This document shows positions 1 through 64,000 of a stretch of DNA of 64,000 bases, one piece after another. The translations under genes and the position numbers were made by a program. This stretch comes from Escherichia phage teqhal. The stretch is taken from sequence record MN895435.1. One strand, 5' to 3'. The first letter of the stretch is position 1. Each line of letters starts with the position of its first letter. The notes beneath the pieces were generated by a model. The model was given only the letters and a program-made list of their open reading frames with translations. It was not told where the DNA came from and searched no databases.

Positions 1-22
1 TAAGGGCTTCGGCCCTTTTTGG
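1..22 (+). terminator. GC hairpin with UUCG-type loop (GGGCTTCGGCCC) followed by T-run
   Basis: palindrome plus T tract at window start; same hairpin family recurs between genes. Confidence 0.5.
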
Positions 23-55
23 ATAATAAAATTTTAACGTAATTGAGGATAATGT

Positions 56-382
56 ATGACTATTCAAATTAAAAACGCCATCAATTCTTACGCATATGAT
101 AAAGTAGTTTCTTTGCTAGAAAAAGGCGATATTGTAACTCCTCAAATTTTGGATAAATGGGAAAAAGAGCTTCATCAGACGATGAAACAGAATGATCAGA
201 AGATTGGACGTAATACTATCCGTGAATTGTTGGTTCAATATATCTTGTCAGAATTTGATGTTAAAGCTTTTGGTGTAGAATCTAAAGCTTATCAAAAGCA
301 TGAAATTTCCGATAAAACTATTCGTCGCATGAAAAATCAACGCAAGAAAAAATTTGCAGACCTGAAAATTACTAAGGTATAA
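56..382 (+). CDS. hypothetical early protein (55.x-like)
   Basis: 108 aa ORF with GAGG RBS upstream; no recognised family. Confidence 0.5.
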   Translation: MTIQIKNAINSYAYDKVVSLLEKGDIVTPQILDKWEKELHQTMKQNDQKIGRNTIRELLVQYILSEFDVKAFGVESKAYQKHEISDKTIRRMKNQRKKKFADLKITKV

Positions 383-384
383 TT

Positions 385-600
385 ATGAACGAAGCTCTTA
401 TTAACGATTTACGTCTCGCTGGGTATGAAGTAAATACAAATGACATTGGTTTAACTCAAATTGAAGGAAACGGATTCATCCTTGAGTATGAATTTAGCCA
501 ATGGTGGTTATATGCCAATTATGGCGAATTGATTGAATATGTTGACCAATTTGATTCACTAGATGCAGCTCTTGAAGCGGCTAAGTTGATGAATGTATGA
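385..600 (+). CDS. hypothetical early protein
   Basis: 71 aa ORF tightly packed after previous gene. Confidence 0.45.
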   Translation: MNEALINDLRLAGYEVNTNDIGLTQIEGNGFILEYEFSQWWLYANYGELIEYVDQFDSLDAALEAAKLMNV

Positions 601-866
601 AATTTATTAATATTTCTATTACTATTGAAAATTATGGCATTTTCTATGTTGACCAATACATGAAAATTTCATTTTTCCCAAATAAGACTGGTGTTGGATA
701 TTGGGAAAGCCATGTTTCTGAATTAAATGAAAGTGAATATGTTAGTACACATGAAAAGTTTTTAGACTTTTTATATCATGCTGATCTAACTAGTCATTAT
801 ATAGATATTCATGAATTTAAAAAGATGATGGAGAAAGTGTTCCAAGCATACTGTTTACTTAGATAA
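597..866 (+). CDS. hypothetical early protein
   Basis: 89 aa ORF, ATGA stop/start overlap with upstream gene. Confidence 0.45.
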   Translation: MKFINISITIENYGIFYVDQYMKISFFPNKTGVGYWESHVSELNESEYVSTHEKFLDFLYHADLTSHYIDIHEFKKMMEKVFQAYCLLR

Positions 867-944
867 CTGATATCCTCTATGCTTTAAGATAGATCTTCAA
901 ATATTATGATATAATAGATCTATGAATTGAGCTAAGAGGTGAAA

Positions 945-1502
945 ATGTCAGAAACTAAGCCTAAATATAATTACGTAAACAATAAAGAGCTTTTACAAGC
1001 TATTATTGATTGGAAAACAGAATTAGCAAATAATAAAGACCCAAATAAAGTAGTTCGTCAGAATGATACTATCGGATTAGCCATTATGCTTATTGCAGAA
1101 GGCTTATCTAAACGTTTCAACTTTTCAGGATACACCCAGTCTTGGAAACAAGAAATGATTGCAGATGGTATAGAAGCTTCTATTAAGGGGCTTCACAATT
1201 TTGATGAAACGAAATATAAAAACCCGCATGCATATATAACTCAAGCTTGTTTTAATGCATTCGTCCAACGTATTAAAAAAGAACGTAAGGAAGTTGCAAA
1301 GAAATACAGTTACTTCGTTCACAATGTCTATGACAGCCGTGACGACGATATGGTTGCGTTAGTAGATGAAACTTTTATTCAAGACATCTACGATAAAATG
1401 ACGCATTACGAAGAATCAACCTATAGAACACCGGGGGCTGAAAAGAAAAGTGTTGTAGACGATTCTCCTAGTTTGGATTTTTTATATGAGGCTAACGATT
1501 AA
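945..1502 (+). CDS. 55: late-transcription sigma factor gp55
   Basis: 185 aa from ATG 945 (track ORF begins at upstream GTG 939); [23 protein letters not shown] matches remembered T4 gp55; RBS AAGAGGTGAAA. Confidence 0.9.
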
Positions 1503-1704
1503 CCTCTCCGGATTCTTGGAAGAAATACCTGAAGTTGAAGCTATTCCCTATTTACTTAAAATGTATCTCAGGGAAGTTTTAGCTCTTGACATTGATATTG
1601 ATCCAGAAAATCCGTATGATACCGCTTTTAAATCTAATGGTGTAGAATTAAATTACAGGTATCATTTAACAGATGATGATTTTTATTTTATATTAGAGAA
1701 ATAA
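1486..1704 (+). CDS. hypothetical protein (a-gt.x-like)
   Basis: 72 aa ORF overlapping 3' end of gene 55; start uncertain. Confidence 0.3.
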
Positions 1705-1705
1705 T

Positions 1706-2023
1706 ATGACTGATAAACCCGAAATTAATGATGAAGTGGAAAAGCTTATTTCTTCTATTGAAGAAAAGAACCGTCTTGAAGCAGAAAGAAAAGCAAATAA
1801 GTTATTGTCTAAAAACAAACGCGAACTGAATCGTCTTTATAAGCACGCTCAGATTGCAGCTGAAAACAATAATTTTGCTCAATACGAATATGCTATCAAG
1901 AAAAGTCGGGATATTCTAAAACAGCCATATAACGATGAACTCATCAGTATTCTTTGGAAGACTACTAGATCGCAAATTGAGGATATGATTGATGCTTACA
2001 CACGTAAAATTCAAGCGTCTTAA
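1706..2023 (+). CDS. hypothetical protein (a-gt.x-like)
   Basis: 105 aa ORF, charged coiled-coil-like. Confidence 0.5.
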   Translation: MTDKPEINDEVEKLISSIEEKNRLEAERKANKLLSKNKRELNRLYKHAQIAAENNNFAQYEYAIKKSRDILKQPYNDELISILWKTTRSQIEDMIDAYTRKIQAS

Positions 2024-2195
2024 AATTAATGCAGGATTTACTGAATCTTTGAATGGTCATCTTTGTGTGAAAATTTCTGAAAAAGAATACCATGATAGTT
2101 CAATTAAAGAAGTTAATCCTCCTATTGTAAGAGCAGACCCTAATATGAAAGTGTGGGTTGATTCTTATCAAGTCAAAAAATGGTGGCAGTTATGA
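1989..2195 (+). CDS. hypothetical protein
   Basis: 68 aa ORF overlapping previous gene. Confidence 0.35.
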   Translation: MMLTHVKFKRLKINAGFTESLNGHLCVKISEKEYHDSSIKEVNPPIVRADPNMKVWVDSYQVKKWWQL

Positions 2196-2371
2196 AAGAT
2201 GAACACCCAGACTTCTGAAATAGATTATAATAAAATTCGTTCCTCTAAAGAGGAAATGATGAGACTCTTTAAAGCGTCTCATGATAAAGCTAAAGCAGAA
2301 GGAACTATAAAATATAAGCGCATAAAATTTAAAAGTTCTAACGAGCCTCTGTATGGCGTATTATGTGGATA

Positions 2372-2385
2372 GGAGCTTCGGCTCC
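2372..2385 (+). terminator. UUCG-loop hairpin GGAGCTTCGGCTCC
   Basis: perfect palindrome in intergenic region upstream of a-gt. Confidence 0.4.
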
Positions 2386-2388
2386 TAT

Positions 2389-2415
2389 ATTGCTTTATAA
2401 ATTTTTGGTAAAATA
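2389..2415 (+). promoter_or_regulatory. possible MotA-dependent middle promoter (TGCTTTA box)
   Basis: ATTGCTTTA about 12 nt upstream of TAAAAT, upstream of a-gt. Confidence 0.35.
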
Positions 2416-2438
2416 AACCAAAACAAAGAGGATATTAA

Positions 2439-3641
2439 ATGAAAGTATGTATTTTTATGGCTCGAGGTCTTGAAGGTTGTGGTGTAACTAAATTTTCTCT
2501 TGAGCAACGTGATTGGTTTATTAAGAATGGTCATGAAGTAACTTTGGTTTATGCTAAAGATAAATCATTTACTCGTAATTGCGCGCATGATTATAAATCA
2601 TTTTCAATTCCGGTTTTATTGGCAAAAGAATATGATAAAACACTTAAGCTGGTAAATGATTGTGATATTCTAATTATCAATTCAGTTCCTGCTACTTCGG
2701 TTGAAGAAGACACTATTAATAACTATAAAAAAATTATTGATAACATTAAACCTTCTGTTCGTGTTGTAGTTTATCAACATGACCATTCTTCTCTTTCTTT
2801 GCGTCGAAATTTGGGATTAGAAGAAACTGTTCGTCGAGCTGATGTTATTTTTAGTCATTCTGATAATGGTGATTTTAATAAAGTTCTGATGAAAGAATGG
2901 TATCCAGAAACTGTTTCTCTGTTTGATGATATTGAAGAAGCACCGACCGTATACAACTTTCAGCCTCCTATGGATATTGCGAAGGTTCGATCAACATACT
3001 GGAAAGATGTTTCTGAAATTAACATGAATGTTAACCGTTGGATTGGTCGTACGACTACATGGAAAGGTTTTTATCAGATGTTTGATTTTCACGAAAAACA
3101 TCTTAAACCTGCAGGACTAAGTACTATTATGGAAGGTCTGGAACGTTCTCCAGCGTTCATTCCTATTAAAGAAAAAGGAATTCCATACGAGTATTATCGT
3201 CTTCATCAAGTAGACCAAATTAAAATTGCTCCTAATTTGCCAACGCAAATTCTTGATCGTTATGTAAATAGCGAAATGCTTGAACGCATGAGTAAATCCG
3301 GTTTTGGTTATCAGTTGAGTAAGTTGGATAAAAAATATCTACAACGTTCTTTAGAATATACTCATCTCGAGCTTGGTGCATGTGGAACAATTCCGGTATT
3401 TTGGAAATCTACTGGCGAAAATTTAAAATTCCGTGTTGATAATAATCCTTTGACCTCGCATGATAGCGGTATCATTTGGTTTGATGAAAATGATATGGAA
3501 TCAACATTCGAGCGTATTAAAGAACTGTCATCTGACCGAGCTCTTTATGACCGTGAGCGAGAAAAAGCATATGAATTTTTGTATCAGCATCAAGATTCAA
3601 GCTTCTGCTTTAAAGAACAGTTTGACATTATTACAAAATAA
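2439..3641 (+). CDS. a-gt: HMC alpha-glucosyltransferase
   Basis: 400 aa, MKVCIFMARGLEGCGVTKFSLEQRDWFIKNGHEVTLVYAKDK matches remembered T4 alpha-gt. Confidence 0.85.
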   Translation: MKVCIFMARGLEGCGVTKFSLEQRDWFIKNGHEVTLVYAKDKSFTRNCAHDYKSFSIPVLLAKEYDKTLKLVNDCDILIINSVPATSVEEDTINNYKKIIDNIKPSVRVVVYQHDHSSLSLRRNLGLEETVRRADVIFSHSDNGDFNKVLMKEWYPETVSLFDDIEEAPTVYNFQPPMDIAKVRSTYWKDVSEINMNVNRWIGRTTTWKGFYQMFDFHEKHLKPAGLSTIMEGLERSPAFIPIKEKGIPYEYYRLHQVDQIKIAPNLPTQILDRYVNSEMLERMSKSGFGYQLSKLDKKYLQRSLEYTHLELGACGTIPVFWKSTGENLKFRVDNNPLTSHDSGIIWFDENDMESTFERIKELSSDRALYDREREKAYEFLYQHQDSSFCFKEQFDIITK

Positions 3642-3660
3642 AGGGCTTCGGCCCTTTAGC
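3641..3660 (+). terminator. UUCG-loop hairpin AAGGGCTTCGGCCCTT
   Basis: palindrome directly after a-gt stop. Confidence 0.55.
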
Positions 3661-3817
3661 TTTATACGGAGTTTGATATAATGATATTTCTTGGATATGT
3701 GATACTTTTTCTTGCATTTTATCTATTCACTAGAGCATGTTGGATTGGGTTCTTTAGTACTCCAGATGGATTTATTTCAATAATTTTATTTTGCATTTCA
3801 ATGACGGTTCTTGATAT

Positions 3818-4837
3818 ATGAAAATTTTAAATTTAGGTGATTGGCATTTAGGCGTTAAAGCCGATGATGAGTGGGTTCAATCCATTCAGTTGGATGGAAT
3901 TAAACAAGCAATAGAATATTCTAAGAAAAATGGAATTACTACCTGGATTCAATACGGTGATATTTTTGATGTGCGAAAAGCAATCACACACAAAACTATG
4001 GAGTTCGCCCGTGAAATAGTTCAAATGCTTGATGATGCTGGTATTACCCTACATACTATTGTAGGAAACCATGATATGCACTTTAAAAATACTTTAACTC
4101 CAAATGCCTCTACTGAGCTTTTGGCTAAATATCCTAATGTTAAAGTATATGATAAGCCTACTACAGTAGATTTTGACGGATGTTTAATTGATTTAATTCC
4201 TTGGATGTGTGAAGAAAATACTGGTGAAATTCTTGAGCATATCAAAACTTCATCTGCTTCTTTTTGTGTTGGTCACTGGGAACTGAATGGATTTTATTTT
4301 TATAAAGGAATGAAATCTCACGGTCTTGAACCTGATTTCCTTAAGACTTATAAAGAAGTGTGGTCTGGTCACTTCCATACTATTTCTGAGGCTGCAAACG
4401 TCAGATATATTGGGACACCATGGACACTAACTGCAGGTGACGAGAATGACCCTCGTGGGTTCTGGATGTTTGATACAGAAACAGAACGAATGGAATTTAT
4501 TCCAAACAACACTACTTGGCATCGTAGAATTCATTATCCATTTAAAGGAAAAATTGACTATAAAGATTTTACAAATCTATCAGTACGTGTTATAGTAACT
4601 GAAGTAGACAAAAATCTGACGAAGTTCGAATCTGAACTAGAAAAAGTTGTGCATTCATTACGAGTTGTGTCAAAGATTGATAACTCTGTCGAGTCAGATG
4701 ACAGTGAAGAAGTTGAAGTTCAATCTCTTCAGACGTTGATGGAAGAATACATTAATGCAATTCCAGACATCACTGATTCTGACCGTGAAGCACTTATTCA
4801 ATATGCAAATCAGTTATATGTAGAGGCAACACAATGA
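3818..4837 (+). CDS. 47: recombination/repair nuclease gp47 (Mre11-like)
   Basis: 339 aa, phosphoesterase motifs GDWH and GNHD, T4 gp47 length. Confidence 0.9.
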   Translation: MKILNLGDWHLGVKADDEWVQSIQLDGIKQAIEYSKKNGITTWIQYGDIFDVRKAITHKTMEFAREIVQMLDDAGITLHTIVGNHDMHFKNTLTPNASTELLAKYPNVKVYDKPTTVDFDGCLIDLIPWMCEENTGEILEHIKTSSASFCVGHWELNGFYFYKGMKSHGLEPDFLKTYKEVWSGHFHTISEAANVRYIGTPWTLTAGDENDPRGFWMFDTETERMEFIPNNTTWHRRIHYPFKGKIDYKDFTNLSVRVIVTEVDKNLTKFESELEKVVHSLRVVSKIDNSVESDDSEEVEVQSLQTLMEEYINAIPDITDSDREALIQYANQLYVEATQ

Positions 4838-5097
4838 CTTTTGATGAATTTAAAAATGTTATGATGAGTCAGCATTTTGAATGCGAAGTAAAAGATGATA
4901 TTGGTCATAAAGAAATTATTGAATATTGGTTTGAACCGCTAGAGGTTGAAGATAATTGTATTAAAAAGGTTACAGTCTGCACTGACTGGGCTGTATCTTT
5001 TAACTTCAACATTTTAGATAATGACACACCTAAATCATTACGAGATATGGCTGTATCTTGTATTAAGGATGCATACTGTGAAGTTTTCGACATTTGA
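4834..5097 (+). CDS. hypothetical protein
   Basis: 87 aa ORF overlapping gp47 stop. Confidence 0.4.
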   Translation: MTFDEFKNVMMSQHFECEVKDDIGHKEIIEYWFEPLEVEDNCIKKVTVCTDWAVSFNFNILDNDTPKSLRDMAVSCIKDAYCEVFDI

Positions 5098-5280
5098 CAT
5101 TAATGATGAATTCATAGCAAACATTGATTATACCGAAGAAGATTCTAGATATGTTGGAATAATTTATATTACATCAAAAACAGCACAAGGCGTTGTTTGC
5201 ATGGCTGAATTTGATGAATACTTTTTAGATTATGATGATATGATAGAATGGTCTAAAAGATACATTAAAAGGAATCTTTT

Positions 5281-6969
5281 GTGAAGAATTTTAAACTAAA
5301 CCGAGTTAGGTATCAAAATATAATGTCAGTAGGTGGAAATCCTATTGACATTCAATTAGATAAGGTTCAAAAAACTCTTATTACTGGACGAAATGGCGGT
5401 GGTAAGTCTACTATGTTAGAAGCCATCACATTTGGGCTTTTTGGCAAGCCATTTCGTGATGTAAAGAAAGGCCAATTAATAAACAGCACAAATAAGAAAG
5501 AACTTTTAGTTGAACTGTGGATGGAATATGATGAGAAAAAGTACTATATCAAAAGAGGACAAAAACCGAACGTTTTTGAAATCACCGTTAACGGTACACG
5601 TCTTAATGAATCTGCCAGCAGTAAAGATTTCCAAGCAGAATTTGAACAGCTTATCGGAATGTCATATGCCAGTTTCAAGCAGATTGTTGTCCTTGGTACA
5701 GCAGGGTATACCCCTTTCATGGGTTTGTCGACCCCTGCGCGAAGAAAGCTTGTGGAAGACCTGCTTGAGGTAGGAACATTAGCTGAAATGGATAAGCTTA
5801 ATAAAGCACTAATACGTGAATTAAATTCACAAAACCAAGTGCTTGACGTTAAAAAAGATAGTATTATCCAACAAATTAAAATATATAATGATAACGTTGA
5901 ACGCCAGAAAAAATTAACGGGTGACAACCTTACTCGTCTGCAAAATATGTATGATGATTTGGCAAAAGAAGCTAGAACGCTAAAATCGGAAATAGAAGAA
6001 GCTAACGAAAGATTAGTTAATATTGTTTTAGATGAAGACCCGACTGATGCATTTAATAAAATCGGTCAAGAAGCAGTTTTAATTAAATCAAAAATTGACT
6101 CGTATAATAAAGTCATTAATATGTATCACGAAGGTGGATTATGTCCAACCTGTTTGTCACAATTGAGTTCCGGTGATAAAGTTGTTTCTAAAATTAAAGA
6201 TAAAGTTTCTGAATGTACGCATTCGTTTGAACAGCTTTCAACACATCGTGATAATTTAAAAGTTCTTGTTGATGAATACCGAGATAATATTAAAACCCAA
6301 CAATCGTTGGCAAATGATATTCGCAATAAAAAGCAATCTCTAATCACGACGGTAGATAAAGCTAAAAAAGTTAAAGCGGCTATAGAAAAAGCATCTTCTG
6401 AGTTTATTGACCATGCTGATGAAATAGCACTGCTTCAAGAAGAACTTGATAAAATTGTTAAGACAAAAACTAATTTAGTAATGGAAAAATACCACCGAGG
6501 AATTTTGACTGATATGCTCAAAGATTCTGGTATTAAAGGTGCTATTATTAAAAAGTACATTCCATTATTTAATAAGCAGATTAACCATTATCTTAAAATA
6601 ATGGAAGCGGATTATGTGTTTACATTAGATGAAGAATTTAATGAGACAATTAAATCCCGTGGTCGCGAAGATTTTAGTTATGCTTCATTCAGTCAAGGTG
6701 AAAAAGCACGAATTGATATTGCTCTTTTATTTACTTGGCGTGATATTGCTGAAAAAGTTTCAGGTGTTAAAATAAGTTGTTTATTTCTTGATGAAGTGTA
6801 TGACGGTGCATTTGATGCTGAAGGTATTAAAAATGTAGCTAAAATTTTAGATGGTTTGAAGGATACCAACTTCTTCATAATTTCGCATAAAGACCATGAC
6901 CCACAAGAATATGGTCAGCATATTCAGATGGAAAAAGTTGGTAGATTTAGTTTAGCTAAGATTAGCTAG
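5281..6969 (+). CDS. 46: recombination/repair ATPase gp46 (Rad50-like)
   Basis: 562 aa, GTG start, Walker A GRNGGGKST, long coiled coil, CPTC zinc hook. Confidence 0.9.
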   Translation: MKNFKLNRVRYQNIMSVGGNPIDIQLDKVQKTLITGRNGGGKSTMLEAITFGLFGKPFRDVKKGQLINSTNKKELLVELWMEYDEKKYYIKRGQKPNVFEITVNGTRLNESASSKDFQAEFEQLIGMSYASFKQIVVLGTAGYTPFMGLSTPARRKLVEDLLEVGTLAEMDKLNKALIRELNSQNQVLDVKKDSIIQQIKIYNDNVERQKKLTGDNLTRLQNMYDDLAKEARTLKSEIEEANERLVNIVLDEDPTDAFNKIGQEAVLIKSKIDSYNKVINMYHEGGLCPTCLSQLSSGDKVVSKIKDKVSECTHSFEQLSTHRDNLKVLVDEYRDNIKTQQSLANDIRNKKQSLITTVDKAKKVKAAIEKASSEFIDHADEIALLQEELDKIVKTKTNLVMEKYHRGILTDMLKDSGIKGAIIKKYIPLFNKQINHYLKIMEADYVFTLDEEFNETIKSRGREDFSYASFSQGEKARIDIALLFTWRDIAEKVSGVKISCLFLDEVYDGAFDAEGIKNVAKILDGLKDTNFFIISHKDHDPQEYGQHIQMEKVGRFSLAKIS

Positions 6970-7678
6970 GTTTATATTTACAGTTATCATTATGCCACCT
7001 TGATAAATTTCCGAAAGTGGTAACTTTACCACAATGGACGCAAGTACCAGTCTTTTCAGTTTTCTTGCGTCCATTTGGATTTTTCTTGCAGAAATTTCTA
7101 TGTGCTGCGATAACGCATTTCTTGCCTATCATTCCGCAGAATTCGCAGGATGTTTCTTCAAGAATGATTGCTTTAAGCCCGTTTGAGATATTATTTCTGT
7201 GTTCTTTAGACATCGGTGGTCTAACTTTAGGATTAGGGTGATTCGGGCAGTTATCAAAATGCCATCGATTCATATTCCCGCTTAATCCAGACTTACCGCA
7301 ATGAGGACAAGTTAGTCTTGCTTTATTAGCTACTGCATCAGACATTTTCTTTCGTGTCTCCTGGGAGAATTCTTTATTCTTTTCTATTTCCCAGAGTTTA
7401 CGACGAATCCAACCGAAAGTTTTATTGTTGCGTTTAGCGTATTTCGTGGAAACTGTCATCATGTTAGCAGCATAGACTAATTTTGGTTCAGAAGGATAAA
7501 TTTTTACTAAAAGTTGATGAGCTACATAGTGCTCTTCTGGTGTTAAATCTACTAAGTTTGAAGCATCATCGCTGCCATTTAAACAGCGTGGTATAATGTG
7601 ATGAGATTCAGTATAGCAATCAAGTTTTCGAGATTTAGCATTAGAGATTAACTTTTCATAAATTAGTTTATAATTCAT
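6962..7678 (-). CDS. HNH homing endonuclease with three C-terminal zinc-finger repeats
   Basis: 238 aa; HNH core ESHHIIPRCLNGSDDASNLVDLTPEEHYVAHQ; three CxxCGK(x10-12)RWHxDNC-like repeats; antisense to flanking genes. Confidence 0.75.
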   Translation of the reverse strand: MNYKLIYEKLISNAKSRKLDCYTESHHIIPRCLNGSDDASNLVDLTPEEHYVAHQLLVKIYPSEPKLVYAANMMTVSTKYAKRNNKTFGWIRRKLWEIEKNKEFSQETRKKMSDAVANKARLTCPHCGKSGLSGNMNRWHFDNCPNHPNPKVRPPMSKEHRNNISNGLKAIILEETSCEFCGMIGKKCVIAAHRNFCKKNPNGRKKTEKTGTCVHCGKVTTFGNLSRWHNDNCKYKPS

Positions 7679-7711
7679 AACATATCCTTTTGATACAGCG
7701 AGTGATAAACA

Positions 7712-7719
7712 TATTTATA
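7712..7719 (-). promoter_or_regulatory. late promoter TATAAATA (minus strand) for the HNH gene
   Basis: plus-strand TATTTATA about 33 nt upstream of the HNH ATG. Confidence 0.55.
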
Positions 7720-7729
7720 CGGAGGAACT

Positions 7730-7921
7730 GTGGCAGAATATTCAACTGGACAGCATCTATTAACTATTCCTGAAATAAAACGATATATTCTGAGAAATAA
7801 TTTTTCTAATGAAGAGCATATAGTTACTGAATCTATGCTTAGGAATGCATTTAAATCAGAATATACAAAAATAATGTCCAATAGAAATGAAGCTTGGACT
7901 GTTACTGATTATTATGACTAA
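7730..7921 (+). CDS. hypothetical protein (45.2-like)
   Basis: 63 aa ORF with GGAGG RBS, at the T4 45.2 position. Confidence 0.5.
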   Translation: MAEYSTGQHLLTIPEIKRYILRNNFSNEEHIVTESMLRNAFKSEYTKIMSNRNEAWTVTDYYD

Positions 7922-7930
7922 AGGTGTATT

Positions 7931-8320
7931 ATGACTAAAATTACTGTGAATTATACTGTTGATGTAAAAGATATTCAGCCAAAACACGTGCGTTCTGAAT
8001 CAAATCCACAAAACCAAAATAAAATTCGTCGAGCATGGGTTTTGTCTCTTTCTGATAACGCAATGGAAGTTATTCAGAACAAAATTAAATCTGCACCTGC
8101 TCGTCATGTGTATTATGAAGCTATCGATCGTGAAGTAAGTAATAAATGGATTGAACTAATGCGCAAACATACTACAGAATCCCTAAACGCCGGTGCTAAA
8201 TTTATTATGACTTCATGTGGTGAACGCCTTGAAGATGAATATTGCGGCAATGCAGATGAACGTCTGATTGTTGCTGCTCAAATTGTTGCCGAAACAATCG
8301 CAGCTGATTTTAATCGTTAA
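7931..8320 (+). CDS. rpbA: RNA polymerase-binding protein RpbA
   Basis: 129 aa, position between 46 and 45, T4 RpbA length. Confidence 0.75.
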
Positions 8321-8346
8321 TTGCTTTATTTAATTAGTTATAAAAT
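8319..8346 (+). promoter_or_regulatory. MotA-dependent middle promoter upstream of gene 45
   Basis: MotA box TTGCTTTA followed about 10 nt later by TATAAA. Confidence 0.5.
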
Positions 8347-8375
8347 TAAATCTCATTTGAATTGAAGGAAATTAC

Positions 8376-9062
8376 ATGAAACTGTCTAAAGATACTACTG
8401 CTCTGCTTAAAAATTTCGCTACTATTAACTCTGGTATTATGCTTAAATCAGGTCAATTTATTATGACTCGCGCAGTTAATGGTACAACTTATGCGGAAGC
8501 AAATATTTCTGACGTTATTGATTTTGATGTAGCAATTTACGATTTGAACGGTTTTCTCGGTATTCTGTCTCTAGTTAATGATGATGCAGAAATTTCCCAG
8601 TCAGAAGATGGAAATATTAAAATTGCTGATGCCCGCTCAACAATTTTTTGGCCAGCAGCCGATCCGAGTACAGTAGTTGCTCCTAATAAACCAATTCCAT
8701 TCCCGGTAGCATCTGTTGTTACCGAAATTAAAGCTGAAGACCTTCAACAGCTGTTGCGTGTATCTCGTGGTCTGCAAATTGATACAATTGCTATCACGGT
8801 AAAAGAAGGTAAAATCGTAATTAACGGTTTTAATAAAGTAGAAGATTCTGCTTTGACACGTGTTAAATATTCTTTGACTCTTGGTGATTATGATGGTGAA
8901 AATACATTTAATTTCATTATCAATATGGCAAATATGAAAATGCAACCAGGAAATTATAAACTTCTGCTTTGGGCAAAAGGTAAACAAGGCGCTGCTAAAT
9001 TTGAAGGTGAACATGCGAATTATGTAGTAGCTCTTGAAGCTGATTCTACCCACGATTTTTAA
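8376..9062 (+). CDS. 45: sliding clamp gp45
   Basis: 228 aa, MKLSKDTTALLKNFATINSGIMLK matches remembered T4 gp45. Confidence 0.95.
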   Translation: MKLSKDTTALLKNFATINSGIMLKSGQFIMTRAVNGTTYAEANISDVIDFDVAIYDLNGFLGILSLVNDDAEISQSEDGNIKIADARSTIFWPAADPSTVVAPNKPIPFPVASVVTEIKAEDLQQLLRVSRGLQIDTIAITVKEGKIVINGFNKVEDSALTRVKYSLTLGDYDGENTFNFIINMANMKMQPGNYKLLLWAKGKQGAAKFEGEHANYVVALEADSTHDF

Positions 9063-9064
9063 TA

Positions 9065-9085
9065 AAGGGCTTCGGCCCTTTATAA
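9065..9085 (+). terminator. UUCG-loop hairpin AAAGGGCTTCGGCCCTTT
   Basis: palindrome directly after gene 45 stop. Confidence 0.55.
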
Positions 9086-9113
9086 TTTACACTAAAACTT
9101 GAATGAGGAAATT

Positions 9114-10073
9114 ATGATTACCGTAAATGAAAAAGAACACATTCTTGAACAGAAATATCGTCCATCTACTATCGATGAATGTATTCTTCCCGCCTTTGAT
9201 AAAGAAACCTTTAAATCTATTACAAGTAAAGGTAAGATTCCACATATTATTCTTCATTCTCCTTCTCCAGGAACAGGTAAAACAACTGTAGCAAAAGCAT
9301 TGTGTCATGATGTAAATGCTGATATGATGTTTGTAAATGGATCAGACTGTAAAATTGATTTCGTTCGTGGTCCTTTAACTAATTTTGCGAGTGCAGCTTC
9401 ATTTGATGGTCGTCAAAAAGTAATCGTTATTGATGAATTTGACCGCTCAGGTTTAGCAGAATCTCAGCGACATCTTCGTTCCTTTATGGAAGCTTATAGT
9501 TCAAACTGTAGTATTATTATTACTGCTAACAATATTGATGGTATTATTAAACCACTTCAGTCACGCTGCCGAGTTATTACGTTCGGTCAACCGACCGATG
9601 AAGATAAAATTGAAATGATGAAGCAGATGATTCGTCGATTGACTGAAATCTGTAAACATGAAGGTATTGCTATAGCTGATATGAAAGTTGTAGCAGCTTT
9701 GGTTAAAAAGAATTTTCCTGATTTTCGTAAAACTATTGGCGAGCTCGATAGTTATTCATCTAAAGGTGTTTTGGATGCTGGTATTTTATCACTGGTTACT
9801 AACGATCGTGGTGCTATTGATGATGTTCTTGAGTCTCTCAAAAATAAAGATGTTAAACAACTCAGAGCTTTAGCACCAAAATATGCAGCCGATTATTCGT
9901 GGTTCGTGGGTAAACTTGCCGAAGAAATCTATTCACGTGTAACACCACAGAGTATTATTCGTATGTACGAAATTGTCGGCGAAAATAATCAGTATCATGG
10001 TATTGCAGCTAATACTGAATTGCATTTAGCTTATCTTTTCATTCAATTAGCATGCGAAATGCAGTGGAAGTGA
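9114..10073 (+). CDS. 44: clamp loader large subunit gp44 (AAA+)
   Basis: 319 aa from ATG 9114 (track ORF starts 9099); Walker A SPGTGKTT. Confidence 0.9.
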
Positions 10074-10074
10074 T

Positions 10075-10638
10075 ATGAGCTTATTTGAAGATGATATTCA
10101 ATTAAACGAGCATCAAGTTGCTTGGTATTCAAAAGATTGGACAGCTGTCCAATCTGCTGCTGATTCTTTTAAAGAAAAAGCTGAAAATGAATTTTTTGAA
10201 ATAATTGGAGCTATTAATAATAAAACTAAATGCTCAATTGCCCAAAAAGATTATTCAAAATTCATGGTTGAAAATGCATTATCACAATTTCCAGAGTGCA
10301 TGCCAGCTGTATATGCTATGAATTTAATTGGATCAGGCTTAAGTGATGAAGCTCATTTTAATTATCTAATGGCTGCAGTTCCTCGTGGTAAAAGATATGG
10401 TAAATGGGCAAAACTGGTTGAAGATTCCACCGAAGTATTGATTATTAAGTTACTTGCTAAGCGGTATCAAGTTAATACAAATGATGCAATTAACTATAAA
10501 TCAATTCTTACTAAAAATGGAAAACTTCCTTTAGTATTAAAAGAACTAAAAGGTTTAGTCACGGATGATTTTTTGAAAGAAGTGACTAAGAACGTAAAAG
10601 AACAGAAACAACTCAAAAAACTAGCATTGGAATGGTAA
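10075..10638 (+). CDS. 62: clamp loader small subunit gp62
   Basis: 187 aa, immediately after gp44, T4 gp62 length. Confidence 0.85.
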
Positions 10639-10639
10639 A

Positions 10640-11008
10640 ATGATTGAAATTACTCTTAAAAAACCTGAAGATTTTCTGAAAGTAAAAGAAACTTTGACTC
10701 GTATGGGAATTGCTAATAATAAAGATAAAGTTCTGTATCAGTCCTGTCATATTCTTCAGAAAAAAGGACTATACTATATCGTTCATTTTAAAGAAATGCT
10801 TCGTATGGATGGTCGTCAAGTTGAAATGACAGAAGAAGATGAAGTTCGTCGTGATTCGATTGCATGGCTATTAGAAGATTGGGGACTGATTGAAATCGTT
10901 CCTGGTCAAAGAACTTTTATGAAAGATTTAACTAATAACTTCCGAGTTATTTCTTTTAAACAAAAACATGAATGGAAACTCGTTCCTAAATATACGATTG
11001 GTAATTAA
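10640..11008 (+). CDS. regA: translational repressor RegA
   Basis: 122 aa, MIEITLKKPEDFLKVKETLTRMGIANNKDKVLYQSCHIL matches remembered T4 RegA. Confidence 0.85.
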   Translation: MIEITLKKPEDFLKVKETLTRMGIANNKDKVLYQSCHILQKKGLYYIVHFKEMLRMDGRQVEMTEEDEVRRDSIAWLLEDWGLIEIVPGQRTFMKDLTNNFRVISFKQKHEWKLVPKYTIGN

Positions 11009-11009
11009 T

Positions 11010-11231
11010 ATGACTGCTATAACTCCGCAAGAATACATGGCGTCTCTTAAAGAAAAATATAATCTTTCTGCAACAGAAACACTTTTCGATTTACCAGAAA
11101 ACCTTCAACTAAAATTTCAGGTAGAATTTCAAAAATTAGTTCACCCAGAACAAAAACACTTTACCGCGGTCGTTAAGTCAATTAATGCAGATGGATTGAC
11201 AATTTTCACCCGACAAATAGTACTAATTTAA
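11010..11231 (+). CDS. hypothetical protein
   Basis: 73 aa from internal ATG of track ORF 10968..11231, starting right after regA stop. Confidence 0.4.
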   Translation: MTAITPQEYMASLKEKYNLSATETLFDLPENLQLKFQVEFQKLVHPEQKHFTAVVKSINADGLTIFTRQIVLI

Positions 11232-11234
11232 GCA

Positions 11235-11255
11235 AGGGGCTTCGGCCCCTTAATT
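11235..11255 (+). terminator. UUCG-loop hairpin AAGGGGCTTCGGCCCCTT
   Basis: palindrome upstream of gene 43. Confidence 0.55.
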
Positions 11256-11309
11256 GGAGTATAATATATCAAGAGCCTAATAACTCGGGCTATAAACTAA
11301 GGAATATCT

Positions 11310-14006
11310 ATGAAAGAATTTTATATCTCTATCGAAACAGTCGGAAATAACATTGTTGAACGTTATATTGATGAAAACGGAAAGGAACGTACTCGTGAAG
11401 TAGAATATCTTCCAACTATGTTTAGGCATTGTAAGGAAGAGTCAAAGTACAAAGACATTTATGGTAAAAATTGCGCTCCTCAAAAATTTCAATCAATGAA
11501 AGATGCTCGAGATTGGATGAAGCGAATGGAAGACATCGGTCTCGAAGCTCTTGGTATGAACGATTTTAAACTCGCTTATATCAGTGATACGTATGGTTCA
11601 GAAATTGTTTATGACCGAAAATTTGTTCGTGTAGCTAACTGTGACATTGAGGTTACTGGTGATAAATTTCCTGACCCAATGAAAGCTGAATATGAAATTG
11701 ATGCTATCACTCATTATGATTCAATTGACGATCGTTTTTACGTCTTTGATTTGTTGAATTCAATGTACGGTTCAGTATCAAAATGGGATGCAAAGTTAGC
11801 TGCTAAGCTTGACTGTGAAGGTGGTGATGAAGTTCCTCAAGAAATTCTTGACCGAGTAATTTATATGCCATTTGATAATGAGCGTGATATGCTCATGGAA
11901 TATATTAATCTCTGGGAACAGAAACGACCTGCTATTTTTACCGGTTGGAATATTGAGGGATTTGACGTTCCGTATATCATGAATCGTGTTAAAATGGTTC
12001 TCGGTGAACGTAGTATGAAACGCTTCTCTCCAATCGGTCGAGTAAAATCTAAACTAATTCAAAATATGTACGGTAGCAAAGAAATTTATTCTATTGATGG
12101 CGTATCTATTCTTGATTATTTAGATTTGTACAAGAAATTCGCTTTTACTAATTTGCCGTCATTCTCTTTGGAATCAGTTGCTCAACATGAAACCAAAAAA
12201 GGTAAATTACCGTATGATGGTCCTATTAATAAACTTCGTGAGACTAATCATCAACGATACATTAGTTATAACATCATTGACGTAGAATCAGTTCAAGCAA
12301 TTGATAAAATTCGCGGGTTTATCGATCTAGTTTTAAGTATGTCTTATTACGCTAAAATGCCTTTTTCTGGTGTAATGAGTCCTATTAAAACCTGGGATGC
12401 TATTATTTTTAACTCATTGAAAGGTGAACATAAGGTTATTCCTCAACAAGGTTCGCACGTTAAACAGAGTTTTCCGGGTGCATTTGTGTTTGAACCTAAA
12501 CCAATTGCTCGTCGATATATTATGAGTTTTGACTTGACGTCTCTGTATCCGAGCATTATTCGTCAGGTTAACATTAGTCCTGAGACTATTCGTGGACAAT
12601 TTAAAGTTCATCCAATTCATGAATATATCGCAGGAACAGCTCCTAAGCCAAGTGAAGAATATTCTTGTTCTCCGAATGGATGGATGTATGATAAGCATCA
12701 AGAAGGTATCATTCCAAAGGAAATCGCTAAAGTATTTTTCCAGCGTAAAGACTGGAAAAAGAAAATGTTCGCTGAAGAAATGAATGCCGAAGCTATTAAA
12801 AAGATTATTATGAAAGGCGCAGGGTCTTGTTCAACTAAACCAGAAGTTGAACGATATGTTAAGTTCACTGATGATTTTTTAAATGAACTGTCGAATTACA
12901 CCGAATCTGTTCTCAATAGTCTGATTGAAGAATGTGAAAAAGCGGCTACACTTGCTAATACAAATCAGCTGAACCGTAAAATTCTCATTAACAGTCTTTA
13001 TGGTGCTCTTGGTAATATTCATTTCCGTTACTATGATTTGCGAAATGCTACTGCTATCACAATTTTTGGCCAAGTCGGTATTCAGTGGATTGCTCGTAAA
13101 ATTAATGAATATCTGAATAAAGTATGCGGAACTAATGGCGAAGATTTCATTGCAGCAGGTGATACTGATTCGGTATATGTTTGTGTAGATAAAGTTATTG
13201 AAAAAGTTGGTCTTGACCGATTCAAAGAGCAGAACGATTTAGTTGAATTCATGAATCAGTTCGGTAAGAAAAAGATGGAACCTATGATTGATGTTGCATA
13301 TCGTGAGTTATGTGATTATATGAATAACCGCGAGCATCTGATGCATATGGACCGTGAAGCTATTTCTTGCCCTCCACTTGGTTCAAAGGGCGTTGGTGGA
13401 TTTTGGAAAGCGAAAAAGCGTTATGCTCTGAACGTTTATGATATGGAAGATAAGCGTTTTGCTGAACCACATCTAAAAATCATGGGTATGGAAACTCAGC
13501 AGAGTTCAACGCCTAAAGCGGTCCAAGAAGCTCTCGAAGAAAGTATTCGTCGTATTCTTCAGGAAGGTGAAGAGTCTGTCCAAGAATATTACAAGAACTT
13601 CGAGAAAGAATATCGTCAACTTGACTATAAAGTTATTGCTGAAGTAAAAACTGCGAACGATATAGCGAAATATGATGATAAAGGTTGGCCAGGATTTAAA
13701 TGTCCGTTCCATATTCGTGGTGTGCTAACTTATCGTCGAGCTGTTAGCGGTTTAGGTGTAGCTCCAATTTTGGATGGAAATAAAGTAATGGTTCTTCCAT
13801 TGCGTGAAGGAAATCCATTTGGTGACAAGTGCATTGCTTGGCCGTCGGGTACAGAACTTCCAAAAGAAATTCGTTCTGACGTACTGTCTTGGATTGACTA
13901 CTCAACTTTGTTCCAAAAATCGTTTGTTAAACCGCTTGCAGGCATGTGTGAATCGGCTGGTATGGACTATGAAGAAAAAGCTTCGTTAGACTTCCTGTTT
14001 GGCTGA
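11310..14006 (+). CDS. 43: DNA polymerase gp43 (family B)
   Basis: 898 aa, same length as T4 gp43, exonuclease and polymerase motifs (DTDS), no intein or intron. Confidence 0.95.
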   Translation: MKEFYISIETVGNNIVERYIDENGKERTREVEYLPTMFRHCKEESKYKDIYGKNCAPQKFQSMKDARDWMKRMEDIGLEALGMNDFKLAYISDTYGSEIVYDRKFVRVANCDIEVTGDKFPDPMKAEYEIDAITHYDSIDDRFYVFDLLNSMYGSVSKWDAKLAAKLDCEGGDEVPQEILDRVIYMPFDNERDMLMEYINLWEQKRPAIFTGWNIEGFDVPYIMNRVKMVLGERSMKRFSPIGRVKSKLIQNMYGSKEIYSIDGVSILDYLDLYKKFAFTNLPSFSLESVAQHETKKGKLPYDGPINKLRETNHQRYISYNIIDVESVQAIDKIRGFIDLVLSMSYYAKMPFSGVMSPIKTWDAIIFNSLKGEHKVIPQQGSHVKQSFPGAFVFEPKPIARRYIMSFDLTSLYPSIIRQVNISPETIRGQFKVHPIHEYIAGTAPKPSEEYSCSPNGWMYDKHQEGIIPKEIAKVFFQRKDWKKKMFAEEMNAEAIKKIIMKGAGSCSTKPEVERYVKFTDDFLNELSNYTESVLNSLIEECEKAATLANTNQLNRKILINSLYGALGNIHFRYYDLRNATAITIFGQVGIQWIARKINEYLNKVCGTNGEDFIAAGDTDSVYVCVDKVIEKVGLDRFKEQNDLVEFMNQFGKKKMEPMIDVAYRELCDYMNNREHLMHMDREAISCPPLGSKGVGGFWKAKKRYALNVYDMEDKRFAEPHLKIMGMETQQSSTPKAVQEALEESIRRILQEGEESVQEYYKNFEKEYRQLDYKVIAEVKTANDIAKYDDKGWPGFKCPFHIRGVLTYRRAVSGLGVAPILDGNKVMVLPLREGNPFGDKCIAWPSGTELPKEIRSDVLSWIDYSTLFQKSFVKPLAGMCESAGMDYEEKASLDFLFG

Positions 14007-14015
14007 TAGAATAAA

Positions 14016-14040
14016 TCTAGGGACATCCGGGTCCCTTTTT
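14016..14040 (+). terminator. hairpin TAGGGACATCCGGGTCCCTTTTT
   Basis: stem-loop plus T-run after gene 43. Confidence 0.55.
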
Positions 14041-14123
14041 CATACAAGTAATATAAATCTATACTTATGAAAAACAGATGATTCTGGACCTTTAGAATTC
14101 CCTAAAAAAATTTTCACAAAACT

Positions 14124-14156
14124 GTTTACAAGACTGTTCTTCCATGGTACTATACA
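14124..14156 (+). promoter_or_regulatory. T4-type early promoter (GTTTACA ... TACTATA) with A/T-rich UP region
   Basis: GTTTACAAGACTGTTCTTCCATGGTACTATACA, conserved cassette. Confidence 0.55.
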
Positions 14157-14187
14157 ACTATCAACTAATACGGATTTGGAGAATAAA

Positions 14188-14424
14188 ATGAAAATTGTTA
14201 TGGGATGCTTAGCAGTTTGTTTAGTTGCATTAGCAGCAGTTCCATTTGTTAGTGTTGAAAATGATACTCAACCTGTGATTGAATCTAGCACCGTTATTCA
14301 CACTAATGGTAAAATATCAGTTAAAATTGATGATAATCTTCATGTGAATACAAATGGATCTTTAGGTGTGCAAATGGGTAATACCTGCGTAAGCACTACT
14401 GGAGTAATTACTACTTGCATTTGA
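14188..14424 (+). CDS. small secreted protein (signal peptide)
   Basis: 78 aa from ATG 14188 (track ORF begins at upstream TTG); hydrophobic N-terminus MKIVMGCLAVCLVALAAVPF. Confidence 0.5.
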   Translation: MKIVMGCLAVCLVALAAVPFVSVENDTQPVIESSTVIHTNGKISVKIDDNLHVNTNGSLGVQMGNTCVSTTGVITTCI

Positions 14425-14434
14425 GGAAATTATT

Positions 14435-14815
14435 ATGAAAATCGCTATTTTGGTTATTGCATTAGGTCTTACTGGTTGTGTAGCTCAAGGACCGGTAGTA
14501 AATCAGTCTGATGCAGGAAAAATTGTAAACTGTTCAAGCAAATTTTATAATCCTAATGTCAAGTGTTATAAAGAAGCTCCAAAGCAAACAGTAGAACAAA
14601 TGCAGGCGAATTTTGACGAAGCTATTCGTCCAGATGAATCTGCTCAAGCATATCGTAATTCAGATGTAATTACACGCGAAGAAAAAATTGAAAACTACTG
14701 CGCCGAAATTTGGGCTAATTGGGCTAATAATTACCAATGGCGTACTGGTAAAAATGCTCCGATGGAGTATGTAGTGAATTCTTATAATTCATGTGTAAAA
14801 AATTTGACTAAGTGA
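14435..14815 (+). CDS. putative lipoprotein
   Basis: 126 aa, lipobox LTGC after signal peptide MKIAILVIALGLTGC, several Cys pairs. Confidence 0.55.
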   Translation: MKIAILVIALGLTGCVAQGPVVNQSDAGKIVNCSSKFYNPNVKCYKEAPKQTVEQMQANFDEAIRPDESAQAYRNSDVITREEKIENYCAEIWANWANNYQWRTGKNAPMEYVVNSYNSCVKNLTK

Positions 14816-14822
14816 GGAAAAC

Positions 14823-15074
14823 ATGGAAACTTTAGTAGCAGGTTCAATTTTTATGGTTTTAGTTTCAGGTGTGTTGGCTATTATTATATACATGCTTCCA
14901 TGGTTTATCGCCTTGATGCGTGGGTCAAAATCTACAGTAGGAATCTTTTTCACGTCTTTACTGTTTAACTGGTCAATTATTGGTTGGTTTATTACATTTA
15001 TTTGGTCAATTGCGGGTGAAACTAAAAAGTCTGCACAACCAAATCAGGTAATTATCATCAGAGAGAAGGAATGA
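14823..15074 (+). CDS. imm: superinfection immunity protein Imm
   Basis: 83 aa two-TM membrane protein at the T4 imm position between 43 and 42. Confidence 0.75.
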   Translation: METLVAGSIFMVLVSGVLAIIIYMLPWFIALMRGSKSTVGIFFTSLLFNWSIIGWFITFIWSIAGETKKSAQPNQVIIIREKE

Positions 15075-15220
15075 AAAGCAAAATTATAACAGTGTTGCTT
15101 TTAATCTTGATGGTTATAATAAGTATATACTATAGCGTAACAGTTCCTGCTATGATTCCAACTCTTATCATAGGGTGGGGTTTATTACTGTTACAAGTTA
15201 AATATGAATGTATCAATTGA
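15071..15220 (+). CDS. small membrane peptide (49 aa)
   Basis: ATGA overlap with imm stop; MKSKIITVLLLILMVIISIYY; not in ORF track (under 60 aa). Confidence 0.35.
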   Translation: MKSKIITVLLLILMVIISIYYSVTVPAMIPTLIIGWGLLLLQVKYECIN

Positions 15221-15227
15221 GGTTTAA

Positions 15228-15968
15228 ATGATTAGTGACTCTATGGCAGTTGAAGAAATCCGTCTTCATTTGGGGCTTGCATTAAAAGAAAAAGATTTCG
15301 TAGTTGATAAAACTGGCGTTAAAACTATTGAAATTATTGGCGCATCATTTGTAGCAGATGAACCGTTTATTTTTGGCGCTCTTAATGATGAATACATTCA
15401 GCGTGAACTTGAATGGTACAAGTCTCAAAGTCTGTTTGTTAAAGATATTCCGGGTGAAACACCAAAGATTTGGCAGCAGGTAGCATCTTCTAAAGGCGAA
15501 ATTAACTCGAATTATGGTTGGGCTATTTGGTCAGAAGATAACTATGCCCAGTATGATATGTGTTTAGCTGAACTTGGTCAAAATCCTGATTCTCGGCGTG
15601 GTATCATGATTTATACTCGTCCATCCATGCAATTTGACTACAATAAAGATGGTATGTCAGATTTCATGTGTACTAATACAGTACAGTACCTGATTCGTGA
15701 TAAGAAAGTCAATGCAGTAGTAAGCATGCGCTCAAATGACGTGGTCTTCGGATTCCGTAATGATTATGCATGGCAAAAATACGTATTAGATAAATTAGTA
15801 TCTGATTTGAATGCAGGCGATTCAACTCGTCAGTATAAAGCAGGTTCTATTATATGGAATGTTGGAAGTCTTCATGTATATTCTCGTCATTTTTACTTGG
15901 TTGATCATTGGTGGAATACTGGCGAAACTCATATTGTGAAAAAAGACTATAAAGGTGAGTGGAAATGA
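15228..15968 (+). CDS. 42: dCMP hydroxymethylase gp42
   Basis: 246 aa, thymidylate-synthase-like fold, T4 gp42 length. Confidence 0.9.
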   Translation: MISDSMAVEEIRLHLGLALKEKDFVVDKTGVKTIEIIGASFVADEPFIFGALNDEYIQRELEWYKSQSLFVKDIPGETPKIWQQVASSKGEINSNYGWAIWSEDNYAQYDMCLAELGQNPDSRRGIMIYTRPSMQFDYNKDGMSDFMCTNTVQYLIRDKKVNAVVSMRSNDVVFGFRNDYAWQKYVLDKLVSDLNAGDSTRQYKAGSIIWNVGSLHVYSRHFYLVDHWWNTGETHIVKKDYKGEWK

Positions 15969-16807
15969 TTCAATTCGTAATTCCAAGTTATCAACGCGTC
16001 GGGGCAGTTTCTGCCCTTGATATGTTTCCATCTGATTATGAACCGCATATTGTAGTACGTGAACACGAAGAAAAAGCTTATTATGATGCCTATGGGTCTA
16101 GAGCTAAAATTATAACTATTCCTGATGACGTAAATGGAATTGCCGGTACTCGTAAAGCAATTACTGATATGTATGCAGGTCAACGAATCTGGATGATTGA
16201 CGATGATACTACTATTCGTATGAGTTCAATGCGAAAAAGAGATGACCGTCGTTGTGTGGATAAAGTCAATCAATTGACTCATGAACAGTTCTATGAATTG
16301 ATTCAATACGTCGAAGATGCCATGGATTGCGGGTATTATCATGGTCATGCTCGCCTACCAATTTTTAAAATTACTTCATCTTGGGGTAATTATCGTGAAA
16401 ATTCATATGGATTCACGAATACATGGTATGACCTTGGAAAACTTACGACAGAACAAATTGGGTATGGAAAAATTGATTTGTGCGAAGATATGTATGCATT
16501 TCTCAATTTAATTAATCAAGGTTATCCGCATTTGGCCCTGTTCAAATATCTAGTTGTATCTGGAAAAGCACAAGCTCCTGGCGGGTGTAGTTCAATTCGT
16601 AGTAATTCTAAACATAATAGAGCGCTTGAGCAAATCAATAGAGAGTTTCCAGAGCAAGCTCGTTGGAAAACTTCTAATATTGAAAAACGAAAATCGTTGG
16701 GTGAAGAAGACGAGCCATTAAAGGTTCTTCGCATGTGTGTTTCGCGTAAAGAAAAATCAGAAGCATTTCATAAGTTTAATGCTATTCATCCGATAGCAGT
16801 TGATTAA
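15965..16807 (+). CDS. putative glycosyltransferase (GT-A-like, DxD) at the locus occupied by beta-gt in T4
   Basis: 280 aa from ATG 15965 (ATGA overlap with gene 42); WMIDDDTTIR DxD-type motif; not alignable to remembered T4 beta-gt (351 aa). Confidence 0.6.
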   Translation: MIQFVIPSYQRVGAVSALDMFPSDYEPHIVVREHEEKAYYDAYGSRAKIITIPDDVNGIAGTRKAITDMYAGQRIWMIDDDTTIRMSSMRKRDDRRCVDKVNQLTHEQFYELIQYVEDAMDCGYYHGHARLPIFKITSSWGNYRENSYGFTNTWYDLGKLTTEQIGYGKIDLCEDMYAFLNLINQGYPHLALFKYLVVSGKAQAPGGCSSIRSNSKHNRALEQINREFPEQARWKTSNIEKRKSLGEEDEPLKVLRMCVSRKEKSEAFHKFNAIHPIAVD

Positions 16808-16884
16808 TGCCTAAATTTATTGTGTTATAATTACTCTATCTTTAACCAGTGAGGAAAATATAATGATGCCTATGGAAAAAATGA

Positions 16885-18066
16885 ATGTCTATTGCAGATT
16901 TAAAATCCCGTTTGATTAAAGCTTCCACTTCTAAAATGACTGCTGAACTGACTACATCTAAATTCTTTAATGAAAAGGATGTAATCCGTACAAAAATCCC
17001 AATGCTTAATATTGCTATTTCTGGTGCGATTGATGGCGGCATGCAGTCTGGTTTAACTATTTTTGCAGGGCCTTCTAAACACTTTAAATCAAATATGTCT
17101 TTGACTATGGTTGCGGCGTATTTGAACAAATATCCTGATGCAGTTTGTCTATTCTATGATAGCGAATTTGGTATTACTCCAGCTTATTTGCGATCCATGG
17201 GAGTTGACCCGGAACGAGTAATTCATACGCCAATCCAGTCAGTTGAACAGTTGAAAATTGATATGGTGAACCAGCTTGAAGCTATTGAGCGCGGTGAAAA
17301 GGTTATTGTATTCATCGACTCAATTGGTAATATGGCTTCTAAGAAAGAAACGGAAGATGCCTTGAATGAAAAATCTGTGGCAGATATGACTCGTGCTAAA
17401 TCACTGAAGTCATTATTCCGTATTGTTACTCCTTACTTTAGCATTAAAAATATTCCATGTGTTGCGGTTAACCATACAATTGAAACAATTGAAATGTTTA
17501 GTAAAACCGTGATGACAGGTGGTACAGGCGTAATGTATTCGGCTGATACTGTATTCATTATCGGTAAGCGCCAGATTAAAGATGGTTCTGATCTTCAGGG
17601 GTATCAATTTGTTCTAAATGTAGAAAAATCTCGTACCGTTAAAGAAAAAAGTAAATTCTTTATTGATGTTAAATTTGACGGTGGCATCGATCCTTATTCT
17701 GGATTGTTAGATATGGCTCTTGAATTAGGATTTGTGGTAAAACCTAAAAATGGCTGGTATGCTCGTGAATTTCTTGATGAAGAAACCGGCGAGATGATTC
17801 GCGAAGAAAAATCTTGGCGTGCAAAAGATACCAATTGCACTACATTCTGGGGTCCTTTATTTAAGCATCAACCATTCCGAGATGCTATTAAACGTGCTTA
17901 TCAGTTAGGTGCTATTGATAGTAATGAAATTGTTGAAGCTGAAGTTGATGAATTGATTAACTCAAAGGTTGAAAAATTTAAATCTCCAGAAAGTAAAAGT
18001 AAATCAGCAGCTGATTTAGAAACTGACCTAGATCAGTTAAGTGATATGGAAGAATTTAATGAATAA
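16885..18066 (+). CDS. uvsX: recombinase UvsX (RecA/Rad51-like)
   Basis: 393 aa, DLKSRLIKASTSK N-terminus, Walker A GPSKHFKS. Confidence 0.9.
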   Translation: MSIADLKSRLIKASTSKMTAELTTSKFFNEKDVIRTKIPMLNIAISGAIDGGMQSGLTIFAGPSKHFKSNMSLTMVAAYLNKYPDAVCLFYDSEFGITPAYLRSMGVDPERVIHTPIQSVEQLKIDMVNQLEAIERGEKVIVFIDSIGNMASKKETEDALNEKSVADMTRAKSLKSLFRIVTPYFSIKNIPCVAVNHTIETIEMFSKTVMTGGTGVMYSADTVFIIGKRQIKDGSDLQGYQFVLNVEKSRTVKEKSKFFIDVKFDGGIDPYSGLLDMALELGFVVKPKNGWYAREFLDEETGEMIREEKSWRAKDTNCTTFWGPLFKHQPFRDAIKRAYQLGAIDSNEIVEAEVDELINSKVEKFKSPESKSKSAADLETDLDQLSDMEEFNE

Positions 18067-18403
18067 AGATGATTTAGACTTAGATCTAGAAATTATCGAT
18101 GAATCCCCCTCTTCGGAGGGGGAAGAAGAAAGAAAAGAACGTCTTTTTAATGAATCTCTTAAGATAATTAAATCTGCCATGGAAAATGTTATCCAGGAGA
18201 TTGTCATTAAACTAGAAGACGGTTCTACACACATTGTGTATGTGACAAAATTAGATTGGGTTGATGGAAAAGTCGTAATGGACTTTGCTGTTCTTGACCA
18301 AGAAAGAAAAGCTGAGTTAGCTCCTCATGTAGAAAAATGTATTACAATGCAACTACAAGATGCATTTAATAAAAGGTCAAAGAAAAAATTTAAATTCTTT
18401 TAA
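18059..18403 (+). CDS. 40: head vertex assembly chaperone gp40
   Basis: 114 aa from internal ATG of track ORF 18041..18403, position between uvsX and 41. Confidence 0.55.
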   Translation: MNKDDLDLDLEIIDESPSSEGEEERKERLFNESLKIIKSAMENVIQEIVIKLEDGSTHIVYVTKLDWVDGKVVMDFAVLDQERKAELAPHVEKCITMQLQDAFNKRSKKKFKFF

Positions 18404-18412
18404 GGAGTAAGT

Positions 18413-19840
18413 GTGGTAGAAATTATTCTTTCCCATCTCATATTTGATCAAGCTTATTTTTCAAAAGTTTGGCCATATATGGATTCAGAATATTTTGAAA
18501 GTGGTCCAGCTAAAAATACATTCAAATTAATTAAATCTCATGTTAATGAGTACCATAGCGTTCCATCTATTAATGCGTTAAATGTTGCATTAGAAAATAG
18601 TTCATTTACTGAAACAGAATATTCTGGTGTAAAAACACTTATTTCGAAACTAGCCGATTCTCCAGAAGACCATAGCTGGTTAGTAAAAGAAACAGAAAAA
18701 TATGTTCAGCAAAGGGCGATGTTTAATGCTACGTCTAAAATAATTGAAATTCAAACTAATGCTGAGCTTCCTCCGGAAAAACGAAATAAGAAAATGCCAG
18801 ATGTAGGTGCTATTCCTGACATCATGCGCCAAGCATTATCAATTTCATTTGATAGTTACGTTGGTCATGATTGGATGGATGACTACGAAGCACGTTGGCT
18901 ATCTTATATGAGTAAAGCTCGTAAGGTTCCATTTAGACTCAAAATTCTAAATAAAATTACTAAAGGTGGAGCTGAAACTGGAACACTGAACGTTTTAATG
19001 GCTGGTGTTAACGTCGGTAAGTCATTAGGTCTGTGTTCATTGGCAGCAGATTATTTGCAGCTCGGACATAATGTTCTTTACATTTCCATGGAAATGGCAG
19101 AAGAAGTCTGTGCTAAGCGTATTGATGCTAATATGCTTGATGTTTCTCTTGATGACATTGATGACGGGCATATTTCTTACGCTGAGTATAAAGGAAAAAT
19201 GGAAAAATGGCGTGAGAAATCTACCCTTGGTCGTTTAATCGTTAAACAGTATCCTACTGGTGGAGCAGACGCTAACACATTCAGGTCTCTCTTGAATGAA
19301 TTGAAGCTCAAGAAGAATTTTGTTCCAACAATCATTATTGTCGACTATCTAGGTATTTGTAAATCTTGCCGCATCAGAGTTTATTCAGAAAATAGTTACA
19401 CAACTGTTAAAGCTATTGCAGAGGAATTGCGTGCTCTGGCTGTTGAAACCGAAACTGTTCTTTGGACTGCAGCACAGGTCGGTAAACAAGCTTGGGACTC
19501 TTCCGATGTTAACATGAGCGATATTGCAGAATCTGCTGGTCTTCCAGCAACAGCTGATTTTATGCTTGCGGTCATTGAAACCGAGGAGCTAGCAGCTGCT
19601 GAACAACAACTCATTAAGCAAATCAAATCACGATATGGCGATAAGAATAAGTGGAATAAGTTTTTAATGGGTGTTCAAAAGGGAAATCAGAAATGGGTAG
19701 AAATTGAACAAGATTCTACTCCAACTGAAGTGAGTGAAGTAGCAGGTTCACAACAGATACAAGCTGAGCAGAATCGCTATCAAAGAAACGAATCGACTCG
19801 AGCTCAGTTAGATGCTTTGGCAAATGAATTAAAATTTTAG
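18413..19840 (+). CDS. 41: replicative helicase gp41 (DnaB-like)
   Basis: 475 aa, GTG start, Walker A GVNVGKS, T4 gp41 length. Confidence 0.9.
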   Translation: MVEIILSHLIFDQAYFSKVWPYMDSEYFESGPAKNTFKLIKSHVNEYHSVPSINALNVALENSSFTETEYSGVKTLISKLADSPEDHSWLVKETEKYVQQRAMFNATSKIIEIQTNAELPPEKRNKKMPDVGAIPDIMRQALSISFDSYVGHDWMDDYEARWLSYMSKARKVPFRLKILNKITKGGAETGTLNVLMAGVNVGKSLGLCSLAADYLQLGHNVLYISMEMAEEVCAKRIDANMLDVSLDDIDDGHISYAEYKGKMEKWREKSTLGRLIVKQYPTGGADANTFRSLLNELKLKKNFVPTIIIVDYLGICKSCRIRVYSENSYTTVKAIAEELRALAVETETVLWTAAQVGKQAWDSSDVNMSDIAESAGLPATADFMLAVIETEELAAAEQQLIKQIKSRYGDKNKWNKFLMGVQKGNQKWVEIEQDSTPTEVSEVAGSQQIQAEQNRYQRNESTRAQLDALANELKF

Positions 19841-19843
19841 TTT

Positions 19844-19874
19844 ACAAGCTGACAAGACTATGGTATAGTAGTCT
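19844..19874 (+). promoter_or_regulatory. T4-type early promoter
   Basis: AGTTTACAAGCTGACAAGACTATGGTATAGT upstream of dmd. Confidence 0.5.
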
Positions 19875-19898
19875 TGTTGGTTAAATGAGGAGATTGTT

Positions 19899-20081
19899 AT
19901 GGAATTGGTAAAGGTAGTTTTTATGGGGTGGTTTAAGAATGAAAGCATGTTTACTAAAGAGATCACAATGATGAAAGATGACGTTCAATGGGCTACTACT
20001 CAATATGCTGAAGTTAATAAAGCACTAGTTAAAGCTTTCATTGATGACAAGAAGGTATGTGAAGTGGATTGCCGAGGATAA
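19899..20081 (+). CDS. dmd: Dmd (61.5), antitoxin against host RnlA/LsoA
   Basis: 60 aa ORF in the T4 dmd position between 41 and 61, T4 Dmd length. Confidence 0.6.
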   Translation: MELVKVVFMGWFKNESMFTKEITMMKDDVQWATTQYAEVNKALVKAFIDDKKVCEVDCRG

Positions 20082-20082
20082 T

Positions 20083-20340
20083 ATGCATATCGTTTTATTT
20101 AAACCTACTCCGTATAATGTCAGGAAAAATACTCAATTCAAAGCACTTATTGCAGATACGTGGGAATTAGTATTAGATATTCCGGCAGAAGAAAGCCCTC
20201 CATTTGGTCGAGTGGAATTTATTAAGTTTGCTGTGCGCCCTACAAAGCGACAGATTCGTCAATGCAAAAGATACTTTCGTAAAATCGCCAAGTTAGAGAA
20301 ACAGTTTGTAACATGTGATTATGCAGAAGTTTTAAAATAA
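20083..20340 (+). CDS. hypothetical protein (61.4-like)
   Basis: 85 aa from ATG just after dmd stop (track ORF 20041..20340). Confidence 0.45.
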   Translation: MHIVLFKPTPYNVRKNTQFKALIADTWELVLDIPAEESPPFGRVEFIKFAVRPTKRQIRQCKRYFRKIAKLEKQFVTCDYAEVLK

Positions 20341-20342
20341 CT

Positions 20343-20372
20343 GTTTACTTTTATTGGAAATTGAGATACTAT
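20343..20372 (+). promoter_or_regulatory. T4-type early promoter
   Basis: TGTTTACTTTTATTGGAAATTGAGATACTATATAA upstream of sp. Confidence 0.45.
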
Positions 20373-20400
20373 ATAAACATAAACTACTGAGGAGATTATC

Positions 20401-20694
20401 ATGAAAAAATTTATCTTTGCTGCAATTTTTGCTTTATCTTCTTGCGCTGCTCAGCCTGCTATGGCGGGTTATGACAAAGATTTGTGCGAATGGTCTATGA
20501 CTGCAGATCAGACTGAAGTTGAAATTCAAATTGAAGCGGATATTATGAATATCGTTGAACGTGATCGTCCTGAAATGAAAGCTGAAGTGCAAAAACAACT
20601 TAAATCTGGTGGTGTAATGCAGTATAATTATGTTCTGTATTGCGATAAAAACTTTAATAATAAAAATATCATCGCTGAAGTGGTAGGTGAATAA
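20401..20694 (+). CDS. sp: periplasmic Spackle (Sp, 61.3)-like protein
   Basis: 97 aa, signal peptide MKKFIFAAIFALSSCAAQPAMA, T4 sp position and length. Confidence 0.6.
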   Translation: MKKFIFAAIFALSSCAAQPAMAGYDKDLCEWSMTADQTEVEIQIEADIMNIVERDRPEMKAEVQKQLKSGGVMQYNYVLYCDKNFNNKNIIAEVVGE

Positions 20695-21320
20695 TGCTCT
20701 ATCAAATGCACAAGTGCAAAGATACATACAAATATAAAGGTGCCCAGTGTTATATCATTAATCGTGAAAACGCGGGTCCAGGTCATTCGCATCAATCACG
20801 GTTTGTATTCGTTAAAAACAATGAAATTATAGCAGTTGCTAATTACATGCTTGTGATTAATGACGTTAATCCGGTGCCTTTTACATATTATAATCTAATG
20901 GATTTGGCGTACGATTATAATTGGTTTAATCATGACACTTTGGCTCATATCGAAGGCGTAGGATTTGACATCTCTTATTCTAGTTACTCGTTGTGTCCTA
21001 TGAGCCGAGCTCATAGAGAGCCTGAATATTTTTCATTTCGTCGGCGTGTAGACTTTAAACGCAGCACAGAGTATGTCGGTGGAATATTTGTTAAAGATAA
21101 TCGAATTACTCGCATTATTTATCCTTTGGGCTGTGGTCAAAAAGATATTGATGTTGATTTAGACTTTACTGAAAACATCATTAATCATATTGCTTCTGTG
21201 TATTTTGATATTGATCACAAAATTGTAATATGTGGATATGAATTACCGTTTGAAGAACAGCCTAAAGTAAAAGTTTCTATTGACGATCAAATTTTTAATG
21301 CTTTTATGAATAAAGGTTAA
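20694..21320 (+). CDS. hypothetical protein (61.2-like)
   Basis: 208 aa; C-terminus SIDDQIFNAFMNKG shared with next ORF. Confidence 0.5.
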   Translation: MLYQMHKCKDTYKYKGAQCYIINRENAGPGHSHQSRFVFVKNNEIIAVANYMLVINDVNPVPFTYYNLMDLAYDYNWFNHDTLAHIEGVGFDISYSSYSLCPMSRAHREPEYFSFRRRVDFKRSTEYVGGIFVKDNRITRIIYPLGCGQKDIDVDLDFTENIINHIASVYFDIDHKIVICGYELPFEEQPKVKVSIDDQIFNAFMNKG

Positions 21321-21321
21321 T

Positions 21322-21678
21322 ATGTATAGTTCTGAATTTTCATATTTAAAAATGGAAAAAATTTCATACGATTTTATAGATGAAAAGGTTTATTACAGTT
21401 TCCATGAACCGCGTTTTAATAGTGAGGTTGGGTTTATTGTAGTAAAAGACAATTTCATTTTAAAGATATATTCGGCATTAAAGGATTTTCACTACGAAAA
21501 TATTAACCTAAAATTTGATAAAGAAAACGTTCGTAATTGTGCAGTAACAATTACAGGAAATAAAGGTACATGTGTTATGCTATCTGATGAAATTAATGAT
21601 TTGCTAAATGATGCAGAAAATATTACTGCGCCATCTATTGATGACCAAATTTTTAATGCTTTTATGAATAGAGGTTAA
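21322..21678 (+). CDS. hypothetical protein (61.1-like)
   Basis: 118 aa; C-terminus SIDDQIFNAFMNRG shared with previous ORF. Confidence 0.5.
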   Translation: MYSSEFSYLKMEKISYDFIDEKVYYSFHEPRFNSEVGFIVVKDNFILKIYSALKDFHYENINLKFDKENVRNCAVTITGNKGTCVMLSDEINDLLNDAENITAPSIDDQIFNAFMNRG

Positions 21679-21679
21679 T

Positions 21680-21844
21680 ATGAAAACATATAAAGAATTT
21701 ATTAAAGAAGATATGGTCGCTGGAGATTCAGGTGGTAATCCTGAAAATATCTCTACTGGAACAACGTCAGGTGCTGTAGTAAATAAAGGTCCTGAACAGA
21801 TTCCTAAAAAGAAGAAAGAGGAATCTAAAGAAAAAGAAGAGTAA
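21680..21844 (+). CDS. small Lys/Glu-rich protein (54 aa)
   Basis: ATG with GAGG RBS, ends 2 nt before gene 61; not in ORF track. Confidence 0.3.
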   Translation: MKTYKEFIKEDMVAGDSGGNPENISTGTTSGAVVNKGPEQIPKKKKEESKEKEE

Positions 21845-21846
21845 AA

Positions 21847-22875
21847 ATGTCATCAATACCTTGGATTGATAATGAGTTTGCATACCGTGCATTAGCTCAT
21901 TTACCTAAATTCACACAAGTAAATAATAGTTCAACTTTTAAATTGCGGTTTAGATGTCCTGTTTGTGGAGATTCAAAAACCGACCAGAATAAAGCTCGTG
22001 GATGGTATTATGGTGATAATAATGAAGGAAATATTCATTGTTATAACTGTAATTATCATGCACCAATCGGAATATATTTAAAGGAGTTTGAACCTGATTT
22101 ATATCGTGAGTATATCTTTGAAATAAGAAAAGAAAAAGGTAAAAGTCGTCCAATAGAAAAACCTAAAGAACTTCCTAAGCAACCTGAGAAGAAAATAATT
22201 AAATCTCTTCCGTCATGTGTTAGATTAGATAAACTAGTGGAAGACCATCCAATTATAAAATATGTAAAAGCTCGTTGTATTCCAAAGGATAAATGGAAAT
22301 ATCTTTGGTTTACAACCGAATGGCCTAAATTAGTTAATAGCATAGCACCGGGAACATACAAAAAGGAAATTTCTGAGCCTCGTCTTGTTATTCCAATTTA
22401 TAATGCTAATGGAAAAGCTGAGTCTTTTCAAGGACGTGCATTAAAGAAAGATGCTCCTCAAAAATATATCACCATTAAAGCTTATCCTGAGGCAACAAAA
22501 ATTTACGGTGTTGAACGAGTTAAAGATGGTGATGTATATGTTCTAGAAGGACCTATAGATTCACTTTTTATTGAAAATGGTATAGCTATTACAGGTGGTC
22601 AATTAGACCTAGAAGTTGTTCCATTTAAAGATAGACGAGTGTGGGTTTTAGATAATGAACCTCGTCACCTTGACACTATCAAACGAATGACTAAATTAGT
22701 TGATGCAGGAGAAAGGGTTATGTTTTGGGATAAATCTCCCTGGAAATCAAAAGATGTCAATGATATGATTAGAAAGGAAGGTGCAACCCCTGAACAAATT
22801 ATGGAATATATGAAAAATAATATTGCCCAGGGGTTGATGGCTAAAATGCGGCTATCTAAATATGCTAAGATTTAA
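21847..22875 (+). CDS. 61: DNA primase gp61
   Basis: 342 aa, zinc ribbon CPVCGDS...CYNC and Toprim region, T4 gp61 length. Confidence 0.9.
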   Translation: MSSIPWIDNEFAYRALAHLPKFTQVNNSSTFKLRFRCPVCGDSKTDQNKARGWYYGDNNEGNIHCYNCNYHAPIGIYLKEFEPDLYREYIFEIRKEKGKSRPIEKPKELPKQPEKKIIKSLPSCVRLDKLVEDHPIIKYVKARCIPKDKWKYLWFTTEWPKLVNSIAPGTYKKEISEPRLVIPIYNANGKAESFQGRALKKDAPQKYITIKAYPEATKIYGVERVKDGDVYVLEGPIDSLFIENGIAITGGQLDLEVVPFKDRRVWVLDNEPRHLDTIKRMTKLVDAGERVMFWDKSPWKSKDVNDMIRKEGATPEQIMEYMKNNIAQGLMAKMRLSKYAKI

Positions 22876-23072
22876 ATCAACCCAACTAAAGCAAATGCTA
22901 AATCTACAAATGTATCAAGAGTAACTACTGGAATATTAATACCATGCGCAATTGCAACAGGTGATAGAATAAAGTTCCAGAGTAAAATTCCTACCATAGC
23001 AGAAATAGTAAAAGCTATACGTTTTTTATTACCTTTTATGGCATTAACAAGTGCCATTAATTTTTGTACCAT
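22872..23072 (-). CDS. small antisense membrane protein
   Basis: 66 aa, strong SD AAGGAGGA 5 nt upstream, hydrophobic segments; convergent with gene 61. Confidence 0.4.
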   Translation of the reverse strand: MVQKLMALVNAIKGNKKRIAFTISAMVGILLWNFILSPVAIAHGINIPVVTLDTFVDLAFALVGLI

Positions 23073-23082
23073 ATGTCCTCCT

Positions 23083-23110
23083 TATTGCTTTATATATTTA
23101 TTGTATAATT
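23083..23110 (+). promoter_or_regulatory. MotA-dependent middle promoter upstream of gene 56
   Basis: MotA box ATTGCTTTA about 11 nt upstream of TATAAT. Confidence 0.5.
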
Positions 23111-23145
23111 AATCTACTAACCCATGAATTGAAAGGAAAAAAATA

Positions 23146-23664
23146 ATGGCTTACTTTAATGAATGTGCTCATTTGATCGAAGGTGTTGATAAAGCAAATC
23201 GTGCATATGCTGAGAATATTATGCACAATATTGACCCACTGCAGGTTATGCTTGATATGCAGCGGCATTTACAGATTCGTTTGGCTAATGATAAACCAGA
23301 AACAAATCGTCATCCTGATTCACTTGAAACCGCAGGAGAAGTTCTTGCTTGGTTGCGAAACCAAGACGATTATATCGCAGATGAAACTCGCGAACTATAT
23401 ACTTCTCTTGGTGGTATGAGTAATGGTGAAAAAGAAGCTTCTGCTGTATGGAAACCTTGGAAGAAACGTTATTCTGAAATGCAATCCAAGAAAATTCAAG
23501 ATTTATCTCCCGAAGATCAGCTTGAAATTAAATTTGAACTGATTGACCAATTTCACTTTTTCATGAATAAATTTATTGCTCTTGGAATGTCAGCTGAAGA
23601 AATCTTTAAACTTTATTACCTGAAAAATGCTGAAAACTTCGCTCGTCAAGACCGAGGTTATTAA
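23146..23664 (+). CDS. 56: dCTP pyrophosphatase gp56
   Basis: 172 aa, MAYFNECAHLIEGVDKA ... KLYYLKNAENFARQDRGY matches remembered T4 gp56. Confidence 0.85.
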   Translation: MAYFNECAHLIEGVDKANRAYAENIMHNIDPLQVMLDMQRHLQIRLANDKPETNRHPDSLETAGEVLAWLRNQDDYIADETRELYTSLGGMSNGEKEASAVWKPWKKRYSEMQSKKIQDLSPEDQLEIKFELIDQFHFFMNKFIALGMSAEEIFKLYYLKNAENFARQDRGY

Positions 23665-23864
23665 TGGCTCGTTTAAATAAGCGTCAGCTTAAGAAAGCCC
23701 ATAAGAAACGTATTGACCAGCTATTTAAAGATTATAACAAGGAGCTCACATATGAGCTCTTATCTAATCAGCTTCGTATGGTTGATTGGGTTATAGAAGA
23801 AGGTCCTGACGAAATTTTTGTCAGTGAAGAAGCCTTAAAATTAATTATAGAGCATTCAAAATGA
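23664..23864 (+). CDS. hypothetical basic protein
   Basis: 66 aa ORF with ATGA overlap. Confidence 0.45.
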   Translation: MARLNKRQLKKAHKKRIDQLFKDYNKELTYELLSNQLRMVDWVIEEGPDEIFVSEEALKLIIEHSK

Positions 23865-24034
23865 AAATATCCAAAGAAGAATTTATTAGACGACAAAAAG
23901 CTTTAATTAATTTACATGAGTGGTATGCTTATCAACTTAAAGTAGATAGCTCTAATATAAATGCTGTAATGGCTTTATATAAACAAATTCAAGATGAACA
24001 TGAATTCCTGGCACAAGTTTTCATTGAAGATTGA
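23861..24034 (+). CDS. hypothetical protein (57 aa)
   Basis: ATGA overlap with previous ORF; not in ORF track. Confidence 0.3.
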   Translation: MKISKEEFIRRQKALINLHEWYAYQLKVDSSNINAVMALYKQIQDEHEFLAQVFIED

Positions 24035-24042
24035 TATAAATA
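24035..24042 (+). promoter_or_regulatory. late promoter TATAAATA upstream of soc
   Basis: exact TATAAATA about 30 nt upstream of soc ATG. Confidence 0.6.
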
Positions 24043-24073
24043 CACCTGTAATTAAACAATAAAGGAGTTTATT

Positions 24074-24310
24074 ATGGGTGGTTTCGTTAACATCAAGACC
24101 TTTACTCATCCAGCAGGTGAAGGCAAAGAAGTTAAAGGTATGGAAGTTTCTGTAGCATTTGATGTATATTCAAATGAACACCGTATTGCAGATTCTCATT
24201 ATCAAATCTTTCCGTCAGAAAAAGCAGCTTTTTCTGATGTAGTTTCTGATGCAGCAACTTGGAAAACTAAGAATGCTGCAATGTTTACACCTACAGAAAT
24301 AGGTGGTTAA
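24074..24310 (+). CDS. soc: small outer capsid protein Soc
   Basis: 78 aa; GFVNIKTF ... VSVAFDVYSNEHRIADSHYQIFPSEKAAF resembles remembered T4 Soc. Confidence 0.75.
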   Translation: MGGFVNIKTFTHPAGEGKEVKGMEVSVAFDVYSNEHRIADSHYQIFPSEKAAFSDVVSDAATWKTKNAAMFTPTEIGG

Positions 24311-24317
24311 TAATTCA

Positions 24318-24343
24318 AGGACTCCCTAGGGAGTCCTTTTTCA
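24318..24343 (+). terminator. hairpin AAGGACTCCCTAGGGAGTCCTTTTT
   Basis: perfect palindrome plus T-run after soc. Confidence 0.6.
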
Positions 24344-24374
24344 TTTTACCGGTTTACTTTCCAAAATGAGTATG
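24344..24374 (+). promoter_or_regulatory. T4-type early promoter
   Basis: GGTTTACTTTCCAAAATGAGTATGGTATAATAG. Confidence 0.5.
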
Positions 24375-24407
24375 GTATAATAGAATTATCTTATAGAGGA
24401 GAGCACT

Positions 24408-24614
24408 ATGTTAAATCGTTGGATTAAACCAAATGAAGATTTAGATATTATCATTTCACGACATGTAATGAAGAAATATGAACTACAACCATGGTCTACA
24501 GAAGTTGTTGTGCATTCATTTATGATGTACGCAGATGGTTCTGTCGAATTTAATGCAGAGATTCGATATGATTATGGTGAGAAGCAAGTCGAATTCAAAA
24601 GAGGCTTTTTGTAA
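24408..24614 (+). CDS. hypothetical protein
   Basis: 68 aa ORF with GGAG RBS. Confidence 0.45.
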   Translation: MLNRWIKPNEDLDIIISRHVMKKYELQPWSTEVVVHSFMMYADGSVEFNAEIRYDYGEKQVEFKRGFL

Positions 24615-24952
24615 TGTTTATCTTTAATTGGTTTAAAAATTTCTTTACAGATTTTTTCTCTACAACTCCGGGAGAAGGTGTAGTTCCTATTTCAAATGAC
24701 TATCTTCCTTTAACTGTAGTTGAGTATGTTTATATGGGAGATGGAACAGTAGAAGCAGTTACTATGACTTATGAAGAAGCCCAGGAATATTATAAAAATC
24801 CTTGGCGTTGGTCAACACCTACATCATCTAATACGCAGAATACACAGTCTAGTTCTGATTCATATGACACTAATGTTCCTGTTCATGTATGGACGGGCGA
24901 TTCATGTGGAAGTTCTTGTGATTCTAGTTGTTCATCTACATCTTGTGATTGA
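24614..24952 (+). CDS. hypothetical protein with Cys/Ser-rich C-terminal tail
   Basis: 112 aa ending [18 protein letters not shown]. Confidence 0.45.
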
Positions 24953-24960
24953 GGAAAATT

Positions 24961-25446
24961 ATGGAAGCGATTTTGTTTGAAATGTATATTAGCAGTAATA
25001 GTATGTCGTTTGCTAAAGACGTTCCAATTACCGTAGCAGTAATGATTGATAAGGGTTATTGTGACCCAATGTATCTCGTAGAAAATTTCGTTTCAATGCC
25101 AGTTCCAGAAGATGCTGAAATAAAACTTAAAAAGATTGGTATTATTGAAACTGTACCAAATATTCCATTTAGAGCAATTGAAGCATTTACTAAATCCGAA
25201 TACATTAATGTTAGCGCAGAACAATATAATGATAAGCCTTTATCTTTTTATTCGTACGATTCACTATATAGTTGGAAAATAGATAAAGGAAATAAATTTA
25301 TAATTGTAAGTGAAGATGCGTTATCATACTTTATTTCTTCTGTGTGGAATAGTTTACATCCAAATTTGCTAAAAATTCATGAATTTGATGATGCTCCTAC
25401 TGTTGTTTTAGGTAAAACAAATGAAAGCTCTGAAGAAGATGCTTGA
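24961..25446 (+). CDS. hypothetical protein (possibly Mrh-like, tentative)
   Basis: 161 aa from ATG 24961 with GAGG RBS (track ORF begins at upstream TTG); T4 mrh position and size. Confidence 0.4.
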
Positions 25447-25624
25447 ATGGTTCAATAGACCAAACTCGATGTATATTGATGATGGTTGGGTTGAACAAGC
25501 AAATAAAGAAATGCAGAACGAATCGGAAGAATGGATGAAATCAATGATTAGTGCTGAGAAAGAAAAGAAATTAGAACGCTCAGCGCTTAAATTAATGAGA
25601 GACATCTATGGGGATAAATCGTGA
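25421..25624 (+). CDS. hypothetical protein
   Basis: 67 aa charged ORF overlapping previous gene. Confidence 0.35.
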
Positions 25625-25777
25625 ACAGAGATATGATATTAGAAGAGGCTAAAGCTAAAGCAAATGAAGCAATGGATTTGCTTCTTAAAATTGGCAGTAA
25701 AATGATGGAAGAAAATGAGAAATATATCCAGGAAAACAAAATTCCTGACGGTCCATTAGTAGGCAAGAGGAAATCGC

Positions 25778-26260
25778 ATGATTGAAGTAGCAAAACATTA
25801 TTCAATAGAATTTATGTCTAAAGAAGGTAAATCAGTAAATGCACTTGATAAAAAATGCTCATTAATTATTCCTTTAGCAGAAAATCCGGATCTTTTAATT
25901 AAAGATATAAAAGAAAGAAAATATCCAGAAAATGTTATTCTAATTATAAAGCATACTGAAGATATTTTACAGAATACTGATTCACCGTTTTCTTCTTCTG
26001 AAGCTTTAACTATTAAAGGCTATAAAAGAGCTCATGAATATGGTCTTTTTGCCCTGTTTGAAGACGATAAAGTTAAATTAGCACTTAATTTAGCAGGTCA
26101 ACCTTCTAAAAGTAAAACATTCATTATTGAAGATATTAAAGATATAAATGCATTTGTTAAGATGGTCTGGGCTCATTTTGATGTTGGACTACGCTGGAGA
26201 ATGTCTGAAGAAGAAAGAAAGATTATTGAAGCTAATCGTTATTTTGGTTTTTATCGCTAG
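25778..26260 (+). CDS. hypothetical protein
   Basis: 160 aa ORF. Confidence 0.45.
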
Positions 26261-26268
26261 GAATTAAT

Positions 26269-26451
26269 ATGGATTTATTTGAGATGTTAGAAGATAATCA
26301 TTCTACGAATATCCAGAATGATTCTAGTGATTATAAGAAAGAGTACCGTATAGTATTACAGAATTATGGAATTGAAGCCCCAGATGCTCTTCTAGAAGAA
26401 CTAGCTTCATACCATCTTGACCCTCCGCCTTGGGCTCCCTGGGCAAAATAA
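26269..26451 (+). CDS. hypothetical acidic protein
   Basis: 60 aa ORF. Confidence 0.35.
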   Translation: MDLFEMLEDNHSTNIQNDSSDYKKEYRIVLQNYGIEAPDALLEELASYHLDPPPWAPWAK

Positions 26452-26463
26452 TTCAAAAAGTTG

Positions 26464-26493
26464 TTTACTTTCCTTTCTAACGATGATATGATA
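26464..26493 (+). promoter_or_regulatory. T4-type early promoter
   Basis: GTTTACTTTCCTTTCTAACGATGATATGATAG. Confidence 0.4.
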
Positions 26494-26518
26494 GCTTCTG
26501 AAGTATATGGAGGCTATC

Positions 26519-27142
26519 ATGATTATTAATCTCGCAGATGTTGAACAGTTATCTATAAAAGCTGAAAGTGTCGATTTTCAATATGATATGTACAAAAAGG
26601 TCTGTGAAAAATTTACTGACTTTGAACAGTCAGTTCTTTGGCAGTGTATGGAAGCCAAAAAGAATGAAGCTCTTCATCGGCAGTTGAATAAAATCGTTAA
26701 AAAGCATTTAACTAAATCGCCTTATCAGCTATATCGTGGTATATCAAAATCGACAAAAGAACTCATTAAAGATTTACAAGTTGGAGAAGTGTTTTCAACG
26801 AACAGAGTAGATTCATTTACTACTAGTTTGCACACAGCATGTGGTTTTTCTTATGTTGAGTATTTCACTGAAATAATATTTCGCTTAAAAACTGATAAAG
26901 CTTTTAATTATTCTGACCATATCAGCGATATTATACTTTCTTCTCCTAATACTGAATTTAAGTATACATATGAAGATACTGATGGATTAGATTCAGAACG
27001 TACTGATAACTTAATGATGATTGTACGTGAACAAGAATGGATGATTCCAATTGGAAAGTATAAAATAACTTCTATTTCAAAAGAAAAATTACACGATTCA
27101 TTTGGAACATTTAAAGTGTATGATATTGAGGTAGTTGAATGA
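26519..27142 (+). CDS. modB: ADP-ribosyltransferase ModB
   Basis: 207 aa from ATG 26519 with GGAGG RBS; R (LYRG), S-T-S (FSTNRVDSFTTS), E-x-E (REQEWMIP) motifs. Confidence 0.6.
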   Translation: MIINLADVEQLSIKAESVDFQYDMYKKVCEKFTDFEQSVLWQCMEAKKNEALHRQLNKIVKKHLTKSPYQLYRGISKSTKELIKDLQVGEVFSTNRVDSFTTSLHTACGFSYVEYFTEIIFRLKTDKAFNYSDHISDIILSSPNTEFKYTYEDTDGLDSERTDNLMMIVREQEWMIPIGKYKITSISKEKLHDSFGTFKVYDIEVVE

Positions 27143-27741
27143 AATATTCAGCAATGCAATTAAAAGATTTTAAAATCAAATCAATGGATGCATCTGTGCG
27201 TGCTTCTATTCGTGAAGAATTACTTTCCGAAGGATTTAATTTATCTGAAATTGAACTTTTAATTCATTGTATTACTAATAAACCAGACGATCATTCTTGG
27301 TTAAATGAAATAGTCAAATCTCGTTTGGTTCCAAACGATAAACCTCTTTGGAGAGGTGTTCCAGTTGAGACTAAACAGGTGTTAAATCAAGGAATTGATA
27401 TTATTACATTTGATAAAGTAGTATCAGCTTCATATGATAAAAATATAGCTCTACATTTTGCTTCTGGATTAGAATACAACACACAAGTTATTTTTGAATT
27501 CAAAGCTCCTATGGTGTTTAATTTCCAGGAGTATGCTATAAAAGCTTTACGTTGTAAAGAATATAGTCCGAGTTTTAAGTTTCCGGATAGCCATCGCTAT
27601 CGTAATATGGAATTAGTTTCAGATGAACAAGAAGTAATGATACCAGCTGGAAGTGTATTTAGAATTGCGGATAGATACGAGTATAAAAAGTATTCAACAT
27701 ACACTATCTATACTCTTGATTTTGAAGGATTTAATCTATAA
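27139..27741 (+). CDS. modA: ADP-ribosyltransferase ModA
   Basis: 200 aa; R (LWRG), S-x-S (VVSASYD), E-x-E (DEQEVMIP) motifs; paralogue of upstream gene. Confidence 0.6.
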   Translation: MKYSAMQLKDFKIKSMDASVRASIREELLSEGFNLSEIELLIHCITNKPDDHSWLNEIVKSRLVPNDKPLWRGVPVETKQVLNQGIDIITFDKVVSASYDKNIALHFASGLEYNTQVIFEFKAPMVFNFQEYAIKALRCKEYSPSFKFPDSHRYRNMELVSDEQEVMIPAGSVFRIADRYEYKKYSTYTIYTLDFEGFNL

Positions 27742-27805
27742 TGGAAGGACTTAGATTCATTATACCATGAAAGTTTTAAAGCATTTTTCATAAAGTTGTT
27801 TACAA

Positions 27806-27836
27806 GCTGAAGTAAAAATGTTATAGTATAAGTAGT
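27806..27836 (+). promoter_or_regulatory. T4-type early promoter
   Basis: TGTTTACAAGCTGAAGTAAAAATGTTATAGTATAAG. Confidence 0.5.
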
Positions 27837-27857
27837 TAACCCGTCCGTGAGAAAAAT

Positions 27858-28604
27858 ATGAAACTGTCTAAAAATCAAATTCGTAAAATTACACGTCGTC
27901 TAGAGCACACTCAGGCATCTGCTAAAAGACGTTCTAAAGATTTTAACTTAGACTTCAATTACATTAAGAACATTTTAGATCAGAAAGTTTGCGCTTACTC
28001 AGGAGAACCTTTTGATAATCGTATTGAAGGAGAGAAATTATCATTAGAACGTTTTGATAATAACGTTGGATACATTAAAGGGAATGTTATTGCAGTAAAG
28101 AAAAAGTACAATACATTTCGTTCTGATTATACTTTAGAAGAGTTGATTGAAAAGCGTGATTTATTTGCTTTGCGAATTGGTCGTTCATCTGCGAAAAAAG
28201 TTCATAAACTAAATTTAGATGAAAAGAAATGGGCTAAAATCAAAAAGACTTATAATCAAATTAAAGCTATACAGAAAAAACGTGAAAACCGAATTGAACA
28301 CATTTCTCAGCTTTCTAAATCAAAACAAACTTCTGACGTTAAGCTAACGATTATAGCACTTAAAGCTCGTATTGATGGTTCTCGTATAGCAGAAGGCGCT
28401 GAAGTTGTTAAATTGAACGTTCTTCTTAAAGGCTCGGATTGGAAAACTGTGAAAAAGTTGTCAGAAGCAGAAATGCAATATGATATGTGTGATAAAATTA
28501 TTCAAGGTGTAGAGCGGTATCAAAACTTGTCTTTTATTGATAAACTTAAACTGAAAAGAGGATATCCGCTAAATTGTTCAATTTTTAAACTTATCCGAGG
28601 ATAA
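27858..28604 (+). CDS. Srd-like protein (tentative)
   Basis: 248 aa basic protein in the T4 srd position between modA and dda.1. Confidence 0.45.
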   Translation: MKLSKNQIRKITRRLEHTQASAKRRSKDFNLDFNYIKNILDQKVCAYSGEPFDNRIEGEKLSLERFDNNVGYIKGNVIAVKKKYNTFRSDYTLEELIEKRDLFALRIGRSSAKKVHKLNLDEKKWAKIKKTYNQIKAIQKKRENRIEHISQLSKSKQTSDVKLTIIALKARIDGSRIAEGAEVVKLNVLLKGSDWKTVKKLSEAEMQYDMCDKIIQGVERYQNLSFIDKLKLKRGYPLNCSIFKLIRG

Positions 28605-28605
28605 T

Positions 28606-28917
28606 ATGGTTTATGTATATGCGATAGTTTACCGAGACAAAGACGGATTTACGGCGCCAGTTCCGCTTGATGAACATCGTCCTGCTGTATTTTTTGAATG
28701 GAATATTGCTGACAAAGTATTTACCACTCTTAAAGAGCAGTATCAACTAGCTTTAGGCAAGGGAATTCCAAGATTAGTTGAGACTCCACGTAAATTTTGG
28801 TTTAATAAAATAGAAGTTAAACATGTTAAGCCTGATGTAGACACACAAAGATTATATCAGCGAATTTTAGATACTGGGCGTATTGTTAGTATACCAATTG
28901 CAGGGAATTTACGATGA
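28606..28917 (+). CDS. hypothetical protein (dda.1-like)
   Basis: 103 aa ORF immediately upstream of dda. Confidence 0.45.
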   Translation: MVYVYAIVYRDKDGFTAPVPLDEHRPAVFFEWNIADKVFTTLKEQYQLALGKGIPRLVETPRKFWFNKIEVKHVKPDVDTQRLYQRILDTGRIVSIPIAGNLR

Positions 28918-30233
28918 CATTTGATGATTTGACCGAAGGCCAGAAAAATGCCTTTAACATTGTTATGAAGGCTATTAAAGAAAAGAAACATCATGTAACT
29001 ATTAATGGACCTGCTGGTACTGGTAAGACTACTCTTACCAAATTCATCATTGAAGCTTTAATATCTACGGGTGAAACTGGTATTATTTTAGCAGCTCCTA
29101 CTCATGCAGCTAAAAAGATTCTTTCAAAACTATCAGGGAAAGAAGCGAGTACTATTCACAGCATTCTTAAAATTAACCCAGTAACATATGAAGAAAACGT
29201 TCTTTTTGAACAAAAAGAAGTACCAGATTTAGCTAAATGCAGGGTATTAATCTGCGACGAAGTGTCAATGTATGATAGAAAGCTCTTCAAAATTTTGCTT
29301 TCAACTATTCCACCTTGGTGTACTATAATTGGAATAGGTGATAATAAGCAAATTAGACCTGTTGATCCAGGAGAAAATACTGCTTATATCAGTCCATTCT
29401 TTACACACAAAGATTTTTATCAGTGTGAACTTACTGAAGTTAAACGCAGTAATGCTCCTATTATTGATGTAGCTACTGATGTTCGCAACGGTAAGTGGAT
29501 TTATGATAAAGTTGTTGACGGTCATGGAGTACGTGGATTTACTGGTGATACCGCTTTACGCGATTTTATGGTAAATTATTTTTCAATCGTCAAATCACTA
29601 GATGATTTGTTTGAAAATCGCGTAATGGCATTTACGAATAAATCCGTTGACAAGTTAAATAGCATTATTCGTAAAAAGATTTTTGAAACTGATAAAGATT
29701 TTATTGTTGGTGAAATTATTGTAATGCAGGAACCATTAATTAAAACATATAAAATTGATGGAAAGCCTGTATCAGAAATTATTTTTAATAATGGACAATT
29801 AGTTCGTATTATAGAAGCAGAGTATACATCGACGTTTGTTAAAGCTCGTGGTGTTCCTGGAGAATACTTAATTCGTCATTGGGATTTAACAGTAGAAACT
29901 TACGGCGATGATGAATATTATCGTGAAAAGATTAAAATAATTTCATCTGATGAAGAGCTATATAAGTTTAACCTATTTTTAGGTAAAACGGCAGAAACTT
30001 ATAAAAATTGGAACAAAGGCGGAAAAGCTCCGTGGAGTGATTTTTGGGATGCTAAATCACAGTTTAGTAAAGTGAAAGCACTTCCTGCATCAACATTCCA
30101 TAAAGCGCAGGGTATGTCTGTAGACCGTGCTTTCATTTATACGCCTTGTATTCATTATGCAGATGCTGAATTAGCTCAGCAGCTTCTTTATGTTGGTGTC
30201 ACTCGTGGTCGTTATGATGTGTTTTATGTGTGA
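28914..30233 (+). CDS. dda: DNA helicase Dda (SF1B)
   Basis: 439 aa, Walker A GPAGTGKTT, T4 Dda length. Confidence 0.9.
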   Translation: MTFDDLTEGQKNAFNIVMKAIKEKKHHVTINGPAGTGKTTLTKFIIEALISTGETGIILAAPTHAAKKILSKLSGKEASTIHSILKINPVTYEENVLFEQKEVPDLAKCRVLICDEVSMYDRKLFKILLSTIPPWCTIIGIGDNKQIRPVDPGENTAYISPFFTHKDFYQCELTEVKRSNAPIIDVATDVRNGKWIYDKVVDGHGVRGFTGDTALRDFMVNYFSIVKSLDDLFENRVMAFTNKSVDKLNSIIRKKIFETDKDFIVGEIIVMQEPLIKTYKIDGKPVSEIIFNNGQLVRIIEAEYTSTFVKARGVPGEYLIRHWDLTVETYGDDEYYREKIKIISSDEELYKFNLFLGKTAETYKNWNKGGKAPWSDFWDAKSQFSKVKALPASTFHKAQGMSVDRAFIYTPCIHYADAELAQQLLYVGVTRGRYDVFYV

Positions 30234-30239
30234 GGATAT

Positions 30240-30500
30240 ATGATTAACATCAATTCAAAATATTTAAATCGTCTAATAGATGGTATAAGGAAGCATACTA
30301 ATAAGCAAGATAATCTTAATGTTATGGTAACAGGAGCTGAGCTCCTTCATAAGCTTTATCTTATAAGTGATACTATATTAGCAATTAAACGAATTGAAAA
30401 ACAATCATATCACAGTAATACAGATACGGTAATTACACTAGATGAAAGTGTCTGTAAATTACTAATTAAATTTGAGGAAGCTATTCGTGGAAATAACTAA
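30240..30500 (+). CDS. hypothetical protein (dexA.2-like)
   Basis: 86 aa ORF. Confidence 0.45.
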   Translation: MININSKYLNRLIDGIRKHTNKQDNLNVMVTGAELLHKLYLISDTILAIKRIEKQSYHSNTDTVITLDESVCKLLIKFEEAIRGNN

Positions 30501-30732
30501 AGATCAGTTTTATCTTCTTCAGGATAAAGTTAGCGAAATTTATGAAATTGCTCATGGTAAAAATCGTGAAACTGTAAAAATTGAATCTAGTAAGTTGATG
30601 CTTCAATTAGAAGAAATTGAACGAGATTTAATTGCGTTAGAATTCTTTTGCGGTGAAGTGAAAACTGTTACAATTAATGATTATGTTTTAGGCGAAATTA
30701 GCTATCTTTATGAGGCGATTATTAATGATTGA
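30487..30732 (+). CDS. hypothetical protein, tandem paralogue A
   Basis: 81 aa from GTG with GAGGAAG RBS (track ORF 30472..30732); shares the LEEI motif with the next ORF. Confidence 0.4.
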   Translation: MEITKDQFYLLQDKVSEIYEIAHGKNRETVKIESSKLMLQLEEIERDLIALEFFCGEVKTVTINDYVLGEISYLYEAIIND

Positions 30733-30967
30733 ATTAAGTTGGTACCAATTTAAATCTCTTATGACAAATGTTAAAGCTGTCATTGAAGAAAATCAGGGTC
30801 CTGAAAATATTACTATTCGCGAAAAAGCTTTAAAGATAGTATACAGTCTTGAAGAAATACAAAAAGACATTGAATCTATGGCAAAATTTATTGATGAGCC
30901 TATCAATAAAGTTTATATTCAAGACTATACTGTAGGTCAAATTCGTGATTTAGCGAGGAAAATTTAA
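30725..30967 (+). CDS. hypothetical protein, tandem paralogue B
   Basis: 80 aa from ATG 30725 (track ORF 30710..30967); similar spacing of conserved residues to previous ORF. Confidence 0.4.
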   Translation: MIELSWYQFKSLMTNVKAVIEENQGPENITIREKALKIVYSLEEIQKDIESMAKFIDEPINKVYIQDYTVGQIRDLARKI

Positions 30968-31650
30968 TGTTTGATTTTATTATAGATTTTGAAACAATGG
31001 GAAGCGGTGAAAAAGCAGCTGTTATTGATTTGGCTGTAATTGCTTTTGACCCTAACCCAGAAGTAGTTGAAACATTTGATGAATTAGTTTCACGTGGCAT
31101 TAAAATCAAATTTGATTTAAAAAGCCAAAAAGGACATCGTCTTTTTACTAAAAGCACTATCGAATGGTGGAAGAATCAATCCCCTGAAGCTCGAAAAAAT
31201 ATTGCACCATCAGATGAAGATGTAAGCACTATCGATGGTATTGTAAAATTTAATGATTACATCAATGCGCATAATATCGATCCTTGGAAATCTCAAGGCT
31301 GGTGCCGTGGAATGTCGTTTGATTTTCCAATTTTAGTCGATCTCATTCGTGATATTCAACGCCTTAATGGTGTATCTGAGAATGAGCTTGACACATTTAA
31401 GTTAGAACCGTGTAAATTCTGGAATCAGCGTGATATTCGTACCAGAATTGAAGCACTTCTACTTGTTCGTGATATGACCACATGTCCTCTTCCAAAGGGA
31501 ACTTTAGATGGATTCGTTGCACATGATTCTATTCATGACTGTGCGAAAGACATCCTGATGATGAAGTATGCTTTGCGATACGCTATGGGTCTTGAAGATG
31601 CTCCGTCAGAGGAAGAGTGCGATCCTCTGTCTCTTCCAACAAAACGATAA
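30967..31650 (+). CDS. dexA: exonuclease A DexA (DEDD family)
   Basis: 227 aa, FDFIIDFETMG exonuclease motif, T4 DexA length. Confidence 0.85.
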   Translation: MFDFIIDFETMGSGEKAAVIDLAVIAFDPNPEVVETFDELVSRGIKIKFDLKSQKGHRLFTKSTIEWWKNQSPEARKNIAPSDEDVSTIDGIVKFNDYINAHNIDPWKSQGWCRGMSFDFPILVDLIRDIQRLNGVSENELDTFKLEPCKFWNQRDIRTRIEALLLVRDMTTCPLPKGTLDGFVAHDSIHDCAKDILMMKYALRYAMGLEDAPSEEECDPLSLPTKR

Positions 31651-31656
31651 AAAGTT

Positions 31657-31687
31657 GTTTACTTCCTCGGTTAGTTGTGGTATTATA
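31657..31687 (+). promoter_or_regulatory. T4-type early promoter
   Basis: TGTTTACTTCCTCGGTTAGTTGTGGTATTATAA. Confidence 0.5.
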
Positions 31688-31713
31688 ACACTATAGCTAC
31701 TGAGGATAATAAA

Positions 31714-32226
31714 ATGAAAATTTATCGTGTTGAATCATCGTTTAGCGCATTAAATGATGATAGTGGTATAATGAAAATTAGGCAAGAGTTATGTGTTCAA
31801 TCAACTCCTTATCGTGGATTTGATTCTATGAAAACTCGAACTTGGCTAAAATTTTGCGGTATTAATTCATCATCATTTCATCATCATAGCAATGATTATG
31901 AAAGTCATGAAAGTATTCCTATTCCACACGATGATAAGTTATTAGTTGAAAATGCTAATGATGCTATTAAAACTAAATGGAATAAAGATTATTCACGAAT
32001 TGAAAATTATATTCCATTGTGGTTTATTGCATTATATCATTTTGCTTTCGCTAGTGAATATGATATAATGAGATGGTTTACTCGAGAAGAGCGTGAAGAC
32101 TTAAAAGATCGTGGAATGTACATTGCGATTTATGAAGTGCCAGATGATCAAGTTATCATTGGTGGGCATCAAGTAATGTTTCGCAAATCGCATGCCGAAT
32201 TAAAAGGCTTTATTACCTTAGATTAA
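31714..32226 (+). CDS. hypothetical protein (MotB-like by position, tentative)
   Basis: 170 aa from ATG 31714 with GAGGA RBS (track ORF 31675..32226). Confidence 0.4.
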   Translation: MKIYRVESSFSALNDDSGIMKIRQELCVQSTPYRGFDSMKTRTWLKFCGINSSSFHHHSNDYESHESIPIPHDDKLLVENANDAIKTKWNKDYSRIENYIPLWFIALYHFAFASEYDIMRWFTREEREDLKDRGMYIAIYEVPDDQVIIGGHQVMFRKSHAELKGFITLD

Positions 32227-32235
32227 AGGAAAATT

Positions 32236-32736
32236 ATGATTAAAATTAATACTACGTATCAAATGAAAAAACCATCTGAAATTGATTTCCAGACAATGTC
32301 GAATACGACTGATAGCAAGTTTTGGGAACTTCTTGGTACAACTGGCGGATATCCTTTTACTGTTATTAGTGTTAATAGCGGAATTCTCATTGGTACAGTG
32401 TACATGGAAATTAGAAACTATTATGGAAGGGTATCATCATTCATCATCTATGAAGAAGATTTCAATTTATTGACAGAAATTGAAAAAGAAGAACAAGAAA
32501 AATCCCATATTGATATGGATTTAGTTTCTATGTATGTAACACCAGTTGAAAAAATTGAAGACCCGACTGATTTGTTGTGTAAGGCAGTTTATATTCGTCG
32601 TCCATTCGCGAATCCGATTGGCGGTTGGGTAACTGATCAGTGGATTGAAGATGGTGTTGAACTTCTGAACGTAGTTCATGCTGGAGAGTACTCTGTAGTT
32701 CCTCGCAGCGCAGTGATTAATGTTCGTGTAAGCTAG
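32236..32736 (+). CDS. hypothetical protein, paralogue pair member 1
   Basis: 166 aa; C-terminal WVTDQWIEDGVELLNVVHAGEYSVVP resembles next ORF. Confidence 0.5.
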   Translation: MIKINTTYQMKKPSEIDFQTMSNTTDSKFWELLGTTGGYPFTVISVNSGILIGTVYMEIRNYYGRVSSFIIYEEDFNLLTEIEKEEQEKSHIDMDLVSMYVTPVEKIEDPTDLLCKAVYIRRPFANPIGGWVTDQWIEDGVELLNVVHAGEYSVVPRSAVINVRVS

Positions 32737-32765
32737 TTTACAAACTCTTGGGACCAGAGTATAAT
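32736..32765 (+). promoter_or_regulatory. T4-type early promoter
   Basis: AGTTTACAAACTCTTGGGACCAGAGTATAATGG. Confidence 0.5.
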
Positions 32766-32809
32766 GGTCCTGCGGAGTATAAAATCTTTTTAACAAGTGA
32801 GAGATAATT

Positions 32810-33301
32810 ATGAATATTAATATCGGTGAAATTGCTCGTGTATCTGATAAATCCCGTTCTAAGGCAGCAGGAAAATTGGTTGAAGTTGTAAGCATTCAGC
32901 TTAAACATGGCGTTAAAGATGAAGATTCTGAAGTAAAAGTGCGTATCATTCCTAAAGATGGAATGTCTAAACCTCAGTTTGGTTATGTTCGATGGAAATT
33001 TCTTGAGCCTGCGTTTTTGAAAGCTGTTCCCGCTAAAGGAATTGAAACGATTGATACTTCGCATGTAGGTGTAGACTTTAAGTGGAAACTCGGTCAAGCT
33101 ATCAAGTTCGTTGCTCCTTATGAGTTTGAATTTACTGAAGGTGAGGAAGGTGTTGTTAACCGTACTCGCGCTATGTGTGCATACATTACCGATCAATGGG
33201 TAGAAGACGGTGTTAAGTTGTACAACACGGTATTTTTAGGAACATACAAAGTCATTCCTGAAAGCTGGATTAAACACTATAGCAAAGCTCGTTATGCATA
33301 A
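32810..33301 (+). CDS. hypothetical protein, paralogue pair member 2
   Basis: 163 aa; C-terminal YITDQWVEDGVKLYNTVFLGTYKVIP resembles previous ORF. Confidence 0.5.
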   Translation: MNINIGEIARVSDKSRSKAAGKLVEVVSIQLKHGVKDEDSEVKVRIIPKDGMSKPQFGYVRWKFLEPAFLKAVPAKGIETIDTSHVGVDFKWKLGQAIKFVAPYEFEFTEGEEGVVNRTRAMCAYITDQWVEDGVKLYNTVFLGTYKVIPESWIKHYSKARYA

Positions 33302-33334
33302 AGTTTAAAATTTTTTCATAAAACTATATACATC

Positions 33335-33360
33335 AGTAGTTGATTATGGTACTATATCAA
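33335..33360 (+). promoter_or_regulatory. T4-type early promoter with conserved leader
   Basis: A/T-rich UP region, TTGATTATGGTACTATATC, then conserved CAACTACTGATAC leader. Confidence 0.4.
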
Positions 33361-33398
33361 TATCAACTACTGATACAGAAAACAACTTGGAGAATAAA

Positions 33399-33668
33399 AT
33401 GGAAAACTTAATTATCATCGAGCAATCTTTCAACGATTATGGTATGGCTTATGGTTATCGTGCGATAATGGAAGATTCTCGTGGATGTGTTATCGATATT
33501 GCTGAATGTAAAGATTTACTGCAGCTTTTGAAGATTGTTCGCAAAAATTGGGATTGTGAAAACATTAAAGCTCGTGTTGTAACGGAAGAAGAAACTGTTT
33601 TTCATGATGTAAAATTTGCCAAAGATGCTGCTACTCTTCTGAAACGCATCGCTCCACTGTTCAATTAA
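33399..33668 (+). CDS. hypothetical protein
   Basis: 89 aa from ATG 33399 (track ORF begins at upstream TTG). Confidence 0.45.
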   Translation: MENLIIIEQSFNDYGMAYGYRAIMEDSRGCVIDIAECKDLLQLLKIVRKNWDCENIKARVVTEEETVFHDVKFAKDAATLLKRIAPLFN

Positions 33669-33681
33669 TGAGGAAATTGTA

Positions 33682-33897
33682 ATGAAACGTAAAATTGTTC
33701 AGAATTGCACTAATGACGAATTTGAAGATGTATTATTCGATCCAGATTTGGTAGTAGTTCAAAAGGAACACACCATCAAGTTTACTCACTTGACTTCGGT
33801 TTATGTGTATGAAAAGGTTGGTGATAAACAACCGATTTATGGTGTATTCCGTGAAATCACTGAAGACGGTACAACTTACTGGAAGGAAATTTATTAA
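33682..33897 (+). CDS. hypothetical protein
   Basis: 71 aa ORF. Confidence 0.45.
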
Positions 33898-34316
33898 TGG
33901 CTATTAAATTTGAAGTTAATAAATGGTATCAATTTAAAAATAAACAAGCTCAAGAAGCTTTTATTAAAGACCATACTGAAAACGGAATTTATGCACGACG
34001 TTTAGGTATGGAACCTTTTAAAGTTATAGATATTGACTATCTTGGTCGTCCTACTAAAATTATGTCATCTACTGGAAGATTGGCATTATCCTCCGGTAAA
34101 GATATTTTGGATGAAGATTTTATTTGGCTTTCTACTAGCGAAGCTGAATTCTTTGATGAAGTGGAAAATCCATACCAGGCAGCTGAAGAGCAAGAGCAGG
34201 AAGAGAAAGAGCAAATAGAAGATTTCACAGAATTCCCAATCATGAAAGTTACTATTGAAAATAATGAACAGGCATGGTCCTTGTATCAGATGTTGAAAGC
34301 TCACTTTAAGGAATAA
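33897..34316 (+). CDS. hypothetical acidic protein
   Basis: 139 aa with Glu/Gln-rich segment. Confidence 0.45.
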
Positions 34317-34318
34317 TT

Positions 34319-34495
34319 ATGCCAATGTATGATTATAAATGCCAATCCGAAGATTGCGGGCATGAATATGAAAAAATTAAAAAGATTTCTGAACGAGAAA
34401 ATGATGTTTGCCCTAAATGTCATCGTTTGTCTACTCGTCGGCCTTCTGCTCCTAAGCATGTGAATGGTGGTTTTTACGACTTACTTAAAGGGTAA
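34319..34495 (+). CDS. small zinc-ribbon protein (CxxC ... CxxC, FmdB-like)
   Basis: 58 aa MPMYDYKCQSEDCGHEYEKIKKISERENDVCPKCHR; absent from ORF track (under 60 aa). Confidence 0.5.
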   Translation: MPMYDYKCQSEDCGHEYEKIKKISERENDVCPKCHRLSTRRPSAPKHVNGGFYDLLKG

Positions 34496-34497
34496 TT

Positions 34498-34869
34498 ATG
34501 TTTAAAATCGGTAAGAAATATTGCATTCGTGAAGGTGAAGAACAGAAATATCTACTTTCTGCTAGTAATAGGAATAGTTCTATTAATGCTGTAATATCTA
34601 CAAGCGAATTTATCGTTGAAGATATGAAAGGTAATAATGTCACAATGATTAGTACAGCATCTGGAAATGATGGAAAAATTCTTCACAGTTTTCAGAGTAA
34701 TGTTCTAATTTATGATGAAGAATTTGACCTATTCGAAGAAGTTACAGAAGATTTTGATTTTGAATGCACTATCACTATGAAATCTGGCGATCCTCTTTCT
34801 TTTACAGTTAAAGATGAAAGAAGCCGCTTGAGAGTTATTAGTCTTCTTCAAGCCATTAAATTTAAGTGA
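34498..34869 (+). CDS. hypothetical protein
   Basis: 123 aa ORF. Confidence 0.45.
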   Translation: MFKIGKKYCIREGEEQKYLLSASNRNSSINAVISTSEFIVEDMKGNNVTMISTASGNDGKILHSFQSNVLIYDEEFDLFEEVTEDFDFECTITMKSGDPLSFTVKDERSRLRVISLLQAIKFK

Positions 34870-35135
34870 AAATTATGAAATATATTAATCGTTCTATCGC
34901 AGCATTAGTATTAGCAGTGTCTTTAGTAGGATGTACTGATGCTGATAATGCAACTAAAGTTTTGTCTTCAAGTGGTTTTACTAATATTGAAATCACTGGA
35001 TATAACTGGTTCGGTTGCTCTGAAAATGATTTCCAACATACTGGATTTCGTGCTATTGGACCTACCGGGCAGAAAGTAGAAGGAACAGTATGTTCTGGGC
35101 TGTTCTTTAAGGATTCAACTATTCGTTTTAAATAA
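34866..35135 (+). CDS. putative lipoprotein
   Basis: 89 aa, signal peptide and lipobox LVGC. Confidence 0.5.
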   Translation: MKIMKYINRSIAALVLAVSLVGCTDADNATKVLSSSGFTNIEITGYNWFGCSENDFQHTGFRAIGPTGQKVEGTVCSGLFFKDSTIRFK

Positions 35136-35158
35136 AAGGCCTTCGGGCCTTTAGCTTT
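35136..35158 (+). terminator. UUCG-loop hairpin AAAGGCCTTCGGGCCTTT
   Basis: palindrome immediately after lipoprotein gene. Confidence 0.55.
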
Positions 35159-35204
35159 ATGATTACCGGAGTATAATATTCCCGAAACCAAACGAGGATA
35201 AGTG

Positions 35205-37022
35205 ATGATTAAGAATGAAATTAAAATTCTGAGCGATATTGAACATATCAAAAAGCGTAGTGGCATGTACATTGGCTCTTCTGCTAATGAAATGCATGAG
35301 CGCTTTCTGTTTGGTAAATGGGAAAGTGTTCAGTATGTACCTGGTCTTGTTAAGCTTATTGATGAAATTATCGATAACTCAGTCGATGAAGGTATTCGTA
35401 CTAAGTTTAAATTCGCGAATAAAATTAATGTTACCATTAAAAATAATCAGGTAACAGTTGAAGATAACGGTCGCGGTATTCCACAAGCGATGGTTAAAAC
35501 ACCTACCGGTGAAGAAATTCCTGGTCCAGTTGCTGCTTGGACTATTCCAAAAGCGGGTGGTAACTTCGGTGATGATAAAGAACGCGTCACTGGCGGTATG
35601 AATGGTGTTGGTTCTAGTTTAACTAACATTTTTTCTGTGATGTTTGTCGGAGAAACTGGCGACGGTCAAAATAATATTGTAGTTCGTTGTTCAAACGGCA
35701 TGGAAAATAAATCATGGGAAGATATTCCTGGAAAATGGAAAGGAACCCGTGTTACTTTCATTCCTGATTTTATGTCATTTGAAACTAATGAGCTGTCCCA
35801 AGTTTATCTTGACATTACACTAGATCGTCTCCAGACACTTGCTGTTGTTTATCCTGATATTCAATTTACCTTTAATGGTAAAAAGGTTCAGGGCAATTTT
35901 AAGAAATATGCACGCCAATATGATGAGCATGCTATTGTTCAAGAACAAGAAAATTGTTCTATTGCGGTTGGTCGTTCACCGGATGGTTTTCGTCAATTAA
36001 CTTATGTGAATAACATCCACACTAAGAATGGTGGCCATCACATTGACTGTGTTATGGATGATATTTGTGAAGACCTTATTCCACAAATCAAACGTAAGTT
36101 CAAAATTGATGTAACTAAAGCACGTGTCAAAGAATGTTTGACTATCGTTATGTTTGTTCGTGATATGAAAAACATGCGATTTGATTCTCAAACTAAAGAG
36201 CGTTTGACTTCTCCATTTGGCGAAATTCGTAGTCATATTCAGCTTGATGCTAAAAAGATTTCACGCGCTATTTTAAACAATGAAGCGATTTTGATGCCAA
36301 TTATTGAAGCTGCGTTGGCTCGTAAATTGGCGGCAGAAAAAGCAGCAGAAACTAAAGCAGCTAAAAAGGCTTCTAAAGCTAAGGTTCATAAACATATCAA
36401 AGCGAATCTTTGTGGTAAAGATGCTGATACTACTCTTTTCTTGACTGAGGGTGATTCGGCTATCGGATATCTTATTGATGTTCGTGATAAAGAACTTCAT
36501 GGTGGTTATCCATTGCGTGGTAAAGTTCTCAACAGTTGGGGTATGTCATATGCTGATATGCTTAAAAACAAAGAACTGTTTGATATTTGCGCAATCACTG
36601 GATTAGTTCTCGGTGAAAAAGCTGAAAACTTGAATTATCATAATATTGCTATTATGACTGATGCTGACCATGATGGTCTAGGAAGCATTTATCCTTCTCT
36701 GCTCGGGTTTTTTAGTAATTGGCCAGAATTGTTTGAGCAAGGACGAATTCGCTTTGTCAAAACTCCTGTAATCATCGCTCAGGTCGGTAAAAAACAAGAA
36801 TGGTTTTATACAGTCGCTGAATATGAGAGTGCTAAAGATGCTCTACCTAAACATAGCATCCGTTATATTAAGGGACTTGGCTCTTTGGAAAAATCTGAAT
36901 ATCGTGAGATGATTCAAAATCCGGTATATGATGTTGTTAAACTTCCTGAGAACTGGAAAGAGCTTTTTGAAATGCTCATGGGAGATAATGCTGACCTTCG
37001 TAAAGAATGGATGAGCCAGTAG
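35205..37022 (+). CDS. 39: topoisomerase II large (ATPase, GyrB-like) subunit gp39, unsplit
   Basis: 605 aa single ORF from ATG 35205; T4 has 39 (516 aa) plus 60 (160 aa) with a translational bypass. Confidence 0.9.
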   Translation: MIKNEIKILSDIEHIKKRSGMYIGSSANEMHERFLFGKWESVQYVPGLVKLIDEIIDNSVDEGIRTKFKFANKINVTIKNNQVTVEDNGRGIPQAMVKTPTGEEIPGPVAAWTIPKAGGNFGDDKERVTGGMNGVGSSLTNIFSVMFVGETGDGQNNIVVRCSNGMENKSWEDIPGKWKGTRVTFIPDFMSFETNELSQVYLDITLDRLQTLAVVYPDIQFTFNGKKVQGNFKKYARQYDEHAIVQEQENCSIAVGRSPDGFRQLTYVNNIHTKNGGHHIDCVMDDICEDLIPQIKRKFKIDVTKARVKECLTIVMFVRDMKNMRFDSQTKERLTSPFGEIRSHIQLDAKKISRAILNNEAILMPIIEAALARKLAAEKAAETKAAKKASKAKVHKHIKANLCGKDADTTLFLTEGDSAIGYLIDVRDKELHGGYPLRGKVLNSWGMSYADMLKNKELFDICAITGLVLGEKAENLNYHNIAIMTDADHDGLGSIYPSLLGFFSNWPELFEQGRIRFVKTPVIIAQVGKKQEWFYTVAEYESAKDALPKHSIRYIKGLGSLEKSEYREMIQNPVYDVVKLPENWKELFEMLMGDNADLRKEWMSQ

Positions 37023-37052
37023 TTTACTTTACCACAAGGATGTGGTATAATT
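37022..37052 (+). promoter_or_regulatory. T4-type early promoter
   Basis: GTTTACTTTACCACAAGGATGTGGTATAATTA. Confidence 0.5.
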
Positions 37053-37076
37053 AATTGGGCAAATGAGGATATTGGA

Positions 37077-37280
37077 ATGAAATCATATAAAGTAAATTTA
37101 GAACTTTTTGATAAAGCAGTTCATCGAGAATATAGAATCATTCAACGCTTTTTCGATATGGGAGAAGCCGAAGAATTTAAAAACCGCTTTAAGGATATTA
37201 GAGATAAAATTCAATCCGACACCGCAACTAAAGATGAACTACTAGAAGTTGCTGAAGTTATTAAACGTAATATGAATTAA
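37077..37280 (+). CDS. hypothetical protein (rIIA.1-like)
   Basis: 67 aa ORF immediately upstream of rIIA. Confidence 0.5.
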
Positions 37281-37290
37281 TGAGGAAATT

Positions 37291-39468
37291 ATGATTATCA
37301 CCACTGAAAAAGAAACAATTCTTGGTAATGGTTCTAAATCAAAAGCATTTAGCATCGCAGCAAATCCTAAAGTATTTAAAATTCTATCATCTGATTTGTA
37401 TACAAACAAGATTCGCGCAGTAGTCCGTGAATTGATTACTAACATGATTGATGCTCATGCACTTAATGGAAATCCTGAAAAATTTATCATTCAAGTTCCA
37501 GGACGATTAGATCCACGATTTGTTTGTCGAGATTTTGGTCCGGGTATGAGTGATTTTGATATTCAGGGTGATGATAATTCTCCTGGTTTGTATAATTCAT
37601 ACTTCAGTTCATCTAAGGCTGAATCTAACGATTTCATTGGCGGATTTGGGTTAGGTTCTAAATCTCCGTTTAGTTATACTGATACATTTAGTATTACTTC
37701 TTATCATAAAGGTGAAATTCGTGGTTATGTAGCTTACATGGATGGCGATGGTCCACAAATTAAACCTACATTCGTAAAAGAAATGGGTCCAGATGATAAA
37801 ACTGGTATTGAAATCGTAGTTCCAGTTGAAGAAAAAGACTTTAGAAACTTTGCTTATGAAGTTTCTTATATCATGCGACCATTCAAAGATTTGGCTATCA
37901 TTAATGGTCTTGACCGCGAAATTGATTATTTTCCGGATTTTGATGATTATTATGGCGTAAATCCAGAAAGATACTGGCCTGATCGCGGTGGATTATATGC
38001 TATCTATGGCGGTATTGTTTATCCTATCGATGGTGTTATTAGAGACCGTAACTGGCTAAGCATTCGCAATGAAGTGAATTACATTAAGTTTCCAATGGGT
38101 TCACTTGATATTGCTCCATCTCGCGAGGCTCTTTCACTGGATGATCGCACTCGTAAAAATATTATTGAACGAGTTAAAGAACTCAGTGAGAAAGCATTTA
38201 ATGAAGATGTAAAACGATTTAAAGAATCTACATCTCCTCGTCATACATATCGTGAATTGATGAAGATGGGGTATTCTGCTCGAGATTATATGATTAGTAA
38301 TTCAGTCAAATTCACGACTAAAAATCTGTCATATAAGAAAATGCAGAGCATGTTTGAACCTGACAGTAAGTTATGTAATGCAGGCGTGGTGTATGAAGTA
38401 AATCTTGACCCTCGACTGAAGCGTATTAAGCAAAGTCATGAAACTTCAGCCGTTGCATCAAGTTATCGTCTGTTTGGTATTAATACGACAAAAATTAATA
38501 TTGTTATTGATAATATTAAAAATCGTGTTAATATTGTCCGTGGATTAGCACGTGCATTAGATGATAGTGAATTTAATAACACCTTAAATATTCATCACAA
38601 TGAGCGTCTTCTGTTTATTAATCCGGAAGTAGAATCACAGATTGATTTGCTTCCTGACATTATGGCGATGTTTGAAAGTGATGAAGTTAACATTCATTAT
38701 TTGTCAGAAATTGAAGCTTTAGTTAAAAGCTATATTCCAAAGGTAGTTAAAAGTAAAGCTCCTCGTCCTAAAGCTGCTACAGCATTTAAATTTGAAATTA
38801 AAGATGGGCGATGGGAAAAAGAGGAACTATTTACACTTACGTCAGAAGCAGATGAAATTACTGGTTATGTAGCGTATATGCATCGTTCTGATATTTTCTC
38901 TATGGATGGTACTACATCGCTTTGTCATCCATCTATGAATATTTTGATTCGTATGGCTAATCTTATTGGCATTAATGAATTTTATGTTATTCGTCCGCTT
39001 TTGCAGAAAAAGGTAAAAGAGCTTGGTCAGTGCCAATGTATTTTTGAAGCTTTACGTGATTTATATGTAGATGCTTTTGATGATGTAGATTATGATAAGT
39101 ATGTAGGTTATTCAAGTTCAGCTCAACGATATATTGATAAAATTATCAAGCATCCTGAACTAGATTTTATGATGAAGTACTTCAGTACAGATGAAGTTTC
39201 TGAAGAATATACACGACTTGGTAATATGGTTAGTTCATTACGCGGTGTATATTTCAACGGTGGAAAAGATACCATCGGTCATGATATCTGGACAGTAACT
39301 AATCTCTTTGATGAATTATCACGTAATGCTTCAAAAAATAGTGATAAAATGGTTGCTGAGTTTACCAAGAAATTCCGTATTGTTTCCGACTTCATCGGTT
39401 ATCGCAACTCTTTAAGTGATGATGAAGTTTCCCAAATCGCTAAAACTATGAAGGCCCTTGCGGCCTAA
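37291..39468 (+). CDS. rIIA: rIIA protein
   Basis: 725 aa, same length as T4 rIIA; N-terminal ATPase-like [10 protein letters not shown] motif. Confidence 0.9.
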
Positions 39469-39479
39469 TAAGGAAAATT

Positions 39480-40418
39480 ATGTACAATATTAAATGCCTG
39501 ACCAAAAACGAACAATCTGAAATTGTTAAATTGTATTCAAGTGGTAATTACACCCAACAGGAATTGGCTGATTGGCAAGGTGTATCGGTTGACACAATCC
39601 GTCGTGTTTTGAAAAATGCTGAAGAAGCTAAACGCTCTAAAGTTACTATTAGCGGTGATATTACAGTTAAAGTTAATAGCGATGCAGTTATTGCTCCAGT
39701 TGCTAAATCTGACATTATTTGGAATGCATCTAAAAAATTCATTTCAATTACTGTTGACGGTGTAACTTATAACGCAACTCCTAATACTCATTCAAACTTC
39801 CAGGAAATTCTTAATCTGCTTGTAGCGGATAAGCTGGAAGAAGCTGCACAAAAAATTAATGTTCGCCGTGCTGTTGAAAAATATATTTCCGGCGATGTTC
39901 GAATTGAAGGTGGAAGCTTGTTCTATCAAAATATCGAATTGCGGTCTGGTTTGGTTGATCGTATTCTTGACTCGATGGAAAAAGGCGAAAACTTTGAATT
40001 TTATTTTCCGTTCTTGGAAAATCTGCTGGAAAACCCAAGCCAAAAAGCGGTATCTCGACTCTTTGATTTCTTGGTAGCAAACGATATTGAAATTACAGAA
40101 GATGGTTACTTCTATGCTTGGAAAGTAGTTCGCAGCAATTACTTTGACTGTCACTCAAACACCTTTGATAACAGTCCGGGTAAAGTAGTTAAAATGCCGC
40201 GTACTCGTGTGAATGACGATGATACACAAACTTGTTCTCGTGGTCTGCATGTGTGTTCTAAATCTTATATTCGTCACTTCGGTGGTTCAACCAGCCGAGT
40301 TGTAAAAGTTAAAGTACATCCACGCGATGTAGTATCAATTCCGATTGATTACAACGATGCTAAAATGCGTACCTGCCAATACGAAGTAGTTGAAGACGTT
40401 ACTGAACAATTTAAATAA
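39480..40418 (+). CDS. rIIB: rIIB protein
   Basis: 312 aa, same length and position as T4 rIIB. Confidence 0.9.
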   Translation: MYNIKCLTKNEQSEIVKLYSSGNYTQQELADWQGVSVDTIRRVLKNAEEAKRSKVTISGDITVKVNSDAVIAPVAKSDIIWNASKKFISITVDGVTYNATPNTHSNFQEILNLLVADKLEEAAQKINVRRAVEKYISGDVRIEGGSLFYQNIELRSGLVDRILDSMEKGENFEFYFPFLENLLENPSQKAVSRLFDFLVANDIEITEDGYFYAWKVVRSNYFDCHSNTFDNSPGKVVKMPRTRVNDDDTQTCSRGLHVCSKSYIRHFGGSTSRVVKVKVHPRDVVSIPIDYNDAKMRTCQYEVVEDVTEQFK

Positions 40419-40436
40419 GGGCTTCGGCCCTTAACT
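40416..40436 (+). terminator. UUCG-loop hairpin TAAGGGCTTCGGCCCTTA
   Basis: palindrome overlapping rIIB stop. Confidence 0.5.
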
Positions 40437-40446
40437 AAGGAAAATT

Positions 40447-40641
40447 ATGTTAGGTTATCAAGCACGAGTAAAAGAAGAATACGATCAATTAATGCTCAAA
40501 ATTAATGCACTGAGTAAATTTTTAGAAAGCACAAAGTTTCTAACGGTTAGTGCAGTTGAGCAAGAACTGCTACTTTCACAGTTCATCTCAATGAAATCTT
40601 ATGCTGAATGTTTAGAGAAAAGAATTGCACAATTCAAATAA
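40447..40641 (+). CDS. hypothetical coiled-coil protein
   Basis: 64 aa ORF bracketed by two near-identical hairpins. Confidence 0.45.
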   Translation: MLGYQARVKEEYDQLMLKINALSKFLESTKFLTVSAVEQELLLSQFISMKSYAECLEKRIAQFK

Positions 40642-40643
40642 AT

Positions 40644-40666
40644 AAGGGCTTCGGCCCTTTTGTTTT
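40644..40666 (+). terminator. UUCG-loop hairpin AAGGGCTTCGGCCCTTTTGTTTT
   Basis: palindrome plus T-rich tail. Confidence 0.6.
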
Positions 40667-40723
40667 AAGGGAAACTATGATTTTGTATGAATATCAGTGA
40701 TTCCGACGTAAAAGGAAAGTTTA

Positions 40724-41281
40724 ATGCAGAAAACGAATCCGGGTTTACAGAGACTATTTCAGATTCCGACATTTACCCTATCGAACAGTGACTTGACTAG
40801 TGAAATGAAGGTCAAAATTGCTGATACAGCAAGATACTCTTTAAAACAAAATCCAAATCAGGATAAGGCAGAAGTTATCGAAAGATGCCGTATCGCTGTG
40901 TACGCAGAGTTTTTTGTGGCAGATTGGCTAAGCGGATATGTCAATAAAGGCCAAGAAGATGTCGATGATCCGTACACATATGCATGGGATGTTTTAGCAC
41001 ATCCAAAATACTGTGGGCTCCGTGTAGAAGTTAAGACACATCAAACTGACTCGCGTTGGATTTCGGTAACAACGGGATGCAGCGGAGAGTATCCATATGG
41101 TTCTGGAATAAATCTAGGGCCCATTCTAAATCATCAAGTCGCGGACTGTATAATTATATTCAACACTAAAGAAATTCATCCAGGTGTCATCCAGTACACT
41201 CCGAAGTTCATTGGTGATAGAGAAGACCTTCGTAAGGTTGTAAGAAAAAGCAACTACAACGGCTGGTATCTTTCCATTTAA
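40724..41281 (+). CDS. denB: endonuclease IV DenB
   Basis: 185 aa, T4 denB length and position next to rIIB. Confidence 0.8.
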   Translation: MQKTNPGLQRLFQIPTFTLSNSDLTSEMKVKIADTARYSLKQNPNQDKAEVIERCRIAVYAEFFVADWLSGYVNKGQEDVDDPYTYAWDVLAHPKYCGLRVEVKTHQTDSRWISVTTGCSGEYPYGSGINLGPILNHQVADCIIIFNTKEIHPGVIQYTPKFIGDREDLRKVVRKSNYNGWYLSI

Positions 41282-41297
41282 AAATTTTCACAAAACG

Positions 41298-41330
41298 GTT
41301 TACATACCACAAGGACCGTGGTATTATACA
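41298..41330 (+). promoter_or_regulatory. T4-type early promoter with conserved leader
   Basis: GTTTACATACCACAAGGACCGTGGTATTATAC then CAACTATCAACTACTGATAC. Confidence 0.55.
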
Positions 41331-41364
41331 ACTATCAACTACTGATACGGATTTGGAGAATAAA

Positions 41365-41628
41365 ATGAAATTTAAATTTTATTACGCTAAACATAAAATA
41401 ACTGATGAGTTTGTGTCAGTTGAATATTCTAGCGATGATGAAGGTATGATTTATACTCGCTTGGGACTATCGCATTGGGAGTCTGATACGCCTTATTTTT
41501 CAACTCCCGAAGAAATTACACGCTTAGTTAATGGTCATATGAATGACCACTGGAATGTAATTCTTTCAGATAGTCTTAAAGCAGCTATTAATAGTAATGA
41601 AATGAAAATCGCTGAGATTGAGCTATGA
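41365..41628 (+). CDS. hypothetical protein
   Basis: 87 aa from ATG 41365 (track ORF begins at upstream TTG). Confidence 0.45.
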   Translation: MKFKFYYAKHKITDEFVSVEYSSDDEGMIYTRLGLSHWESDTPYFSTPEEITRLVNGHMNDHWNVILSDSLKAAINSNEMKIAEIEL

Positions 41629-41814
41629 GTTCACTATGGTGGTGTTTTGTTTGGTTAATTAGTATTCCAGTAATTTGTTTAACATTTACTTTTGTAATGA
41701 GGTTATTATGAAAATTTTGAATTCTGTACTTATTGCTTGTGCGTGGTGGGTTGCACAGGTTTCAGCGGTAGTAGTTGGTATTCACATTTATTACGAATAT
41801 TTTTAAAAAAGTTG

Positions 41815-41846
41815 TTTACAGGACTGTTCTTCCGTGGTACTATTAC
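41815..41846 (+). promoter_or_regulatory. T4-type early promoter
   Basis: GTTTACAGGACTGTTCTTCCGTGGTACTATTA. Confidence 0.5.
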
Positions 41847-41871
41847 CCTATCAACTACGGAGGAACAGAAA

Positions 41872-41985
41872 ATGAAAAAGATTGTTAAAGCTATATGGAA
41901 TGTAGTTATAATACTAATAGTTTTGAGTATATTCCCAATCGTTTTAATGATTGATATGTTAAACGCTTATTTTGGATTTATGTGA
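41872..41985 (+). CDS. small membrane peptide (37 aa)
   Basis: MKKIVKAIWNVVIILIVLSIF after GGAGG RBS; within track ORF 41737..41985. Confidence 0.3.
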   Translation: MKKIVKAIWNVVIILIVLSIFPIVLMIDMLNAYFGFM

Positions 41986-41992
41986 GGAAAAT

Positions 41993-42190
41993 ATGAAGCG
42001 TAAACGCAGTGCTTTTACATTTATTGAATGGTTTTTCGATAATATTTTTCCGGCTTTATTCATTTTCATGCTTATTTTTGCCTTGGGTTCAGTTGTAGTT
42101 GGAATCTATTTGATGACAGTAGTCGGAATTGATATTCATCAAAATGGTTTAAAATCTGTGGTTGAAACAATTTGGAATGGTGTAAAATAA
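41993..42190 (+). CDS. small membrane protein (65 aa)
   Basis: ATG after GAGGAAAAT RBS; hydrophobic segment FPALFIFMLIFALGSVVVGIYL. Confidence 0.4.
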   Translation: MKRKRSAFTFIEWFFDNIFPALFIFMLIFALGSVVVGIYLMTVVGIDIHQNGLKSVVETIWNGVK

Positions 42191-42305
42191 TGAATTTACT
42201 AAACATTTGGTTTTATATTCTTATGTTTTACATTGGTGCAAATTTTCCATATTGGATGGGATGGTCAACAACTGCATTCGGATTTTATACTCCTTGAGGT
42301 GAATT

Positions 42306-42521
42306 ATGAAAATTTTTAAAGATGTAAAAGTTGGTGAAATTTTTTGTTTAGATAATGGTGATCAGTTAATTCGCATTTCACCTCTTAAGAGCACTAGCGA
42401 AAAAATGACAGTTAATGCTACTTTAGCAAACAATAGTAATGAACGTTTCTGTATTGAAAATGATACTGAAACTTATACCGTAGAAGAGTTTTGGGAATTG
42501 AGCGTCGACTGCGACGATTAA
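42306..42521 (+). CDS. hypothetical protein
   Basis: 71 aa ORF. Confidence 0.45.
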   Translation: MKIFKDVKVGEIFCLDNGDQLIRISPLKSTSEKMTVNATLANNSNERFCIENDTETYTVEEFWELSVDCDD

Positions 42522-42581
42522 TTTAATGGCCGCGTGTATTCATGCGGCCTTGGAGTAGAAAATAATTTAGAGGAAATTAAT

Positions 42582-43040
42582 ATGAAATATATGACTGTTA
42601 CTGATCTAAATGATGCAGGCGCTACTGTTATTGGTACAATCAAGGGTGGTGAATGGTTTTTAGGAACTCCGCATAAAGATATTTTATCTAAACCTGGATT
42701 TTACTTTTTAGTAAGTAAATTAGATGGTCGTCCATTTAGTAATCCATGTGTGTCTGCACGATTTTATGTAGGTAATCAGCGTTCTAAGCAAGGATTCAGT
42801 GCAGTTCTAAGTCATATTCGTCAACGTCGGTCTCAGCTTGCACGTACTATTGCAAATAACAATATGGTATACACAGTATTTTATCTGCCTGCTTCTAAGA
42901 TGAAACCTCTGACGACAGGATTTGGTAAAGGTCAGTTAGCTTTGGCGTTTACCCGTAATCATCATTCCGAGTATCAAACACTTGAAGAAATGAACCGTAT
43001 GTTGGCTGATAACTTTAAATTCGTTTTGCAGGCATATTAA
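42582..43040 (+). CDS. ndd: nucleoid disruption protein Ndd
   Basis: 152 aa from ATG 42582 with GAGG RBS (track ORF 42534..43040); [28 protein letters not shown] matches remembered T4 Ndd. Confidence 0.85.
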
Positions 43041-43120
43041 TGAGTAATTTCCACAACGAACACGTGATGCAGTTCTATCGTAATAATCTTAAAACTAAAG
43101 GCGTCTTCGGACGCCAGTGA
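43040..43120 (+). CDS. stp: Stp peptide (26 aa), modulator of host restriction/anticodon-nuclease system
   Basis: [26 protein letters not shown] matches remembered T4 Stp; ATG overlaps ndd stop; absent from ORF track. Confidence 0.7.
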
Positions 43121-43127
43121 GGAAAAT

Positions 43128-43286
43128 ATGAATATTGCAAAATTATTAGGAGTTATTTCATTTATTTGTTGGATAGTAGCATGTGTTTTAACTATCTGTA
43201 TCGATGCTAGCAGTGTGTTTTCGCAAGCTTTAGCTCAGGGTATGTGTGCATATTTAACATTTGTGTTGTTATCTACTAATGATTAA
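43128..43286 (+). CDS. ac: small membrane protein, Ac-like (acridine sensitivity)
   Basis: 52 aa hydrophobic peptide MNIAKLLGVISFICWIVACVLTICID at the T4 ac position; absent from ORF track. Confidence 0.5.
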   Translation: MNIAKLLGVISFICWIVACVLTICIDASSVFSQALAQGMCAYLTFVLLSTND

Positions 43287-43423
43287 GAAAATCTTGGGCT
43301 ATTCATTAGCCCTTGCTACTTTATTAGTAGCACTATATTATGGAGTAATGTTCGGATTGATTCAAGTCGTGCTTTTCATTTCTGATGTTATTATGGCACT
43401 ACATTCACTAGTATGGTAAATTT

Positions 43424-44752
43424 ATGCAACTGAATAATCGCGATTTAAAAAGTATCATTGATAATGAAGCATTGGCTTATGCTATGTACACGGTTGAAAA
43501 TCGTGCTATTCCAAATATGATTGATGGATTTAAGCCAGTTCAACGATTTGTTATTGCTCGAGCTCTTGATTTGGCACGAGGAAATAAAGATAAGTTTCAC
43601 AAACTTGCTTCTATTGCAGGTGGTGTAGCGGACCTTGGATATCACCATGGTGAAAACTCTGCACAAGATGCAGGGGCTTTGATGGCTAATACTTGGAATA
43701 ATAACTTTCCTTTGTTAGATGGTCAAGGAAACTTCGGTTCTCGTACTGTCCAAAAGGCAGCAGCTAGTCGTTATATTTTTGCTCGTGTAAGTAAAAATTT
43801 CTATAACGTATATAAAGATACTGAATATGCTCCAGTACATCAAGATAAAGAACACATTCCGCCTGCTTTCTATTTGCCTATTATTCCTACTGTTCTTCTT
43901 AATGGTGTTTCCGGTATTGCAACTGGTTATGCAACTTACATTCTTCCTCATAGTGTTTCTTCTGTCAAGAAAGCTGTACTGCAAGCTCTTCAAGGAAAGA
44001 AAGTAACTAAACCGAAGGTAGAATTCCCAGAATTTCGTGGTGAAGTCGTTGAGATTGATGGGCAATATGAAATTCGTGGAACATACAAGTTTACTTCACG
44101 AACTCAAATGCATATCACTGAGATTCCGTATAAGTATGATCGTGAAACTTATGTGAGTAAAATCTTAGACCCACTTGAAGATAAAGGCTTCATTACGTGG
44201 GATGATGCTTGTGGTGAGCATGGCTTTGGCTTTAAAGTTAAATTCCGTAAAGAATATTCTTTGAGCGATAATGAAGAAGAACGCCATGCAAAAATTATGA
44301 AAGACTTCGGGTTGATTGAGCGTCGTTCCCAAAATATTACCGTTATTAATGAGAAAGGAAAGCTACAAGTTTACGATAACGTAGTTGATTTAATCAAAGA
44401 CTTCGTTGAAGTTCGTAAAACTTATGTCCAAAAACGAATTGATAACAAAATCAAAGAAACTGAATCAGCATTTCGTTTAGCCTTTGCCAAGGCGCATTTC
44501 ATTAAGAAAGTAATTTCAGGTGAAATTGTTGTACAGGGTAAAACTCGTAAAGAACTGACCGAAGAACTTTCTAAAATTGAGATGTATTCTTCTTATGTTG
44601 ATAAACTAGTTGGAATGAATATTTTTCATATGACTTCTGATGAAGCAAAGAAACTTGCTGAAGAAGCTAAAGCTAAAAAAGAAGAAAACGAATATTGGAA
44701 AACTACTGATGTAGTTACAGAATACACTAAAGATTTAGAGGAAATCAAATGA
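43424..44752 (+). CDS. 52: topoisomerase II medium subunit gp52 (GyrA-like)
   Basis: 442 aa, same length as T4 gp52. Confidence 0.9.
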   Translation: MQLNNRDLKSIIDNEALAYAMYTVENRAIPNMIDGFKPVQRFVIARALDLARGNKDKFHKLASIAGGVADLGYHHGENSAQDAGALMANTWNNNFPLLDGQGNFGSRTVQKAAASRYIFARVSKNFYNVYKDTEYAPVHQDKEHIPPAFYLPIIPTVLLNGVSGIATGYATYILPHSVSSVKKAVLQALQGKKVTKPKVEFPEFRGEVVEIDGQYEIRGTYKFTSRTQMHITEIPYKYDRETYVSKILDPLEDKGFITWDDACGEHGFGFKVKFRKEYSLSDNEEERHAKIMKDFGLIERRSQNITVINEKGKLQVYDNVVDLIKDFVEVRKTYVQKRIDNKIKETESAFRLAFAKAHFIKKVISGEIVVQGKTRKELTEELSKIEMYSSYVDKLVGMNIFHMTSDEAKKLAEEAKAKKEENEYWKTTDVVTEYTKDLEEIK

Positions 44753-44898
44753 GTCCATTCATTGGTATTACAAGCGCTGCATTAGTATCTGGCGGCATTT
44801 TACTAGCGGGGGTAGGTGTTGTTCCAGCCGTAGCAGGAGGTCTTCTTGCGTTCGGCATTCAACGTGTTATCATGACAGTTATCACAGTCATGCAGTAA
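44749..44898 (+). CDS. small Gly/Ala/Val-rich membrane peptide (49 aa)
   Basis: ATGA overlap with gene 52 stop; absent from ORF track. Confidence 0.4.
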   Translation: MSPFIGITSAALVSGGILLAGVGVVPAVAGGLLAFGIQRVIMTVITVMQ

Positions 44899-44902
44899 TT
44901 TT

Positions 44903-44929
44903 AGGGAGAGCCGAGGCTCTCCCTTTTTT
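44903..44929 (+). terminator. hairpin AGGGAGAGCCGAGGCTCTCCCTTTTTT
   Basis: perfect palindrome plus T-run. Confidence 0.65.
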
Positions 44930-44954
44930 ATTTCAAAAATTTTTTCATAAAACG

Positions 44955-44986
44955 GTTTACAACCAAAGCATACTGTGGTACTATAC
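44955..44986 (+). promoter_or_regulatory. T4-type early promoter with UP region and conserved leader
   Basis: GTTTACAACCAAAGCATACTGTGGTACTATAC upstream of motA. Confidence 0.55.
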
Positions 44987-45025
44987 AACTATCAACTACT
45001 GATACAGAATTACGGAGATTAGAAA

Positions 45026-45661
45026 ATGTCTAAAGTAACTTACATCATCAAAGCTTCTAACGATGTTCTGAATGAAAAAACTGCTGCGATTTTAATTACT
45101 ATTGCTAAGAAAGATTTCATTACAGCTGCAGAAGTTCGTGAGGTGCATCCAGATTTAGGTAACGCAGTAGTTAATAGTAATATTGGGGTATTGATTAAAA
45201 AAGGCCTGGTGGAGAAATCTGGTGATGGATTAATCATTACTGGTGAAGCTCAGGATATTATTTCAAATGCAGCAACTTTATATGCACAGGAAAATGCTCC
45301 GGAACTACTGAAAAAACGAGCAACTCGTAAAGCTCGCGAGATTACTTCCGATATGGAAGAAGATAAAGACCTCATGTTAAAACTTTTAGATGAAAATGGA
45401 TTTGTTCTTAAAAAGGTTGAAACTTATCGTAGTAATTATCTTGCCATTTTAGAAAAACGCACTCACGGAATTCGTAATTTTGAAATTAACAACAATGGAA
45501 ACATGCGAATTTTTGGATACAAAATGATGGAACATCATATTCAGAAATTTACTGACATCGGAATGTCATGTAAAATCGCTAAAAACGGTAATGTGTATCT
45601 TGACATTAAACGCTCGGTAGAAAACATTGAAGCAGTAATCACTGTAGCATCTGAACTGTGA
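45026..45661 (+). CDS. motA: middle-transcription activator MotA
   Basis: 211 aa, same length as T4 MotA, preceded by an early promoter. Confidence 0.9.
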   Translation: MSKVTYIIKASNDVLNEKTAAILITIAKKDFITAAEVREVHPDLGNAVVNSNIGVLIKKGLVEKSGDGLIITGEAQDIISNAATLYAQENAPELLKKRATRKAREITSDMEEDKDLMLKLLDENGFVLKKVETYRSNYLAILEKRTHGIRNFEINNNGNMRIFGYKMMEHHIQKFTDIGMSCKIAKNGNVYLDIKRSVENIEAVITVASEL

Positions 45662-45671
45662 GGAATAAATA

Positions 45672-46001
45672 ATGAACAAGTTAGAAATTGTTAATGAACT
45701 TCGTCGTTGTGCAGAACCTACCCAAGAGGGTTGGGACATCTGGTATCATGGAGCTTATCTTGGAACTATCGTAAAGATTAAGACTGGTAAATACATGATT
45801 ATTCGTGAAAGTAAAGATGCTCCAGTAGGTATTCGTAATAATTTTATGGCAGCGATAAGTTCATTTACGGATGCAGCTTACGAAATTTACCTTGCTGATT
45901 ATAAAGAATTCCAGGAATCTCAACCAGTTATTCGTTCAATTGGTGTTAACAAAGCTCAACAGAAAACTTTGTGGCAACGTATTAAAGGATGGTTTAAATG
46001 A
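45672..46001 (+). CDS. hypothetical protein
   Basis: 109 aa ORF. Confidence 0.45.
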
Positions 46002-46459
46002 ACCCGTTTGTTAATCGTTTAAAAATGCTGAATGTTCCTTTATCTCGCGAGACTCCAGAAAGTCTTGTTCAAAAATTTAAAGCACACGGTTATAAATGCA
46101 CAGAAGAAGATATTCTGAAAGAAGTTCCTGAAATCTGTTGGCAGACTGCATATTGGGATGAAAACCAAAAGTATCAACGACGAATTGTATGTGCTGCTAA
46201 TCGGTTTAAATTAAAAGATGGACGAACTCTTATTATTCCAGGTGCTCGTCATTATTCTAAAGATATGGCAGAAGTTTTAGATGTAGTTAAACCCCAATTA
46301 GTTACTCAACAAGTTTGTGATGATGACCAAGGGTTTATTGACCAATATAGTAATTATTGGACACGTGAAGAAGCAATGATTATTGCAACTTACGCTGGAC
46401 AAGTACGTATTGAACGTGGTGGTAGTGAAAAAGAACTTTACTCTGAGGACCTTTACTAA
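45998..46459 (+). CDS. hypothetical protein
   Basis: 153 aa ORF with ATGA overlap. Confidence 0.45.
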
Positions 46460-46755
46460 TGAATATTAAAAAGTTTCAAATTGATGGAATTATGAATCAA
46501 ATCCAGGCACTAGAATATGCCAATAAAATGATGTCAACTAATTGGGGAATTTATACCAATGAGCCGGGATTTAAGTTCTGTGATATGGAATTCACCAAAA
46601 AGCTCGTAGGAAAAGATTATGTATGTCCATTTAGTTCTATAATAAATGACATGCTAAAACCTGCTTTACGCGATCTTTATATTGCGATGAACGAAGAAAT
46701 GATAAAAGAATTAAAACGTCAACTGAAGGTGATTCAATTTGGCCAGGGAAATTAA
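46459..46755 (+). CDS. hypothetical protein
   Basis: 98 aa ORF. Confidence 0.45.
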   Translation: MNIKKFQIDGIMNQIQALEYANKMMSTNWGIYTNEPGFKFCDMEFTKKLVGKDYVCPFSSIINDMLKPALRDLYIAMNEEMIKELKRQLKVIQFGQGN

Positions 46756-46957
46756 TTCAAAATCTGATTATTTTAATTCTCTCAATGATAAAGATAAAAA
46801 TCTAATACGGCATTTTATTGTTGAGATGGGATATACGGATACACACGATTTAAGAGAACATATATTTGAATGTGGTGTAGCTAAAAAGTTTTCATTCACA
46901 TGCAAATGTTTGAGAGAGGTAATTCAGCACTATGAACAATTTAGTCGCAAAACATAA
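46739..46957 (+). CDS. hypothetical protein
   Basis: 72 aa ORF. Confidence 0.4.
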   Translation: MAREINSKSDYFNSLNDKDKNLIRHFIVEMGYTDTHDLREHIFECGVAKKFSFTCKCLREVIQHYEQFSRKT

Positions 46958-47040
46958 TTTTAATAAAGCTTCTGTTCATAAGGATAAGAAGAAAGCGTTT
47001 AAAGAATCTAATCGCAAACAGAAACATAAGGGGAAGGTCT

Positions 47041-47319
47041 ATGATTATTGATTCTCAATCCGTGGTTCAATACACAATCAAAATTGATATTCTAGAAAAG
47101 CTATATAAGTTTCTACCAAACCTATACCATTCAATTGTTAATGAATTAGTTGAAGAACTACATCTTGAGAATAATGATTTCTTGATTGGAACTTATAAAG
47201 ACCTCTCAAAAGCAGGATATTTCTACGTAATTCCAGCTCCAGGAAAAAGTATTGATGATGTATTAAAAACTATAATGATTTACGTCCATGATTATGAAAT
47301 TGAAGATTATTTCGAATGA
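47041..47319 (+). CDS. arn: Arn-like anti-restriction protein (McrBC inhibitor)
   Basis: 92 aa acidic protein in the T4 arn position beside asiA, T4 Arn length. Confidence 0.6.
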   Translation: MIIDSQSVVQYTIKIDILEKLYKFLPNLYHSIVNELVEELHLENNDFLIGTYKDLSKAGYFYVIPAPGKSIDDVLKTIMIYVHDYEIEDYFE

Positions 47320-47468
47320 GTCATAATCTTGAAAAAGTAATCGAGCATAATGTAGCTCAGGAACGTAAGTCGTTCAAGGAATTCGTAGAAAAAATTTTTG
47401 AAGAAAATAACACAGACCAGTTTACAAATCAAGCGTCTGATGATATTATAACAAAGTCAACTAATTGA
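47316..47468 (+). CDS. hypothetical protein (50 aa)
   Basis: ATGA overlap with arn; contains the asiA promoter; absent from ORF track. Confidence 0.25.
   Translation: MSHNLEKVIEHNVAQERKSFKEFVEKIFEENNTDQFTNQASDDIITKSTN
47420..47451 (+). promoter_or_regulatory. T4-type early promoter for asiA
   Basis: GTTTACAAATCAAGCGTCTGATGATATTATAA. Confidence 0.5.
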
Positions 47469-47480
47469 GTGGTATAGTTA

Positions 47481-47753
47481 ATGAATAAAAACATTGATAC
47501 AGTTCGTGAAATTATTACTGTTGCGTCTATTTTGATTAAATTTTCCAGAGAAGATATTGTTGAGAATCGTGCTAATTTTATTGCATTTCTGAATGAGATT
47601 GGAGTAACGCATGAAGGTAGAAAATTAAATCAGAATTCATTCCGTAAAATTGTTTCTGAATTAACTCAAGAAGATAAGAAAACCCTCATCGACGAATTCA
47701 ACGAGGGTTTTGAGGGTGTATATCGATATCTAGAGATGTATACGAACAAATAA
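47481..47753 (+). CDS. asiA: anti-sigma-70 factor AsiA
   Basis: 90 aa, MNKNIDTVREIITVASILIKFSREDIVENRANFIAFLNEIG matches remembered T4 AsiA. Confidence 0.9.
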   Translation: MNKNIDTVREIITVASILIKFSREDIVENRANFIAFLNEIGVTHEGRKLNQNSFRKIVSELTQEDKKTLIDEFNEGFEGVYRYLEMYTNK

Positions 47754-48410
47754 TTATTTAGCCCTTCCTAATATTCTGGCCGCCTGAGCGCATATTGATT
47801 CAAGGCGGTCATTACTTATATGATCATTTCTATACCAGTACATGGTTATCGTTCCAGCATAGATATTATCCAAATTAAAATATGGACAACTGTACATGTA
47901 GTTTATTTCGGGAGTAGGCTTTTTAGTTGGTAAAAAAGCAAATTTTGAGTCAGAATAATAATGACGTCCATTTAAATGAACTATATATTCATCCATAGTT
48001 TTATCAACAGGATATCCTCCAAGTGATTTTTCAGTTATTGTTGAAGGTAATCTTCCTTCGTATGCTATAATATCAACAAAATAGTTTAAGTTTTTAGGGC
48101 GGAAAGAATACACCGCACTAAAGTCTGCCTCAGATGATATATGAACTATCTGGAGTTGTTCCAGGGCGACAGATTCAAAGCGTGCATTTCTTTCCTTTTC
48201 AATAATTTCACTGTATGTTTCATACTTTGATTGCTTATAGTACTCAAAGAAACTATCTCCCCTATACCAAACAATCGCCATCATAAATAAAAGAATTACG
48301 ACAGCTACCCGGGAAGCAAGAACCTTCCCAGTAGCGTTATCTTTGAACAAGCGATCTAGAACACCAAATAGAATATCAGAGGGCGAAAATGATATTCTAG
48401 GTGCTGCCAT
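47754..48410 (-). CDS. t: holin T
   Basis: 218 aa, one N-terminal TM segment and large periplasmic domain, T4 holin length. Confidence 0.9.
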   Translation of the reverse strand: MAAPRISFSPSDILFGVLDRLFKDNATGKVLASRVAVVILLFMMAIVWYRGDSFFEYYKQSKYETYSEIIEKERNARFESVALEQLQIVHISSEADFSAVYSFRPKNLNYFVDIIAYEGRLPSTITEKSLGGYPVDKTMDEYIVHLNGRHYYSDSKFAFLPTKKPTPEINYMYSCPYFNLDNIYAGTITMYWYRNDHISNDRLESICAQAARILGRAK

Positions 48411-48442
48411 AGACCCTCCTTTTAAGGATATTTATTCAAAAA

Positions 48443-49228
48443 TTATACTCTTGAACCATATATTGTACCAACCTTAGTCCAAGTTGGAGCATTACCAGTA
48501 ACAGCTTTACCGGCCGCGCCGCCGTTATATTCTGATCCTTGCCCACGAATATTACATTTACCACCTGCGGCACCAGCATCACCGCCATTCCCGCCATTAT
48601 AGATACCATTGACAGACCCTTTACCAGGTGCAGAAATAGTACCAGCAGTAGCGCCCTGTTCCATATTAGCAGACCCGCCAGCAGCACCAAATGGACGACC
48701 GCCGCCACCGCCAAAAGTCAATTTCATTTGTGAAAAAGGAGAATAATATCCGCCTCCACCGCCGCCACCGCCTCCTGCGATAACACCATTGTTGTTAATA
48801 CGCAATCTAGTTCCAATTCCATTATTTATTGCAGTTCCTCCTGCTCCACCGGCAGAGTTATTTCCGCCATTCCCGCCACGGCCCCAAACATGCACTCCTG
48901 AATTGATATTAAGTGTCACGTATGCATTAGTTAATGAGCTAGGAAAATCTAAGCATGGAACACCAGTAGATTGAGAAACAATATTTCCTGTAATAGTAAT
49001 AACAACAGGAGTACTGCCTTGGGCTTTTATCCAGTTTATTAATGTATCTTTATTATAAGAATTACTAGCACCAATGCTATAATATACTTCTTTAGATTGT
49101 CCGGCCATTGAGCTCATCCAACCGGGAACTGAAACACGGACTGCTCTCATTGCAGCATCCATCCAACGTTGTCCAGTTTCATTCACGGCAGATTCACCAA
49201 TCCAGCCAGGAACACCTACAATTGCCAT
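48443..49228 (-). CDS. 38: long tail fibre adhesin gp38 (T2 type, glycine-rich)
   Basis: 261 aa with repeated poly-Gly tracts (GGGGGGGGGYY, FGGGGGRPFGAAGG) between variable segments. Confidence 0.8.
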   Translation of the reverse strand: MAIVGVPGWIGESAVNETGQRWMDAAMRAVRVSVPGWMSSMAGQSKEVYYSIGASNSYNKDTLINWIKAQGSTPVVITITGNIVSQSTGVPCLDFPSSLTNAYVTLNINSGVHVWGRGGNGGNNSAGGAGGTAINNGIGTRLRINNNGVIAGGGGGGGGGYYSPFSQMKLTFGGGGGRPFGAAGGSANMEQGATAGTISAPGKGSVNGIYNGGNGGDAGAAGGKCNIRGQGSEYNGGAAGKAVTGNAPTWTKVGTIYGSRV

Positions 49229-49239
49229 TAAAAATCCTT

Positions 49240-49257
49240 AGAGGGCCGAAGCCCTCT
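49240..49257. other. palindromic hairpin AGAGGGCCGAAGCCCTCT between genes 37 and 38
   Basis: perfect inverted repeat in the 30 nt intergenic gap. Confidence 0.5.
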
Positions 49258-49258
49258 T

Positions 49259-52200
49259 TTACATAAGTTTAGATTCAAGTTCTTTTACACGAGAAGAAAG
49301 CGTTTTCACAGCTTCAACCAGAAGAGCAATCTGGGCTTGAGAAGAAACAGTGAGTATTTTATTACCCTTGCTGTCTTCTGTTTCACGGACGGCTTCTGGT
49401 AAAACGTCTTGTAACGTTTGAGCTACAATACCCGCTTCAGTTTCAATTGCCTCTCCACCGATGTATTCAGCTTTATCATAAATGACACCATTGAGTTTTT
49501 CAACTTTATCAAGTGCATTTTCGATAGGTTTGAAATTAGATTTTAAGCGAATATCAGAACGAATATAAACGTTTGGAGCATTTATATTTTTATATGAGTA
49601 CAAATCACCGTTTTGGAAACGGAATACTTGTACGCTGTTCGCATATATGTCTAATAATCCATCGCCATTTTGCTTAATACCAGTATCGCTATCACCAAAT
49701 GCTATACTATTTCCACCAAGTGCGTTATTGATATTAATACCAAATGAATTCATTTGGTTAACACCAGCTACAGTAGCATTATTTACTACAAAGCGGTTAG
49801 CTCCACCTGGAGCTTTTTCAAAGTAAGCAATATAGTTAGTTTCATCGGCAATTTCAATACGGTTACCACGAGAAGCATCGCCAGCATGAAATATTCTCAT
49901 ATTTCTTGGGTTAGCACCAGACTTATCAAAGTTAATAGAACCATTATCTTTGACATTTATGCTATTATAGAATAAAGCAGCACTGCGAACAGCTATGCCG
50001 TTATTCATTAATACTTCACCGGTTGTTAAGTTAATTGCGAAAGGACGCTTACTATTCCAATCACCGTTAACAGTTGCTTCGCCATCGGTGGCATTTTTAT
50101 CTGTAAACAGAATATAAAAACTACTGCCATCATTTCGTAGCATTGTAGCAACAGAACCAGTTTTATCGCTGTTGCTTCTAATACGAATACCAGTTTGGTT
50201 ATTAATAGCTATTTCAGAATCGGCTTCATAACGCTTAACTTTGCCGCGATCAACCAAGTTATTAAGAACATTAGCAACTTGCCCATCAACTGCTGTATCT
50301 GGAAGAGCATCCACAGGTGATTGGGTAGATGAGTTAATACCAATAACGCTAACAGTAGCATTTTCGGTACATGACCATTCACAAGTTAATTGATTGCAAT
50401 ATGTTCCGGCATAAACATAAATGTCATATGTATCTCCAGAGACGTTATTAACTGCAATATTTTTAAATGCAGCTGCAATTGTTCTTGTGTATAATACAGC
50501 ATTTAAGTCAGCAGGTCTTTCATTACTAGTACGTAAAACAATTTCAGCAATATTGCATTGTGTGAATAATCCACTATTAAATCCAGAACCACCGGCTATT
50601 TTAAAGAAGACCGTAGAAGTGGATTGTGGCATTGTTACTGTTGCAAACTTATACCATCCAGCAGTTGCTCCATAAGTAATAAATCCAGAATTAACTTTAC
50701 GATTTAGCGTGGTGTTTAAGTTAGCAAAGTTTCCTGAACCGCTAGTAATATTACCATCAGTTCCTAGTTGGGCATTTCCGACTTTAAGAGGTTTACTGAT
50801 TGACACGAAATTATCGCTTATAACAAGACCGTGTCCATAAGATTGACTATAAAGCGATAAATCACTTCCAGCGCCACCAAGACCAACATACCACGATCTA
50901 GTTCCAGCTTTAGAACCCTGCAAATAATTAGCAGAAGAAGATGAAGGAGAATCTAGAGTAAGCGCTGCATTACGTTCATTAATAGTTACTGGACATATCA
51001 TTTTAATAGTTTTAAGACTATTACTTACTTGTAATAATCCTGTACCAGATCCAGAATCTCCTAAATGAACATCATGCGACATTTTAACTGTGCCGGTGTT
51101 CAGTTCTATTATCAATGGTCTAAGATTACTTATACCGCCAGATTCTCCAGCATCTTTAGGAGTCGGGATAATATAAAGATTTCTTTCTGAGCGACGGAAA
51201 ATAGCACCATATTCGGCATTCCAAATTCTTAATGCATCAGCAGTTCCGCCGATTTTAACTTGTCCAGTAATAGAAGAACCACCTTGGACAAACAAACCAT
51301 TAGACATGGTAACATTACCGACTAAAGTGCTTAATCCATTAACTTTAAAACTTCCGTCAGTAATAATACTTCCTCTAGCATTAACAGCTCCAGCAAACTG
51401 GGTTACAACAGGACCAGTAGTTTCTGAGCCGCTTGGGGCTACACGCTGGGAATAAAAATAATAACCTTGTCCGTCAGCTACTTCAAAAACTGTTTCACGA
51501 TTACGATCGCCAGATGCGTTAAATGAATTACCCCACGCTTTAACAGTTACATAGCTTTTATTCTGACCAGCACGAGTACCGCCTTCCCACAAAATTTGCT
51601 TAGTGCCATCAATTGTAGTAGTTGGAGCGAATGTTAGCCCAGCAGTAGAATTATTAGCTGCTAAATATATGCCGTTATATATTGAAAGCTGCTTAACAGA
51701 TGTAATACCGCCATCAGCATAAAACATTACATTATTAGAGCCAGTTACCAATTTCAAAATACCTGGGTTAACTTCCATGCCTTCTTGAGTATTAATATTA
51801 GTTTTTCCTTTACCACGGAAATAGTGGTTCATTTTACCGCCAGAGTTATATCCAATGTGGGTTTGACCATCTCCAGCAGAGTTTTCATCAGCCTGTGTTT
51901 GAACCGATAAAAAAGCAGCGTTCGTTCCAGGCATAATCCATGTTCCGCCTTGGTCTTCTGAACGTCCAAATAATGCTTTACGAGTACTACGGAAACTGTC
52001 AGGAGTAATAGACGCGATAGAAAGACCATTAGCAACTAAATCATATACACCAGATCTTTTATATGATACACCAGTTGCGGCATCTCCAATGACTATATAG
52101 CATTCACCCATTGCTCCAGTGGAGCCGTAATTATTAATGTTTTCATCTGTTGTAATTGTACCAATTGCGAGTGAGCGTCGCAACACTAAAGACCCATCAT

Positions 52201-53041
52201 TGCGAAGGCCCATTTGTTTATTAACGGCTGTATTACCGGTCCACCAAGACAGTTCATCACTTTTTCCGGTTTGTGCAGAAGCTAATTCATGATAAATCGT
52301 ACCACCAGATTTTGCACGGAATTTACGAAGGTAATTAATTCCGTTTGTTTCACCAGTTCCAGGATAAACATATTGAACTAATGACTGCGAATCGTATTGT
52401 CCAAACGCTTTCGTATCAAATGAAATATTTTTAGTTACAACAGATGGACCAATCAAAGAACCTGTTCTTGTTTCAATATTACTCTGAGCGACTAAATACC
52501 CACCAGATACTAATAAATTACCAGAATCAACTTGAAAATTACCTGAGCGCGCAAATGTCCAATATTTAGATTGACCAGTTTCATCAATATAATGAATCTT
52601 CAACGAACCTTCAGAAACTAAAGTACCTAATGAAAAAGTTCCATCTTTAAAGCGCTGTTTAATTATAGGATTATATTCAGATGTGGAAGTAGCTGAGCTT
52701 AAATCTACAAAAATTGGAGCCTTTGCAGTGTGTTGACCGGACCAAGCCCCACTTCCAGTAGTACGATAATTAAACTCAATATATCCACCACTTGCTATAA
52801 TCTGCGGGCCAATTAAATTAAATTTTCCAGTCTGTGTATAATCACCAGTTTGAGTGATATTACCACTGATATTACCGCCAGCGGTAATGCTTAAGTCAAT
52901 GATATTTCCTGAATCGTCTTTAGTAAAAATTGTTCTATCTTTTAAGTTTATAGCCAATTCACCTTCGGCTAATACTGAAGCAGCAGGACGTTGACCTGCA
53001 GTTTTGCTTCTTTTAAATTGTATTTGTTTTAAAGTAGCCAT
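49259..53041 (-). CDS. 37: long tail fibre distal subunit gp37
   Basis: 1260 aa; Gly/Ser/Thr/Asn-rich fibre sequence; C-terminus SDIRLKSNFKPIENALDKVEKLNGVIYD resembles an intramolecular chaperone (S74-like) module. Confidence 0.85.
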   Translation of the reverse strand: MATLKQIQFKRSKTAGQRPAASVLAEGELAINLKDRTIFTKDDSGNIIDLSITAGGNISGNITQTGDYTQTGKFNLIGPQIIASGGYIEFNYRTTGSGAWSGQHTAKAPIFVDLSSATSTSEYNPIIKQRFKDGTFSLGTLVSEGSLKIHYIDETGQSKYWTFARSGNFQVDSGNLLVSGGYLVAQSNIETRTGSLIGPSVVTKNISFDTKAFGQYDSQSLVQYVYPGTGETNGINYLRKFRAKSGGTIYHELASAQTGKSDELSWWTGNTAVNKQMGLRNDGSLVLRRSLAIGTITTDENINNYGSTGAMGECYIVIGDAATGVSYKRSGVYDLVANGLSIASITPDSFRSTRKALFGRSEDQGGTWIMPGTNAAFLSVQTQADENSAGDGQTHIGYNSGGKMNHYFRGKGKTNINTQEGMEVNPGILKLVTGSNNVMFYADGGITSVKQLSIYNGIYLAANNSTAGLTFAPTTTIDGTKQILWEGGTRAGQNKSYVTVKAWGNSFNASGDRNRETVFEVADGQGYYFYSQRVAPSGSETTGPVVTQFAGAVNARGSIITDGSFKVNGLSTLVGNVTMSNGLFVQGGSSITGQVKIGGTADALRIWNAEYGAIFRRSERNLYIIPTPKDAGESGGISNLRPLIIELNTGTVKMSHDVHLGDSGSGTGLLQVSNSLKTIKMICPVTINERNAALTLDSPSSSSANYLQGSKAGTRSWYVGLGGAGSDLSLYSQSYGHGLVISDNFVSISKPLKVGNAQLGTDGNITSGSGNFANLNTTLNRKVNSGFITYGATAGWYKFATVTMPQSTSTVFFKIAGGSGFNSGLFTQCNIAEIVLRTSNERPADLNAVLYTRTIAAAFKNIAVNNVSGDTYDIYVYAGTYCNQLTCEWSCTENATVSVIGINSSTQSPVDALPDTAVDGQVANVLNNLVDRGKVKRYEADSEIAINNQTGIRIRSNSDKTGSVATMLRNDGSSFYILFTDKNATDGEATVNGDWNSKRPFAINLTTGEVLMNNGIAVRSAALFYNSINVKDNGSINFDKSGANPRNMRIFHAGDASRGNRIEIADETNYIAYFEKAPGGANRFVVNNATVAGVNQMNSFGININNALGGNSIAFGDSDTGIKQNGDGLLDIYANSVQVFRFQNGDLYSYKNINAPNVYIRSDIRLKSNFKPIENALDKVEKLNGVIYDKAEYIGGEAIETEAGIVAQTLQDVLPEAVRETEDSKGNKILTVSSQAQIALLVEAVKTLSSRVKELESKLM

Positions 53042-53049
53042 AAGTCCTC

Positions 53050-53715
53050 TTAATAATAGCCGAAATCTTGAACAGAATCCTTAATTACGATTTGATCAAA
53101 TCGCGGAACGTGAGAAGGTTGAGACGCAGGATTCTGTGAGAAAAAGTTTGGCGCGGTTAAATTACCTATCATAGTGTCGCCAGAACGCAACACTCTAGAG
53201 TTCGCATTTGCTGTAACAGTATTTATTGCTCCATCAACATAGTCCTTTCTAGTAAGGTCATTCGCTGCTATAGGAGCAGCTGCATCACTTCTTACTTGAC
53301 CTGCCGCAGACACAACACCTTTTGTGCTAATATCACCATTACGTGCATTAATTACAACAGTTCGGGCTGCTGAACCCTGCGATGATTTAAAACCAATACC
53401 ATTCCACGAAACAATATCAATATTTGCTACAGCAAAAGTAGCATTATCACCGTTACCTGGATAAATACCGCATGGGTTTGTGTTGTTTACAGCATACGGG
53501 ACTTGGACGCCGCCGTTAAATGTTACCTTTGATGCATAAGTACCACCATTAGCTTTAGAAACGAAATCGTTATCTGCAGCTTGTGGTTTGTTATATTCTG
53601 AATATATTTTAAATGATTTATAGAGTACATCGTCACCGGCCGGATTCAATGGAAAATTTCCTTGATGCCAAATGACAGAGCCTCCAGCTGTTGAACCTAC
53701 TTTTAAATCAGCCAT
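53050..53715 (-). CDS. 36: long tail fibre subunit gp36
   Basis: 221 aa, same length and position as T4 gp36. Confidence 0.8.
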   Translation of the reverse strand: MADLKVGSTAGGSVIWHQGNFPLNPAGDDVLYKSFKIYSEYNKPQAADNDFVSKANGGTYASKVTFNGGVQVPYAVNNTNPCGIYPGNGDNATFAVANIDIVSWNGIGFKSSQGSAARTVVINARNGDISTKGVVSAAGQVRSDAAAPIAANDLTRKDYVDGAINTVTANANSRVLRSGDTMIGNLTAPNFFSQNPASQPSHVPRFDQIVIKDSVQDFGYY

Positions 53716-53738
53716 TGTATGCCCCTTTATTTTAATAG

Positions 53739-53746
53739 TATTTATA
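53739..53746 (-). promoter_or_regulatory. late promoter TATAAATA (minus strand) upstream of gene 36
   Basis: plus-strand TATTTATA about 24 nt upstream of gp36 start. Confidence 0.55.
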
Positions 53747-53777
53747 AAGAAAAAGGGAACCCGAAGGCTCCCTCAAT

Positions 53778-54893
53778 TTATACTTCTCTAAATTCTTGCC
53801 CAAACACTTTACCAGTTTTAGACGATGCTTGTGTAGGAAGTACCATTATATCCGGAGGTGAAGCAGATTCACAGATATAATTAACACGAATGCCGTTGAC
53901 GCCAAATTCAGCGGGTTTTGAAATTCCGCCATTTCTTGATACTTCAGAAAAGCTTAAATTTCGCATACCGCCTTGTCCCGCTTGAGCAGTTCTTTGTGCA
54001 TATATCGTAAATCCAACTGCATTTTCTGGAACAACTACATAATCTTCCTTTAATTCCCAAGACCCAGCTTGTCCAGTAAACTCAGCTTGTGTCGAGGAAA
54101 TATATCCGTTAGATGCATTATAAAAACGGATAGATATATTTGTTGTTCCAAGAGCAAGTAAATCGGCATCAGCATATAACTGGGCTTTAAGATAAAGAAC
54201 GTCACCAGGAATTAAATTATAATCAGAGAGTTTACTTATAGCAGCTGAAGTTGGTAGACGCGCAATTTCGTTATTAGTTCCACCAACCGCTGACATGAAT
54301 TGCTCAACACTTTCATACGTTCTTCTTGGAAACCCGGTAGCTCCGACATCTTCTAAACTGTCAAATACAACATCTAAAATAGTTTGATAATCATCTGTGC
54401 TTTTTCTATTACTTAATTTAACATGCTCTAATGCGATAGCTCTTTTAGAAGAAGTGTAAAAAGCAGCATATGATACATCAAATCTCGACAATATAGAGTC
54501 AGATGGAAAAGCAGACGTTCCGGCGGTTCTTAACCAAGATACTACTTCAGGAGGAAAATTAACCTTTCCGTTAGTTAATATAGCAACAATTCGATTATTC
54601 GTCAAAGAATTCATGAAATTAACAAAAGCAGCTGATGTAGTATCATTTGAAGTCGAAAAAGCATATGACTTACTATCAACTAATGCTCCTGTAGAAGGGT
54701 CAAAAACTCTTAAATGAAGGCCTGCGCTAAATGTTTGACTTCCGACAGGATTATCCTGAAATTTAACGTATGGTCCTGCTGTAGAAAGCGGGCAAGAACC
54801 CGCTATGCTTATTTTATATCTTACTGAATTGCTTTCCGATAAAAATGGCGTTTGGACATATCCTTGTCCAAACTCTGCCATAAATTTTTCCAT
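53778..54893 (-). CDS. 35: long tail fibre hinge protein gp35
   Basis: 371 aa, MEKFMAEFGQGYVQTPFLSES matches remembered T4 gp35. Confidence 0.85.
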   Translation of the reverse strand: MEKFMAEFGQGYVQTPFLSESNSVRYKISIAGSCPLSTAGPYVKFQDNPVGSQTFSAGLHLRVFDPSTGALVDSKSYAFSTSNDTTSAAFVNFMNSLTNNRIVAILTNGKVNFPPEVVSWLRTAGTSAFPSDSILSRFDVSYAAFYTSSKRAIALEHVKLSNRKSTDDYQTILDVVFDSLEDVGATGFPRRTYESVEQFMSAVGGTNNEIARLPTSAAISKLSDYNLIPGDVLYLKAQLYADADLLALGTTNISIRFYNASNGYISSTQAEFTGQAGSWELKEDYVVVPENAVGFTIYAQRTAQAGQGGMRNLSFSEVSRNGGISKPAEFGVNGIRVNYICESASPPDIMVLPTQASSKTGKVFGQEFREV

Positions 54894-54901
54894 AATACCT
54901 C

Positions 54902-57900
54902 TTATTCAACCCATTCAAATTTAACAGTTTTATTCACTGGGTCAGGAATAATGCGAACATTACCAATTCGTAAGAAATCACGAATAGTAAGATTCCCCAT
55001 TGTAGCATTATCAGATGGTAAAGCACCGATATCAGACGGCTGAGGAGGGTTACCTCCGTCAAATACCTGAACAAAACTTGACCAAGAGTTTTTGGTTTTC
55101 TGCCATGTACGTGTCCAGCGAGTGGTACGCGCTTCTGGTGTCGTTGGATAAGTAATCCAATCTTGGTAAAGCGAATCAAGTGTGTTACCAAACTGTGTCA
55201 GTGTACCAGGAGATTTAACTTCTTCGCCACGTTCTAAGTATGGAAGTCCAGTCACTTCATTAGTTTTTTCAACCATTTTAAAATAACCTGGGAACTGGTT
55301 ATAAGTGGCTGAATCGTTAATATCGATTGACCAGAATCCTACCGTATCAGATGTTGGCGCACGGGTATATAAATCAGATGTTTTAGTACCCTGAGAACGA
55401 ATTCTCGAGTTAACAGTTAAACCGCCTGAATTTATAGTAGCACCTTTGGCAATGATTAAGCTTTCACCAATTGTGACTTGACCGGATTGATTATTAATTG
55501 ATAATGGACGTAATCCATTAAATCCACCGGTCTGATCACCAGATGCAGTAAGCATAAAATATGTGCTGCCGCCATCATTCCTGATAAAGAATCCATAATC
55601 ACCGTTTATTGCTCTGAAAGCATTTGCAGACTTGCTAATGAATTCACCATTGGCTGTAACTGAACTACCAAATGTTGCTACGCCATTCGCATTCAATGAA
55701 CCGGAAGCGTTAACATTTATTGGCATCACAGTACCATTAATGCTAAACGTAATATTACCAGCTTTATTACGTTGAGAATAAAAGTGATTAGATGTTTCAT
55801 CACCAACTTCAAATACAGTAGAACGCGTTGTATCTGATCCGCCACTAAACTGATTTCCCCAAACTCTGATAGTCATCGTCTGTGCTGGGTTAGTTCCAGT
55901 TTGAGGTCCTTTCTCAAAAATCAGACGAGTTGCTGTTCCAGTATTAGAAATAGTTAATGTACTATTTGCCGAAACTGAACCACCAAACGTAGCAGTACTA
56001 GATGATACAAGAGGGGCACTCAGATTCGTTTGTTGGGTTAAGGTTAGTGAACCATTAACCGTCTGTGCAATATCCCTACGAATGAACTGAGATGAATCTA
56101 GACCATCCAATAAATTACTATCTGCAGCTTTTGCTTTTAACGGTAAATAATTTGCTAATACACGGTTTAATTCATATGGTGATATTGCATAGCTATTTTT
56201 CTCATACAGTTCTAAATCTTGGGTAGAACCGACTGTATCATTACCAACGAACGTAATTGAACCAGATGAAGTTTTAACAAAACCTCTTACCGCAGTAGTA
56301 GCTGCCCAGGTAGGTTCACTCTGCACAATCCATTTTAAATTTTTTGGAGATACAGCAGTATTTGCTGATGCTCCAGTCACAGTTTCAGACTGAGTTGCAA
56401 CTTTAATAACACCTTCCTGTGATTCGGTAGATTTAGTACTTAAAAGCTTTTTAGGAGTTATTAAAACATTATCTAATGTTCCTGTAGCAGCTTCAACTTG
56501 TGTAGCTACACGAAGTGTACCACGTTGCGTCTCATTTGCTTCAAGAATATTAAGGGTATAATGGTCCCAGAGAGTTCCTGATTCAACTAATCCAGATAGA
56601 GCAACAACAGAAGTACGATCAGTACTATTAAATCTGGTTTTAATTTTTAATGGTGTAGAGATACGAGTATCGTCGACGCCTGCGTCGAATTCAACTTGTG
56701 TAGCAATTTCAGCTATACCACTTAAACTTTCAGTTGCTCTACGGTCATTTAAAGTTTTAGGAGTGACTGCACGAGTATAATCAGTTCCTGTATTAACTTC
56801 ACTTTGCGTAGCAATTTCAATTAAACCAATTCTTCCATCAGTTGATGTCTTTTTATGTAACGTTTCTGGCGTTACAACAGCATTTGCCCATCCTTCTTGA
56901 CTCTGTCCAGCAATTACTTCACTTTCAACTGCTAAAATTACTGCACCTTGTTGCGTTGGAGTAGCTTTATACTGATCCAAAGCTTTAGGTGAAACAACTA
57001 AATTATTAGTGTTTTTATTATAAACGTTTGTACCATTTAATTCACGACTAGAAGCTGGAGTAGCGCCTGCGGTAGATACAAAAGTTACAATACCAGATAA
57101 TGATTCAGAACCTTGACGAGCTTGAAGCTTTTTAGGAGTGATGATTGTAGTATCATCGGTTCCTGCATTAGTTTCTTGCTGCGTAGCAATTTCAGCAACA
57201 CCTCTGCGAGTTTCTGTAGCAGTTCTTTCATTCAGCTTTTTAGGAGTAATGATAAGGTCATCTGCAAAAGAGAATGTGGTGTTCTGATTCACTTGAGCAG
57301 TAGTTGCTATTCTTGCAATACCTCTGCGAGTTTCTGTAGCAGTACGGTTAGCTAATGTTTCTGGAGTAATTGCTAATTCTTTTTGTGGAGAATTTTCTAA
57401 ATCGACATTAGCTTGAGCTTGTGTAGCTAAAGCAATTACGCCTAATCTTGCTCTAGTAGAATCATTCAAAGAGTCTACTCTTTCTACGGTTGGAACGTTT
57501 TGTTGTACAACCCAGTATTTTCCATCAGAATCTTCTATATAAGCAAGTTGTAAAACTGGAACATAATTAGTTTCACCGTTAAAAACTAATTCTTGAACAG
57601 TTACCCATTCAGCTTCAGGCGGATATTCTGAACGTTTTGGGAATTGCAGCAATTGAACTGAAGAAGCAATTTTATCTTCACCGGCAGCTTTGATTTTAAC
57701 TGTTTGTCCTTTTCTCATGTAATTCATGGAAATTTTAACAGTATCACCAACAGAAATATTAGTTGGAAGCTGAAGCTCAATTGTTTGAGTTGTTCCGTTA
57801 TTCGCACCAAATACCATAACTTCTTCGTTTGGACGAATATTAGAATTAGTCGTTATAATGCGTAAACGTGCTTTACTATCCCCGTCAAACAATCTCCACA

Positions 57901-58771
57901 ATTTCTCATTATCATCAAACATCAAGAAACCGTCAATCGATGTACGGCCTTCAATGGAATGAGTTCCAACTTCTTGTACTGAAGTCGTTTCATCGTATGT
58001 AGTAACAATTGTATGATAAAGTGGATTCAGTTTATCTAAATCAACGAAATTAATAATATCGCCATGATTAGCAAATCTTGGAAGTTTAACATTAATTGGT
58101 GCAGCAGAAGTAAATCTACGTACGATAAAATCATTTGATTGCGCTTGATAAGTATTCGCTGGTGTTACAACTACAGCTTCTCTACTATAATCAGCAACAT
58201 ACATTTGCCACAGACGATTACTAAAAATTAAAACTAGCTGTGACTTTGGATGAGTCATTAGTACTGAACGTACTTGTTGACCTCTGAAGTTTACAATACT
58301 TTGCACCGGAGCTACAATTAAAACTTGGTTAACTCCAGGTTTTCCTCCAATATCTTGGAGAACGATAGTATCACCATCAATTGGGGTAGATGGTAAAGTA
58401 AATGTAATATCATTACCAGCTGCGGTGTTAACCGAAATAGCTTCACCAGATTTTAATTGATATGAACCAGATGAAACCGTAATCCAGTTAGCATCGGTAC
58501 GTAATGCTCTCCAGCGTCCGCTATTAAAAGCTCCTGCCGGTTTTGGAATATCATTTATAGCAGCCCAAAAGCGGTTATCATAAATGATTACAAAATCTTT
58601 TAAATATCCACGAGTTGGATCGTATTGTTGAACTGTGTTTTCTTGAATTAAGTAATCAACGTTAACACCGTCAGTTCCTACGGTACGATCAGCTAAAGCT
58701 ACGTTGATTATTTTATCACCACCTGCGTCCAGACCGTCTTCTGCTCTGAACTTTCTTTTAATCTCGGCCAT
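54902..58771 (-). CDS. 34: long tail fibre proximal subunit gp34
   Basis: 1289 aa, same length as T4 gp34, internal ATETRRG-type repeats. Confidence 0.9.
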   Translation of the reverse strand: MAEIKRKFRAEDGLDAGGDKIINVALADRTVGTDGVNVDYLIQENTVQQYDPTRGYLKDFVIIYDNRFWAAINDIPKPAGAFNSGRWRALRTDANWITVSSGSYQLKSGEAISVNTAAGNDITFTLPSTPIDGDTIVLQDIGGKPGVNQVLIVAPVQSIVNFRGQQVRSVLMTHPKSQLVLIFSNRLWQMYVADYSREAVVVTPANTYQAQSNDFIVRRFTSAAPINVKLPRFANHGDIINFVDLDKLNPLYHTIVTTYDETTSVQEVGTHSIEGRTSIDGFLMFDDNEKLWRLFDGDSKARLRIITTNSNIRPNEEVMVFGANNGTTQTIELQLPTNISVGDTVKISMNYMRKGQTVKIKAAGEDKIASSVQLLQFPKRSEYPPEAEWVTVQELVFNGETNYVPVLQLAYIEDSDGKYWVVQQNVPTVERVDSLNDSTRARLGVIALATQAQANVDLENSPQKELAITPETLANRTATETRRGIARIATTAQVNQNTTFSFADDLIITPKKLNERTATETRRGVAEIATQQETNAGTDDTTIITPKKLQARQGSESLSGIVTFVSTAGATPASSRELNGTNVYNKNTNNLVVSPKALDQYKATPTQQGAVILAVESEVIAGQSQEGWANAVVTPETLHKKTSTDGRIGLIEIATQSEVNTGTDYTRAVTPKTLNDRRATESLSGIAEIATQVEFDAGVDDTRISTPLKIKTRFNSTDRTSVVALSGLVESGTLWDHYTLNILEANETQRGTLRVATQVEAATGTLDNVLITPKKLLSTKSTESQEGVIKVATQSETVTGASANTAVSPKNLKWIVQSEPTWAATTAVRGFVKTSSGSITFVGNDTVGSTQDLELYEKNSYAISPYELNRVLANYLPLKAKAADSNLLDGLDSSQFIRRDIAQTVNGSLTLTQQTNLSAPLVSSSTATFGGSVSANSTLTISNTGTATRLIFEKGPQTGTNPAQTMTIRVWGNQFSGGSDTTRSTVFEVGDETSNHFYSQRNKAGNITFSINGTVMPINVNASGSLNANGVATFGSSVTANGEFISKSANAFRAINGDYGFFIRNDGGSTYFMLTASGDQTGGFNGLRPLSINNQSGQVTIGESLIIAKGATINSGGLTVNSRIRSQGTKTSDLYTRAPTSDTVGFWSIDINDSATYNQFPGYFKMVEKTNEVTGLPYLERGEEVKSPGTLTQFGNTLDSLYQDWITYPTTPEARTTRWTRTWQKTKNSWSSFVQVFDGGNPPQPSDIGALPSDNATMGNLTIRDFLRIGNVRIIPDPVNKTVKFEWVE

Positions 58772-58805
58772 TCTCCCGGGCTCCTATTGTGTTTTCAATA
58801 ATAAG

Positions 58806-58813
58806 TATTTATA
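58806..58813 (-). promoter_or_regulatory. late promoter TATAAATA (minus strand) upstream of gene 34
   Basis: plus-strand TATTTATA about 35 nt upstream of gp34 start. Confidence 0.55.
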
Positions 58814-58816
58814 CTT

Positions 58817-58847
58817 GTTTACTTTAAGATTTGGATGGTATATAATA
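58817..58847 (+). promoter_or_regulatory. T4-type early promoter for rnh (divergent from the gene 34 late promoter)
   Basis: GTTTACTTTAAGATTTGGATGGTATATAATAG. Confidence 0.5.
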
Positions 58848-58875
58848 GAAATCTCACTAATTGAACGAGGTTCAT

Positions 58876-59793
58876 ATGGATTTAGAAATGATGCTGGATG
58901 AAGATTACAAAGAAGGAATTTGCTTTATTGACTTTAGTCAAATTGCGCTTTCAACTGCTTTAGTAAACTTCCCAGATAAAGAAAAAATTAATTTATCAAT
59001 GGTTCGTCATTTGATATTGAACTCAATTAAGTTTAATGTCAAAAAAGCAAAAACGCTTGGATACACTAAAATTGTACTGTGTATTGATAACGCGAAATCT
59101 GGATACTGGCGTCGTGATTTCGCTTATTATTATAAGAAAAACCGTGGAAAAGCACGAGAAGAATCGACTTGGGACTGGGAAGGTTATTTTGAATCCAGTC
59201 ATAAAGTTATAGATGAATTGAAAGCTTATATGCCATACATTGTTATGGATATTGATAAGTATGAAGCAGATGACCACATTGCTGTTCTTGTTAAAAAGTT
59301 CTCTTTAGAAGGACACAAGATTTTAATCATTTCATCGGATGGTGACTTTACACAGCTTCATAAATACCCAAATGTTAAGCAATGGTCACCGATGCATAAG
59401 AAATGGGTTAAAATTAAAAGCGGTTCTGCTGAAATTGACTGTATGACTAAAATCCTTAAAGGCGACAAAAAGGACAACGTTGCTTCAGTTAAAGTACGAT
59501 CTGACTTTTGGTTTACCAGAGTTGAAGGTGAACGAACTCCTTCAATGAAAACTTCAATCGTTGAAGCTATTGCTAATGACCGTGAGCAAGCTAAGGTGCT
59601 TCTTACAGAATCTGAATATAATCGTTATAAAGAAAATTTAGTTCTAATTGATTTTGATTATATTCCTGATAATATTGCTTCAAACATTGTGAATTACTAT
59701 AATTCATATAAATTACCACCGCGTGGCAAAATTTATTCATATTTTGTAAAAGCGGGTCTTTCTAAATTAACTAATAGCATTAATGAATTTTGA
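58876..59793 (+). CDS. rnh: RNase H (5'-3' exonuclease, FEN-like)
   Basis: 305 aa from ATG 58876 (track ORF 58861..59793); MDLEMMLDEDYKEGICFIDFSQIAL matches remembered T4 RNase H. Confidence 0.9.
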   Translation: MDLEMMLDEDYKEGICFIDFSQIALSTALVNFPDKEKINLSMVRHLILNSIKFNVKKAKTLGYTKIVLCIDNAKSGYWRRDFAYYYKKNRGKAREESTWDWEGYFESSHKVIDELKAYMPYIVMDIDKYEADDHIAVLVKKFSLEGHKILIISSDGDFTQLHKYPNVKQWSPMHKKWVKIKSGSAEIDCMTKILKGDKKDNVASVKVRSDFWFTRVEGERTPSMKTSIVEAIANDREQAKVLLTESEYNRYKENLVLIDFDYIPDNIASNIVNYYNSYKLPPRGKIYSYFVKAGLSKLTNSINEF

Positions 59794-59801
59794 GGTGAAT
59801 A

Positions 59802-60071
59802 ATGGCTAAAAAAGAAATGGTTGAATTTGATGAAGCTATCCATGGCGAAGACTTGGCTAAATTTATTAAAGAAGCATCTGATCATAAACTGAAAATTTCC
59901 GGTTATAATGAATTGATTAAAGATATTCGAATTCGTGCCAAAGATGAACTTGGTGTTGATGGCAAGATGTTTAATCGTCTTTTGGCTCTATATCATAAAG
60001 ATAACCGTGATGTGTTTGAAGCTGAAACCGAAGAGGTAGTTGAACTTTATGACACAGTTTTCTCTAAATGA
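59802..60071 (+). CDS. dsbA: double-stranded DNA binding protein DsbA
   Basis: 89 aa, T4 DsbA length, position between rnh and 33. Confidence 0.7.
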   Translation: MAKKEMVEFDEAIHGEDLAKFIKEASDHKLKISGYNELIKDIRIRAKDELGVDGKMFNRLLALYHKDNRDVFEAETEEVVELYDTVFSK

Positions 60072-60387
60072 TATTCGCCCGGTCGATGAGACCGGTCTTT
60101 CAGAAAAAGAACTTTCAATCAAGAAAGAAAAGGATGAAATAGCAAAGCTTCTTGATCGTCAAGAAAATGGATTTATTATTGAAAAAATGGTAGAAGAGTT
60201 TGGAATGAGTTATCTTGAAGCTACGACAGCATTCTTAGAAGAAAACTCTATTCCTGAAACTCAATTTGCTAAATTTATTCCTTCGGGTATAATTGAAAAA
60301 ATTCAGTCAGAAGCTATTGACGAAAATCTTTTACGTCCTTCTGTTGTTCGTTGTGAAAAAACTAATACATTAGATTTTCTGCTATGA
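60049..60387 (+). CDS. 33: late transcription co-activator gp33
   Basis: 112 aa from ATG 60049 (track ORF 60040..60387), position upstream of 59. Confidence 0.75.
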   Translation: MTQFSLNDIRPVDETGLSEKELSIKKEKDEIAKLLDRQENGFIIEKMVEEFGMSYLEATTAFLEENSIPETQFAKFIPSGIIEKIQSEAIDENLLRPSVVRCEKTNTLDFLL

Positions 60388-61037
60388 TTAAACTCCGCAT
60401 GCCTGCTGGTGGTGAAAGATACATTGATGGTAAATCAGTTTATAAATTATACTTAATGATAAAACAACATATGAATGGAAAGTATGATGTTATTAAGTAT
60501 AATTGGTGCATGCGGGTGTCTGATGCCGCTTATCAAAAACGAAGAGATAAGTATTTTTTCCAAAAGCTATCAGAAAAGTATAAATTAAAAGAATTGACTT
60601 TAATTTTTATTAGCAATCTTGTAGCTAACCAAGATGCTTGGATTGGTGATATCTCTGACGCTGATGCATTAGTATTTTATCGTGAATATATCGGTCGCTT
60701 AAAGCAAGTTAAATTTAAATTTGAAGAAGATATTAGGAATATCTATTATTTTAGTAAAAAAGTTGAAGTTTCTGCTTTTAAAGAAATCTTTGAGTATAAT
60801 CCAAAAGTTCAATCAAGTTATATTTTTAAACTACTTCAATCGAATATAATTTCGTTTGAGACGTTTATCTTGCTTGATTCATTTTTAAATATAATTGATA
60901 AACATGATGAACAGACTGATAATTTAGTCTGGAATAATTATTCTATAAAGTTAAAGGCTTATAGAAAAATTTTAAATATTGATTCACAGAAAGCTAAAAG
61001 TGTTTTTATTGAAACTGTGAAATCTTGCAAATATTAA
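60384..61037 (+). CDS. 59: helicase loader gp59
   Basis: 217 aa, same length and position as T4 gp59. Confidence 0.85.
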   Translation: MIKLRMPAGGERYIDGKSVYKLYLMIKQHMNGKYDVIKYNWCMRVSDAAYQKRRDKYFFQKLSEKYKLKELTLIFISNLVANQDAWIGDISDADALVFYREYIGRLKQVKFKFEEDIRNIYYFSKKVEVSAFKEIFEYNPKVQSSYIFKLLQSNIISFETFILLDSFLNIIDKHDEQTDNLVWNNYSIKLKAYRKILNIDSQKAKSVFIETVKSCKY

Positions 61038-61063
61038 TTGCTTATTATAAATAGATTATAATT
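61037..61063 (+). promoter_or_regulatory. promoter cluster upstream of gene 32 (MotA-box-like plus late TATAAATA at 61046..61053)
   Basis: TTGCTTATTATAAATAGATTATAAT. Confidence 0.45.
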
Positions 61064-61069
61064 ATCTCA

Positions 61070-61136
61070 CTGACCAGCTATGAGGTCATACATCGTCATA
61101 GCACCAACTGTTAATTAAATTAAAAAGGAAATAAAA
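61070..61136 (+). promoter_or_regulatory. gene 32 autoregulatory translational operator (pseudoknot region plus A/U-rich unstructured leader)
   Basis: CTGACCAGCTATGAGGTCATACATCGTCATAGCAC followed by TTAATTAAATTAAAAAGGAAATAAAAATG, as in the T4 gene 32 leader. Confidence 0.6.
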
Positions 61137-62045
61137 ATGTTTAAACGTAAATCTACTGCTGAACTCGCTGCACAAATGGCTAAACTGGCTGGAAATAAAG
61201 GTGGTTTTTCTTCTGAAGATAAAGGCGAGTGGAAACTGAAACTCGATAATGCGGGTAACGGTCAAGCAGTAATTCGTTTTCTTCCGTCTAAAAATGATGA
61301 ACAAGCACCATTCGCAATTCTTGTAAATCACGGTTTCAAGAAAAATGGTAAATGGTATATTGAAAACTGTTCATCTACCCACGGTGATTACGATTCTTGC
61401 CCAGTATGTCAGTACATCAGTAAAAATGATTTGTACAACACTGACAATAAAGAGTACAGTCTTGTTAAACGTAAAACTTCTTATTGGGCTAATATTCTTG
61501 TTGTAAAAGACCCAGCTGCTCCAGAAAATGAAGGTAAAGTATTTAAATATCGTTTCGGTAAGAAAATCTGGGATAAAATCAACGCGATGATTGCGGTTGA
61601 TGTTGAAATGGGTGAAACTCCGGTTGATGTAACTTGTCCGTGGGAAGGTGCTAACTTTGTACTGAAAGTTAAACAGGTTTCTGGATTTAGTAATTACGAT
61701 GAATCTAAATTCCTGAATCAATCTGCGATTCCAAACATTGACGATGAATCTTTCCAGAAAGAACTGTTCGAACAAATGGTTGACCTTTCTGAAATGACTT
61801 CTAAAGATAAATTCAAATCGTTTGAAGAACTGAGCACTAAATTCGGTCAAGTTATGGGAACTGCTGTGATGGGCGGTGCTGCTGCAACTGCTGCTAAGAA
61901 AGCTGATAAAGTTGCTGATGATTTGGATGCATTCAATGTTGATGACTTCAATACAAAAACTGAAGATGATTTTATGAGCTCAAGCTCTGGCAGTTCATCT
62001 AGTGCTGATGACACGGACCTGGATGACCTTTTGAATGACCTTTAA
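61137..62045 (+). CDS. 32: single-stranded DNA binding protein gp32
   Basis: 302 aa; [37 protein letters not shown] and acidic C-terminal tail match remembered T4 gp32. Confidence 0.95.
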
Positions 62046-62067
62046 TAGATTATATTACTAATTAATT

Positions 62068-62093
62068 GGGGACCTCTAGGGTCCCTTTTTTTA
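62068..62093 (+). terminator. hairpin GGGGACCTCTAGGGTCCCTTTTTTT
   Basis: stem-loop plus T-run after gene 32. Confidence 0.65.
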
Positions 62094-62117
62094 TTTCAAA
62101 AATTTTTTCACAAAATG

Positions 62118-62150
62118 GTTTACATCCTTGTCCTTCCATGGTACTATACA
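62118..62150 (+). promoter_or_regulatory. T4-type early promoter with UP region
   Basis: GTTTACATCCTTGTCCTTCCATGGTACTATACA. Confidence 0.55.
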
Positions 62151-62190
62151 ACTATCGGCAATACTGCTGATGATTAAAGAGGAAAATAAT

Positions 62191-62421
62191 ATGGCTAAAG
62201 TTGATATTGACATCGTTGATTTTGAATATATCGAAGAAATTATTCGTAATCGTTATCCTGAACTTAGTATCACAAGTATTCACGATGATCCCAATTATTG
62301 CAATTTTTCTATTGTCATTGAAGGTCCTCTTGAAGACCTCACCCGCTTTATGGCTAATGAATATTGTGATGGCATGGATTCTGAAGACGCAGAATTTTAC
62401 ATGGGACTGATTGAACAATAA
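62191..62421 (+). CDS. hypothetical acidic protein (frd.3-like)
   Basis: 76 aa from ATG 62191 with AAGAGGAAAA RBS (track ORF 62128..62421). Confidence 0.45.
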
Positions 62422-62427
62422 TTATCA

Positions 62428-62445
62428 AGGGGCTATCAAGCCCCT
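62428..62445 (+). terminator. hairpin GGGGCTATCAAGCCCC
   Basis: short inverted repeat after the ORF. Confidence 0.35.
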
Positions 62446-62465
62446 ATTAAAATGAGGAAACCGTA

Positions 62466-62846
62466 ATGTATACCGGTAAAAAGTATGAACTTGTTCCAAG
62501 ACTTATTGATACATTTATTAATTATAGCCCACGTTCTAATTCATCAATCGTTAAAGCTATTCGAGATAATGGCGGATGGTTTGAAGTTAAAGAAGTTTCC
62601 GTCGCTAATGGATATAAAGCAGTAAAACACATTGAATGCGCAAATGGAAAGCATTTTTACCTCAAAGATAGACTTTTAGAAATTTGCGAAGATGAATTTC
62701 ATTGTTTTCGTGAGTATAAAGAACCGACTTCTGAAGAAGATGAAGTCAAAGACAAGGTTTCTGGCGTAACAAAAATTCACTGCATTGTAGATGAAAACAA
62801 TGTAGATGAAATCATTGAACTTTTGCGAAAAACTTTTAAGGCCTAA
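62466..62846 (+). CDS. hypothetical protein
   Basis: 126 aa ORF. Confidence 0.45.
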   Translation: MYTGKKYELVPRLIDTFINYSPRSNSSIVKAIRDNGGWFEVKEVSVANGYKAVKHIECANGKHFYLKDRLLEICEDEFHCFREYKEPTSEEDEVKDKVSGVTKIHCIVDENNVDEIIELLRKTFKA

Positions 62847-62847
62847 T

Positions 62848-63069
62848 ATGACTAAAGATGATTTCCTGGATGCGGTAGAAAAAGCTAGTGAGAAATTTGA
62901 AGTGATGGGTGTACGGGTCCATAAAGACAGAAATTACGGGCTCGATATTCAAACGTATTCGTTATGGCTTGTGGGTGAACACAGTCTTGTAACCAGTTTA
63001 GTTATGGTGTCGATACCTATCCTCTATTGGTCAAGTTCAGAAGTATGGAAAAGGCTACTAAAGAAATGA
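62848..63069 (+). CDS. hypothetical protein (possible frame ambiguity at 3' end)
   Basis: 73 aa from ATG 62848 (track ORF 62806..63069); a second frame is open over the last 100 nt. Confidence 0.35.
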   Translation: MTKDDFLDAVEKASEKFEVMGVRVHKDRNYGLDIQTYSLWLVGEHSLVTSLVMVSIPILYWSSSEVWKRLLKK

Positions 63070-63109
63070 TTAAGCTTGGTAAGTGGCTCGATAAAATTCA
63101 AAAATAATT

Positions 63110-63142
63110 GTTTACAACGGGCTATGGTAATGATACTATAGC
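63110..63142 (+). promoter_or_regulatory. T4-type early promoter
   Basis: TGTTTACAACGGGCTATGGTAATGATACTATAG. Confidence 0.5.
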
Positions 63143-63164
63143 CTTATCAACTAAGGAGAATAAA

Positions 63165-63407
63165 ATGAGATTACAACGTCAGAGCATCAAAGATTCGGAA
63201 GTTAGAGGTAAATGGTATTTTAATATCATCGGTAAAGATTCTGAACTTGTTGAAAAAGCTGAACACCTTTTACGTGGCATGGGATGGGAAGATGAATGTG
63301 ATGGGTGTCCGCTTTATGAAGACGGTGAAAGCGCAGGATTTTGGATTTACCATTCTGACGTCGAGCAGTTTAAAGCCGATTGGAAAATTGTGAAAAAGTC
63401 TGTTTAA
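63165..63407 (+). CDS. hypothetical protein
   Basis: 80 aa from ATG 63165 with AAGGAG RBS (track ORF 63108..63407). Confidence 0.45.
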   Translation: MRLQRQSIKDSEVRGKWYFNIIGKDSELVEKAEHLLRGMGWEDECDGCPLYEDGESAGFWIYHSDVEQFKADWKIVKKSV

Positions 63408-63417
63408 GGAAAATAAT

Positions 63418-64000
<583 letters not shown>

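Follow-up and report, generated by a model that had tools for sequence, protein, structure and literature searches.

A free-standing HNH endonuclease gene, probably a homing endonuclease gene, lying antisense between genes 46 and 45.2 of a T4-like phage

T-even phages are rich in homing endonuclease genes. Within a block of plus-strand genes, the Tequatrovirus genome of Escherichia phage teqhal (MN895435.1), of which a stretch of 64,000 nt was analysed (the window), carries an open reading frame that runs in the opposite direction, and this raises the question of what kind of gene it is and what it does at this site. With a probability of roughly 85%, it belongs to the T4 Mob / I-TevIII HNH family as a free-standing homing endonuclease gene (HEG). 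The kind of gene is a known one: a mob-like homing endonuclease is already annotated in RB32 and in dozens of related phages. The features of the locus are collected in Table 1.

Table 1. Features at the 46/45.2 junction (window coordinates)
Feature	Position	Strand	Basis or remark
Gene 46	5281..6969	+	stop overlaps stop of the minus-strand HEG
HEG-linked haplotype of gene 46 3' end	6778..6961	+	allele comparison, association scan
Non-homologous insert	6950..7720		771 nt in place of 58 nt; alignments with T4, T2, KMB22
Homing endonuclease CDS (probable)	6962..7678	-	ORF, PHROG 655, near-identity to FL08 and RB32 genes
Predicted zinc finger 3, aa 213-233, CX2CX12HX3C	6980..7042	-	regex, conservation, I-TevIII alignment
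Predicted zinc finger 2, aa 178-197, CX2CX11HX3C, degenerate copy	7088..7147	-	regex, model, I-TevIII alignment
Predicted zinc finger 1, aa 124-144, CX2CX12HX3C	7247..7309	-	regex, BLASTP, model
Putative HNH catalytic core, aa 24-54 (E24, H26, H27, N41, H50, H54)	7517..7609	-	conservation, alignment, model
Shine-Dalgarno AAGGA	7685..7689	-	6 nt ahead of ATG, read from sequence
T4 late-promoter motif TATAAATA	7712..7719	-	33 nt between motif and ATG at 7678
Right junction, 45.2 start rewritten	7728..7735	+	T4 AAACATGG versus window CTGTGGCA
Gene 45.2	7730..7921	+	GTG start; next plus-strand gene after HEG
rpbA	7931..8320	+	follows 45.2

The minus-strand frame begins with ATG and encodes 238 aa plus a stop codon, which overlaps the stop of gene 46 by 8 nt (6962..6969), just as an earlier note on this DNA had reported. 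The same note placed the gene between 46 and rpbA; the site is more exactly the 46/45.2 junction, with 45.2 preceding rpbA. It had also singled out this frame as the only sizeable antisense gene of its surroundings, and indeed no other antisense ORF of at least 100 aa in the plus-strand block is supported as a gene: those that lie outside annotated plus-strand genes have no PHROG match, and the remaining ones lie inside plus-strand genes. The HEG product, in contrast, matches PHROG 655 ("homing endonuclease") at 1e-68, is identical (100%) to the 'homing endonuclease' of FL08 and has 2299 homologues at E <= 1e-5. The gene is intact and under purifying selection, with a dN/dS of 0.08-0.21, and an AF2 model of the 238-aa protein has a mean pLDDT of 89. 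The genome is AT-rich and has further minus-strand shadow ORFs longer than 100 aa, so that the frame might be taken for a mis-annotation or a chance antisense ORF. This reading is effectively refuted already and keeps next to no probability, given the large family, a dN/dS well below 1, the confident structure model and a Shine-Dalgarno sequence and promoter motif of the gene's own; the other minus-strand ORFs tested had no family support. No paralogue of the HEG was found within the window by tblastn, and no intron or other RNA family is matched in Rfam at E <= 1 between 6000 and 8600.

The N-terminus of the product is, by its sequence, a Mob-type HNH nuclease domain, with the core string SHHIIPRCLNGSDDASNLVDLTPEEHYVAHQ at aa 25-55. 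Over its first 115 residues the product shares 43% identity with T4 MobE (BLASTP, E 2e-29), and the six core residues given in Table 1 are invariant in 25 homologues and conserved in alignment with both MobE and the active I-TevIII of RB3. Four of them (H26, H27, N41 and H50) align with H26, H27, N39 and H48 of I-TevIII, the residues that were mutated as catalytic (PMC1865063). Thus, the HNH identity proposed earlier is borne out, and the alignments reveal no loss of catalytic residues. The AF2 model forms a beta-beta-alpha core (strand 24-27, strand 42-45, helix 47-60), and a profile of the family aligns to the HNH motif of McrA (6ghc, E 7.6e-4). Pfam HNH (PF01844) scores only 16.9 bits on the product, under its cut-off of 21.4, because the HNH is of the divergent Mob type; close homologues are also sub-threshold.

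The C-terminal region contains three zinc modules: CPHCGKSGLSGNMNRWHFDNC (C124-C144), CEFCGMIGKKCVIAAHRNFC (C178-C197) and CVHCGKVTTFGNLSRWHNDNC (C213-C233). A description of these as three copies of CxxCGK...RWHxDNC fits modules 1 and 3 and fails for module 2, which is degenerate; its X11 spacing is one residue short of the CX2CX12-13HX3C pattern, whereas fingers 1 and 3 have X12. In I-TevIII, fingers of this pattern hold one zinc each and are needed for DNA binding, as seen with a PAR assay and Cys-to-Ala mutants (PMC1865063). Finger 1 is 50% identical to an I-TevIII finger over 28 aa (BLASTP), and fingers 2 and 3 share 37-38% identity with the I-TevIII pair (37%, E 8e-8, for aa 174-236 against I-TevIII 207-266), such that finger 2 aligns with the I-TevIII finger at C211/C214 and finger 3 with the one at C242/C245. 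Finger 3 is the finger retained across nearly the whole family, and its C213, C216, H229 and C233 are invariant in the 25 homologues. In the AF2 model all three are hairpin-plus-helix structures with a pLDDT of 85-95 (for finger 1, beta-hairpin 121-132 and helix 133-143). PHROGs 12324 and 27406 match aa 165-235. A search for a dedicated Pfam or NCBIfam model of the finger returned only sub-threshold zinc-ribbon noise. A NUMOD3 motif (PF07460) at aa 103-115 reaches 12.6 bits, under the threshold of 20.4; more distant family members pass this threshold, and their repeats occupy the positions of fingers 1 and 2. Zinc and DNA binding by the three fingers of the HEG product is predicted from the fold in this model. 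An HNH domain joined to a C-terminal zinc finger is a described Mob-class architecture (PMC10448857), and to call this tail "unusual", as the earlier note did, is an overstatement: the finger is the known I-TevIII one, only the copy number of three differs, and among the homologues compared this count is a variant common to the whole subclade.

The nearest characterized systems share some of these properties and differ in others. As with the Mob family (MobA-E), the HEG is free-standing between conserved genes and is present in some T-even phages and absent from others; as with MobE, the C-terminal DNA-binding part is variable. MobE nicks a conserved gene next to its own in a strand-specific manner, drives co-conversion and is inherited at high frequency (PMC2790892). 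However, mobE lies at nrdA/nrdB, where it is promoterless, co-oriented with its neighbours and provided with an internal terminator (PMC2790892), while the HEG, at 46/45.2, is antisense to its neighbours and has its own late-promoter motif and no predicted terminator. In addition, neither T4 MobE (141 aa as annotated) nor RB3 MobE has the CCHC fingers of the HEG product. I-TevIII of RB3 has the same order of N-terminal HNH and C-terminal CX2CX12-13HX3C fingers, but its gene lies inside the nrdB group I intron, it has two fingers rather than three, the region between the HNH and the fingers is unrelated, and overall identity is 24%. I-TevIII cuts as a dimer, leaving a 2-nt 3' overhang (PMC1865063). 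SegF/gene 56 and SegG/gene 32 are parallels for a neighbouring conserved gene as the target, hit at a distance, which for the HEG is an inferred one; these enzymes carry out intronless homing, with co-conversion of the flank between cleavage site and HEG and with immunity through flank polymorphisms (PMC2988022, PMC2993671). Unlike the HEG product, SegF and SegG are GIY-YIG enzymes with mapped cleavage sites. RB32ORF054w and its copies are materially the same gene at the same site.

The presence of TATAAATA upstream of the ATG had suggested that the gene has its own late promoter. The motif is not over-represented in the 64 kb (5 copies versus 10.2 expected); however, all five copies precede an ORF start on the correct strand by 23-83 nt, and thus it is position rather than count that carries the signal. 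Furthermore, TATAAATA or nTAAATA is found 27-44 nt before the ATG in 7/7 homologous loci from several genera, whose proteins share only 42-63% identity. The assignment of the motif as a late (gp55/gp33/gp45-dependent) promoter is supported by this conservation, in agreement with the earlier proposal. Other signals known from related genes were sought with negative results. A hairpin sequestering the ribosome binding site, as in mobE and I-TevI, is not indicated, since folds of the predicted late leader and of a longer upstream RNA are no more stable than shuffles (z -0.54 and -0.02). Comparison of the promoter/leader with the empty T4 site for an I-TevI-style operator gives a score of 17 against a shuffle mean of 17.1. 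No intrinsic terminator is predicted in or after the HEG between 6500 and 8400.

The gene is polymorphic among close relatives, as expected of the free-standing insertion that had been proposed. It is found in 58 phage records, which cover 46 phage names, at 97-100% nucleotide identity, annotated as a homing endonuclease, while ~440 Tequatrovirus records have an empty 46/45.2 junction. These include T4 and T2, whose junctions are cleanly empty, so that the gene is far from universal among T-even phages; T4 has only a 55-nt spacer here. RB32ORF054w is 98.9% identical at the nucleotide level and is described in its record as a 'putative site-specific intron-like DNA endonuclease, similar to mobB'. 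Copies are also found at the same site in RB33, RB51, RB68, FL08, slur07 and others; in RB51 and RB68 a variant 3' end gives a product of 237 aa and a 4-nt overlap with gene 46. A scan of IMG/VR using RpbA gave just 6 loci, all of them HEG-. Every three-finger homologue examined (42-63% identity) is convergent with gene 46 and divergent from 45.2. Thus, as judged from these loci, the three-finger subclade is at 46/45.2, antisense and with a late-promoter-like motif, in all members examined across several T4-like genera.

Comparison of occupied and empty sites defines what came with the gene. The 58 nt of T4 and T2 that the insert replaces comprise the last 4 codons and stop of gene 46 and most of the 55-nt spacer, and a MotA-box/TATAAT element upstream of 45.2 in these phages is removed. 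At the right junction the GGAGGAA ribosome site of 45.2 is retained (7721-7727), and CTGTGGCA provides the GTG start together with one extra Ala codon. To the left, the HEG-linked tract of gene 46, which encodes the Walker B segment LFLDEVYDG, an ISHKDHD segment and an altered C-terminus (...RFSLAKIS), is only 62-88% identical to T4-type and T2-type alleles, compared with 97-100% upstream. Left of the HEG, 29 positions are perfectly associated with it, all in 6778-6964 and none in 5319-6777; on the right, associated positions fall within 7705-7735, with none over the following 1350 nt. Outside this linked tract HEG+ and HEG- genomes are undifferentiated, with mean distances in the left flank of 0.016 within HEG+, 0.019 within HEG- and 0.019 between the two, and in the right flank of 0.025, 0.017 and 0.020, respectively. 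The same pattern is seen in Slopekvirus, in which gene 46 of phT4A matches that of the empty PhiK2046 perfectly and diverges over just the last ~85 nt.

The private ~190-nt gene 46 haplotype of the carriers is, in sequence terms, a signature of co-conversion or immunity. Such a signature places the target probably at the gene 46 3' end or at the 46/45.2 junction. KMB22, however, is HEG-less yet has the HEG-type haplotype up to ~6921; given this recombinant, most of the linked tract may be dispensable for immunity and may be donor DNA that hitch-hiked along. Even between the HEG-less phages T4 and T2, gene 46 is hypervariable at its 3' end (81% identity versus 94% upstream). A donor lineage for the tract was looked for in MHG19, phT4A, EC-F1 and three metagenomic HEG+ loci, and none of these is closer to it than the T4 and T2 alleles.

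These observations suggest the following scheme for a genuine and probably active HEG. The gene would be transcribed late, in the antisense direction relative to the early 47-46-45.2-rpbA-45 unit, from a gp55-type TATAAATA promoter of its own. Its product would bind a long target through a C-terminal array of two NUMOD3-like helices and three CCHC beta-beta-alpha zinc fingers, allowing the HNH domain to nick or cut the HEG-less allele of a co-infecting relative, presumably at or near the gene 46 3' end or the 46/45.2 junction. By analogy, the enzyme could leave a nick, like MobE, or break both strands as a dimer, like I-TevIII. Recombination-dependent repair of the lesion would then copy the HEG into the recipient along with ~190 nt of the donor gene 46 3' end and the rewritten 45.2 start, and through these co-copied flanks the carrier would in addition gain immunity to the enzyme it encodes.

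A different history would be that of a domesticated or stranded HEG, which is inherited vertically, repeatedly lost and no longer homing, and is retained since the phage has come to depend on it, perhaps for regulatory signals for 45.2/rpbA or for a DNA-binding or repressor role. A single site and orientation held across several genera would also fit an old residence, and purifying selection would fit any functional protein. Moreover, HEGs are known to be retained more readily when they contain promoters of the host (PMC2988022); here, the insertion took away the MotA-box/TATAAT element of T4 and T2, and a MotA-box-like element lies within the HEG on the plus strand (7169-7194). As a middle promoter, however, this element was rejected, since it is not conserved in diverged homologues. 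In addition, the catalytic residues are all intact, the empty sites of T4 and T2 contain no HEG remnant, and HEG copies that are 97-100% identical amid mosaic, undifferentiated flanks speak for a recent horizontal spread and against deep vertical descent in Tequatrovirus. Domestication is consequently improbable. Still less probable is that the enzyme serves mainly in competition or exclusion between phages, either damaging the essential gene 46 region of co-infecting relatives with no efficient self-propagation or acting on some other target. HEGs can indeed serve interference competition of co-infecting phages (PMC11620839), and the adjoining gene 46 encodes a Rad50-like recombination nuclease subunit; nevertheless, a co-converted flank linked to the HEG and clean alleles with and without the gene are the exact residue of gene conversion, and exclusion and homing are not mutually exclusive.

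Homing thus remains the preferred account. An extension of it, which we regard as unlikely, is that the three-finger Mob/I-TevIII clade would be a long-term, site-dedicated resident of 46/45.2 in several Straboviridae genera, whose modular fingers read the sequence coding for the conserved C-terminus of gp46, a Rad50-like protein that is itself needed to process the breaks on which homing depends, and whose insertion rewires the neighbouring genes. The rewiring would consist of deletion of the middle-promoter-like element upstream of 45.2/rpbA and of a late antisense transcript into gene 46; carriage of the HEG would then alter expression of RpbA, gp45.2 or gp46 and would not be neutral.

In the literature searched, there is no paper mentioning or characterising this particular HEG, and none that is informative on 'T4_ev240' as a possible experimental HEG acquisition; the mob-like genes of RB32 were tallied in a 2010 review (PMC2993671). 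The locus is best regarded as an ordinary selfish gene of a T4-like phage, inserted backwards between 46 and 45.2, and as one more documented HEG that borders a divergent block of sequence within an essential gene. Its modest practical value lies in an apparently active HNH enzyme for which two genera offer natural near-isogenic HEG+/HEG- pairs. KMB22, as a natural recombinant that splits the linked flank, could help to locate the target, and differences in the number of I-TevIII-type fingers offer a way to study how these set the length of the target on glucosyl-HMC DNA.

Judged by homology and by its population signature, the antisense gene at the 46/45.2 junction (HEG, for homing endonuclease gene) is a free-standing homing endonuclease gene. 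This interpretation, offered in an earlier note on this DNA, is essentially right; the feature itself is an ordinary one, belonging to the Mob/I-TevIII HNH family. The open reading frame lies where the note had placed it, the quoted HNH string corresponds to aa 25-55 of the protein, and both the late-promoter motif about 33 nt upstream and the overlap of the HEG 3' end with the gene 46 stop are present. The right-hand neighbor, given there as rpbA, is instead 45.2. No paper on HEG itself was found in the literature searched. What is added here is a three-finger subclade dedicated to this junction and a linked unit of ~960 bp, and the natural alleles found would allow the target to be mapped.

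Coordinates of HEG, its neighbors and associated elements (window positions unless marked as locus coordinates)
Feature	Position	Strand	Remark
gene 46	5281..6969	+	stop codon overlaps HEG stop by 8 nt
HEG	6962..7678	-	238 aa, ATG start
AAGGA ribosome site	6 nt before HEG ATG	-	sequence
leader pattern TATC-N8-9-(T/C)ATCAAA	7689-7707	-	just after late-promoter motif
late-promoter motif TATAAATA	7719..7712	-	33 nt from motif to HEG ATG
all TATAAATA copies	7712, 24035, 53739, 58806, 61046		upstream of same-strand ORF starts
45.2 ribosome site GGAGGAA	7721-7727	+	kept despite insertion
45.2	7730..7921		adjoins HEG
rpbA	7931..8320		
Matisse HNH gene	locus 995-1477		same direction as gene 46
PhiK2046 empty junction	locus 992		

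The window belongs to Tequatrovirus. Its closest record, Escherichia phage FL08 (99.3% identity over 6400-8400), labels HEG "homing endonuclease", and similar labels are found in RB33, RB51, RB68, slur07, teqhad, Ozark and others. HEG is of an already known kind, appearing in the RB32 record as a mob-like endonuclease (RB32ORF054w); a 2010 review tallies the mob-like genes of RB32 (PMC2993671). In all, 58 records hold the gene at 97-100% nucleotide identity, or 46 phage names once RefSeq/GenBank duplicates are merged. T4 has no gene at the junction, which consists of a 55-nt spacer between gene 46 and 45.2; the T2 spacer is identical, and in ~440 other Tequatrovirus records a single unbroken match covers the T4 junction. 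Universal presence with no empty sites, which the earlier note had named as fatal to its interpretation, is therefore not what is observed.

Over its N-terminal 115 residues the HEG protein shares 43% identity with T4 MobE (E 2e-29). Across 25 aligned homologues E24, H26, H27, P30, G35, N41, H50 and H54 are invariant, and H26, H27, N41 and H50 share columns with H26, H27, N39 and H48 of the active RB3 I-TevIII, the residues mutated as catalytic in that enzyme (PMC1865063). In a family-profile comparison this segment aligns with the McrA HNH motif (6ghc, E 7.6e-4); the Pfam HNH model scores 16.9 bits, below its threshold of 21.4. Selection is also maintaining the protein, with dN/dS values of 0.08-0.11 among Tequatrovirus copies and ~0.2 against homologues of 56-60% identity (values for more distant pairs are saturated).

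Three Cys-Cys-His-Cys modules follow, as the earlier note had described, but the middle one, CEFCGMIGKKCVIAAHRNFC (aa 178-197), is degenerate and departs from the proposed CxxCGK...RWHxDNC repeat. The spacing is CX2CX12HX3C in fingers 1 and 3 (aa 124-144 and 213-233) and CX2CX11HX3C in finger 2, a motif equivalent to the CX2CX12-13HX3C of I-TevIII, in which DNA binding depends on two such fingers, with one zinc bound by each (PMC1865063). Fingers 2 and 3 share 37% identity with the I-TevIII finger pair (E 8e-8) and also align to the fingers that remain in T4 I-TevIII, a truncated protein; neither Pfam nor NCBIfam has a curated model for the CCHC finger. Of the family's 120 best representatives (90% clusters), 86 have one finger (the C-terminal one), 25 have three, seven have two and two have none, while more distant relatives carry NUMOD3 repeats where fingers 1 and 2 stand. 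The Mob class has been described as combining an HNH domain with a C-terminal zinc finger (PMC10448857), so that the three-finger form, the variant of one subclade within a modular design, is no new architecture.

All three-finger homologues examined occupy the 46/45.2 junction and converge on gene 46, in most cases overlapping its stop or touching it. They are the genes of Yersinia phage MHG19 (63% identity), Enterobacter phage EC-F1 (43%), the Slopekvirus Escherichia phage phT4A (42%) and three metagenomic contigs (60%, 56% and 47%). Three forms of the junction occur within Slopekvirus: with the Mob-like gene, empty, as in PhiK2046, where 45.2 starts directly at the end of gene 46, or with a different HNH gene, as in Klebsiella phage Matisse, whose unrelated 160-aa product is encoded co-directionally with gene 46. 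This makes the 46/45.2 junction a hot spot at which homing endonuclease genes insert. In T2 and SYGD1 a mob-like or homing endonuclease gene lies directly upstream of gene 46 (locus coordinates 1-200 and 1-566, respectively), so that both ends of gene 46 serve as insertion sites, in different phages. At ~5200-5290, upstream of gene 46, the window has 46.1/46.2-like ORFs, and its identity to T2 falls to 0.40.

In the window, 771 nt (6950-7720) stand in place of 58 nt of T4/T2, comprising the final four gene 46 codons with their stop and most of the spacer. As a result, the gp46 C-terminus reads ...RFSLAKIS rather than ...RFTVMV. At the start of 45.2, AAAC-ATG-G has become CT-GTG-GCA, so that the gene begins with GTG and is one codon longer. 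The insertion also removes a spacer element that T4 and T2 have ahead of 45.2. It consists of TATGCTTTA and, 11 nt further on, TATAAT, and by its sequence would fit the MotA-dependent middle-promoter consensus. A TGCTTTA-N13-TATTAT match inside HEG (7169-7194, +) could substitute for it; this match shows no conservation in diverged homologues.

Comparison of six HEG+ with eight HEG- Tequatrovirus loci reveals how far the linkage extends. On the left, 29 positions separate the groups perfectly, all within 6778-6964, with none in the 1459 nt further upstream; on the right such positions span 7705-7735 and are absent from the 1350 nt beyond. The HEG+ haplotype shares only 62-88% identity with the T4-type and T2-type alleles over 6730-6900, versus 97-100% in the rest of gene 46. 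Outside the linked tract the groups are undifferentiated: mean distances within HEG+, within HEG- and between them are 0.016, 0.019 and 0.019 on the left (5420-6770), and 0.025, 0.017 and 0.020 on the right (7745-9045). Thus, the traveling unit is ~6778-7735 (~960 bp), in freely recombining backgrounds. The near-isogenic phT4A and PhiK2046 repeat this one-sided pattern. Differences cluster in the last ~85 nt of gene 46, which is otherwise identical in the two phages, and to the right of the insert they are confined to the first ~12 nt of the 45.2 homologue.

Two segments of the Rad50/SbcC-like gp46 are encoded in the linked tract, Walker B (LFLDEVYDG versus LILDEVFDG/S) and ISHKDHD; no donor lineage for the tract could be identified. 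The tract may partly be hitch-hiking donor DNA rather than immunity determinants, given two observations. Phage vB-Eco-KMB22 (OR539217.1), without HEG, has the HEG-type gene 46 haplotype up to ~6921, then the T4-type last 45 nt of gene 46 and an empty spacer (locus ~1895-2320, corresponding to window 6600-6969); this natural allele, a product of recombination or loss, divides the tract in two. In addition, the 3' end of gene 46 is hypervariable even among HEG-less phages, with at least three haplotypes in Tequatrovirus; T4 and T2 are 81% identical over its last ~200 nt (6730-6969) and 94% over the preceding 300 nt.

In the mechanism we propose, HEG would be made late, from its own promoter, and would bind a long target through the finger array. 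Its HNH domain would then nick or cut the HEG-less allele in a mixed infection, and recombinational repair would copy HEG together with the stretch between lesion and gene. The one-sided linkage suggests that the lesion falls either at the junction or toward gene 46; SegF, SegG and MobE act likewise (PMC2988022, PMC2790892). The lesion may be a nick, as with MobE, or a double-strand break made by a dimer, as with I-TevIII.

The late-promoter motif is depleted in the window (5 copies versus 10.2 expected). Each of the five is followed, 23-83 nt downstream, by an ORF start on its own strand; two of these ORFs are large minus-strand ones starting at 58771 and 53715. At all seven three-finger loci, TATAAATA or nTAAATA lies 27-44 nt before the ATG. 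A leader pattern, TATC-N8-9-YATCAAA, is common to six of the seven, whose proteins are only 42-63% identical, and could mark a transcription start region or a binding site. Searches at HEG found no hairpin sequestering its ribosome site, no terminator, no operator-like similarity between its promoter and the empty site, and no intron or other RNA family; the window holds no HEG paralogue.

The claim that HEG is the only sizeable antisense gene in the plus-strand block holds, because the remaining minus-strand ORFs of at least 100 aa lie inside plus-strand genes or have no PHROG match. A 136-aa ORF (34862-35272, -) filling most of a 333-nt gap between plus-strand ORFs matches no PHROG family and is probably a shadow ORF. 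At 35202-37022 (+) stands a single 606-aa ORF. The T4 topoisomerase gene is split into genes 39 and 60 with mobA in between; that of teqhal, judged from ORF length only, appears to be the uninterrupted T2-like form.

Follow-up and report, generated by a model that had tools for sequence, protein, structure and literature searches.

The window, a 64,000-nt stretch of Escherichia phage teqhal (MN895435.1), is T2/T6-like Tequatrovirus DNA. Alignment of the whole window with T4 by BLAST shows that the two are colinear, with the window reversed relative to the T4 map. The + strand carries gene 55, 46/47, 45, 44, 62, regA, 43, imm, and 42, then uvsX, 41, 61, dda, motB, 39, and rIIA, and then rIIB, denB, ndd, 52, motA, and asiA. 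The late genes t, 38, 37, 36, 35, and 34 follow asiA on the - strand, and the rnh, 59, 32, frd region comes after them. As this gene order matches that of T4, the + strand is the early/middle transcription strand. The 3-kb stretch around the first of the promoter cassettes described below was matched along most of its length by 496 phage records, the majority of them with 95–99% identity. Nearly all of these records are T4-like coliphages of the genus Tequatrovirus, and the closest match is phage FL08 (99.5%). Gene content differs from that of T4 at several places. A 238-aa minus-strand ORF without a Pfam hit (6962–7678) lies between genes 46 and 45.2, gene 39 (35202–37022) is one uninterrupted ORF of 606 aa and lacks the gene 60 split, and dam, segA, segF, segG, mobA, and mobB are absent from the window; other differences are found at 23083–24035. 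Relative to T4, a 61.1-like gene is duplicated in tandem, as marked by a 49-nt direct repeat with 94% identity and a distance of 358 bp (21276–21324 and 21634–21682). The proximal tail-fibre gene 34 on the - strand has four 68-nt direct repeats of 63–74% identity at 56394–57370, which probably reflect repeated protein motifs.

The sequence-only reading had placed a repeated module at six sites of the window, and all six carry it. The module is composed of an A/T-rich UP region, GTTTAC(A), a 17-bp spacer ending in TGG, the -10 element TAYTAT, and a conserved start-site region, and it ends with a leader of about 30 nt without structure and the start region GGAGAATAAAATG. The first cassette, with its early promoter (14106–14190, + strand), lies between gene 43 and a 78-aa ORF. 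Its UP region occupies 14106–14123, GTTTAC 14124–14129, TGG 14145–14147, and the -10 element TACTAT 14148–14153; the inferred start is at about 14160, and GGAGAATAAAA (14178–14188) leads into the ATG at 14188–14190. A terminator-like hairpin, AGGGACATCCGGGTCCCT, with a T run (14019–14036, + strand) follows gene 43 about 70 bp upstream of the cassette, and its sequence is not GGGCTTCGGCCC. The 78-aa ORF (14188–14424, + strand, phrog_4189) has a hydrophobic N-terminus. Most of it is contained in 321 phage records, and it is not in T4, where the same cassette joins imm.1 directly through the repeat ATGAAAAT.

The second cassette (33308–33401, + strand) is located after motB and has a degenerate -35 element, ATATACA at 33326. 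TGG and TACTAT (33350–33355) are followed by a long leader variant, GATACAGAAAACAACTTGGAG, by GGAGAATAAAA at 33389–33399, and by the ATG at 33399–33401; an inverted repeat (33332–33351/33355–33374) brackets the -10 element. The 89-aa ORF behind it (33399–33668, + strand, phrog_3720) matched 493 records, 260 of them over more than 80% of the query, and in T4 only an out-of-frame remnant is left behind the same cassette (motB/cef). The third cassette (41280–41367, + strand) lies directly past the denB stop codon, with GTTTAC at 41298, the -10 element TATTAT at 41322–41327, GGAGAATAAAA at 41355–41365, and the ATG at 41365–41367. It leads into an 87-aa ORF (ORF87; 41365–41628, + strand, phrog_2390), most of which is contained in 535 phage records. 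A homolog of ORF87 occupies the corresponding locus of RB69, and ORF87 is deleted in T4 and RB32 between AAT(A/G)AAATGAAA repeats.

The other three sites lead into an ndd.4-like gene, motA, and a frd.3-like gene. An early promoter upstream of an ndd.4-like gene (41796–41874, + strand) has GTTTAC at 41814, the -10 element at 41838–41843, the Shine-Dalgarno (SD) sequence GGAGG, and the ATG at 41872–41874. The motA locus (44903–45028, + strand) comprises a terminator hairpin (44903–44924), a UP region from 44930, GTTTAC at 44955, the -10 element at 44979–44984, the leader ACAACTATCAACTACTGATACAGAATTACGGAG, and the motA ATG at 45026–45028. At 62068–62193 (+ strand), a terminator hairpin after gene 32 (62068–62086) is followed by the early promoter of a frd.3-like gene, with GTTTAC at 62118, the -10 element at 62142–62147, and the ATG at 62191–62193. 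We also found a copy that the earlier reading had missed (63092–63167, + strand), which has GTTTAC at 63110, the -10 element at 63134–63139, CTTATCAACTA, GGAGAATAAAA at 63155–63165, and the ATG of a frd.1-like gene at 63165–63167. The asiA early promoter (47402–47483, + strand; GTTTAC at 47420, TATTAT, GTCAACTA) is a weaker member of the family.

A repeat search of the window grouped the six sites into one 62-nt family with 71–81% identity to the reference. Its members are at 14106–14167, 33308–33369, 41280–41341, 41796–41857, 44937–44998, and 62100–62161, and the search gave weaker members at 47402 and 63092. TTGGAGAATAAAATG occurs exactly at 14176–14190, 33387–33401, and 41353–41367, with 0.6 occurrences expected by chance at no more than two mismatches. 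Exact copies of the 21-mer ACAACTATCAACTACTGATAC stand at 41328 and 44985, and one with three mismatches at 33356, with none expected. We then compared the sub-elements of the six copies with those of the other 11 promoters by mean pairwise identity, which was 0.66 versus 0.39 for the UP region, 1.00 versus 0.52 for TGn, and 0.66 versus 0.34 for the 20 nt past the -10 element. The copies are hence alike well beyond the generic -35 and -10 hexamers, as the earlier reading had held. The identical runs common to the window's copies are 9–26 nt long, and the 17-nt spacers of the six are mostly unrelated (mean identity 0.36).

Several details are to be corrected. Of the GTTTACA ascribed to the copies, GTTTAC is exact in five of six, and the copy at 33303 has ATATACA instead. 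The leader had been described as identical in three copies; the start region TTGGAGAATAAAATG is indeed exact in all three, but the leader of the 14100 copy, CAACTATCAACTAATACGGA, lacks 3 nt and that of the 33303 copy is about 9 nt longer. The -10 element of the 41282 copy is TATTAT rather than TACTAT. The feature is real and highly non-random, and the earlier reading is right in outline and wrong in some details.

The core GTTTAC-N18-TAnnnT has 17 exact matches in the window, all on the + strand and none on the other, against 0.84 expected. T4, of which 160 kb were scanned, has 38 such cores on the early strand and none on the other. A generic sigma-70 scan of the window gave no excess (62 matches versus 68.7 expected), so only the T4-specific pattern is informative. 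TGG precedes the -10 element in all six copies, and the A/T content upstream is 0.76–0.88 in the five copies with exact GTTTAC (the one at 33326 left out). T4 aligns with the window across each cassette, and each copy has a T4 counterpart. Specifically, the counterparts are at 27080, upstream of imm.1, for the 14106 cassette, at about 6600, at 167086 for the 41280 cassette, and at 166807, 163673, 146875, and 161211 for the ndd.4-like, motA, frd.3-like, and asiA promoters, respectively. This orthology was assigned by sequence alignment; the promoters of the RefSeq T4 record are unannotated save for a note naming Pe133295. From gene 43 to imm.1, the 14100 copy is base-for-base identical in T4 through promoter and leader, and the other copies agree with T4 in like manner. 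The T4 early promoters (Pe class; Miller et al. 2003, Wilkens & Rueger 1996) have been described in Hinton's 2010 review as "uber" UP/-35/TGn/-10 promoters with further conserved positions (PMC2988021), and Nolan et al. placed GTTTAC at -36 to -31 and an A-rich stretch at -40 to -44 (PMC1524935). The cassettes resemble this Pe class in the UP region, GTTTAC, 17-bp spacer, TGn, TAnnnT, and start-site region, and in their confinement to the early-gene strand. They differ from T4 in that the window phage is T2/T6-like, several copies drive a small ORF missing in T4, and copy 62118 has a spacer other than that of its T4 counterpart; nothing essential differs. Separately, an exact GTTTAC-N18-TACAAT at 58289–58318 lies antisense within gene 34 without an A/T-rich upstream region and is kept in T4 at 151291; either chance or an antisense early promoter could account for it.

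With a probability of roughly 85%, we read the modules as immediate-early promoters of a T4-like phage, each fused to a leader and a translation start, which would act as portable junctions for small early genes. The mechanism, including the start sites and RegB cutting, is drawn from the T4 literature. The host sigma-70 RNA polymerase would bind an unusually complete promoter made up of the UP region, GTTTAC(A), a 17-bp spacer ending in TGn, and TAYTAT, and transcription would start about 7 nt past the -10 element, inside the conserved CTATCAAC. As the start lies there, the first six bases of what the sequence-only reading called the leader are part of the promoter, which leaves a true leader of about 30 nt. 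This leader would be unstructured and end in GGAGAATAAAATG, a putative SD sequence that is also an exact match to the strong RegB/S1 consensus. Given this double match, translation of the mRNAs should begin immediately and their inactivation follow after a few minutes. Most sub-elements of the copies would sit at a functional optimum, which may account for much of their likeness; the copies would also exchange sequence, as patches of spacer and leader common to distant loci suggest. Small early genes could be inserted, deleted, or replaced beside such junctions with expression kept, since the copies have identical stretches in common (57 nt in one T4 pair) and stop right at the start codon. 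The A-rich 3' edge of the cassette, AATAAAATGAAA, would be one short direct repeat among many.

We then inspected the start region. The strong RegB/S1 cleavage consensus has 11 nt, GG*AGRAYARAA (PMC3014915), and the GGAGAATAAAA of the cassettes fits it exactly, which the sequence-only reading had not recognized. GGAGRAYARAA has four exact matches in the window (14178, 33389, 41355, and 63155) versus 0.32 expected, and all four are on the + strand, overlap the ATG by one base, and lie within a cassette. The shared start would thereby combine the commonest T4 SD sequence with an optimal site for the nuclease by which early mRNAs are shut off. Identical initiation regions were said to serve unrelated genes, and this is borne out: the genes behind exact GGAGAATAAAATG belong to three PHROG families that are mutually unrelated and of unknown function. 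The strong RegB/S1 sites of T4 early mRNAs (Durand et al. 2006, reviewed in PMC3014915) likewise place an exact GGAGRAYARAA at the SD position in unstructured RNA; the cassette sites are putative members of this class. The regB gene itself is outside the window (T4 62279–62740).

Exact identity over 20–26 nt of transcribed non-coding sequence might be taken as the mark of a structured cis-regulatory RNA, either a riboswitch or a protein-binding hairpin. This is highly improbable. Folding of the six leaders gave minimum free energies of 0 to -8.4 kcal/mol with z-scores of -1.25 to +1.44 versus shuffled sequences, so no structure beyond the shuffled controls was found in them, and an Rfam scan of the whole window returned no match. 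In the folding models, the GGA is predicted to be unpaired in the leader RNA, as RegB requires. Moreover, in RB69, which belongs to a different genus, CTATCAA is conserved at the start site, and the ACTACTGATACGGATT that follows it in the window is missing from the promoters. This pattern makes the start-site motif look functional and the rest of the leader look like shared ancestry within the sub-family. A further idea, which we regard as doubtful, is that the leader part from about +8 to +25, ACUACUGAUACGGAUU, together with the perfect RegB/S1 site, might form one RNA-level unit that gives a subset of immediate-early genes a shared programme of translation and then decay, with the A-rich 3' edge AAUAAAAUGAAA as a preferred microhomology for start-to-start excision and insertion. 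If that were true, the extended identity would be selected for and not merely carried by recombination.

Functional constraint offers another account, in which the copies are held independently at the optimum for polymerase, ribosome, and RegB/S1 and play no special part in recombination. All sub-elements save part of the leader do match a known functional consensus, most spacers are as unrelated as the mean identity given above says, and in RB69, Jiaodavirus, and Gelderlandvirus phages GTTTAC, the CTATCAA of the start site, and GGAGAATAAAATG are retained while the remainder of the leader is missing. We nevertheless hold functional constraint alone to be unlikely, as non-consensus sequence is also shared between distant loci. 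Between 14124 and 41814, spacer identity reaches 86%, whereas the 99th percentile of a shuffled null is 71%. The spacer of the promoter after gene 32 at 62118, ATCCTTGTCCTTCCATGG, is almost the same as that of T4 70696 and unlike that of its T4 counterpart at 146875, AAGCATAAAGCTTTATGG; this T4 promoter in turn has 57 nt identical to T4 55384, 91 kb away. Constraint does not explain why so long an exact run within T4 should meet a different spacer in the window. Leader variants common to several loci, such as the long GATACAGAAAAYAACTTGGAG found at the motB locus and at T4 70696, tell against it as well, and so do homology breakpoints within the cassettes at denB, motA, and frd.1. Such mosaics of spacer and leader indicate exchange between copies.

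Gene gain and loss was then followed along the alignment with T4. Homology breaks at 14201, 33406, 41370, and 63151. The first three positions are 3–11 bp past the ATG of the three identical-leader copies, and at all three loci T4 retains the cassette without the first ORF; the fourth lies within the start region of the 63092 copy, where T4 homology resumes. Gene content beside the copies varies among related phages, with the three ORFs present in some relatives and missing in others. The indel between gene 43 and imm.1 is bounded by ATGAAAAT, and the one at denB by AAT(A/G)AAATGAAA, with an 8-codon remnant left in T4. As RB69 has a homolog of ORF87 at the same place, it is T4 that has lost this ORF. 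Four more small ORFs of the window, at 611–872, 11008–11228, 30233–30465, and 34500–34873, are missing in T4. Repeats at start/stop junctions (AATTATG, ATGATTAA, and TAATTAA) are visible at three of these four indels, AATTATG being located at 39.2/39.1 and ATGATTAA at dda/dexA.2. Many whole-gene indels use only such 7–12-bp direct repeats at start/stop junctions, and microhomology between one start and the next seems to be a general way in which these genomes gain and lose single genes. With repeats of 7–12 bp at their ends, the three indels beside identical-leader copies need no whole-cassette homology. Three of the seven small-ORF indels fall at cassette-led genes, a small sample chosen after the fact and given no p-value.

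These repeats bring up the possibility that the cassettes are bystanders: slippage or short-homology recombination between short direct repeats at any start/stop junction would drive gain and loss, and selection would keep expression. Seven of seven small whole-gene indels relative to T4 are listed with end repeats, a tally that includes the one at 611–872, where no short repeat was identified; moreover, ORF87 was lost at slightly different points in RB32 and T4. As a full account this has some plausibility but is not the one we favour. It leaves unexplained the swaps of spacer and leader between distant promoters, an insert between two promoters of phage CM8 that share a 23-nt leader segment, and the published mini-circles between cassettes of this kind (PMC2839356).

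The reading of the modules as portable junctions was compared with the denB and motA loci of seven phages besides T4; the set thus has eight genomes and one variable region, and its breakpoint counts are small. At denB, one promoter with its leader up to the ATG has three different continuations. In RB68, as in the window, ORF87 comes next; slur02, RB32, and SYGD1 have a 69-aa ORF at this point, and T4 has an ORF remnant. In slur02 and SYGD1, the 69-aa ORF is placed between the denB cassette and ORF87. Shinka and CM8 keep the promoter and ORF87 at denB with a different leader and SD sequence. Upstream of motA, CM8 has the terminator hairpin, the motA promoter, a new leader, a 75-aa ORF without a Pfam hit (ORF75; region 5000–5480 of the compared locus), a second promoter, which is of RB69 type, and finally motA. 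The 23-nt segment CTATCAAATAAATGAACTGAAAC is common to both of its leaders. In two further genera, ORF75 homologs are enclosed by a pair of early promoters and occupy other loci: in the Jiaodavirus phage Metamorpho after a tRNA cluster (1340–1810 of the compared locus), and in the Gelderlandvirus ABTNLPp2 between nrdC-like genes (1310–1775 of the compared locus). The ORF is hence known from three genera, each with its own genomic position, and its presence in 133 Tequatrovirus records at no less than 99% identity suggests recent spread. The joins of cassette and ATG, the insertion of a cassette-ORF-cassette unit, and the swapped spacers and leaders in relatives support the earlier proposal that the repeats are substrates for recombination. 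Two exact-pattern scans of IMG/VR for the leader gave 0 and 5 loci, too few to tabulate contexts.

Cassette-ORF-cassette units at different loci in different genera might recall integron cassettes, with the copies as ends of a mobile element that a dedicated site-specific recombinase moves, and Arbiol et al. raised a helper protein as a possibility (PMC2839356). The junctions, however, occur at varied points of the cassette (ATG, leader, and spacer), no terminal inverted repeats or target duplications were found around the copies, no recombinase gene is associated with the cassettes, and T4 general recombination suffices. We give this explanation very little credence.

The cassettes of the window correspond closely to a known system, the PeSL (promoter-early stem-loop) of Arbiol et al. 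(2010; PMC2839356) and Comeau et al. (2014; PMC4122927), in which an early promoter with an A/T-rich region and a stem-loop runs at its 3' end into an SD sequence and a start codon. According to these two papers, PeSLs are concentrated in variable early regions beside indels, and circular recombination products (mini-circles) between neighbouring PeSLs were shown. The T4/PST consensus is TTTACW-N17-TAYWAT, and exchange was illustrated in the ndd.4/ndd.5 region (PMC4122927). With that exchange and the PeSL model in print, the interpretation of the sequence-only reading is the published one. The window's copies share with PeSLs the A/T-rich region, early promoter, SD sequence, and start codon, and the position in variable early regions beside indels between close relatives; the consensus fits, and the exchange reported for T4/PST is at denB–ndd (PMC4122927). 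They differ from PeSLs in two respects. First, stem-loops are found at four of the six copies, three of them upstream (14019–14036, 44903–44924, and 62068–62086) and one overlapping the -10 element (33332–33374), and the two copies at 41282 and 41800 have no detectable one. Second, at the three identical-leader copies the indels are deletions through start-codon microhomology and not PeSL-to-PeSL crossovers. According to the PeSL authors, patches of homology below 50 bp are enough for recombination in T4 (PMC2839356). The runs common to the window's copies are short (9–26 nt) and may recombine inefficiently; exchange from one cassette to another is therefore probably rare, in keeping with the low frequencies that these authors report. 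The promoter-associated repeats on either side of the T-even internal-protein loci, as summarized in the PeSL papers (Repoila et al. 1994; PMC2839356, PMC4122927), are likewise based on T4 early promoters, have weak A/T-rich stem-loops, and bound shuffled small genes; they are at another locus, and the ipI–III genes are not in the window.

Inverted repeats bracket or overlap the -10 element at 19840–19885 (as ACAAGACT / AGTCTTGT), 32736–32775, 33332–33374, and 63115–63145. In T4, a complementary run of at least 6 bp surrounds the -10 element in eight of 38 promoters versus 1.3 expected. We considered these repeats as a new feature and dropped the idea; they are already described as a subclass of PeSL stem-loops in RB49 and phi1. 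Another set of hairpins, of the GGGCTTCGGCCC type with a C(UUCG)G loop, occurs nine times at gene ends (0.44 expected), among others at 4–15, 3643–3654, 9067–9078, 11237–11248, 35138–35149, 40419–40430, 40646–40657, and 49243–49254 (- strand). The copies had been described as often just after such a hairpin, yet none of the nine adjoins a listed copy; the hairpins directly upstream of three copies, those given above, have other sequences. The hairpin at 40646 adjoins the site of a 330-bp ORF that is in CM8, slur02, Shinka, RB32, and SYGD1 and not in the window, T4, or RB68. The GGGC/GCCC deletion end points of Mosig, in the form in which Arbiol et al. cite them (PMC2839356), may be related to the GGGCTTCGGCCC hairpins.

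The finding is real but ordinary, in that the T4 early promoter family and the PeSL idea are already known and are found again in another T-even genome. Two minor points are added, namely that the start region is the RegB/S1 consensus and that many single-gene indels rest on start-codon microhomology. For annotation, a cassette dates the small ORF downstream as an immediate-early gene, predicts a RegB-sensitive start region, and marks likely differences in gene content between related therapeutic or environmental phages. The refinement is that start-codon microhomology, besides whole-cassette homology, underlies many single-gene indels.

What the first reader, a model, noticed from the sequence alone, without database searches (positions are those of the whole stretch)
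14188..15220. Envelope-targeted four-gene cluster around imm: secreted protein, lipoprotein, Imm and a 49 aa membrane peptide
Directly after gene 43 and its terminator, an early promoter drives a signal-peptide protein (78 aa), a lipobox lipoprotein (126 aa, Cys-rich), the superinfection immunity protein Imm and an overlapping 49 aa membrane peptide. The two proteins upstream of Imm are candidates for additional superinfection-exclusion or receptor-masking functions, by analogy with phage lipoproteins that block outer-membrane receptors.
Basis: partly seen in the sequence, partly recalled or inferred. Interest (0 to 1): 0.5.

Follow-up and report, generated by a model that had tools for sequence, protein, structure and literature searches.

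The report
T-even imm locus: four envelope genes
This is the well-known superinfection-immunity (imm) locus of a T4-like phage. Its neighbours are a conserved outer-membrane lipoprotein (Imm.1) that usually travels with imm, a strain-variable small exported protein that T4 has lost, and a tiny conserved membrane protein. All three are real genes of untested function, and receptor masking is unlikely.

Summary
Four consecutive + strand ORFs sit at exactly the stated coordinates, after the gene 43 terminator and a T4-type early promoter, and each has a strongly hydrophobic segment. The window is a Tequatrovirus, 99.8% identical to phage FL08.

- **126-aa lipoprotein:** this is T4 Imm.1 (DUF5481, phrog_1754). 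It has a canonical lipobox and no Asp at +2, which predicts outer-membrane sorting. The model shows a floppy tether followed by a helical hairpin carrying a conserved Cys pair. It is under strong purifying selection (pN/pS 0.05).
- **Link to imm:** the family lies next to imm in eight Tevenvirinae-type lineages, in either order. In Mosigvirus the pair sits together beside spackle.
- **Limits on that link:** Winklervirus and Kanagawavirus have the lipoprotein with no imm beside it, and Imm alone excludes T4. Imm.1 is at most an accessory.
- **Receptor masking:** unlikely, because Imm.1 is about 97% identical in T2 and T4, which use different receptors (receptor use from general knowledge).
- **orf78:** confined to Tequatrovirus, in about 65% of records. 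T4 lacks it through an exact 247-nt deletion, and T2 has an unrelated gene in its place. It evolves faster (pN/pS 0.38).
- **orf49:** a conserved small membrane protein (phrog_3610), not annotated in T4 RefSeq and not tied to imm.

No function was demonstrated for any of the three. Interest is modest.

The parts
14019..14044 (+). Intrinsic-terminator-like hairpin (AGGGAC-ATCCGG-GTCCCT) plus T-run, 12 nt after the gene 43 stop codon
   Evidence: terminator scan. Conserved in T4. Annotated as a rho-independent terminator in phage DalCa.
14124..14153 (+). T4 early-promoter-like site: GTTTACA, 17-nt spacer, TGgTACTAT (extended -10)
   Evidence: 9 of 12 matches, TG present. Identical in T4 and in an IMG/VR contig that lacks orf78. 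Pattern and conservation only; no transcript data.
14178..14181 (+). Shine-Dalgarno GGAG serving orf78. In T4 the same site serves imm.1 directly.
   Evidence: Sequence reading.
14188..14424 (+). orf78 (78 aa, phrog_4189). Its N-terminal hydrophobic segment (residues 3-21) is either a signal peptide or a signal anchor. A 55-aa periplasm-facing part follows, built from three T-[NT]-G beta-hairpin repeats, with Cys67 and Cys77 placed to form a C-terminal disulfide. Strain-variable accessory gene.
   Evidence: Absent from T4 through an exact 247-nt indel.
14435..14815 (+). imm.1 (126 aa; DUF5481/PF17578, phrog_1754): lipoprotein precursor, predicted to be outer-membrane anchored
14468..14479 (+). 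Lipobox codons L12-T13-G14-C15 of Imm.1. The +2 residue is Val, not Asp.
   Evidence: Cys15 nearly invariant, Gly14 invariant. The profile's N-terminus weakly matches the lipoprotein signal peptides of BamD and FlgH.
14823..15074 (+). imm (83 aa): superinfection immunity inner-membrane protein
   Evidence: PF14373 E=7.7e-16; phrog_1039; 98.8-100% identical to T4 and T2 Imm.
15071..15220 (+). orf49 (49 aa, phrog_3610): small, very hydrophobic membrane protein whose start overlaps the imm stop codon (ATGA). Present but not annotated in T4 RefSeq.

Best explanation
This is the imm locus of a T-even phage. It is a short early transcription unit that starts at a T4-type early promoter just after the gene 43 terminator, and it encodes four small cell-envelope proteins.

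**Shown or established**

- Imm is the known inner-membrane protein that blocks DNA entry from superinfecting T-even phages by binding the tape-measure protein gp29.
- The 126-aa ORF is T4 Imm.1. It belongs to a lipoprotein family restricted to T4-like phages (phrog_1754/DUF5481).
- That family lies beside imm in most lineages, in either gene order. In Mosigvirus the pair sits next to spackle rather than downstream of gene 43.

**Inferred**

- Imm.1 is lipidated at Cys15 and, lacking Asp at +2, is sorted by Lol to the inner leaflet of the outer membrane.
- From there a flexible tether of about 35 residues presents a helical hairpin into the periplasm. The conserved Cys89 and Cys120 are placed to staple that hairpin with a disulfide.
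- My preferred mechanism is that Imm.1 is a non-essential accessory of the envelope-immunity function. It would meet or hold the incoming tail tip or tape-measure protein, or stabilise the envelope, on the outer-membrane side, while Imm acts at the inner membrane and Spackle acts on the gp5 lysozyme. It would not act by masking a receptor.
- orf78 is a dispensable, fast-evolving cargo gene occupying a swappable slot between the promoter and imm.1. It encodes a periplasm-exposed beta-hairpin mini-protein that plausibly acts in phage-phage or phage-host competition.
- orf49 is a conserved two-segment membrane mini-protein that is translationally coupled to whichever gene precedes it. It belongs to the region downstream of gene 43 rather than to imm.
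For: **Identity and anatomy:**

**Selection:** pN/pS is 0.05 for Imm.1, 0.04 for Imm, 0.38 for orf78 and 0.37 for orf49.

**Lipobox:** conserved across 22 diverse family members, none of which has Asp at +2.

**Adjacency of a phrog_1754 lipoprotein to imm:**

- Tequatrovirus
- Mosigvirus (coordinates for ATK47 and p000v)
- Gelderlandvirus S16
- A Klebsiella T4-like phage
- Muldoonvirus PS2
- Karamvirus CkP1
- Gaprivervirus SP18 and Dhakavirus IME08, where the order is reversed

Family membership of all of these was confirmed.

**Record-level co-occurrence of Imm and the lipoprotein:**

- 501 against 501 records in Tequatrovirus
- 156 against 155 in Mosigvirus
- 135 against 135 Klebsiella-named records. 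At least one of the Klebsiella imm hits is a 39-kb phage that is not T4-like.

**Mosigvirus layout:** the pair lies beside sp while the orf49 homologue lies downstream of gene 43.

**Structure model:** residues 1-38 have pLDDT below 50, and confidence stays low to about residue 50. Helices 81-104 and 110-125 reach about 88-90 and carry Cys89 and Cys120.

**Imm mechanism:** binds the tape-measure protein and excludes T4 when expressed alone from a plasmid (bioRxiv 10.64898/2026.03.06.709160).

**orf78 as a variable gene:**
Against: - No experiment links Imm.1, orf78 or orf49 to exclusion, and no paper in the searchable library mentions imm.1 or DUF5481.
- Imm alone suffices for exclusion of T4.
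- Winklervirus CHI14 has the lipoprotein directly after gene 43, yet an Imm HMM found nothing in 143 of its 171 kb.
- Kanagawavirus PEi20 and CIP9 have no imm within 1.5 kb of the lipoprotein.
- The adjacency could therefore largely be inherited position downstream of gene 43, and the Mosigvirus arrangement could reflect a single event.
- The Imm.1 model is only moderately confident (mean pLDDT 65). It gave no informative fold match and no related solved structure by sequence.
- The orf78 model is poor (pLDDT 47).
- Outer-membrane sorting is inferred from the +2 rule and was not measured.
Confidence: 0.4

Rival explanations
1. The genes are neighbours by ancestry only. The stretch downstream of gene 43 is a plastic region that collects small early genes. 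On this view Imm.1, orf78 and orf49 are envelope proteins with functions unrelated to Imm, such as envelope stabilisation during infection, interference with host envelope-based defences, or modulation of host lipoprotein or outer-membrane biogenesis.
For: - The lipoprotein is present without an adjacent imm in CHI14, PEi20 and CIP9.
- orf49 homologues follow an arabinose-5-phosphate isomerase gene rather than imm in Mosigvirus, Winklervirus and Kanagawavirus.
- The orf78 slot holds different genes, or none, in different phages.
- Imm works alone.
Against: - In Mosigvirus the lipoprotein lies with imm beside sp, not at the locus downstream of gene 43 where related genera keep it.
- Gene order between the two genes is reversed in Dhakavirus and Gaprivervirus, yet they remain adjacent.
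- Co-occurrence is near-perfect in three large lineages.
Confidence: 0.35
2. One reading: Imm.1 and/or orf78 mask or inactivate the outer-membrane receptor of the phage, as the T5 Llp and phi80/N15 Cor lipoproteins do.
For: - Imm.1 is a predicted outer-membrane lipoprotein expressed early.
- orf78 is strain-variable, as a receptor-specific factor might be.
Against: - Imm.1 is 96.8% identical in T2 and 97.6% identical in T4 compared with the window, although these phages use different protein receptors (established knowledge).
- Imm.1 has no homology to Llp or Cor. The only Cor-family hit is to the signal-peptide region of the PS2 homologue, at E=8e-4.
- An inner-leaflet lipoprotein cannot mask LPS.
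- T4 excludes well without orf78 (T4 lacks the gene).
Confidence: 0.07
3. orf78 and/or orf49 are regulators of lysis timing, as the signal-anchor-release antiholin RI and other small T4 membrane proteins are, rather than exclusion factors.
For: - orf78 has an Ala/Gly/Cys-rich N-terminal hydrophobic segment followed by a small periplasmic domain. That is the general layout of T4 RI (established knowledge; sequence).
- orf49 is a tiny two-segment membrane protein.
Against: - No sequence similarity to RI, holin T or spanins in Pfam, PHROGs or NCBIfam.
- The genes are in an early unit far from the rI, t and spanin genes.
- T4, the model phage for lysis inhibition, lacks orf78.
Confidence: 0.08

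Closest known systems
T4 imm.1-imm locus (NC_000866 genes T4p046 and T4p045)
   Same: Same genes in the same position. Imm.1 is 97.6% identical and Imm 98.8% identical to T4. The promoter, terminator and orf49 are conserved.
   Different: The window carries orf78, a 247-nt segment between the promoter and imm.1 that T4 lacks. In T4 the orf78 ribosome-binding site is joined directly to the imm.1 start codon through an ATGAAAAT microhomology. T4 RefSeq does not annotate orf49 and labels Imm.1 'iduronate sulfatase', a name that none of the Pfam, PHROGs or NCBIfam searches supports.
Ltp of Streptococcus phage TP-J34 (superinfection-exclusion lipoprotein reported to target the tape-measure protein)
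   Same: A phage-encoded lipoprotein on the outer side of the cytoplasmic membrane that blocks DNA injection rather than adsorption. This is the closest functional analogue for what Imm.1 might do alongside Imm. PMC3952083 describes Ltp as an exclusion lipoprotein; its tape-measure target is from my own knowledge.
   Different: No sequence or fold similarity was detected. Ltp is from a Gram-positive host and acts alone. Imm.1's role is untested, and the known tape-measure binder in T4 is Imm.
T5 Llp and Cor (phi80, N15): receptor-blocking outer-membrane lipoproteins
   Same: Small phage lipoproteins expressed to protect the infected cell (PMC9586334 for Llp).
   Different: No homology. Imm.1 does not vary with receptor specificity. 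See the membership test.
T4 Spackle (gp61.3)
   Same: An early, exported, helical, disulfide-containing exclusion protein. In Mosigvirus it lies immediately downstream of the imm.1-imm pair (PMC7677548).
   Different: Not homologous: hhalign aligns only the signal peptides.

Membership tests
Imm superinfection immunity protein (PF14373) | Significant match to the Imm_superinfect profile and near-identity to T4 Imm | tested here: met
   PF14373 E=7.7e-16, above the gathering score. phrog_1039 E=3.6e-32. 98.8-100% identical to T4 and T2 Imm.
Imm.1 / DUF5481 (PF17578) / phrog_1754 | Profile match over the full length | tested here: met
   PF17578 E=1e-70. phrog_1754 E=9e-44. 97.6% identical to T4 Imm.1.
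Bacterial lipoprotein (SPase II substrate) | Lipobox [LVI][ASTVI][GAS]C at the end of a positively charged, hydrophobic N-terminus, with Cys at positions 15-35 | tested here: met
   MKIAILVIALGLTG|C with Cys15. Cys is at least 90% conserved and Gly-1 is invariant across 22 homologues. One relative, P0018, has an ordinary signal peptide instead. LipoP and SignalP were not available.
Bacterial lipoprotein (SPase II substrate) | Actual lipid modification and outer-membrane localisation | not testable with these tools
   Only the +2 rule could be applied: Val at +2, and no Asp at +2 in any homologue.
Receptor-blocking lipoproteins (T5 Llp, Cor) | Homology to Llp or Cor | tested here: not met
   No Pfam, PHROGs or NCBIfam hit for Imm.1 or orf78. 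The only Cor-family hit is to residues 1-40 (the signal peptide) of the PS2 homologue, E=8e-4.
Receptor-blocking lipoproteins (T5 Llp, Cor) | Specificity for the phage's own receptor, so the protein should differ between phages that use different receptors | tested here: not met
   Imm.1 is 96.8-97.6% identical in T2 and T4 compared with the window. Their different receptors are established knowledge.
Sec signal peptide protein (orf78) | n-, h- and c-regions with an AXA-type SPase I site | tested here: inconclusive
   The n-region (MK) and a 19-residue hydrophobic stretch are present. Only atypical sites (ALA|A, LAA|V) occur inside the hydrophobic stretch. The 85-aa variants have a 7-residue duplication in this segment that creates an L-A-A-C lipobox-like motif, and UniRef names them 'Lipoprotein'.
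Spackle (gp61.3) | Sequence homology of the mature domain | tested here: not met
   hhalign aligns only residues 1-18, the signal peptide.
Spanin (o-spanin lipoprotein) | Lipoprotein gene paired with or embedded in an i-spanin gene within a lysis cassette | tested here: not met
   Imm.1 is flanked by orf78 and imm in an early unit. Relatives such as CHI14 carry separate annotated Rz-like spanins elsewhere.

The most novel reading that the evidence does not exclude
Imm.1 is a third, outer-membrane-anchored component of T-even superinfection immunity. Tethered to the inner leaflet of the outer membrane, its helical hairpin would engage the incoming tail-tip or tape-measure complex, or Imm itself, in the periplasm. 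Imm.1, Spackle and Imm would then form a layered barrier across the envelope. The strain-variable orf78 would be an additional competition factor directed at other T-even lineages.
Probability: 0.25. Interest if true: 0.6.

Novelty: new member of a known kind. Interest (0 to 1): 0.3.

Why it matters
T4 superinfection exclusion is a classic problem, and its molecular basis is only now being resolved: Spackle inhibits the gp5 lysozyme, and Imm binds the tape-measure protein. A strongly conserved lipoprotein of unknown function (Imm.1) usually sits beside imm, and in Mosigvirus sits with it next to spackle. That makes it an obvious, cheap candidate for a missing accessory component, and a concrete target for deletion and co-expression tests.

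The analysis also corrects annotation. 'Iduronate sulfatase' for Imm.1 has no support. orf49 is a conserved gene missing from the T4 reference. orf78 marks a gene-swapping slot that T4 has emptied.

If the three proteins have nothing to do with exclusion, the locus is just an ordinary set of small early phage membrane proteins.

Tried and rejected
- **Remote homology for Imm.1.** Tried Pfam, NCBIfam, PHROGs, PADLOC, a PDB sequence profile, Foldseek against PDB and BFVD, and an exhaustive phmmer of 1.84 billion representatives. Only T4-like phage relatives were found (six clusters at E<=1e-3), and no informative fold.\n- **Homology of Imm.1 to Spackle.** Rejected; only the signal peptides align.\n- **Homologues of orf78.** 14 near-identical clusters, all Tequatrovirus-type. 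No Pfam, NCBIfam or PADLOC hit, and no convincing PDB hit (best E=0.22).\n- **Structure of orf78.** The AlphaFold model is too poor (pLDDT 47) to justify a fold search.\n- **Microcin idea for orf78.** I considered a microcin-like peptide because of the C-terminal C-x9-C loop. The single-protein scan of IMG/VR returned only 5 loci.\n- **Literature.** No paper in the library mentions imm.1 or DUF5481. The T4 genome review (PMC150520) is not held.
Full report
**1. What is in the sequence**

The window is a Tequatrovirus. Positions 14000-15300 match 515 phage records, and the best is Escherichia phage FL08 at 99.8%.

- Gene 43 (DNA polymerase) ends at 14006.
- A hairpin with a T-run lies at 14019-14036, and a site of the TTTACA-17-TACTAT type with an upstream TG lies at 14125-14153. 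Both are conserved in T4.
- Phage DalCa annotates the hairpin as a rho-independent terminator.
orf49 overlaps the imm stop codon as ATGA.
- Downstream come gene 42 and a TAGT-like glycosyltransferase.

Only 11 of 101 non-overlapping ORFs in the window have a strongly hydrophobic 17-residue stretch, and four of those are these neighbours. The clustering is therefore not chance (rough p of about 0.01).

Nei-Gojobori comparisons over 8-14 distinct alleles give these pN/pS values:

| Gene | pN/pS |
|---|---|
| Imm.1 | 0.05 |
| Imm | 0.04 |
| orf78 | 0.38 |
| orf49 | 0.37 |
| gene 42 (for reference) | 0.04 |

All four are real coding genes. The two small ones are under looser constraint.

**2. The lipoprotein is T4 Imm.1**

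The 126-aa ORF matches DUF5481 (E=1e-70) and phrog_1754. It is 97.6% identical to T4 Imm.1. RefSeq's product name 'iduronate sulfatase' has no support in any search.

The N-terminus, MKIAILVIALGLTG|C, meets the lipobox rule. Gly-1 is invariant and Cys+1 is at least 90% conserved across 22 diverse relatives. The +2 residue is never Asp. By the E. coli sorting rule (established knowledge) this predicts outer-membrane anchoring.

AlphaFold2 with a 22-sequence alignment gives a mean pLDDT of 65:

- Residues 1-38 are below pLDDT 50, and confidence stays low to about residue 50.
- Helices 81-104 and 110-125 are confident (pLDDT about 88-90) and carry Cys89 and Cys120, which are conserved across the family.

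I found no relative with a known function and no informative fold match. This covers Foldseek against PDB and BFVD, a PDB sequence profile, an exhaustive phmmer and PADLOC. Imm.1 is not homologous to Spackle.

**3. Linkage with imm**

A phrog_1754 lipoprotein with a lipobox lies next to imm in the following lineages. Family membership was confirmed.

| Lineage | Arrangement |
|---|---|
| Tequatrovirus | lipoprotein, then imm |
| Gelderlandvirus S16 | lipoprotein, then imm |
| Klebsiella T4-like phage | lipoprotein, then imm |
| Muldoonvirus PS2 | lipoprotein, then imm |
| Karamvirus CkP1 | lipoprotein, then imm |
| Gaprivervirus SP18 | imm first (reversed order) |
| Dhakavirus IME08 | imm first (reversed order) |
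| Mosigvirus | pair lies between the dmd region and spackle |

In Mosigvirus the pair is not at the locus downstream of gene 43. The orf49 homologue is still there, behind an arabinose-5-phosphate isomerase gene.

Record counts agree:

| Lineage | Records with Imm | Records with the lipoprotein |
|---|---|---|
| Tequatrovirus | 501 | 501 |
| Mosigvirus | 156 | 155 |
| Klebsiella-named records | 135 | 135 |

At least one of the Klebsiella imm hits is a 39-kb phage that is not T4-like, so that count is approximate.

**4. Limits of that inference**

- Winklervirus CHI14 and Kanagawavirus PEi20 and CIP9 have the layout 43 | lipoprotein | isomerase-like ORF (annotated as arabinose-5-phosphate isomerase in CHI14), with no imm nearby. 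CHI14 and PEi20 also annotate the 47-aa orf49 homologue after it.
- An Imm HMM found nothing in 143 of CHI14's 171 kb. The unscanned 28 kb is the late structural block.
- Imm expressed alone excludes T4 and binds the tape-measure protein (bioRxiv 10.64898/2026.03.06.709160).

Imm.1 is therefore neither required for Imm's basic activity nor dependent on Imm for its own retention. The best reading is a non-essential accessory of envelope immunity (confidence about 0.4). 'Unrelated neighbour by ancestry' is a strong rival (0.35).

Receptor masking is unlikely. Imm.1 is almost invariant between T2 and T4, which use different receptors, and it has no similarity to Llp or Cor.

**5. orf78**

orf78 belongs to phrog_4189. 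It has only 14 protein clusters, all close Tequatrovirus-type relatives. It is found in 325 records, about 65% of the 501 Tequatrovirus records.

- T4 and one IMG/VR contig lack it through an exact 247-nt difference. That difference joins the orf78 ribosome-binding site to the imm.1 ATG across an ATGAAAAT repeat.
- T2 and the orf78 carriers share imm.1's own ribosome-binding site (GAGGAAATTATT; GAGGAAATTGTT in some carriers). T4 is therefore the deletion derivative.
- T2 carries an unrelated 83-aa ORF (phrog_18567) in the same slot.
- Phage CT01 shows a scrambled partial duplication there.

The protein has MK followed by a 19-residue hydrophobic stretch. That stretch tolerates 7-residue tandem duplications, and one of them creates an LAAC lipobox-like motif. 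Next come three repeats of about 15 residues with T-[NT]-G turns, and the sequence ends in C-x9-C-I.

The AlphaFold model is poor (pLDDT 47). It does place six short strands exactly on these repeats.

Whether the N-terminus is cleaved or acts as an anchor cannot be decided here. The function is unknown. T4's proficiency without the gene shows that it is dispensable.

**6. orf49**

orf49 belongs to phrog_3610 and is found in 765 records across several genera. It is present but not annotated in T4 RefSeq.

In every locus examined where it is annotated, its start overlaps the stop codon of the preceding gene. That gene is imm in Tequatrovirus and SP18, and the isomerase gene in Mosigvirus, Winklervirus and Kanagawavirus. 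It belongs to the locus downstream of gene 43, not to imm.

**7. Verdict**

This is a genuine early envelope-protein cluster, and Imm.1 is a reasonable but unproven candidate accessory of superinfection immunity.
- The receptor-masking analogy is disfavoured, and orf78 and orf49 are not specifically tied to imm.
- All four genes are already catalogued in databases.
- What this analysis adds is the cross-genus linkage of the lipoprotein with imm, the deletion origin of T4's arrangement, and the annotation corrections.

Noticed in passing
L003 2537-2830 (Mosigvirus AlbertHofmann spackle): The Spackle signal peptide ends in a lipobox-like L-A-V-S-C motif (MKKLSLAAILLAVSC). From memory, T4 Sp has a similar LASC motif ahead of its reported cleavage site. 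This raises the question of whether some Spackle proteins are lipid-anchored.
   Followed up: no
window 15959-16807: The ORF after gene 42 is a 282-aa TAGT-like glycosyltransferase (PF20691, E=1e-9) that overlaps the end of gene 42. T2 annotates the ORF in the corresponding position as beta-glucosyl-HMC-alpha-glucosyltransferase. T4's beta-gt and segA are absent here, so the phage appears to be T2/T6-like in its DNA glucosylation genes.
   Followed up: partly
L018 1000-1850 (Shigella phage CT01): The region from the promoter to imm.1 is rearranged. A truncated imm.1 N-terminus is followed by an orf78 fragment fused to a second copy of the promoter region and a full imm.1. The pattern is consistent with recombination at the short repeats flanking the orf78 slot, or with an assembly error.
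   Followed up: partly
L019 1037-1288 (phage T2): T2 carries an unrelated, non-hydrophobic 83-aa ORF (phrog_18567) in the slot that orf78 occupies in most Tequatroviruses. The slot between the early promoter and imm.1 is therefore a site of gene exchange.
   Followed up: partly
L001 3137-3514 (T4 RefSeq imm.1): RefSeq names Imm.1 'iduronate sulfatase', and the name has spread to T2, ECML-134 and other records. No search supports it, so it looks like an annotation error.
   Followed up: yes
L008 395-799 (Serratia phage PS2): Between gene 43 and the imm-linked lipoprotein, PS2 has another ORF of 134 aa with a classical signal peptide (…PTAFA|ST). It matches no PHROG family. This is another exported protein in the same neighbourhood in a distant relative.
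   Followed up: no
window 3681-3821, 41993-42190, 43128-43419, 44749-44898: Several other short ORFs of 46-65 aa in the window have very hydrophobic segments, including two adjacent ones at 43128-43419. They may be further small membrane proteins.
   Followed up: no

Follow-up and report, generated by a model that had tools for sequence, protein, structure and literature searches.

Within the 64,000-nucleotide stretch of Escherichia phage teqhal (MN895435.1) analysed here, hereafter the window, positions 15965..16807 of the plus strand carry the gene known as ba-gt, ggt or TAGT gene (beta-glucosyl-HMC-alpha-glucosyltransferase), which encodes 280 aa. The local gene order is 43, imm.1, imm, 42, ba-gt, uvsX, 40, 41. 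On the upstream side, gene 42 (15228..15968, +) encodes the dCMP hydroxymethylase that makes the hydroxymethylcytosine (hmC) precursor and matches PDB 1B49/1B5D with an E of 2e-164, while the downstream landmark uvsX (16885..18066, +) was recognized by Pfam T4_UVSX_C (E 5e-39) and RecA. Further away, the alpha-gt gene for the DNA alpha-glucosyltransferase (2439..3641, +) matches the T4 AGT structures PDB 1XV5/1Y6F over its full length (E 4e-257). Gene 42 and alpha-gt are both intact, and the enzymes making the acceptor for the ba-gt product are thus encoded by the same genome.

The ba-gt ORF in the window ORF list is uninterrupted from the ATG at 15965 to the end of the stop codon at 16807. 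That list, produced mechanically, places the start at a GTG at 15959, giving 282 aa, but every annotated homologue starts at the ATG. This ATG overlaps the TGA stop codon of gene 42 in an ATGA read directly from the sequence (15965..15968, +), and a GGTGAG lies a few bases 5' of it, at 15954-15959. Such an arrangement is typical of, and suggests, translational coupling at the gene 42/ba-gt junction. Between 14900 and 17100, promoter and terminator scans stayed close to the shuffled expectation, with 11 promoter-like sites for 9.9 expected and one terminator-like site for 0.8 expected. The latter, the sole terminator-like match of the scan and hence about as many as chance would give, is a GC-rich hairpin at 16001-16017 (+), GGGGCAG-TTT-CTGCCCT, with a T-rich tract behind it; it lies inside the 5' coding end of ba-gt and is kept in T2 and T6. 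The spacer separating ba-gt from uvsX measures 77 bp (16808-16884) and holds TGCCTAAA followed by TATAAT (about 16826-16831); judged by eye, the pair resembles the T4 middle-promoter arrangement of a MotA box and a -10 element and is a candidate of this kind.

Profile searches assign the ba-gt product to a single family. PHROG 842, "beta-glucosyl-HMC-alpha-glucosyltransferase", matches residues 1-275 with an E of 1.1e-88, and among Pfam families PF20691 (TET-associated glycosyltransferase, TAGT) alone matches at E <= 1; it reaches 39.1 bits against a gathering cut-off of 27.5 bits and is covered from position 2 to 205 of 205. In NCBIfam, no model matches the product. A megablast search with the 843 bases of the gene against 50,697 phage records returned 474 Tequatrovirus records carrying it at full length with 90-98.2% nucleotide identity, from phages of Escherichia, Shigella, Yersinia, Salmonella and Citrobacter, which shows that ba-gt is not a chance ORF. 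Many of these records name the product "beta-glucosyl-HMC-alpha-glucosyl-transferase". In every case the gene adjoins that for the dCMP hydroxymethylase. With a 9-kb query around ba-gt, the region proved collinear with Escherichia phage FL08 at 98.7%.

We predicted the structure of the product from an alignment of 11 sequences including homologues down to 31% identity. The resulting model (mean pLDDT 78, pTM 0.81) is of poor confidence in loops 132-149 and 202-206. It shows a GT-A fold with a DxD motif and does not show the two-domain arrangement of GT-B enzymes. The segment WMIDDDTTIR corresponds to residues 76-85, and its three aspartates D79-D80-D81 (codons at 16199..16207, +) are invariant in the alignment and directly follow the predicted beta-strand 74-78; in the model, this is the canonical position of the GT-A DxD metal/nucleotide-sugar motif. 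All invariant positions of the family, namely R11, DDD and 30 others, are kept in the window allele. Most structural neighbours of the model are GT-A glycosyltransferases. The cellular ones, including members of the GT2 family (TarP 6H1J, PcManGT 6YV7 and the catalytic domains of cellulose and hyaluronan synthases), share only 8-15% identity with it. They act on a glycan or a lipid, whereas the acceptor of the window enzyme would, by analogy, be a sugar on duplex DNA, and their transmembrane or polymerase modules are absent from it. Since no ba-gt homologue has a solved structure, the catalytic details given below rest on fold analogy.

The resemblance of ba-gt to T4 beta-gt lies in its position immediately downstream of gene 42. 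T4 beta-gt and the T2/T6-type enzyme both depend on UDP-glucose, modify DNA hmC and form a beta linkage. They differ in their acceptor, which is bare hmC for the former and alpha-glucosyl-hmC for the latter, and T4 beta-gt (PF09198) has a GT-B fold whereas the window enzyme is of the GT-A type. Compared by BLASTP with the 351-aa T4 beta-gt taken from NC_000866, the ba-gt product gave a best E of 0.28 over 10 residues. We therefore rejected its identification as a divergent beta-gt. In T4, segA, a GIY-YIG homing endonuclease gene, lies between b-gt and uvsX; it is absent from this place in the window. [quoted passage not shown] The alpha-gt + TAGT pair is instead the commonest Tequatrovirus arrangement, and T4 is the unusual one (PMC13216743, PMC13390438).

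A preliminary description made from the sequence alone had proposed that the 280-aa ORF between gene 42 and uvsX encodes, at the T4 beta-gt locus, a different glycosyltransferase of the GT-A type, citing the WMIDDDTTIR signature, the lack of similarity to T4 beta-gt and an intact alpha-gt at 2439..3641. The ORF list, the matches identifying both flanking genes and alpha-gt, the predicted fold with its invariant DDD and the BLASTP result bear this out on every count; neither strong homology to T4 beta-gt nor the lack of a glycosyltransferase fold, either of which would have spoken against the proposal, was found.

An ORF of the same size lies between gene 42 and uvsX in T2 (AP018813, MH751506, LC348380) and T6 (AP018814, MH550421). 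Direct comparison with the T2/T6 beta-alpha-glucosyltransferase, a check envisaged in the preliminary description, revealed near-identity over the 280 aa (~99%, AP018813 and AP018814), together with the same locus, the DDD motif and the co-occurrence of alpha-gt. The window protein shows four differences in 280 aa from T2, three substitutions from each T6 record in addition to the lesion specific to that record, and one or two differences from its closest relatives at the same locus (e.g. ECML-363, FL08). It thus departs from the T2/T6 enzymes by polymorphisms only. At residue 23 it has S instead of T, a variant shared with another contig (L011), and the protein of one IMG/VR contig is distinguished from it by S23T alone; at residue 106, the window and T6 have H and T2 has R. 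The glycosylation pattern had been foreseen as "T2/T6-like or new", and the first term of this alternative is the one upheld by the identity, the shared locus and alpha-gt. The second is not supported, nor is the novelty it implied, as the protein is nearly the same as the T2/T6 enzyme and is so named in many records. In the window, ba-gt is an already known gene at its usual place.

The T2 and T6 records themselves carry changes that are absent from the window allele. R11H is present in all three T2 records (L004:4283-5125, L012:3286-4128 and L013:3295-4137, all on the minus strand), while residue 11 of the window protein (nt 15995-15997) is Arg; P251S of T2 is also missing from the window. 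In T6 MH550421 (L005:3138-3980, -), codon 10 has changed from CAG to TAG, an amber codon, and the CDS is annotated from Met20 with 261 aa. In T6 AP018814 (L003:4135-4974, -), an in-frame deletion of 3 nt takes out one Asp of the invariant DDD. Neither R11H nor the T6 lesions occur in the window allele or in six close relatives from GenBank and IMG/VR (ECML-363, FL08, L007-L011). That the two T6 records carry different lesions suggests a stock-specific loss or weakening of ba-gt in laboratory T6, and suggests as well that propagation in the laboratory does not require the gene.

The chemistry is established for enzymes ~99% identical to the ba-gt product of the window. By adding a glucosyl group, the TAGT of T2/T6 (PF20691) turns hmC that already bears an alpha-linked glucose into the gentiobiosyl base (PMC13216743, NAR 2026, citing Lehman & Pratt 1960, Kornberg et al. 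1961 and Kuno & Lehman 1962). As modelled with AlphaFold3, the T6 enzyme has a GT-A fold and is sister to GT2, and in most phages encoding glycosyltransferases TAGT occurs together with alpha-GT or beta-GT (PMC13216743); the TAGT gene is syntenic with T4 beta-gt (PMC13216743; PMC13390438). In natural Tequatrovirus isolates with alpha-GT and TAGT, HPLC/MS detected 5-hmdC, alpha-glucosyl-mdC and alpha-gentiobiosyl-mdC and did not find beta-glucosyl-mdC (PMC13390438, AEM 2026). Genetic evidence comes from T6: the DNA of the delta-ba-gt phage is stated to contain alpha-glucosylated hmC only, presumably at about 75% of cytosines, and after the deletion Brig1 can degrade this DNA and the sensitivity of the phage to Brig1 is increased (PMC11078745, Nature 2024). 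Likewise, the BapA glucosidase frees glucose from T6 delta-g-gt DNA and not from T6 DNA (bioRxiv 10.64898/2026.02.25.707755).

For the window phage, sequence identity, the fold, the conserved motif and the accompanying gene 42 and alpha-gt lead us to infer the same chemistry and the activity of its own ba-gt allele. In the pathway we propose, gp42 would make hm-dCMP, and hmC would enter the DNA during replication. The alpha-GT would then add an alpha-linked glucose to hmC in DNA. The ba-gt product, which has a GT-A fold and is probably an inverting transferase dependent on metal, would use UDP-glucose through its DDD motif and attach a further glucose to the first one through a beta-1,6 linkage, yielding gentiobiosyl-hmC. 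We consider it nearly certain that 15965..16807 encodes the T2/T6-type enzyme and that the phage DNA would contain hmC, alpha-glucosyl-hmC and gentiobiosyl-hmC, without beta-glucosyl-hmC.

Since ba-gt stands exactly where T4 has beta-gt, its product might instead replace T4 beta-GT functionally and beta-glucosylate bare hmC, so that alpha- and beta-monoglucosyl-hmC would occur side by side, as in T4. About 25-33% of hmC is unglucosylated in relatives, so substrate would exist, and structural neighbours that are mostly GT-A glycosyltransferases are compatible with the formation of a beta linkage. Such a replacement is nevertheless very improbable in view of the HPLC/MS profiles of alpha-GT + TAGT phages, which lack beta-glucosyl-mdC (PMC13390438), and of the deletion of the ~99% identical T6 gene, after which the DNA behaves as alpha-glucosyl-hmC (PMC11078745; bioRxiv 10.64898/2026.02.25.707755).

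A variant enzyme with altered donor or acceptor specificity would glycosylate hmC in a new pattern. The partner of TAGT homologues is alpha-GT in some cases and beta-GT in others, and some homologues have neither (PMC13216743); for this reason specificities may differ in the wider family, where homologues at 47-65% identity exist. The window allele, however, departs from those of T2, T6 and other phages at S23, H106 and a few more polymorphic positions, and it keeps every invariant one; we give hardly any credence to a changed specificity, and rejected a new glycosylation pattern on the grounds of only one to four polymorphic differences from T2, T6 and the other sequenced alleles. Equally slight is the chance that ba-gt is inactive, as a decaying or dispensable gene, with DNA containing alpha-glucosyl-hmC and hmC only. 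Laboratory stocks do carry lesions (the amber codon 10 of MH550421, the DDD loss of AP018814 and R11H of T2), but the window allele has none of them and combines a full-length ORF and a coupled start with R11, DDD and the 30 other invariant residues. We accordingly rejected the idea of a pseudogene, the ORF being intact and each of these residues kept.

How much of the DNA would be diglucosylated is a separate matter. Gentiobiosyl-hmC accounts for about 5% in T2 but about 72% in T6; in natural isolates the gentiobiosyl fraction is about 40% or about 67% (PMC13390438; bioRxiv 10.64898/2026.02.25.707755). As the T2 and T6 enzymes are ~99% identical and yet differ this widely, the level cannot be read from sequence. 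R11 lies in the N-terminal IPSYxR segment, beside the first beta-strand, and is invariant in the 11 homologues down to 31% identity. The R11H substitution of the T2 enzyme may possibly account for the low diglucosylation classically known for T2 compared with T6, although we regard this explanation as doubtful. If it is true, R11 alleles such as that of the window would give a heavy, T6-like diglucosylation.

The second glucose affects the range of host defences to which the phage is exposed. Gentiobiosyl-hmC escapes degradation by the Brig1 DNA glycosylase (PMC11078745) and is not stripped by the BapA glucosidase (bioRxiv 10.64898/2026.02.25.707755), and type IV enzymes of the GmrSD type still target it (PMC13216743). 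That the window phage has alpha-gt and ba-gt without beta-gt is thus helpful to know when annotating it and predicting its host range; it brings nothing new to biology, as this gene pair is the common Tequatrovirus arrangement.

Three further ORFs of the window deserve mention. An 82-aa ORF at 14176-14424 (+), located between genes 43 and imm.1, has annotated equivalents in T2, ECML-363 and FL08, and a hydrophobic ORF of 49 aa at 15071-15220 (+), between imm and gene 42, is annotated in FL08; neither has a Pfam match or a counterpart in the T4 annotation. Directly after gene 46 and on the opposite strand, a 238-aa ORF (6962-7678, -) gave a weak, sub-threshold match to HNH endonucleases (E 0.007). 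FL08 has an annotated "homing endonuclease" at the equivalent place, where T4 has no gene, and the ORF probably represents a homing endonuclease gene inserted as a mobile element.
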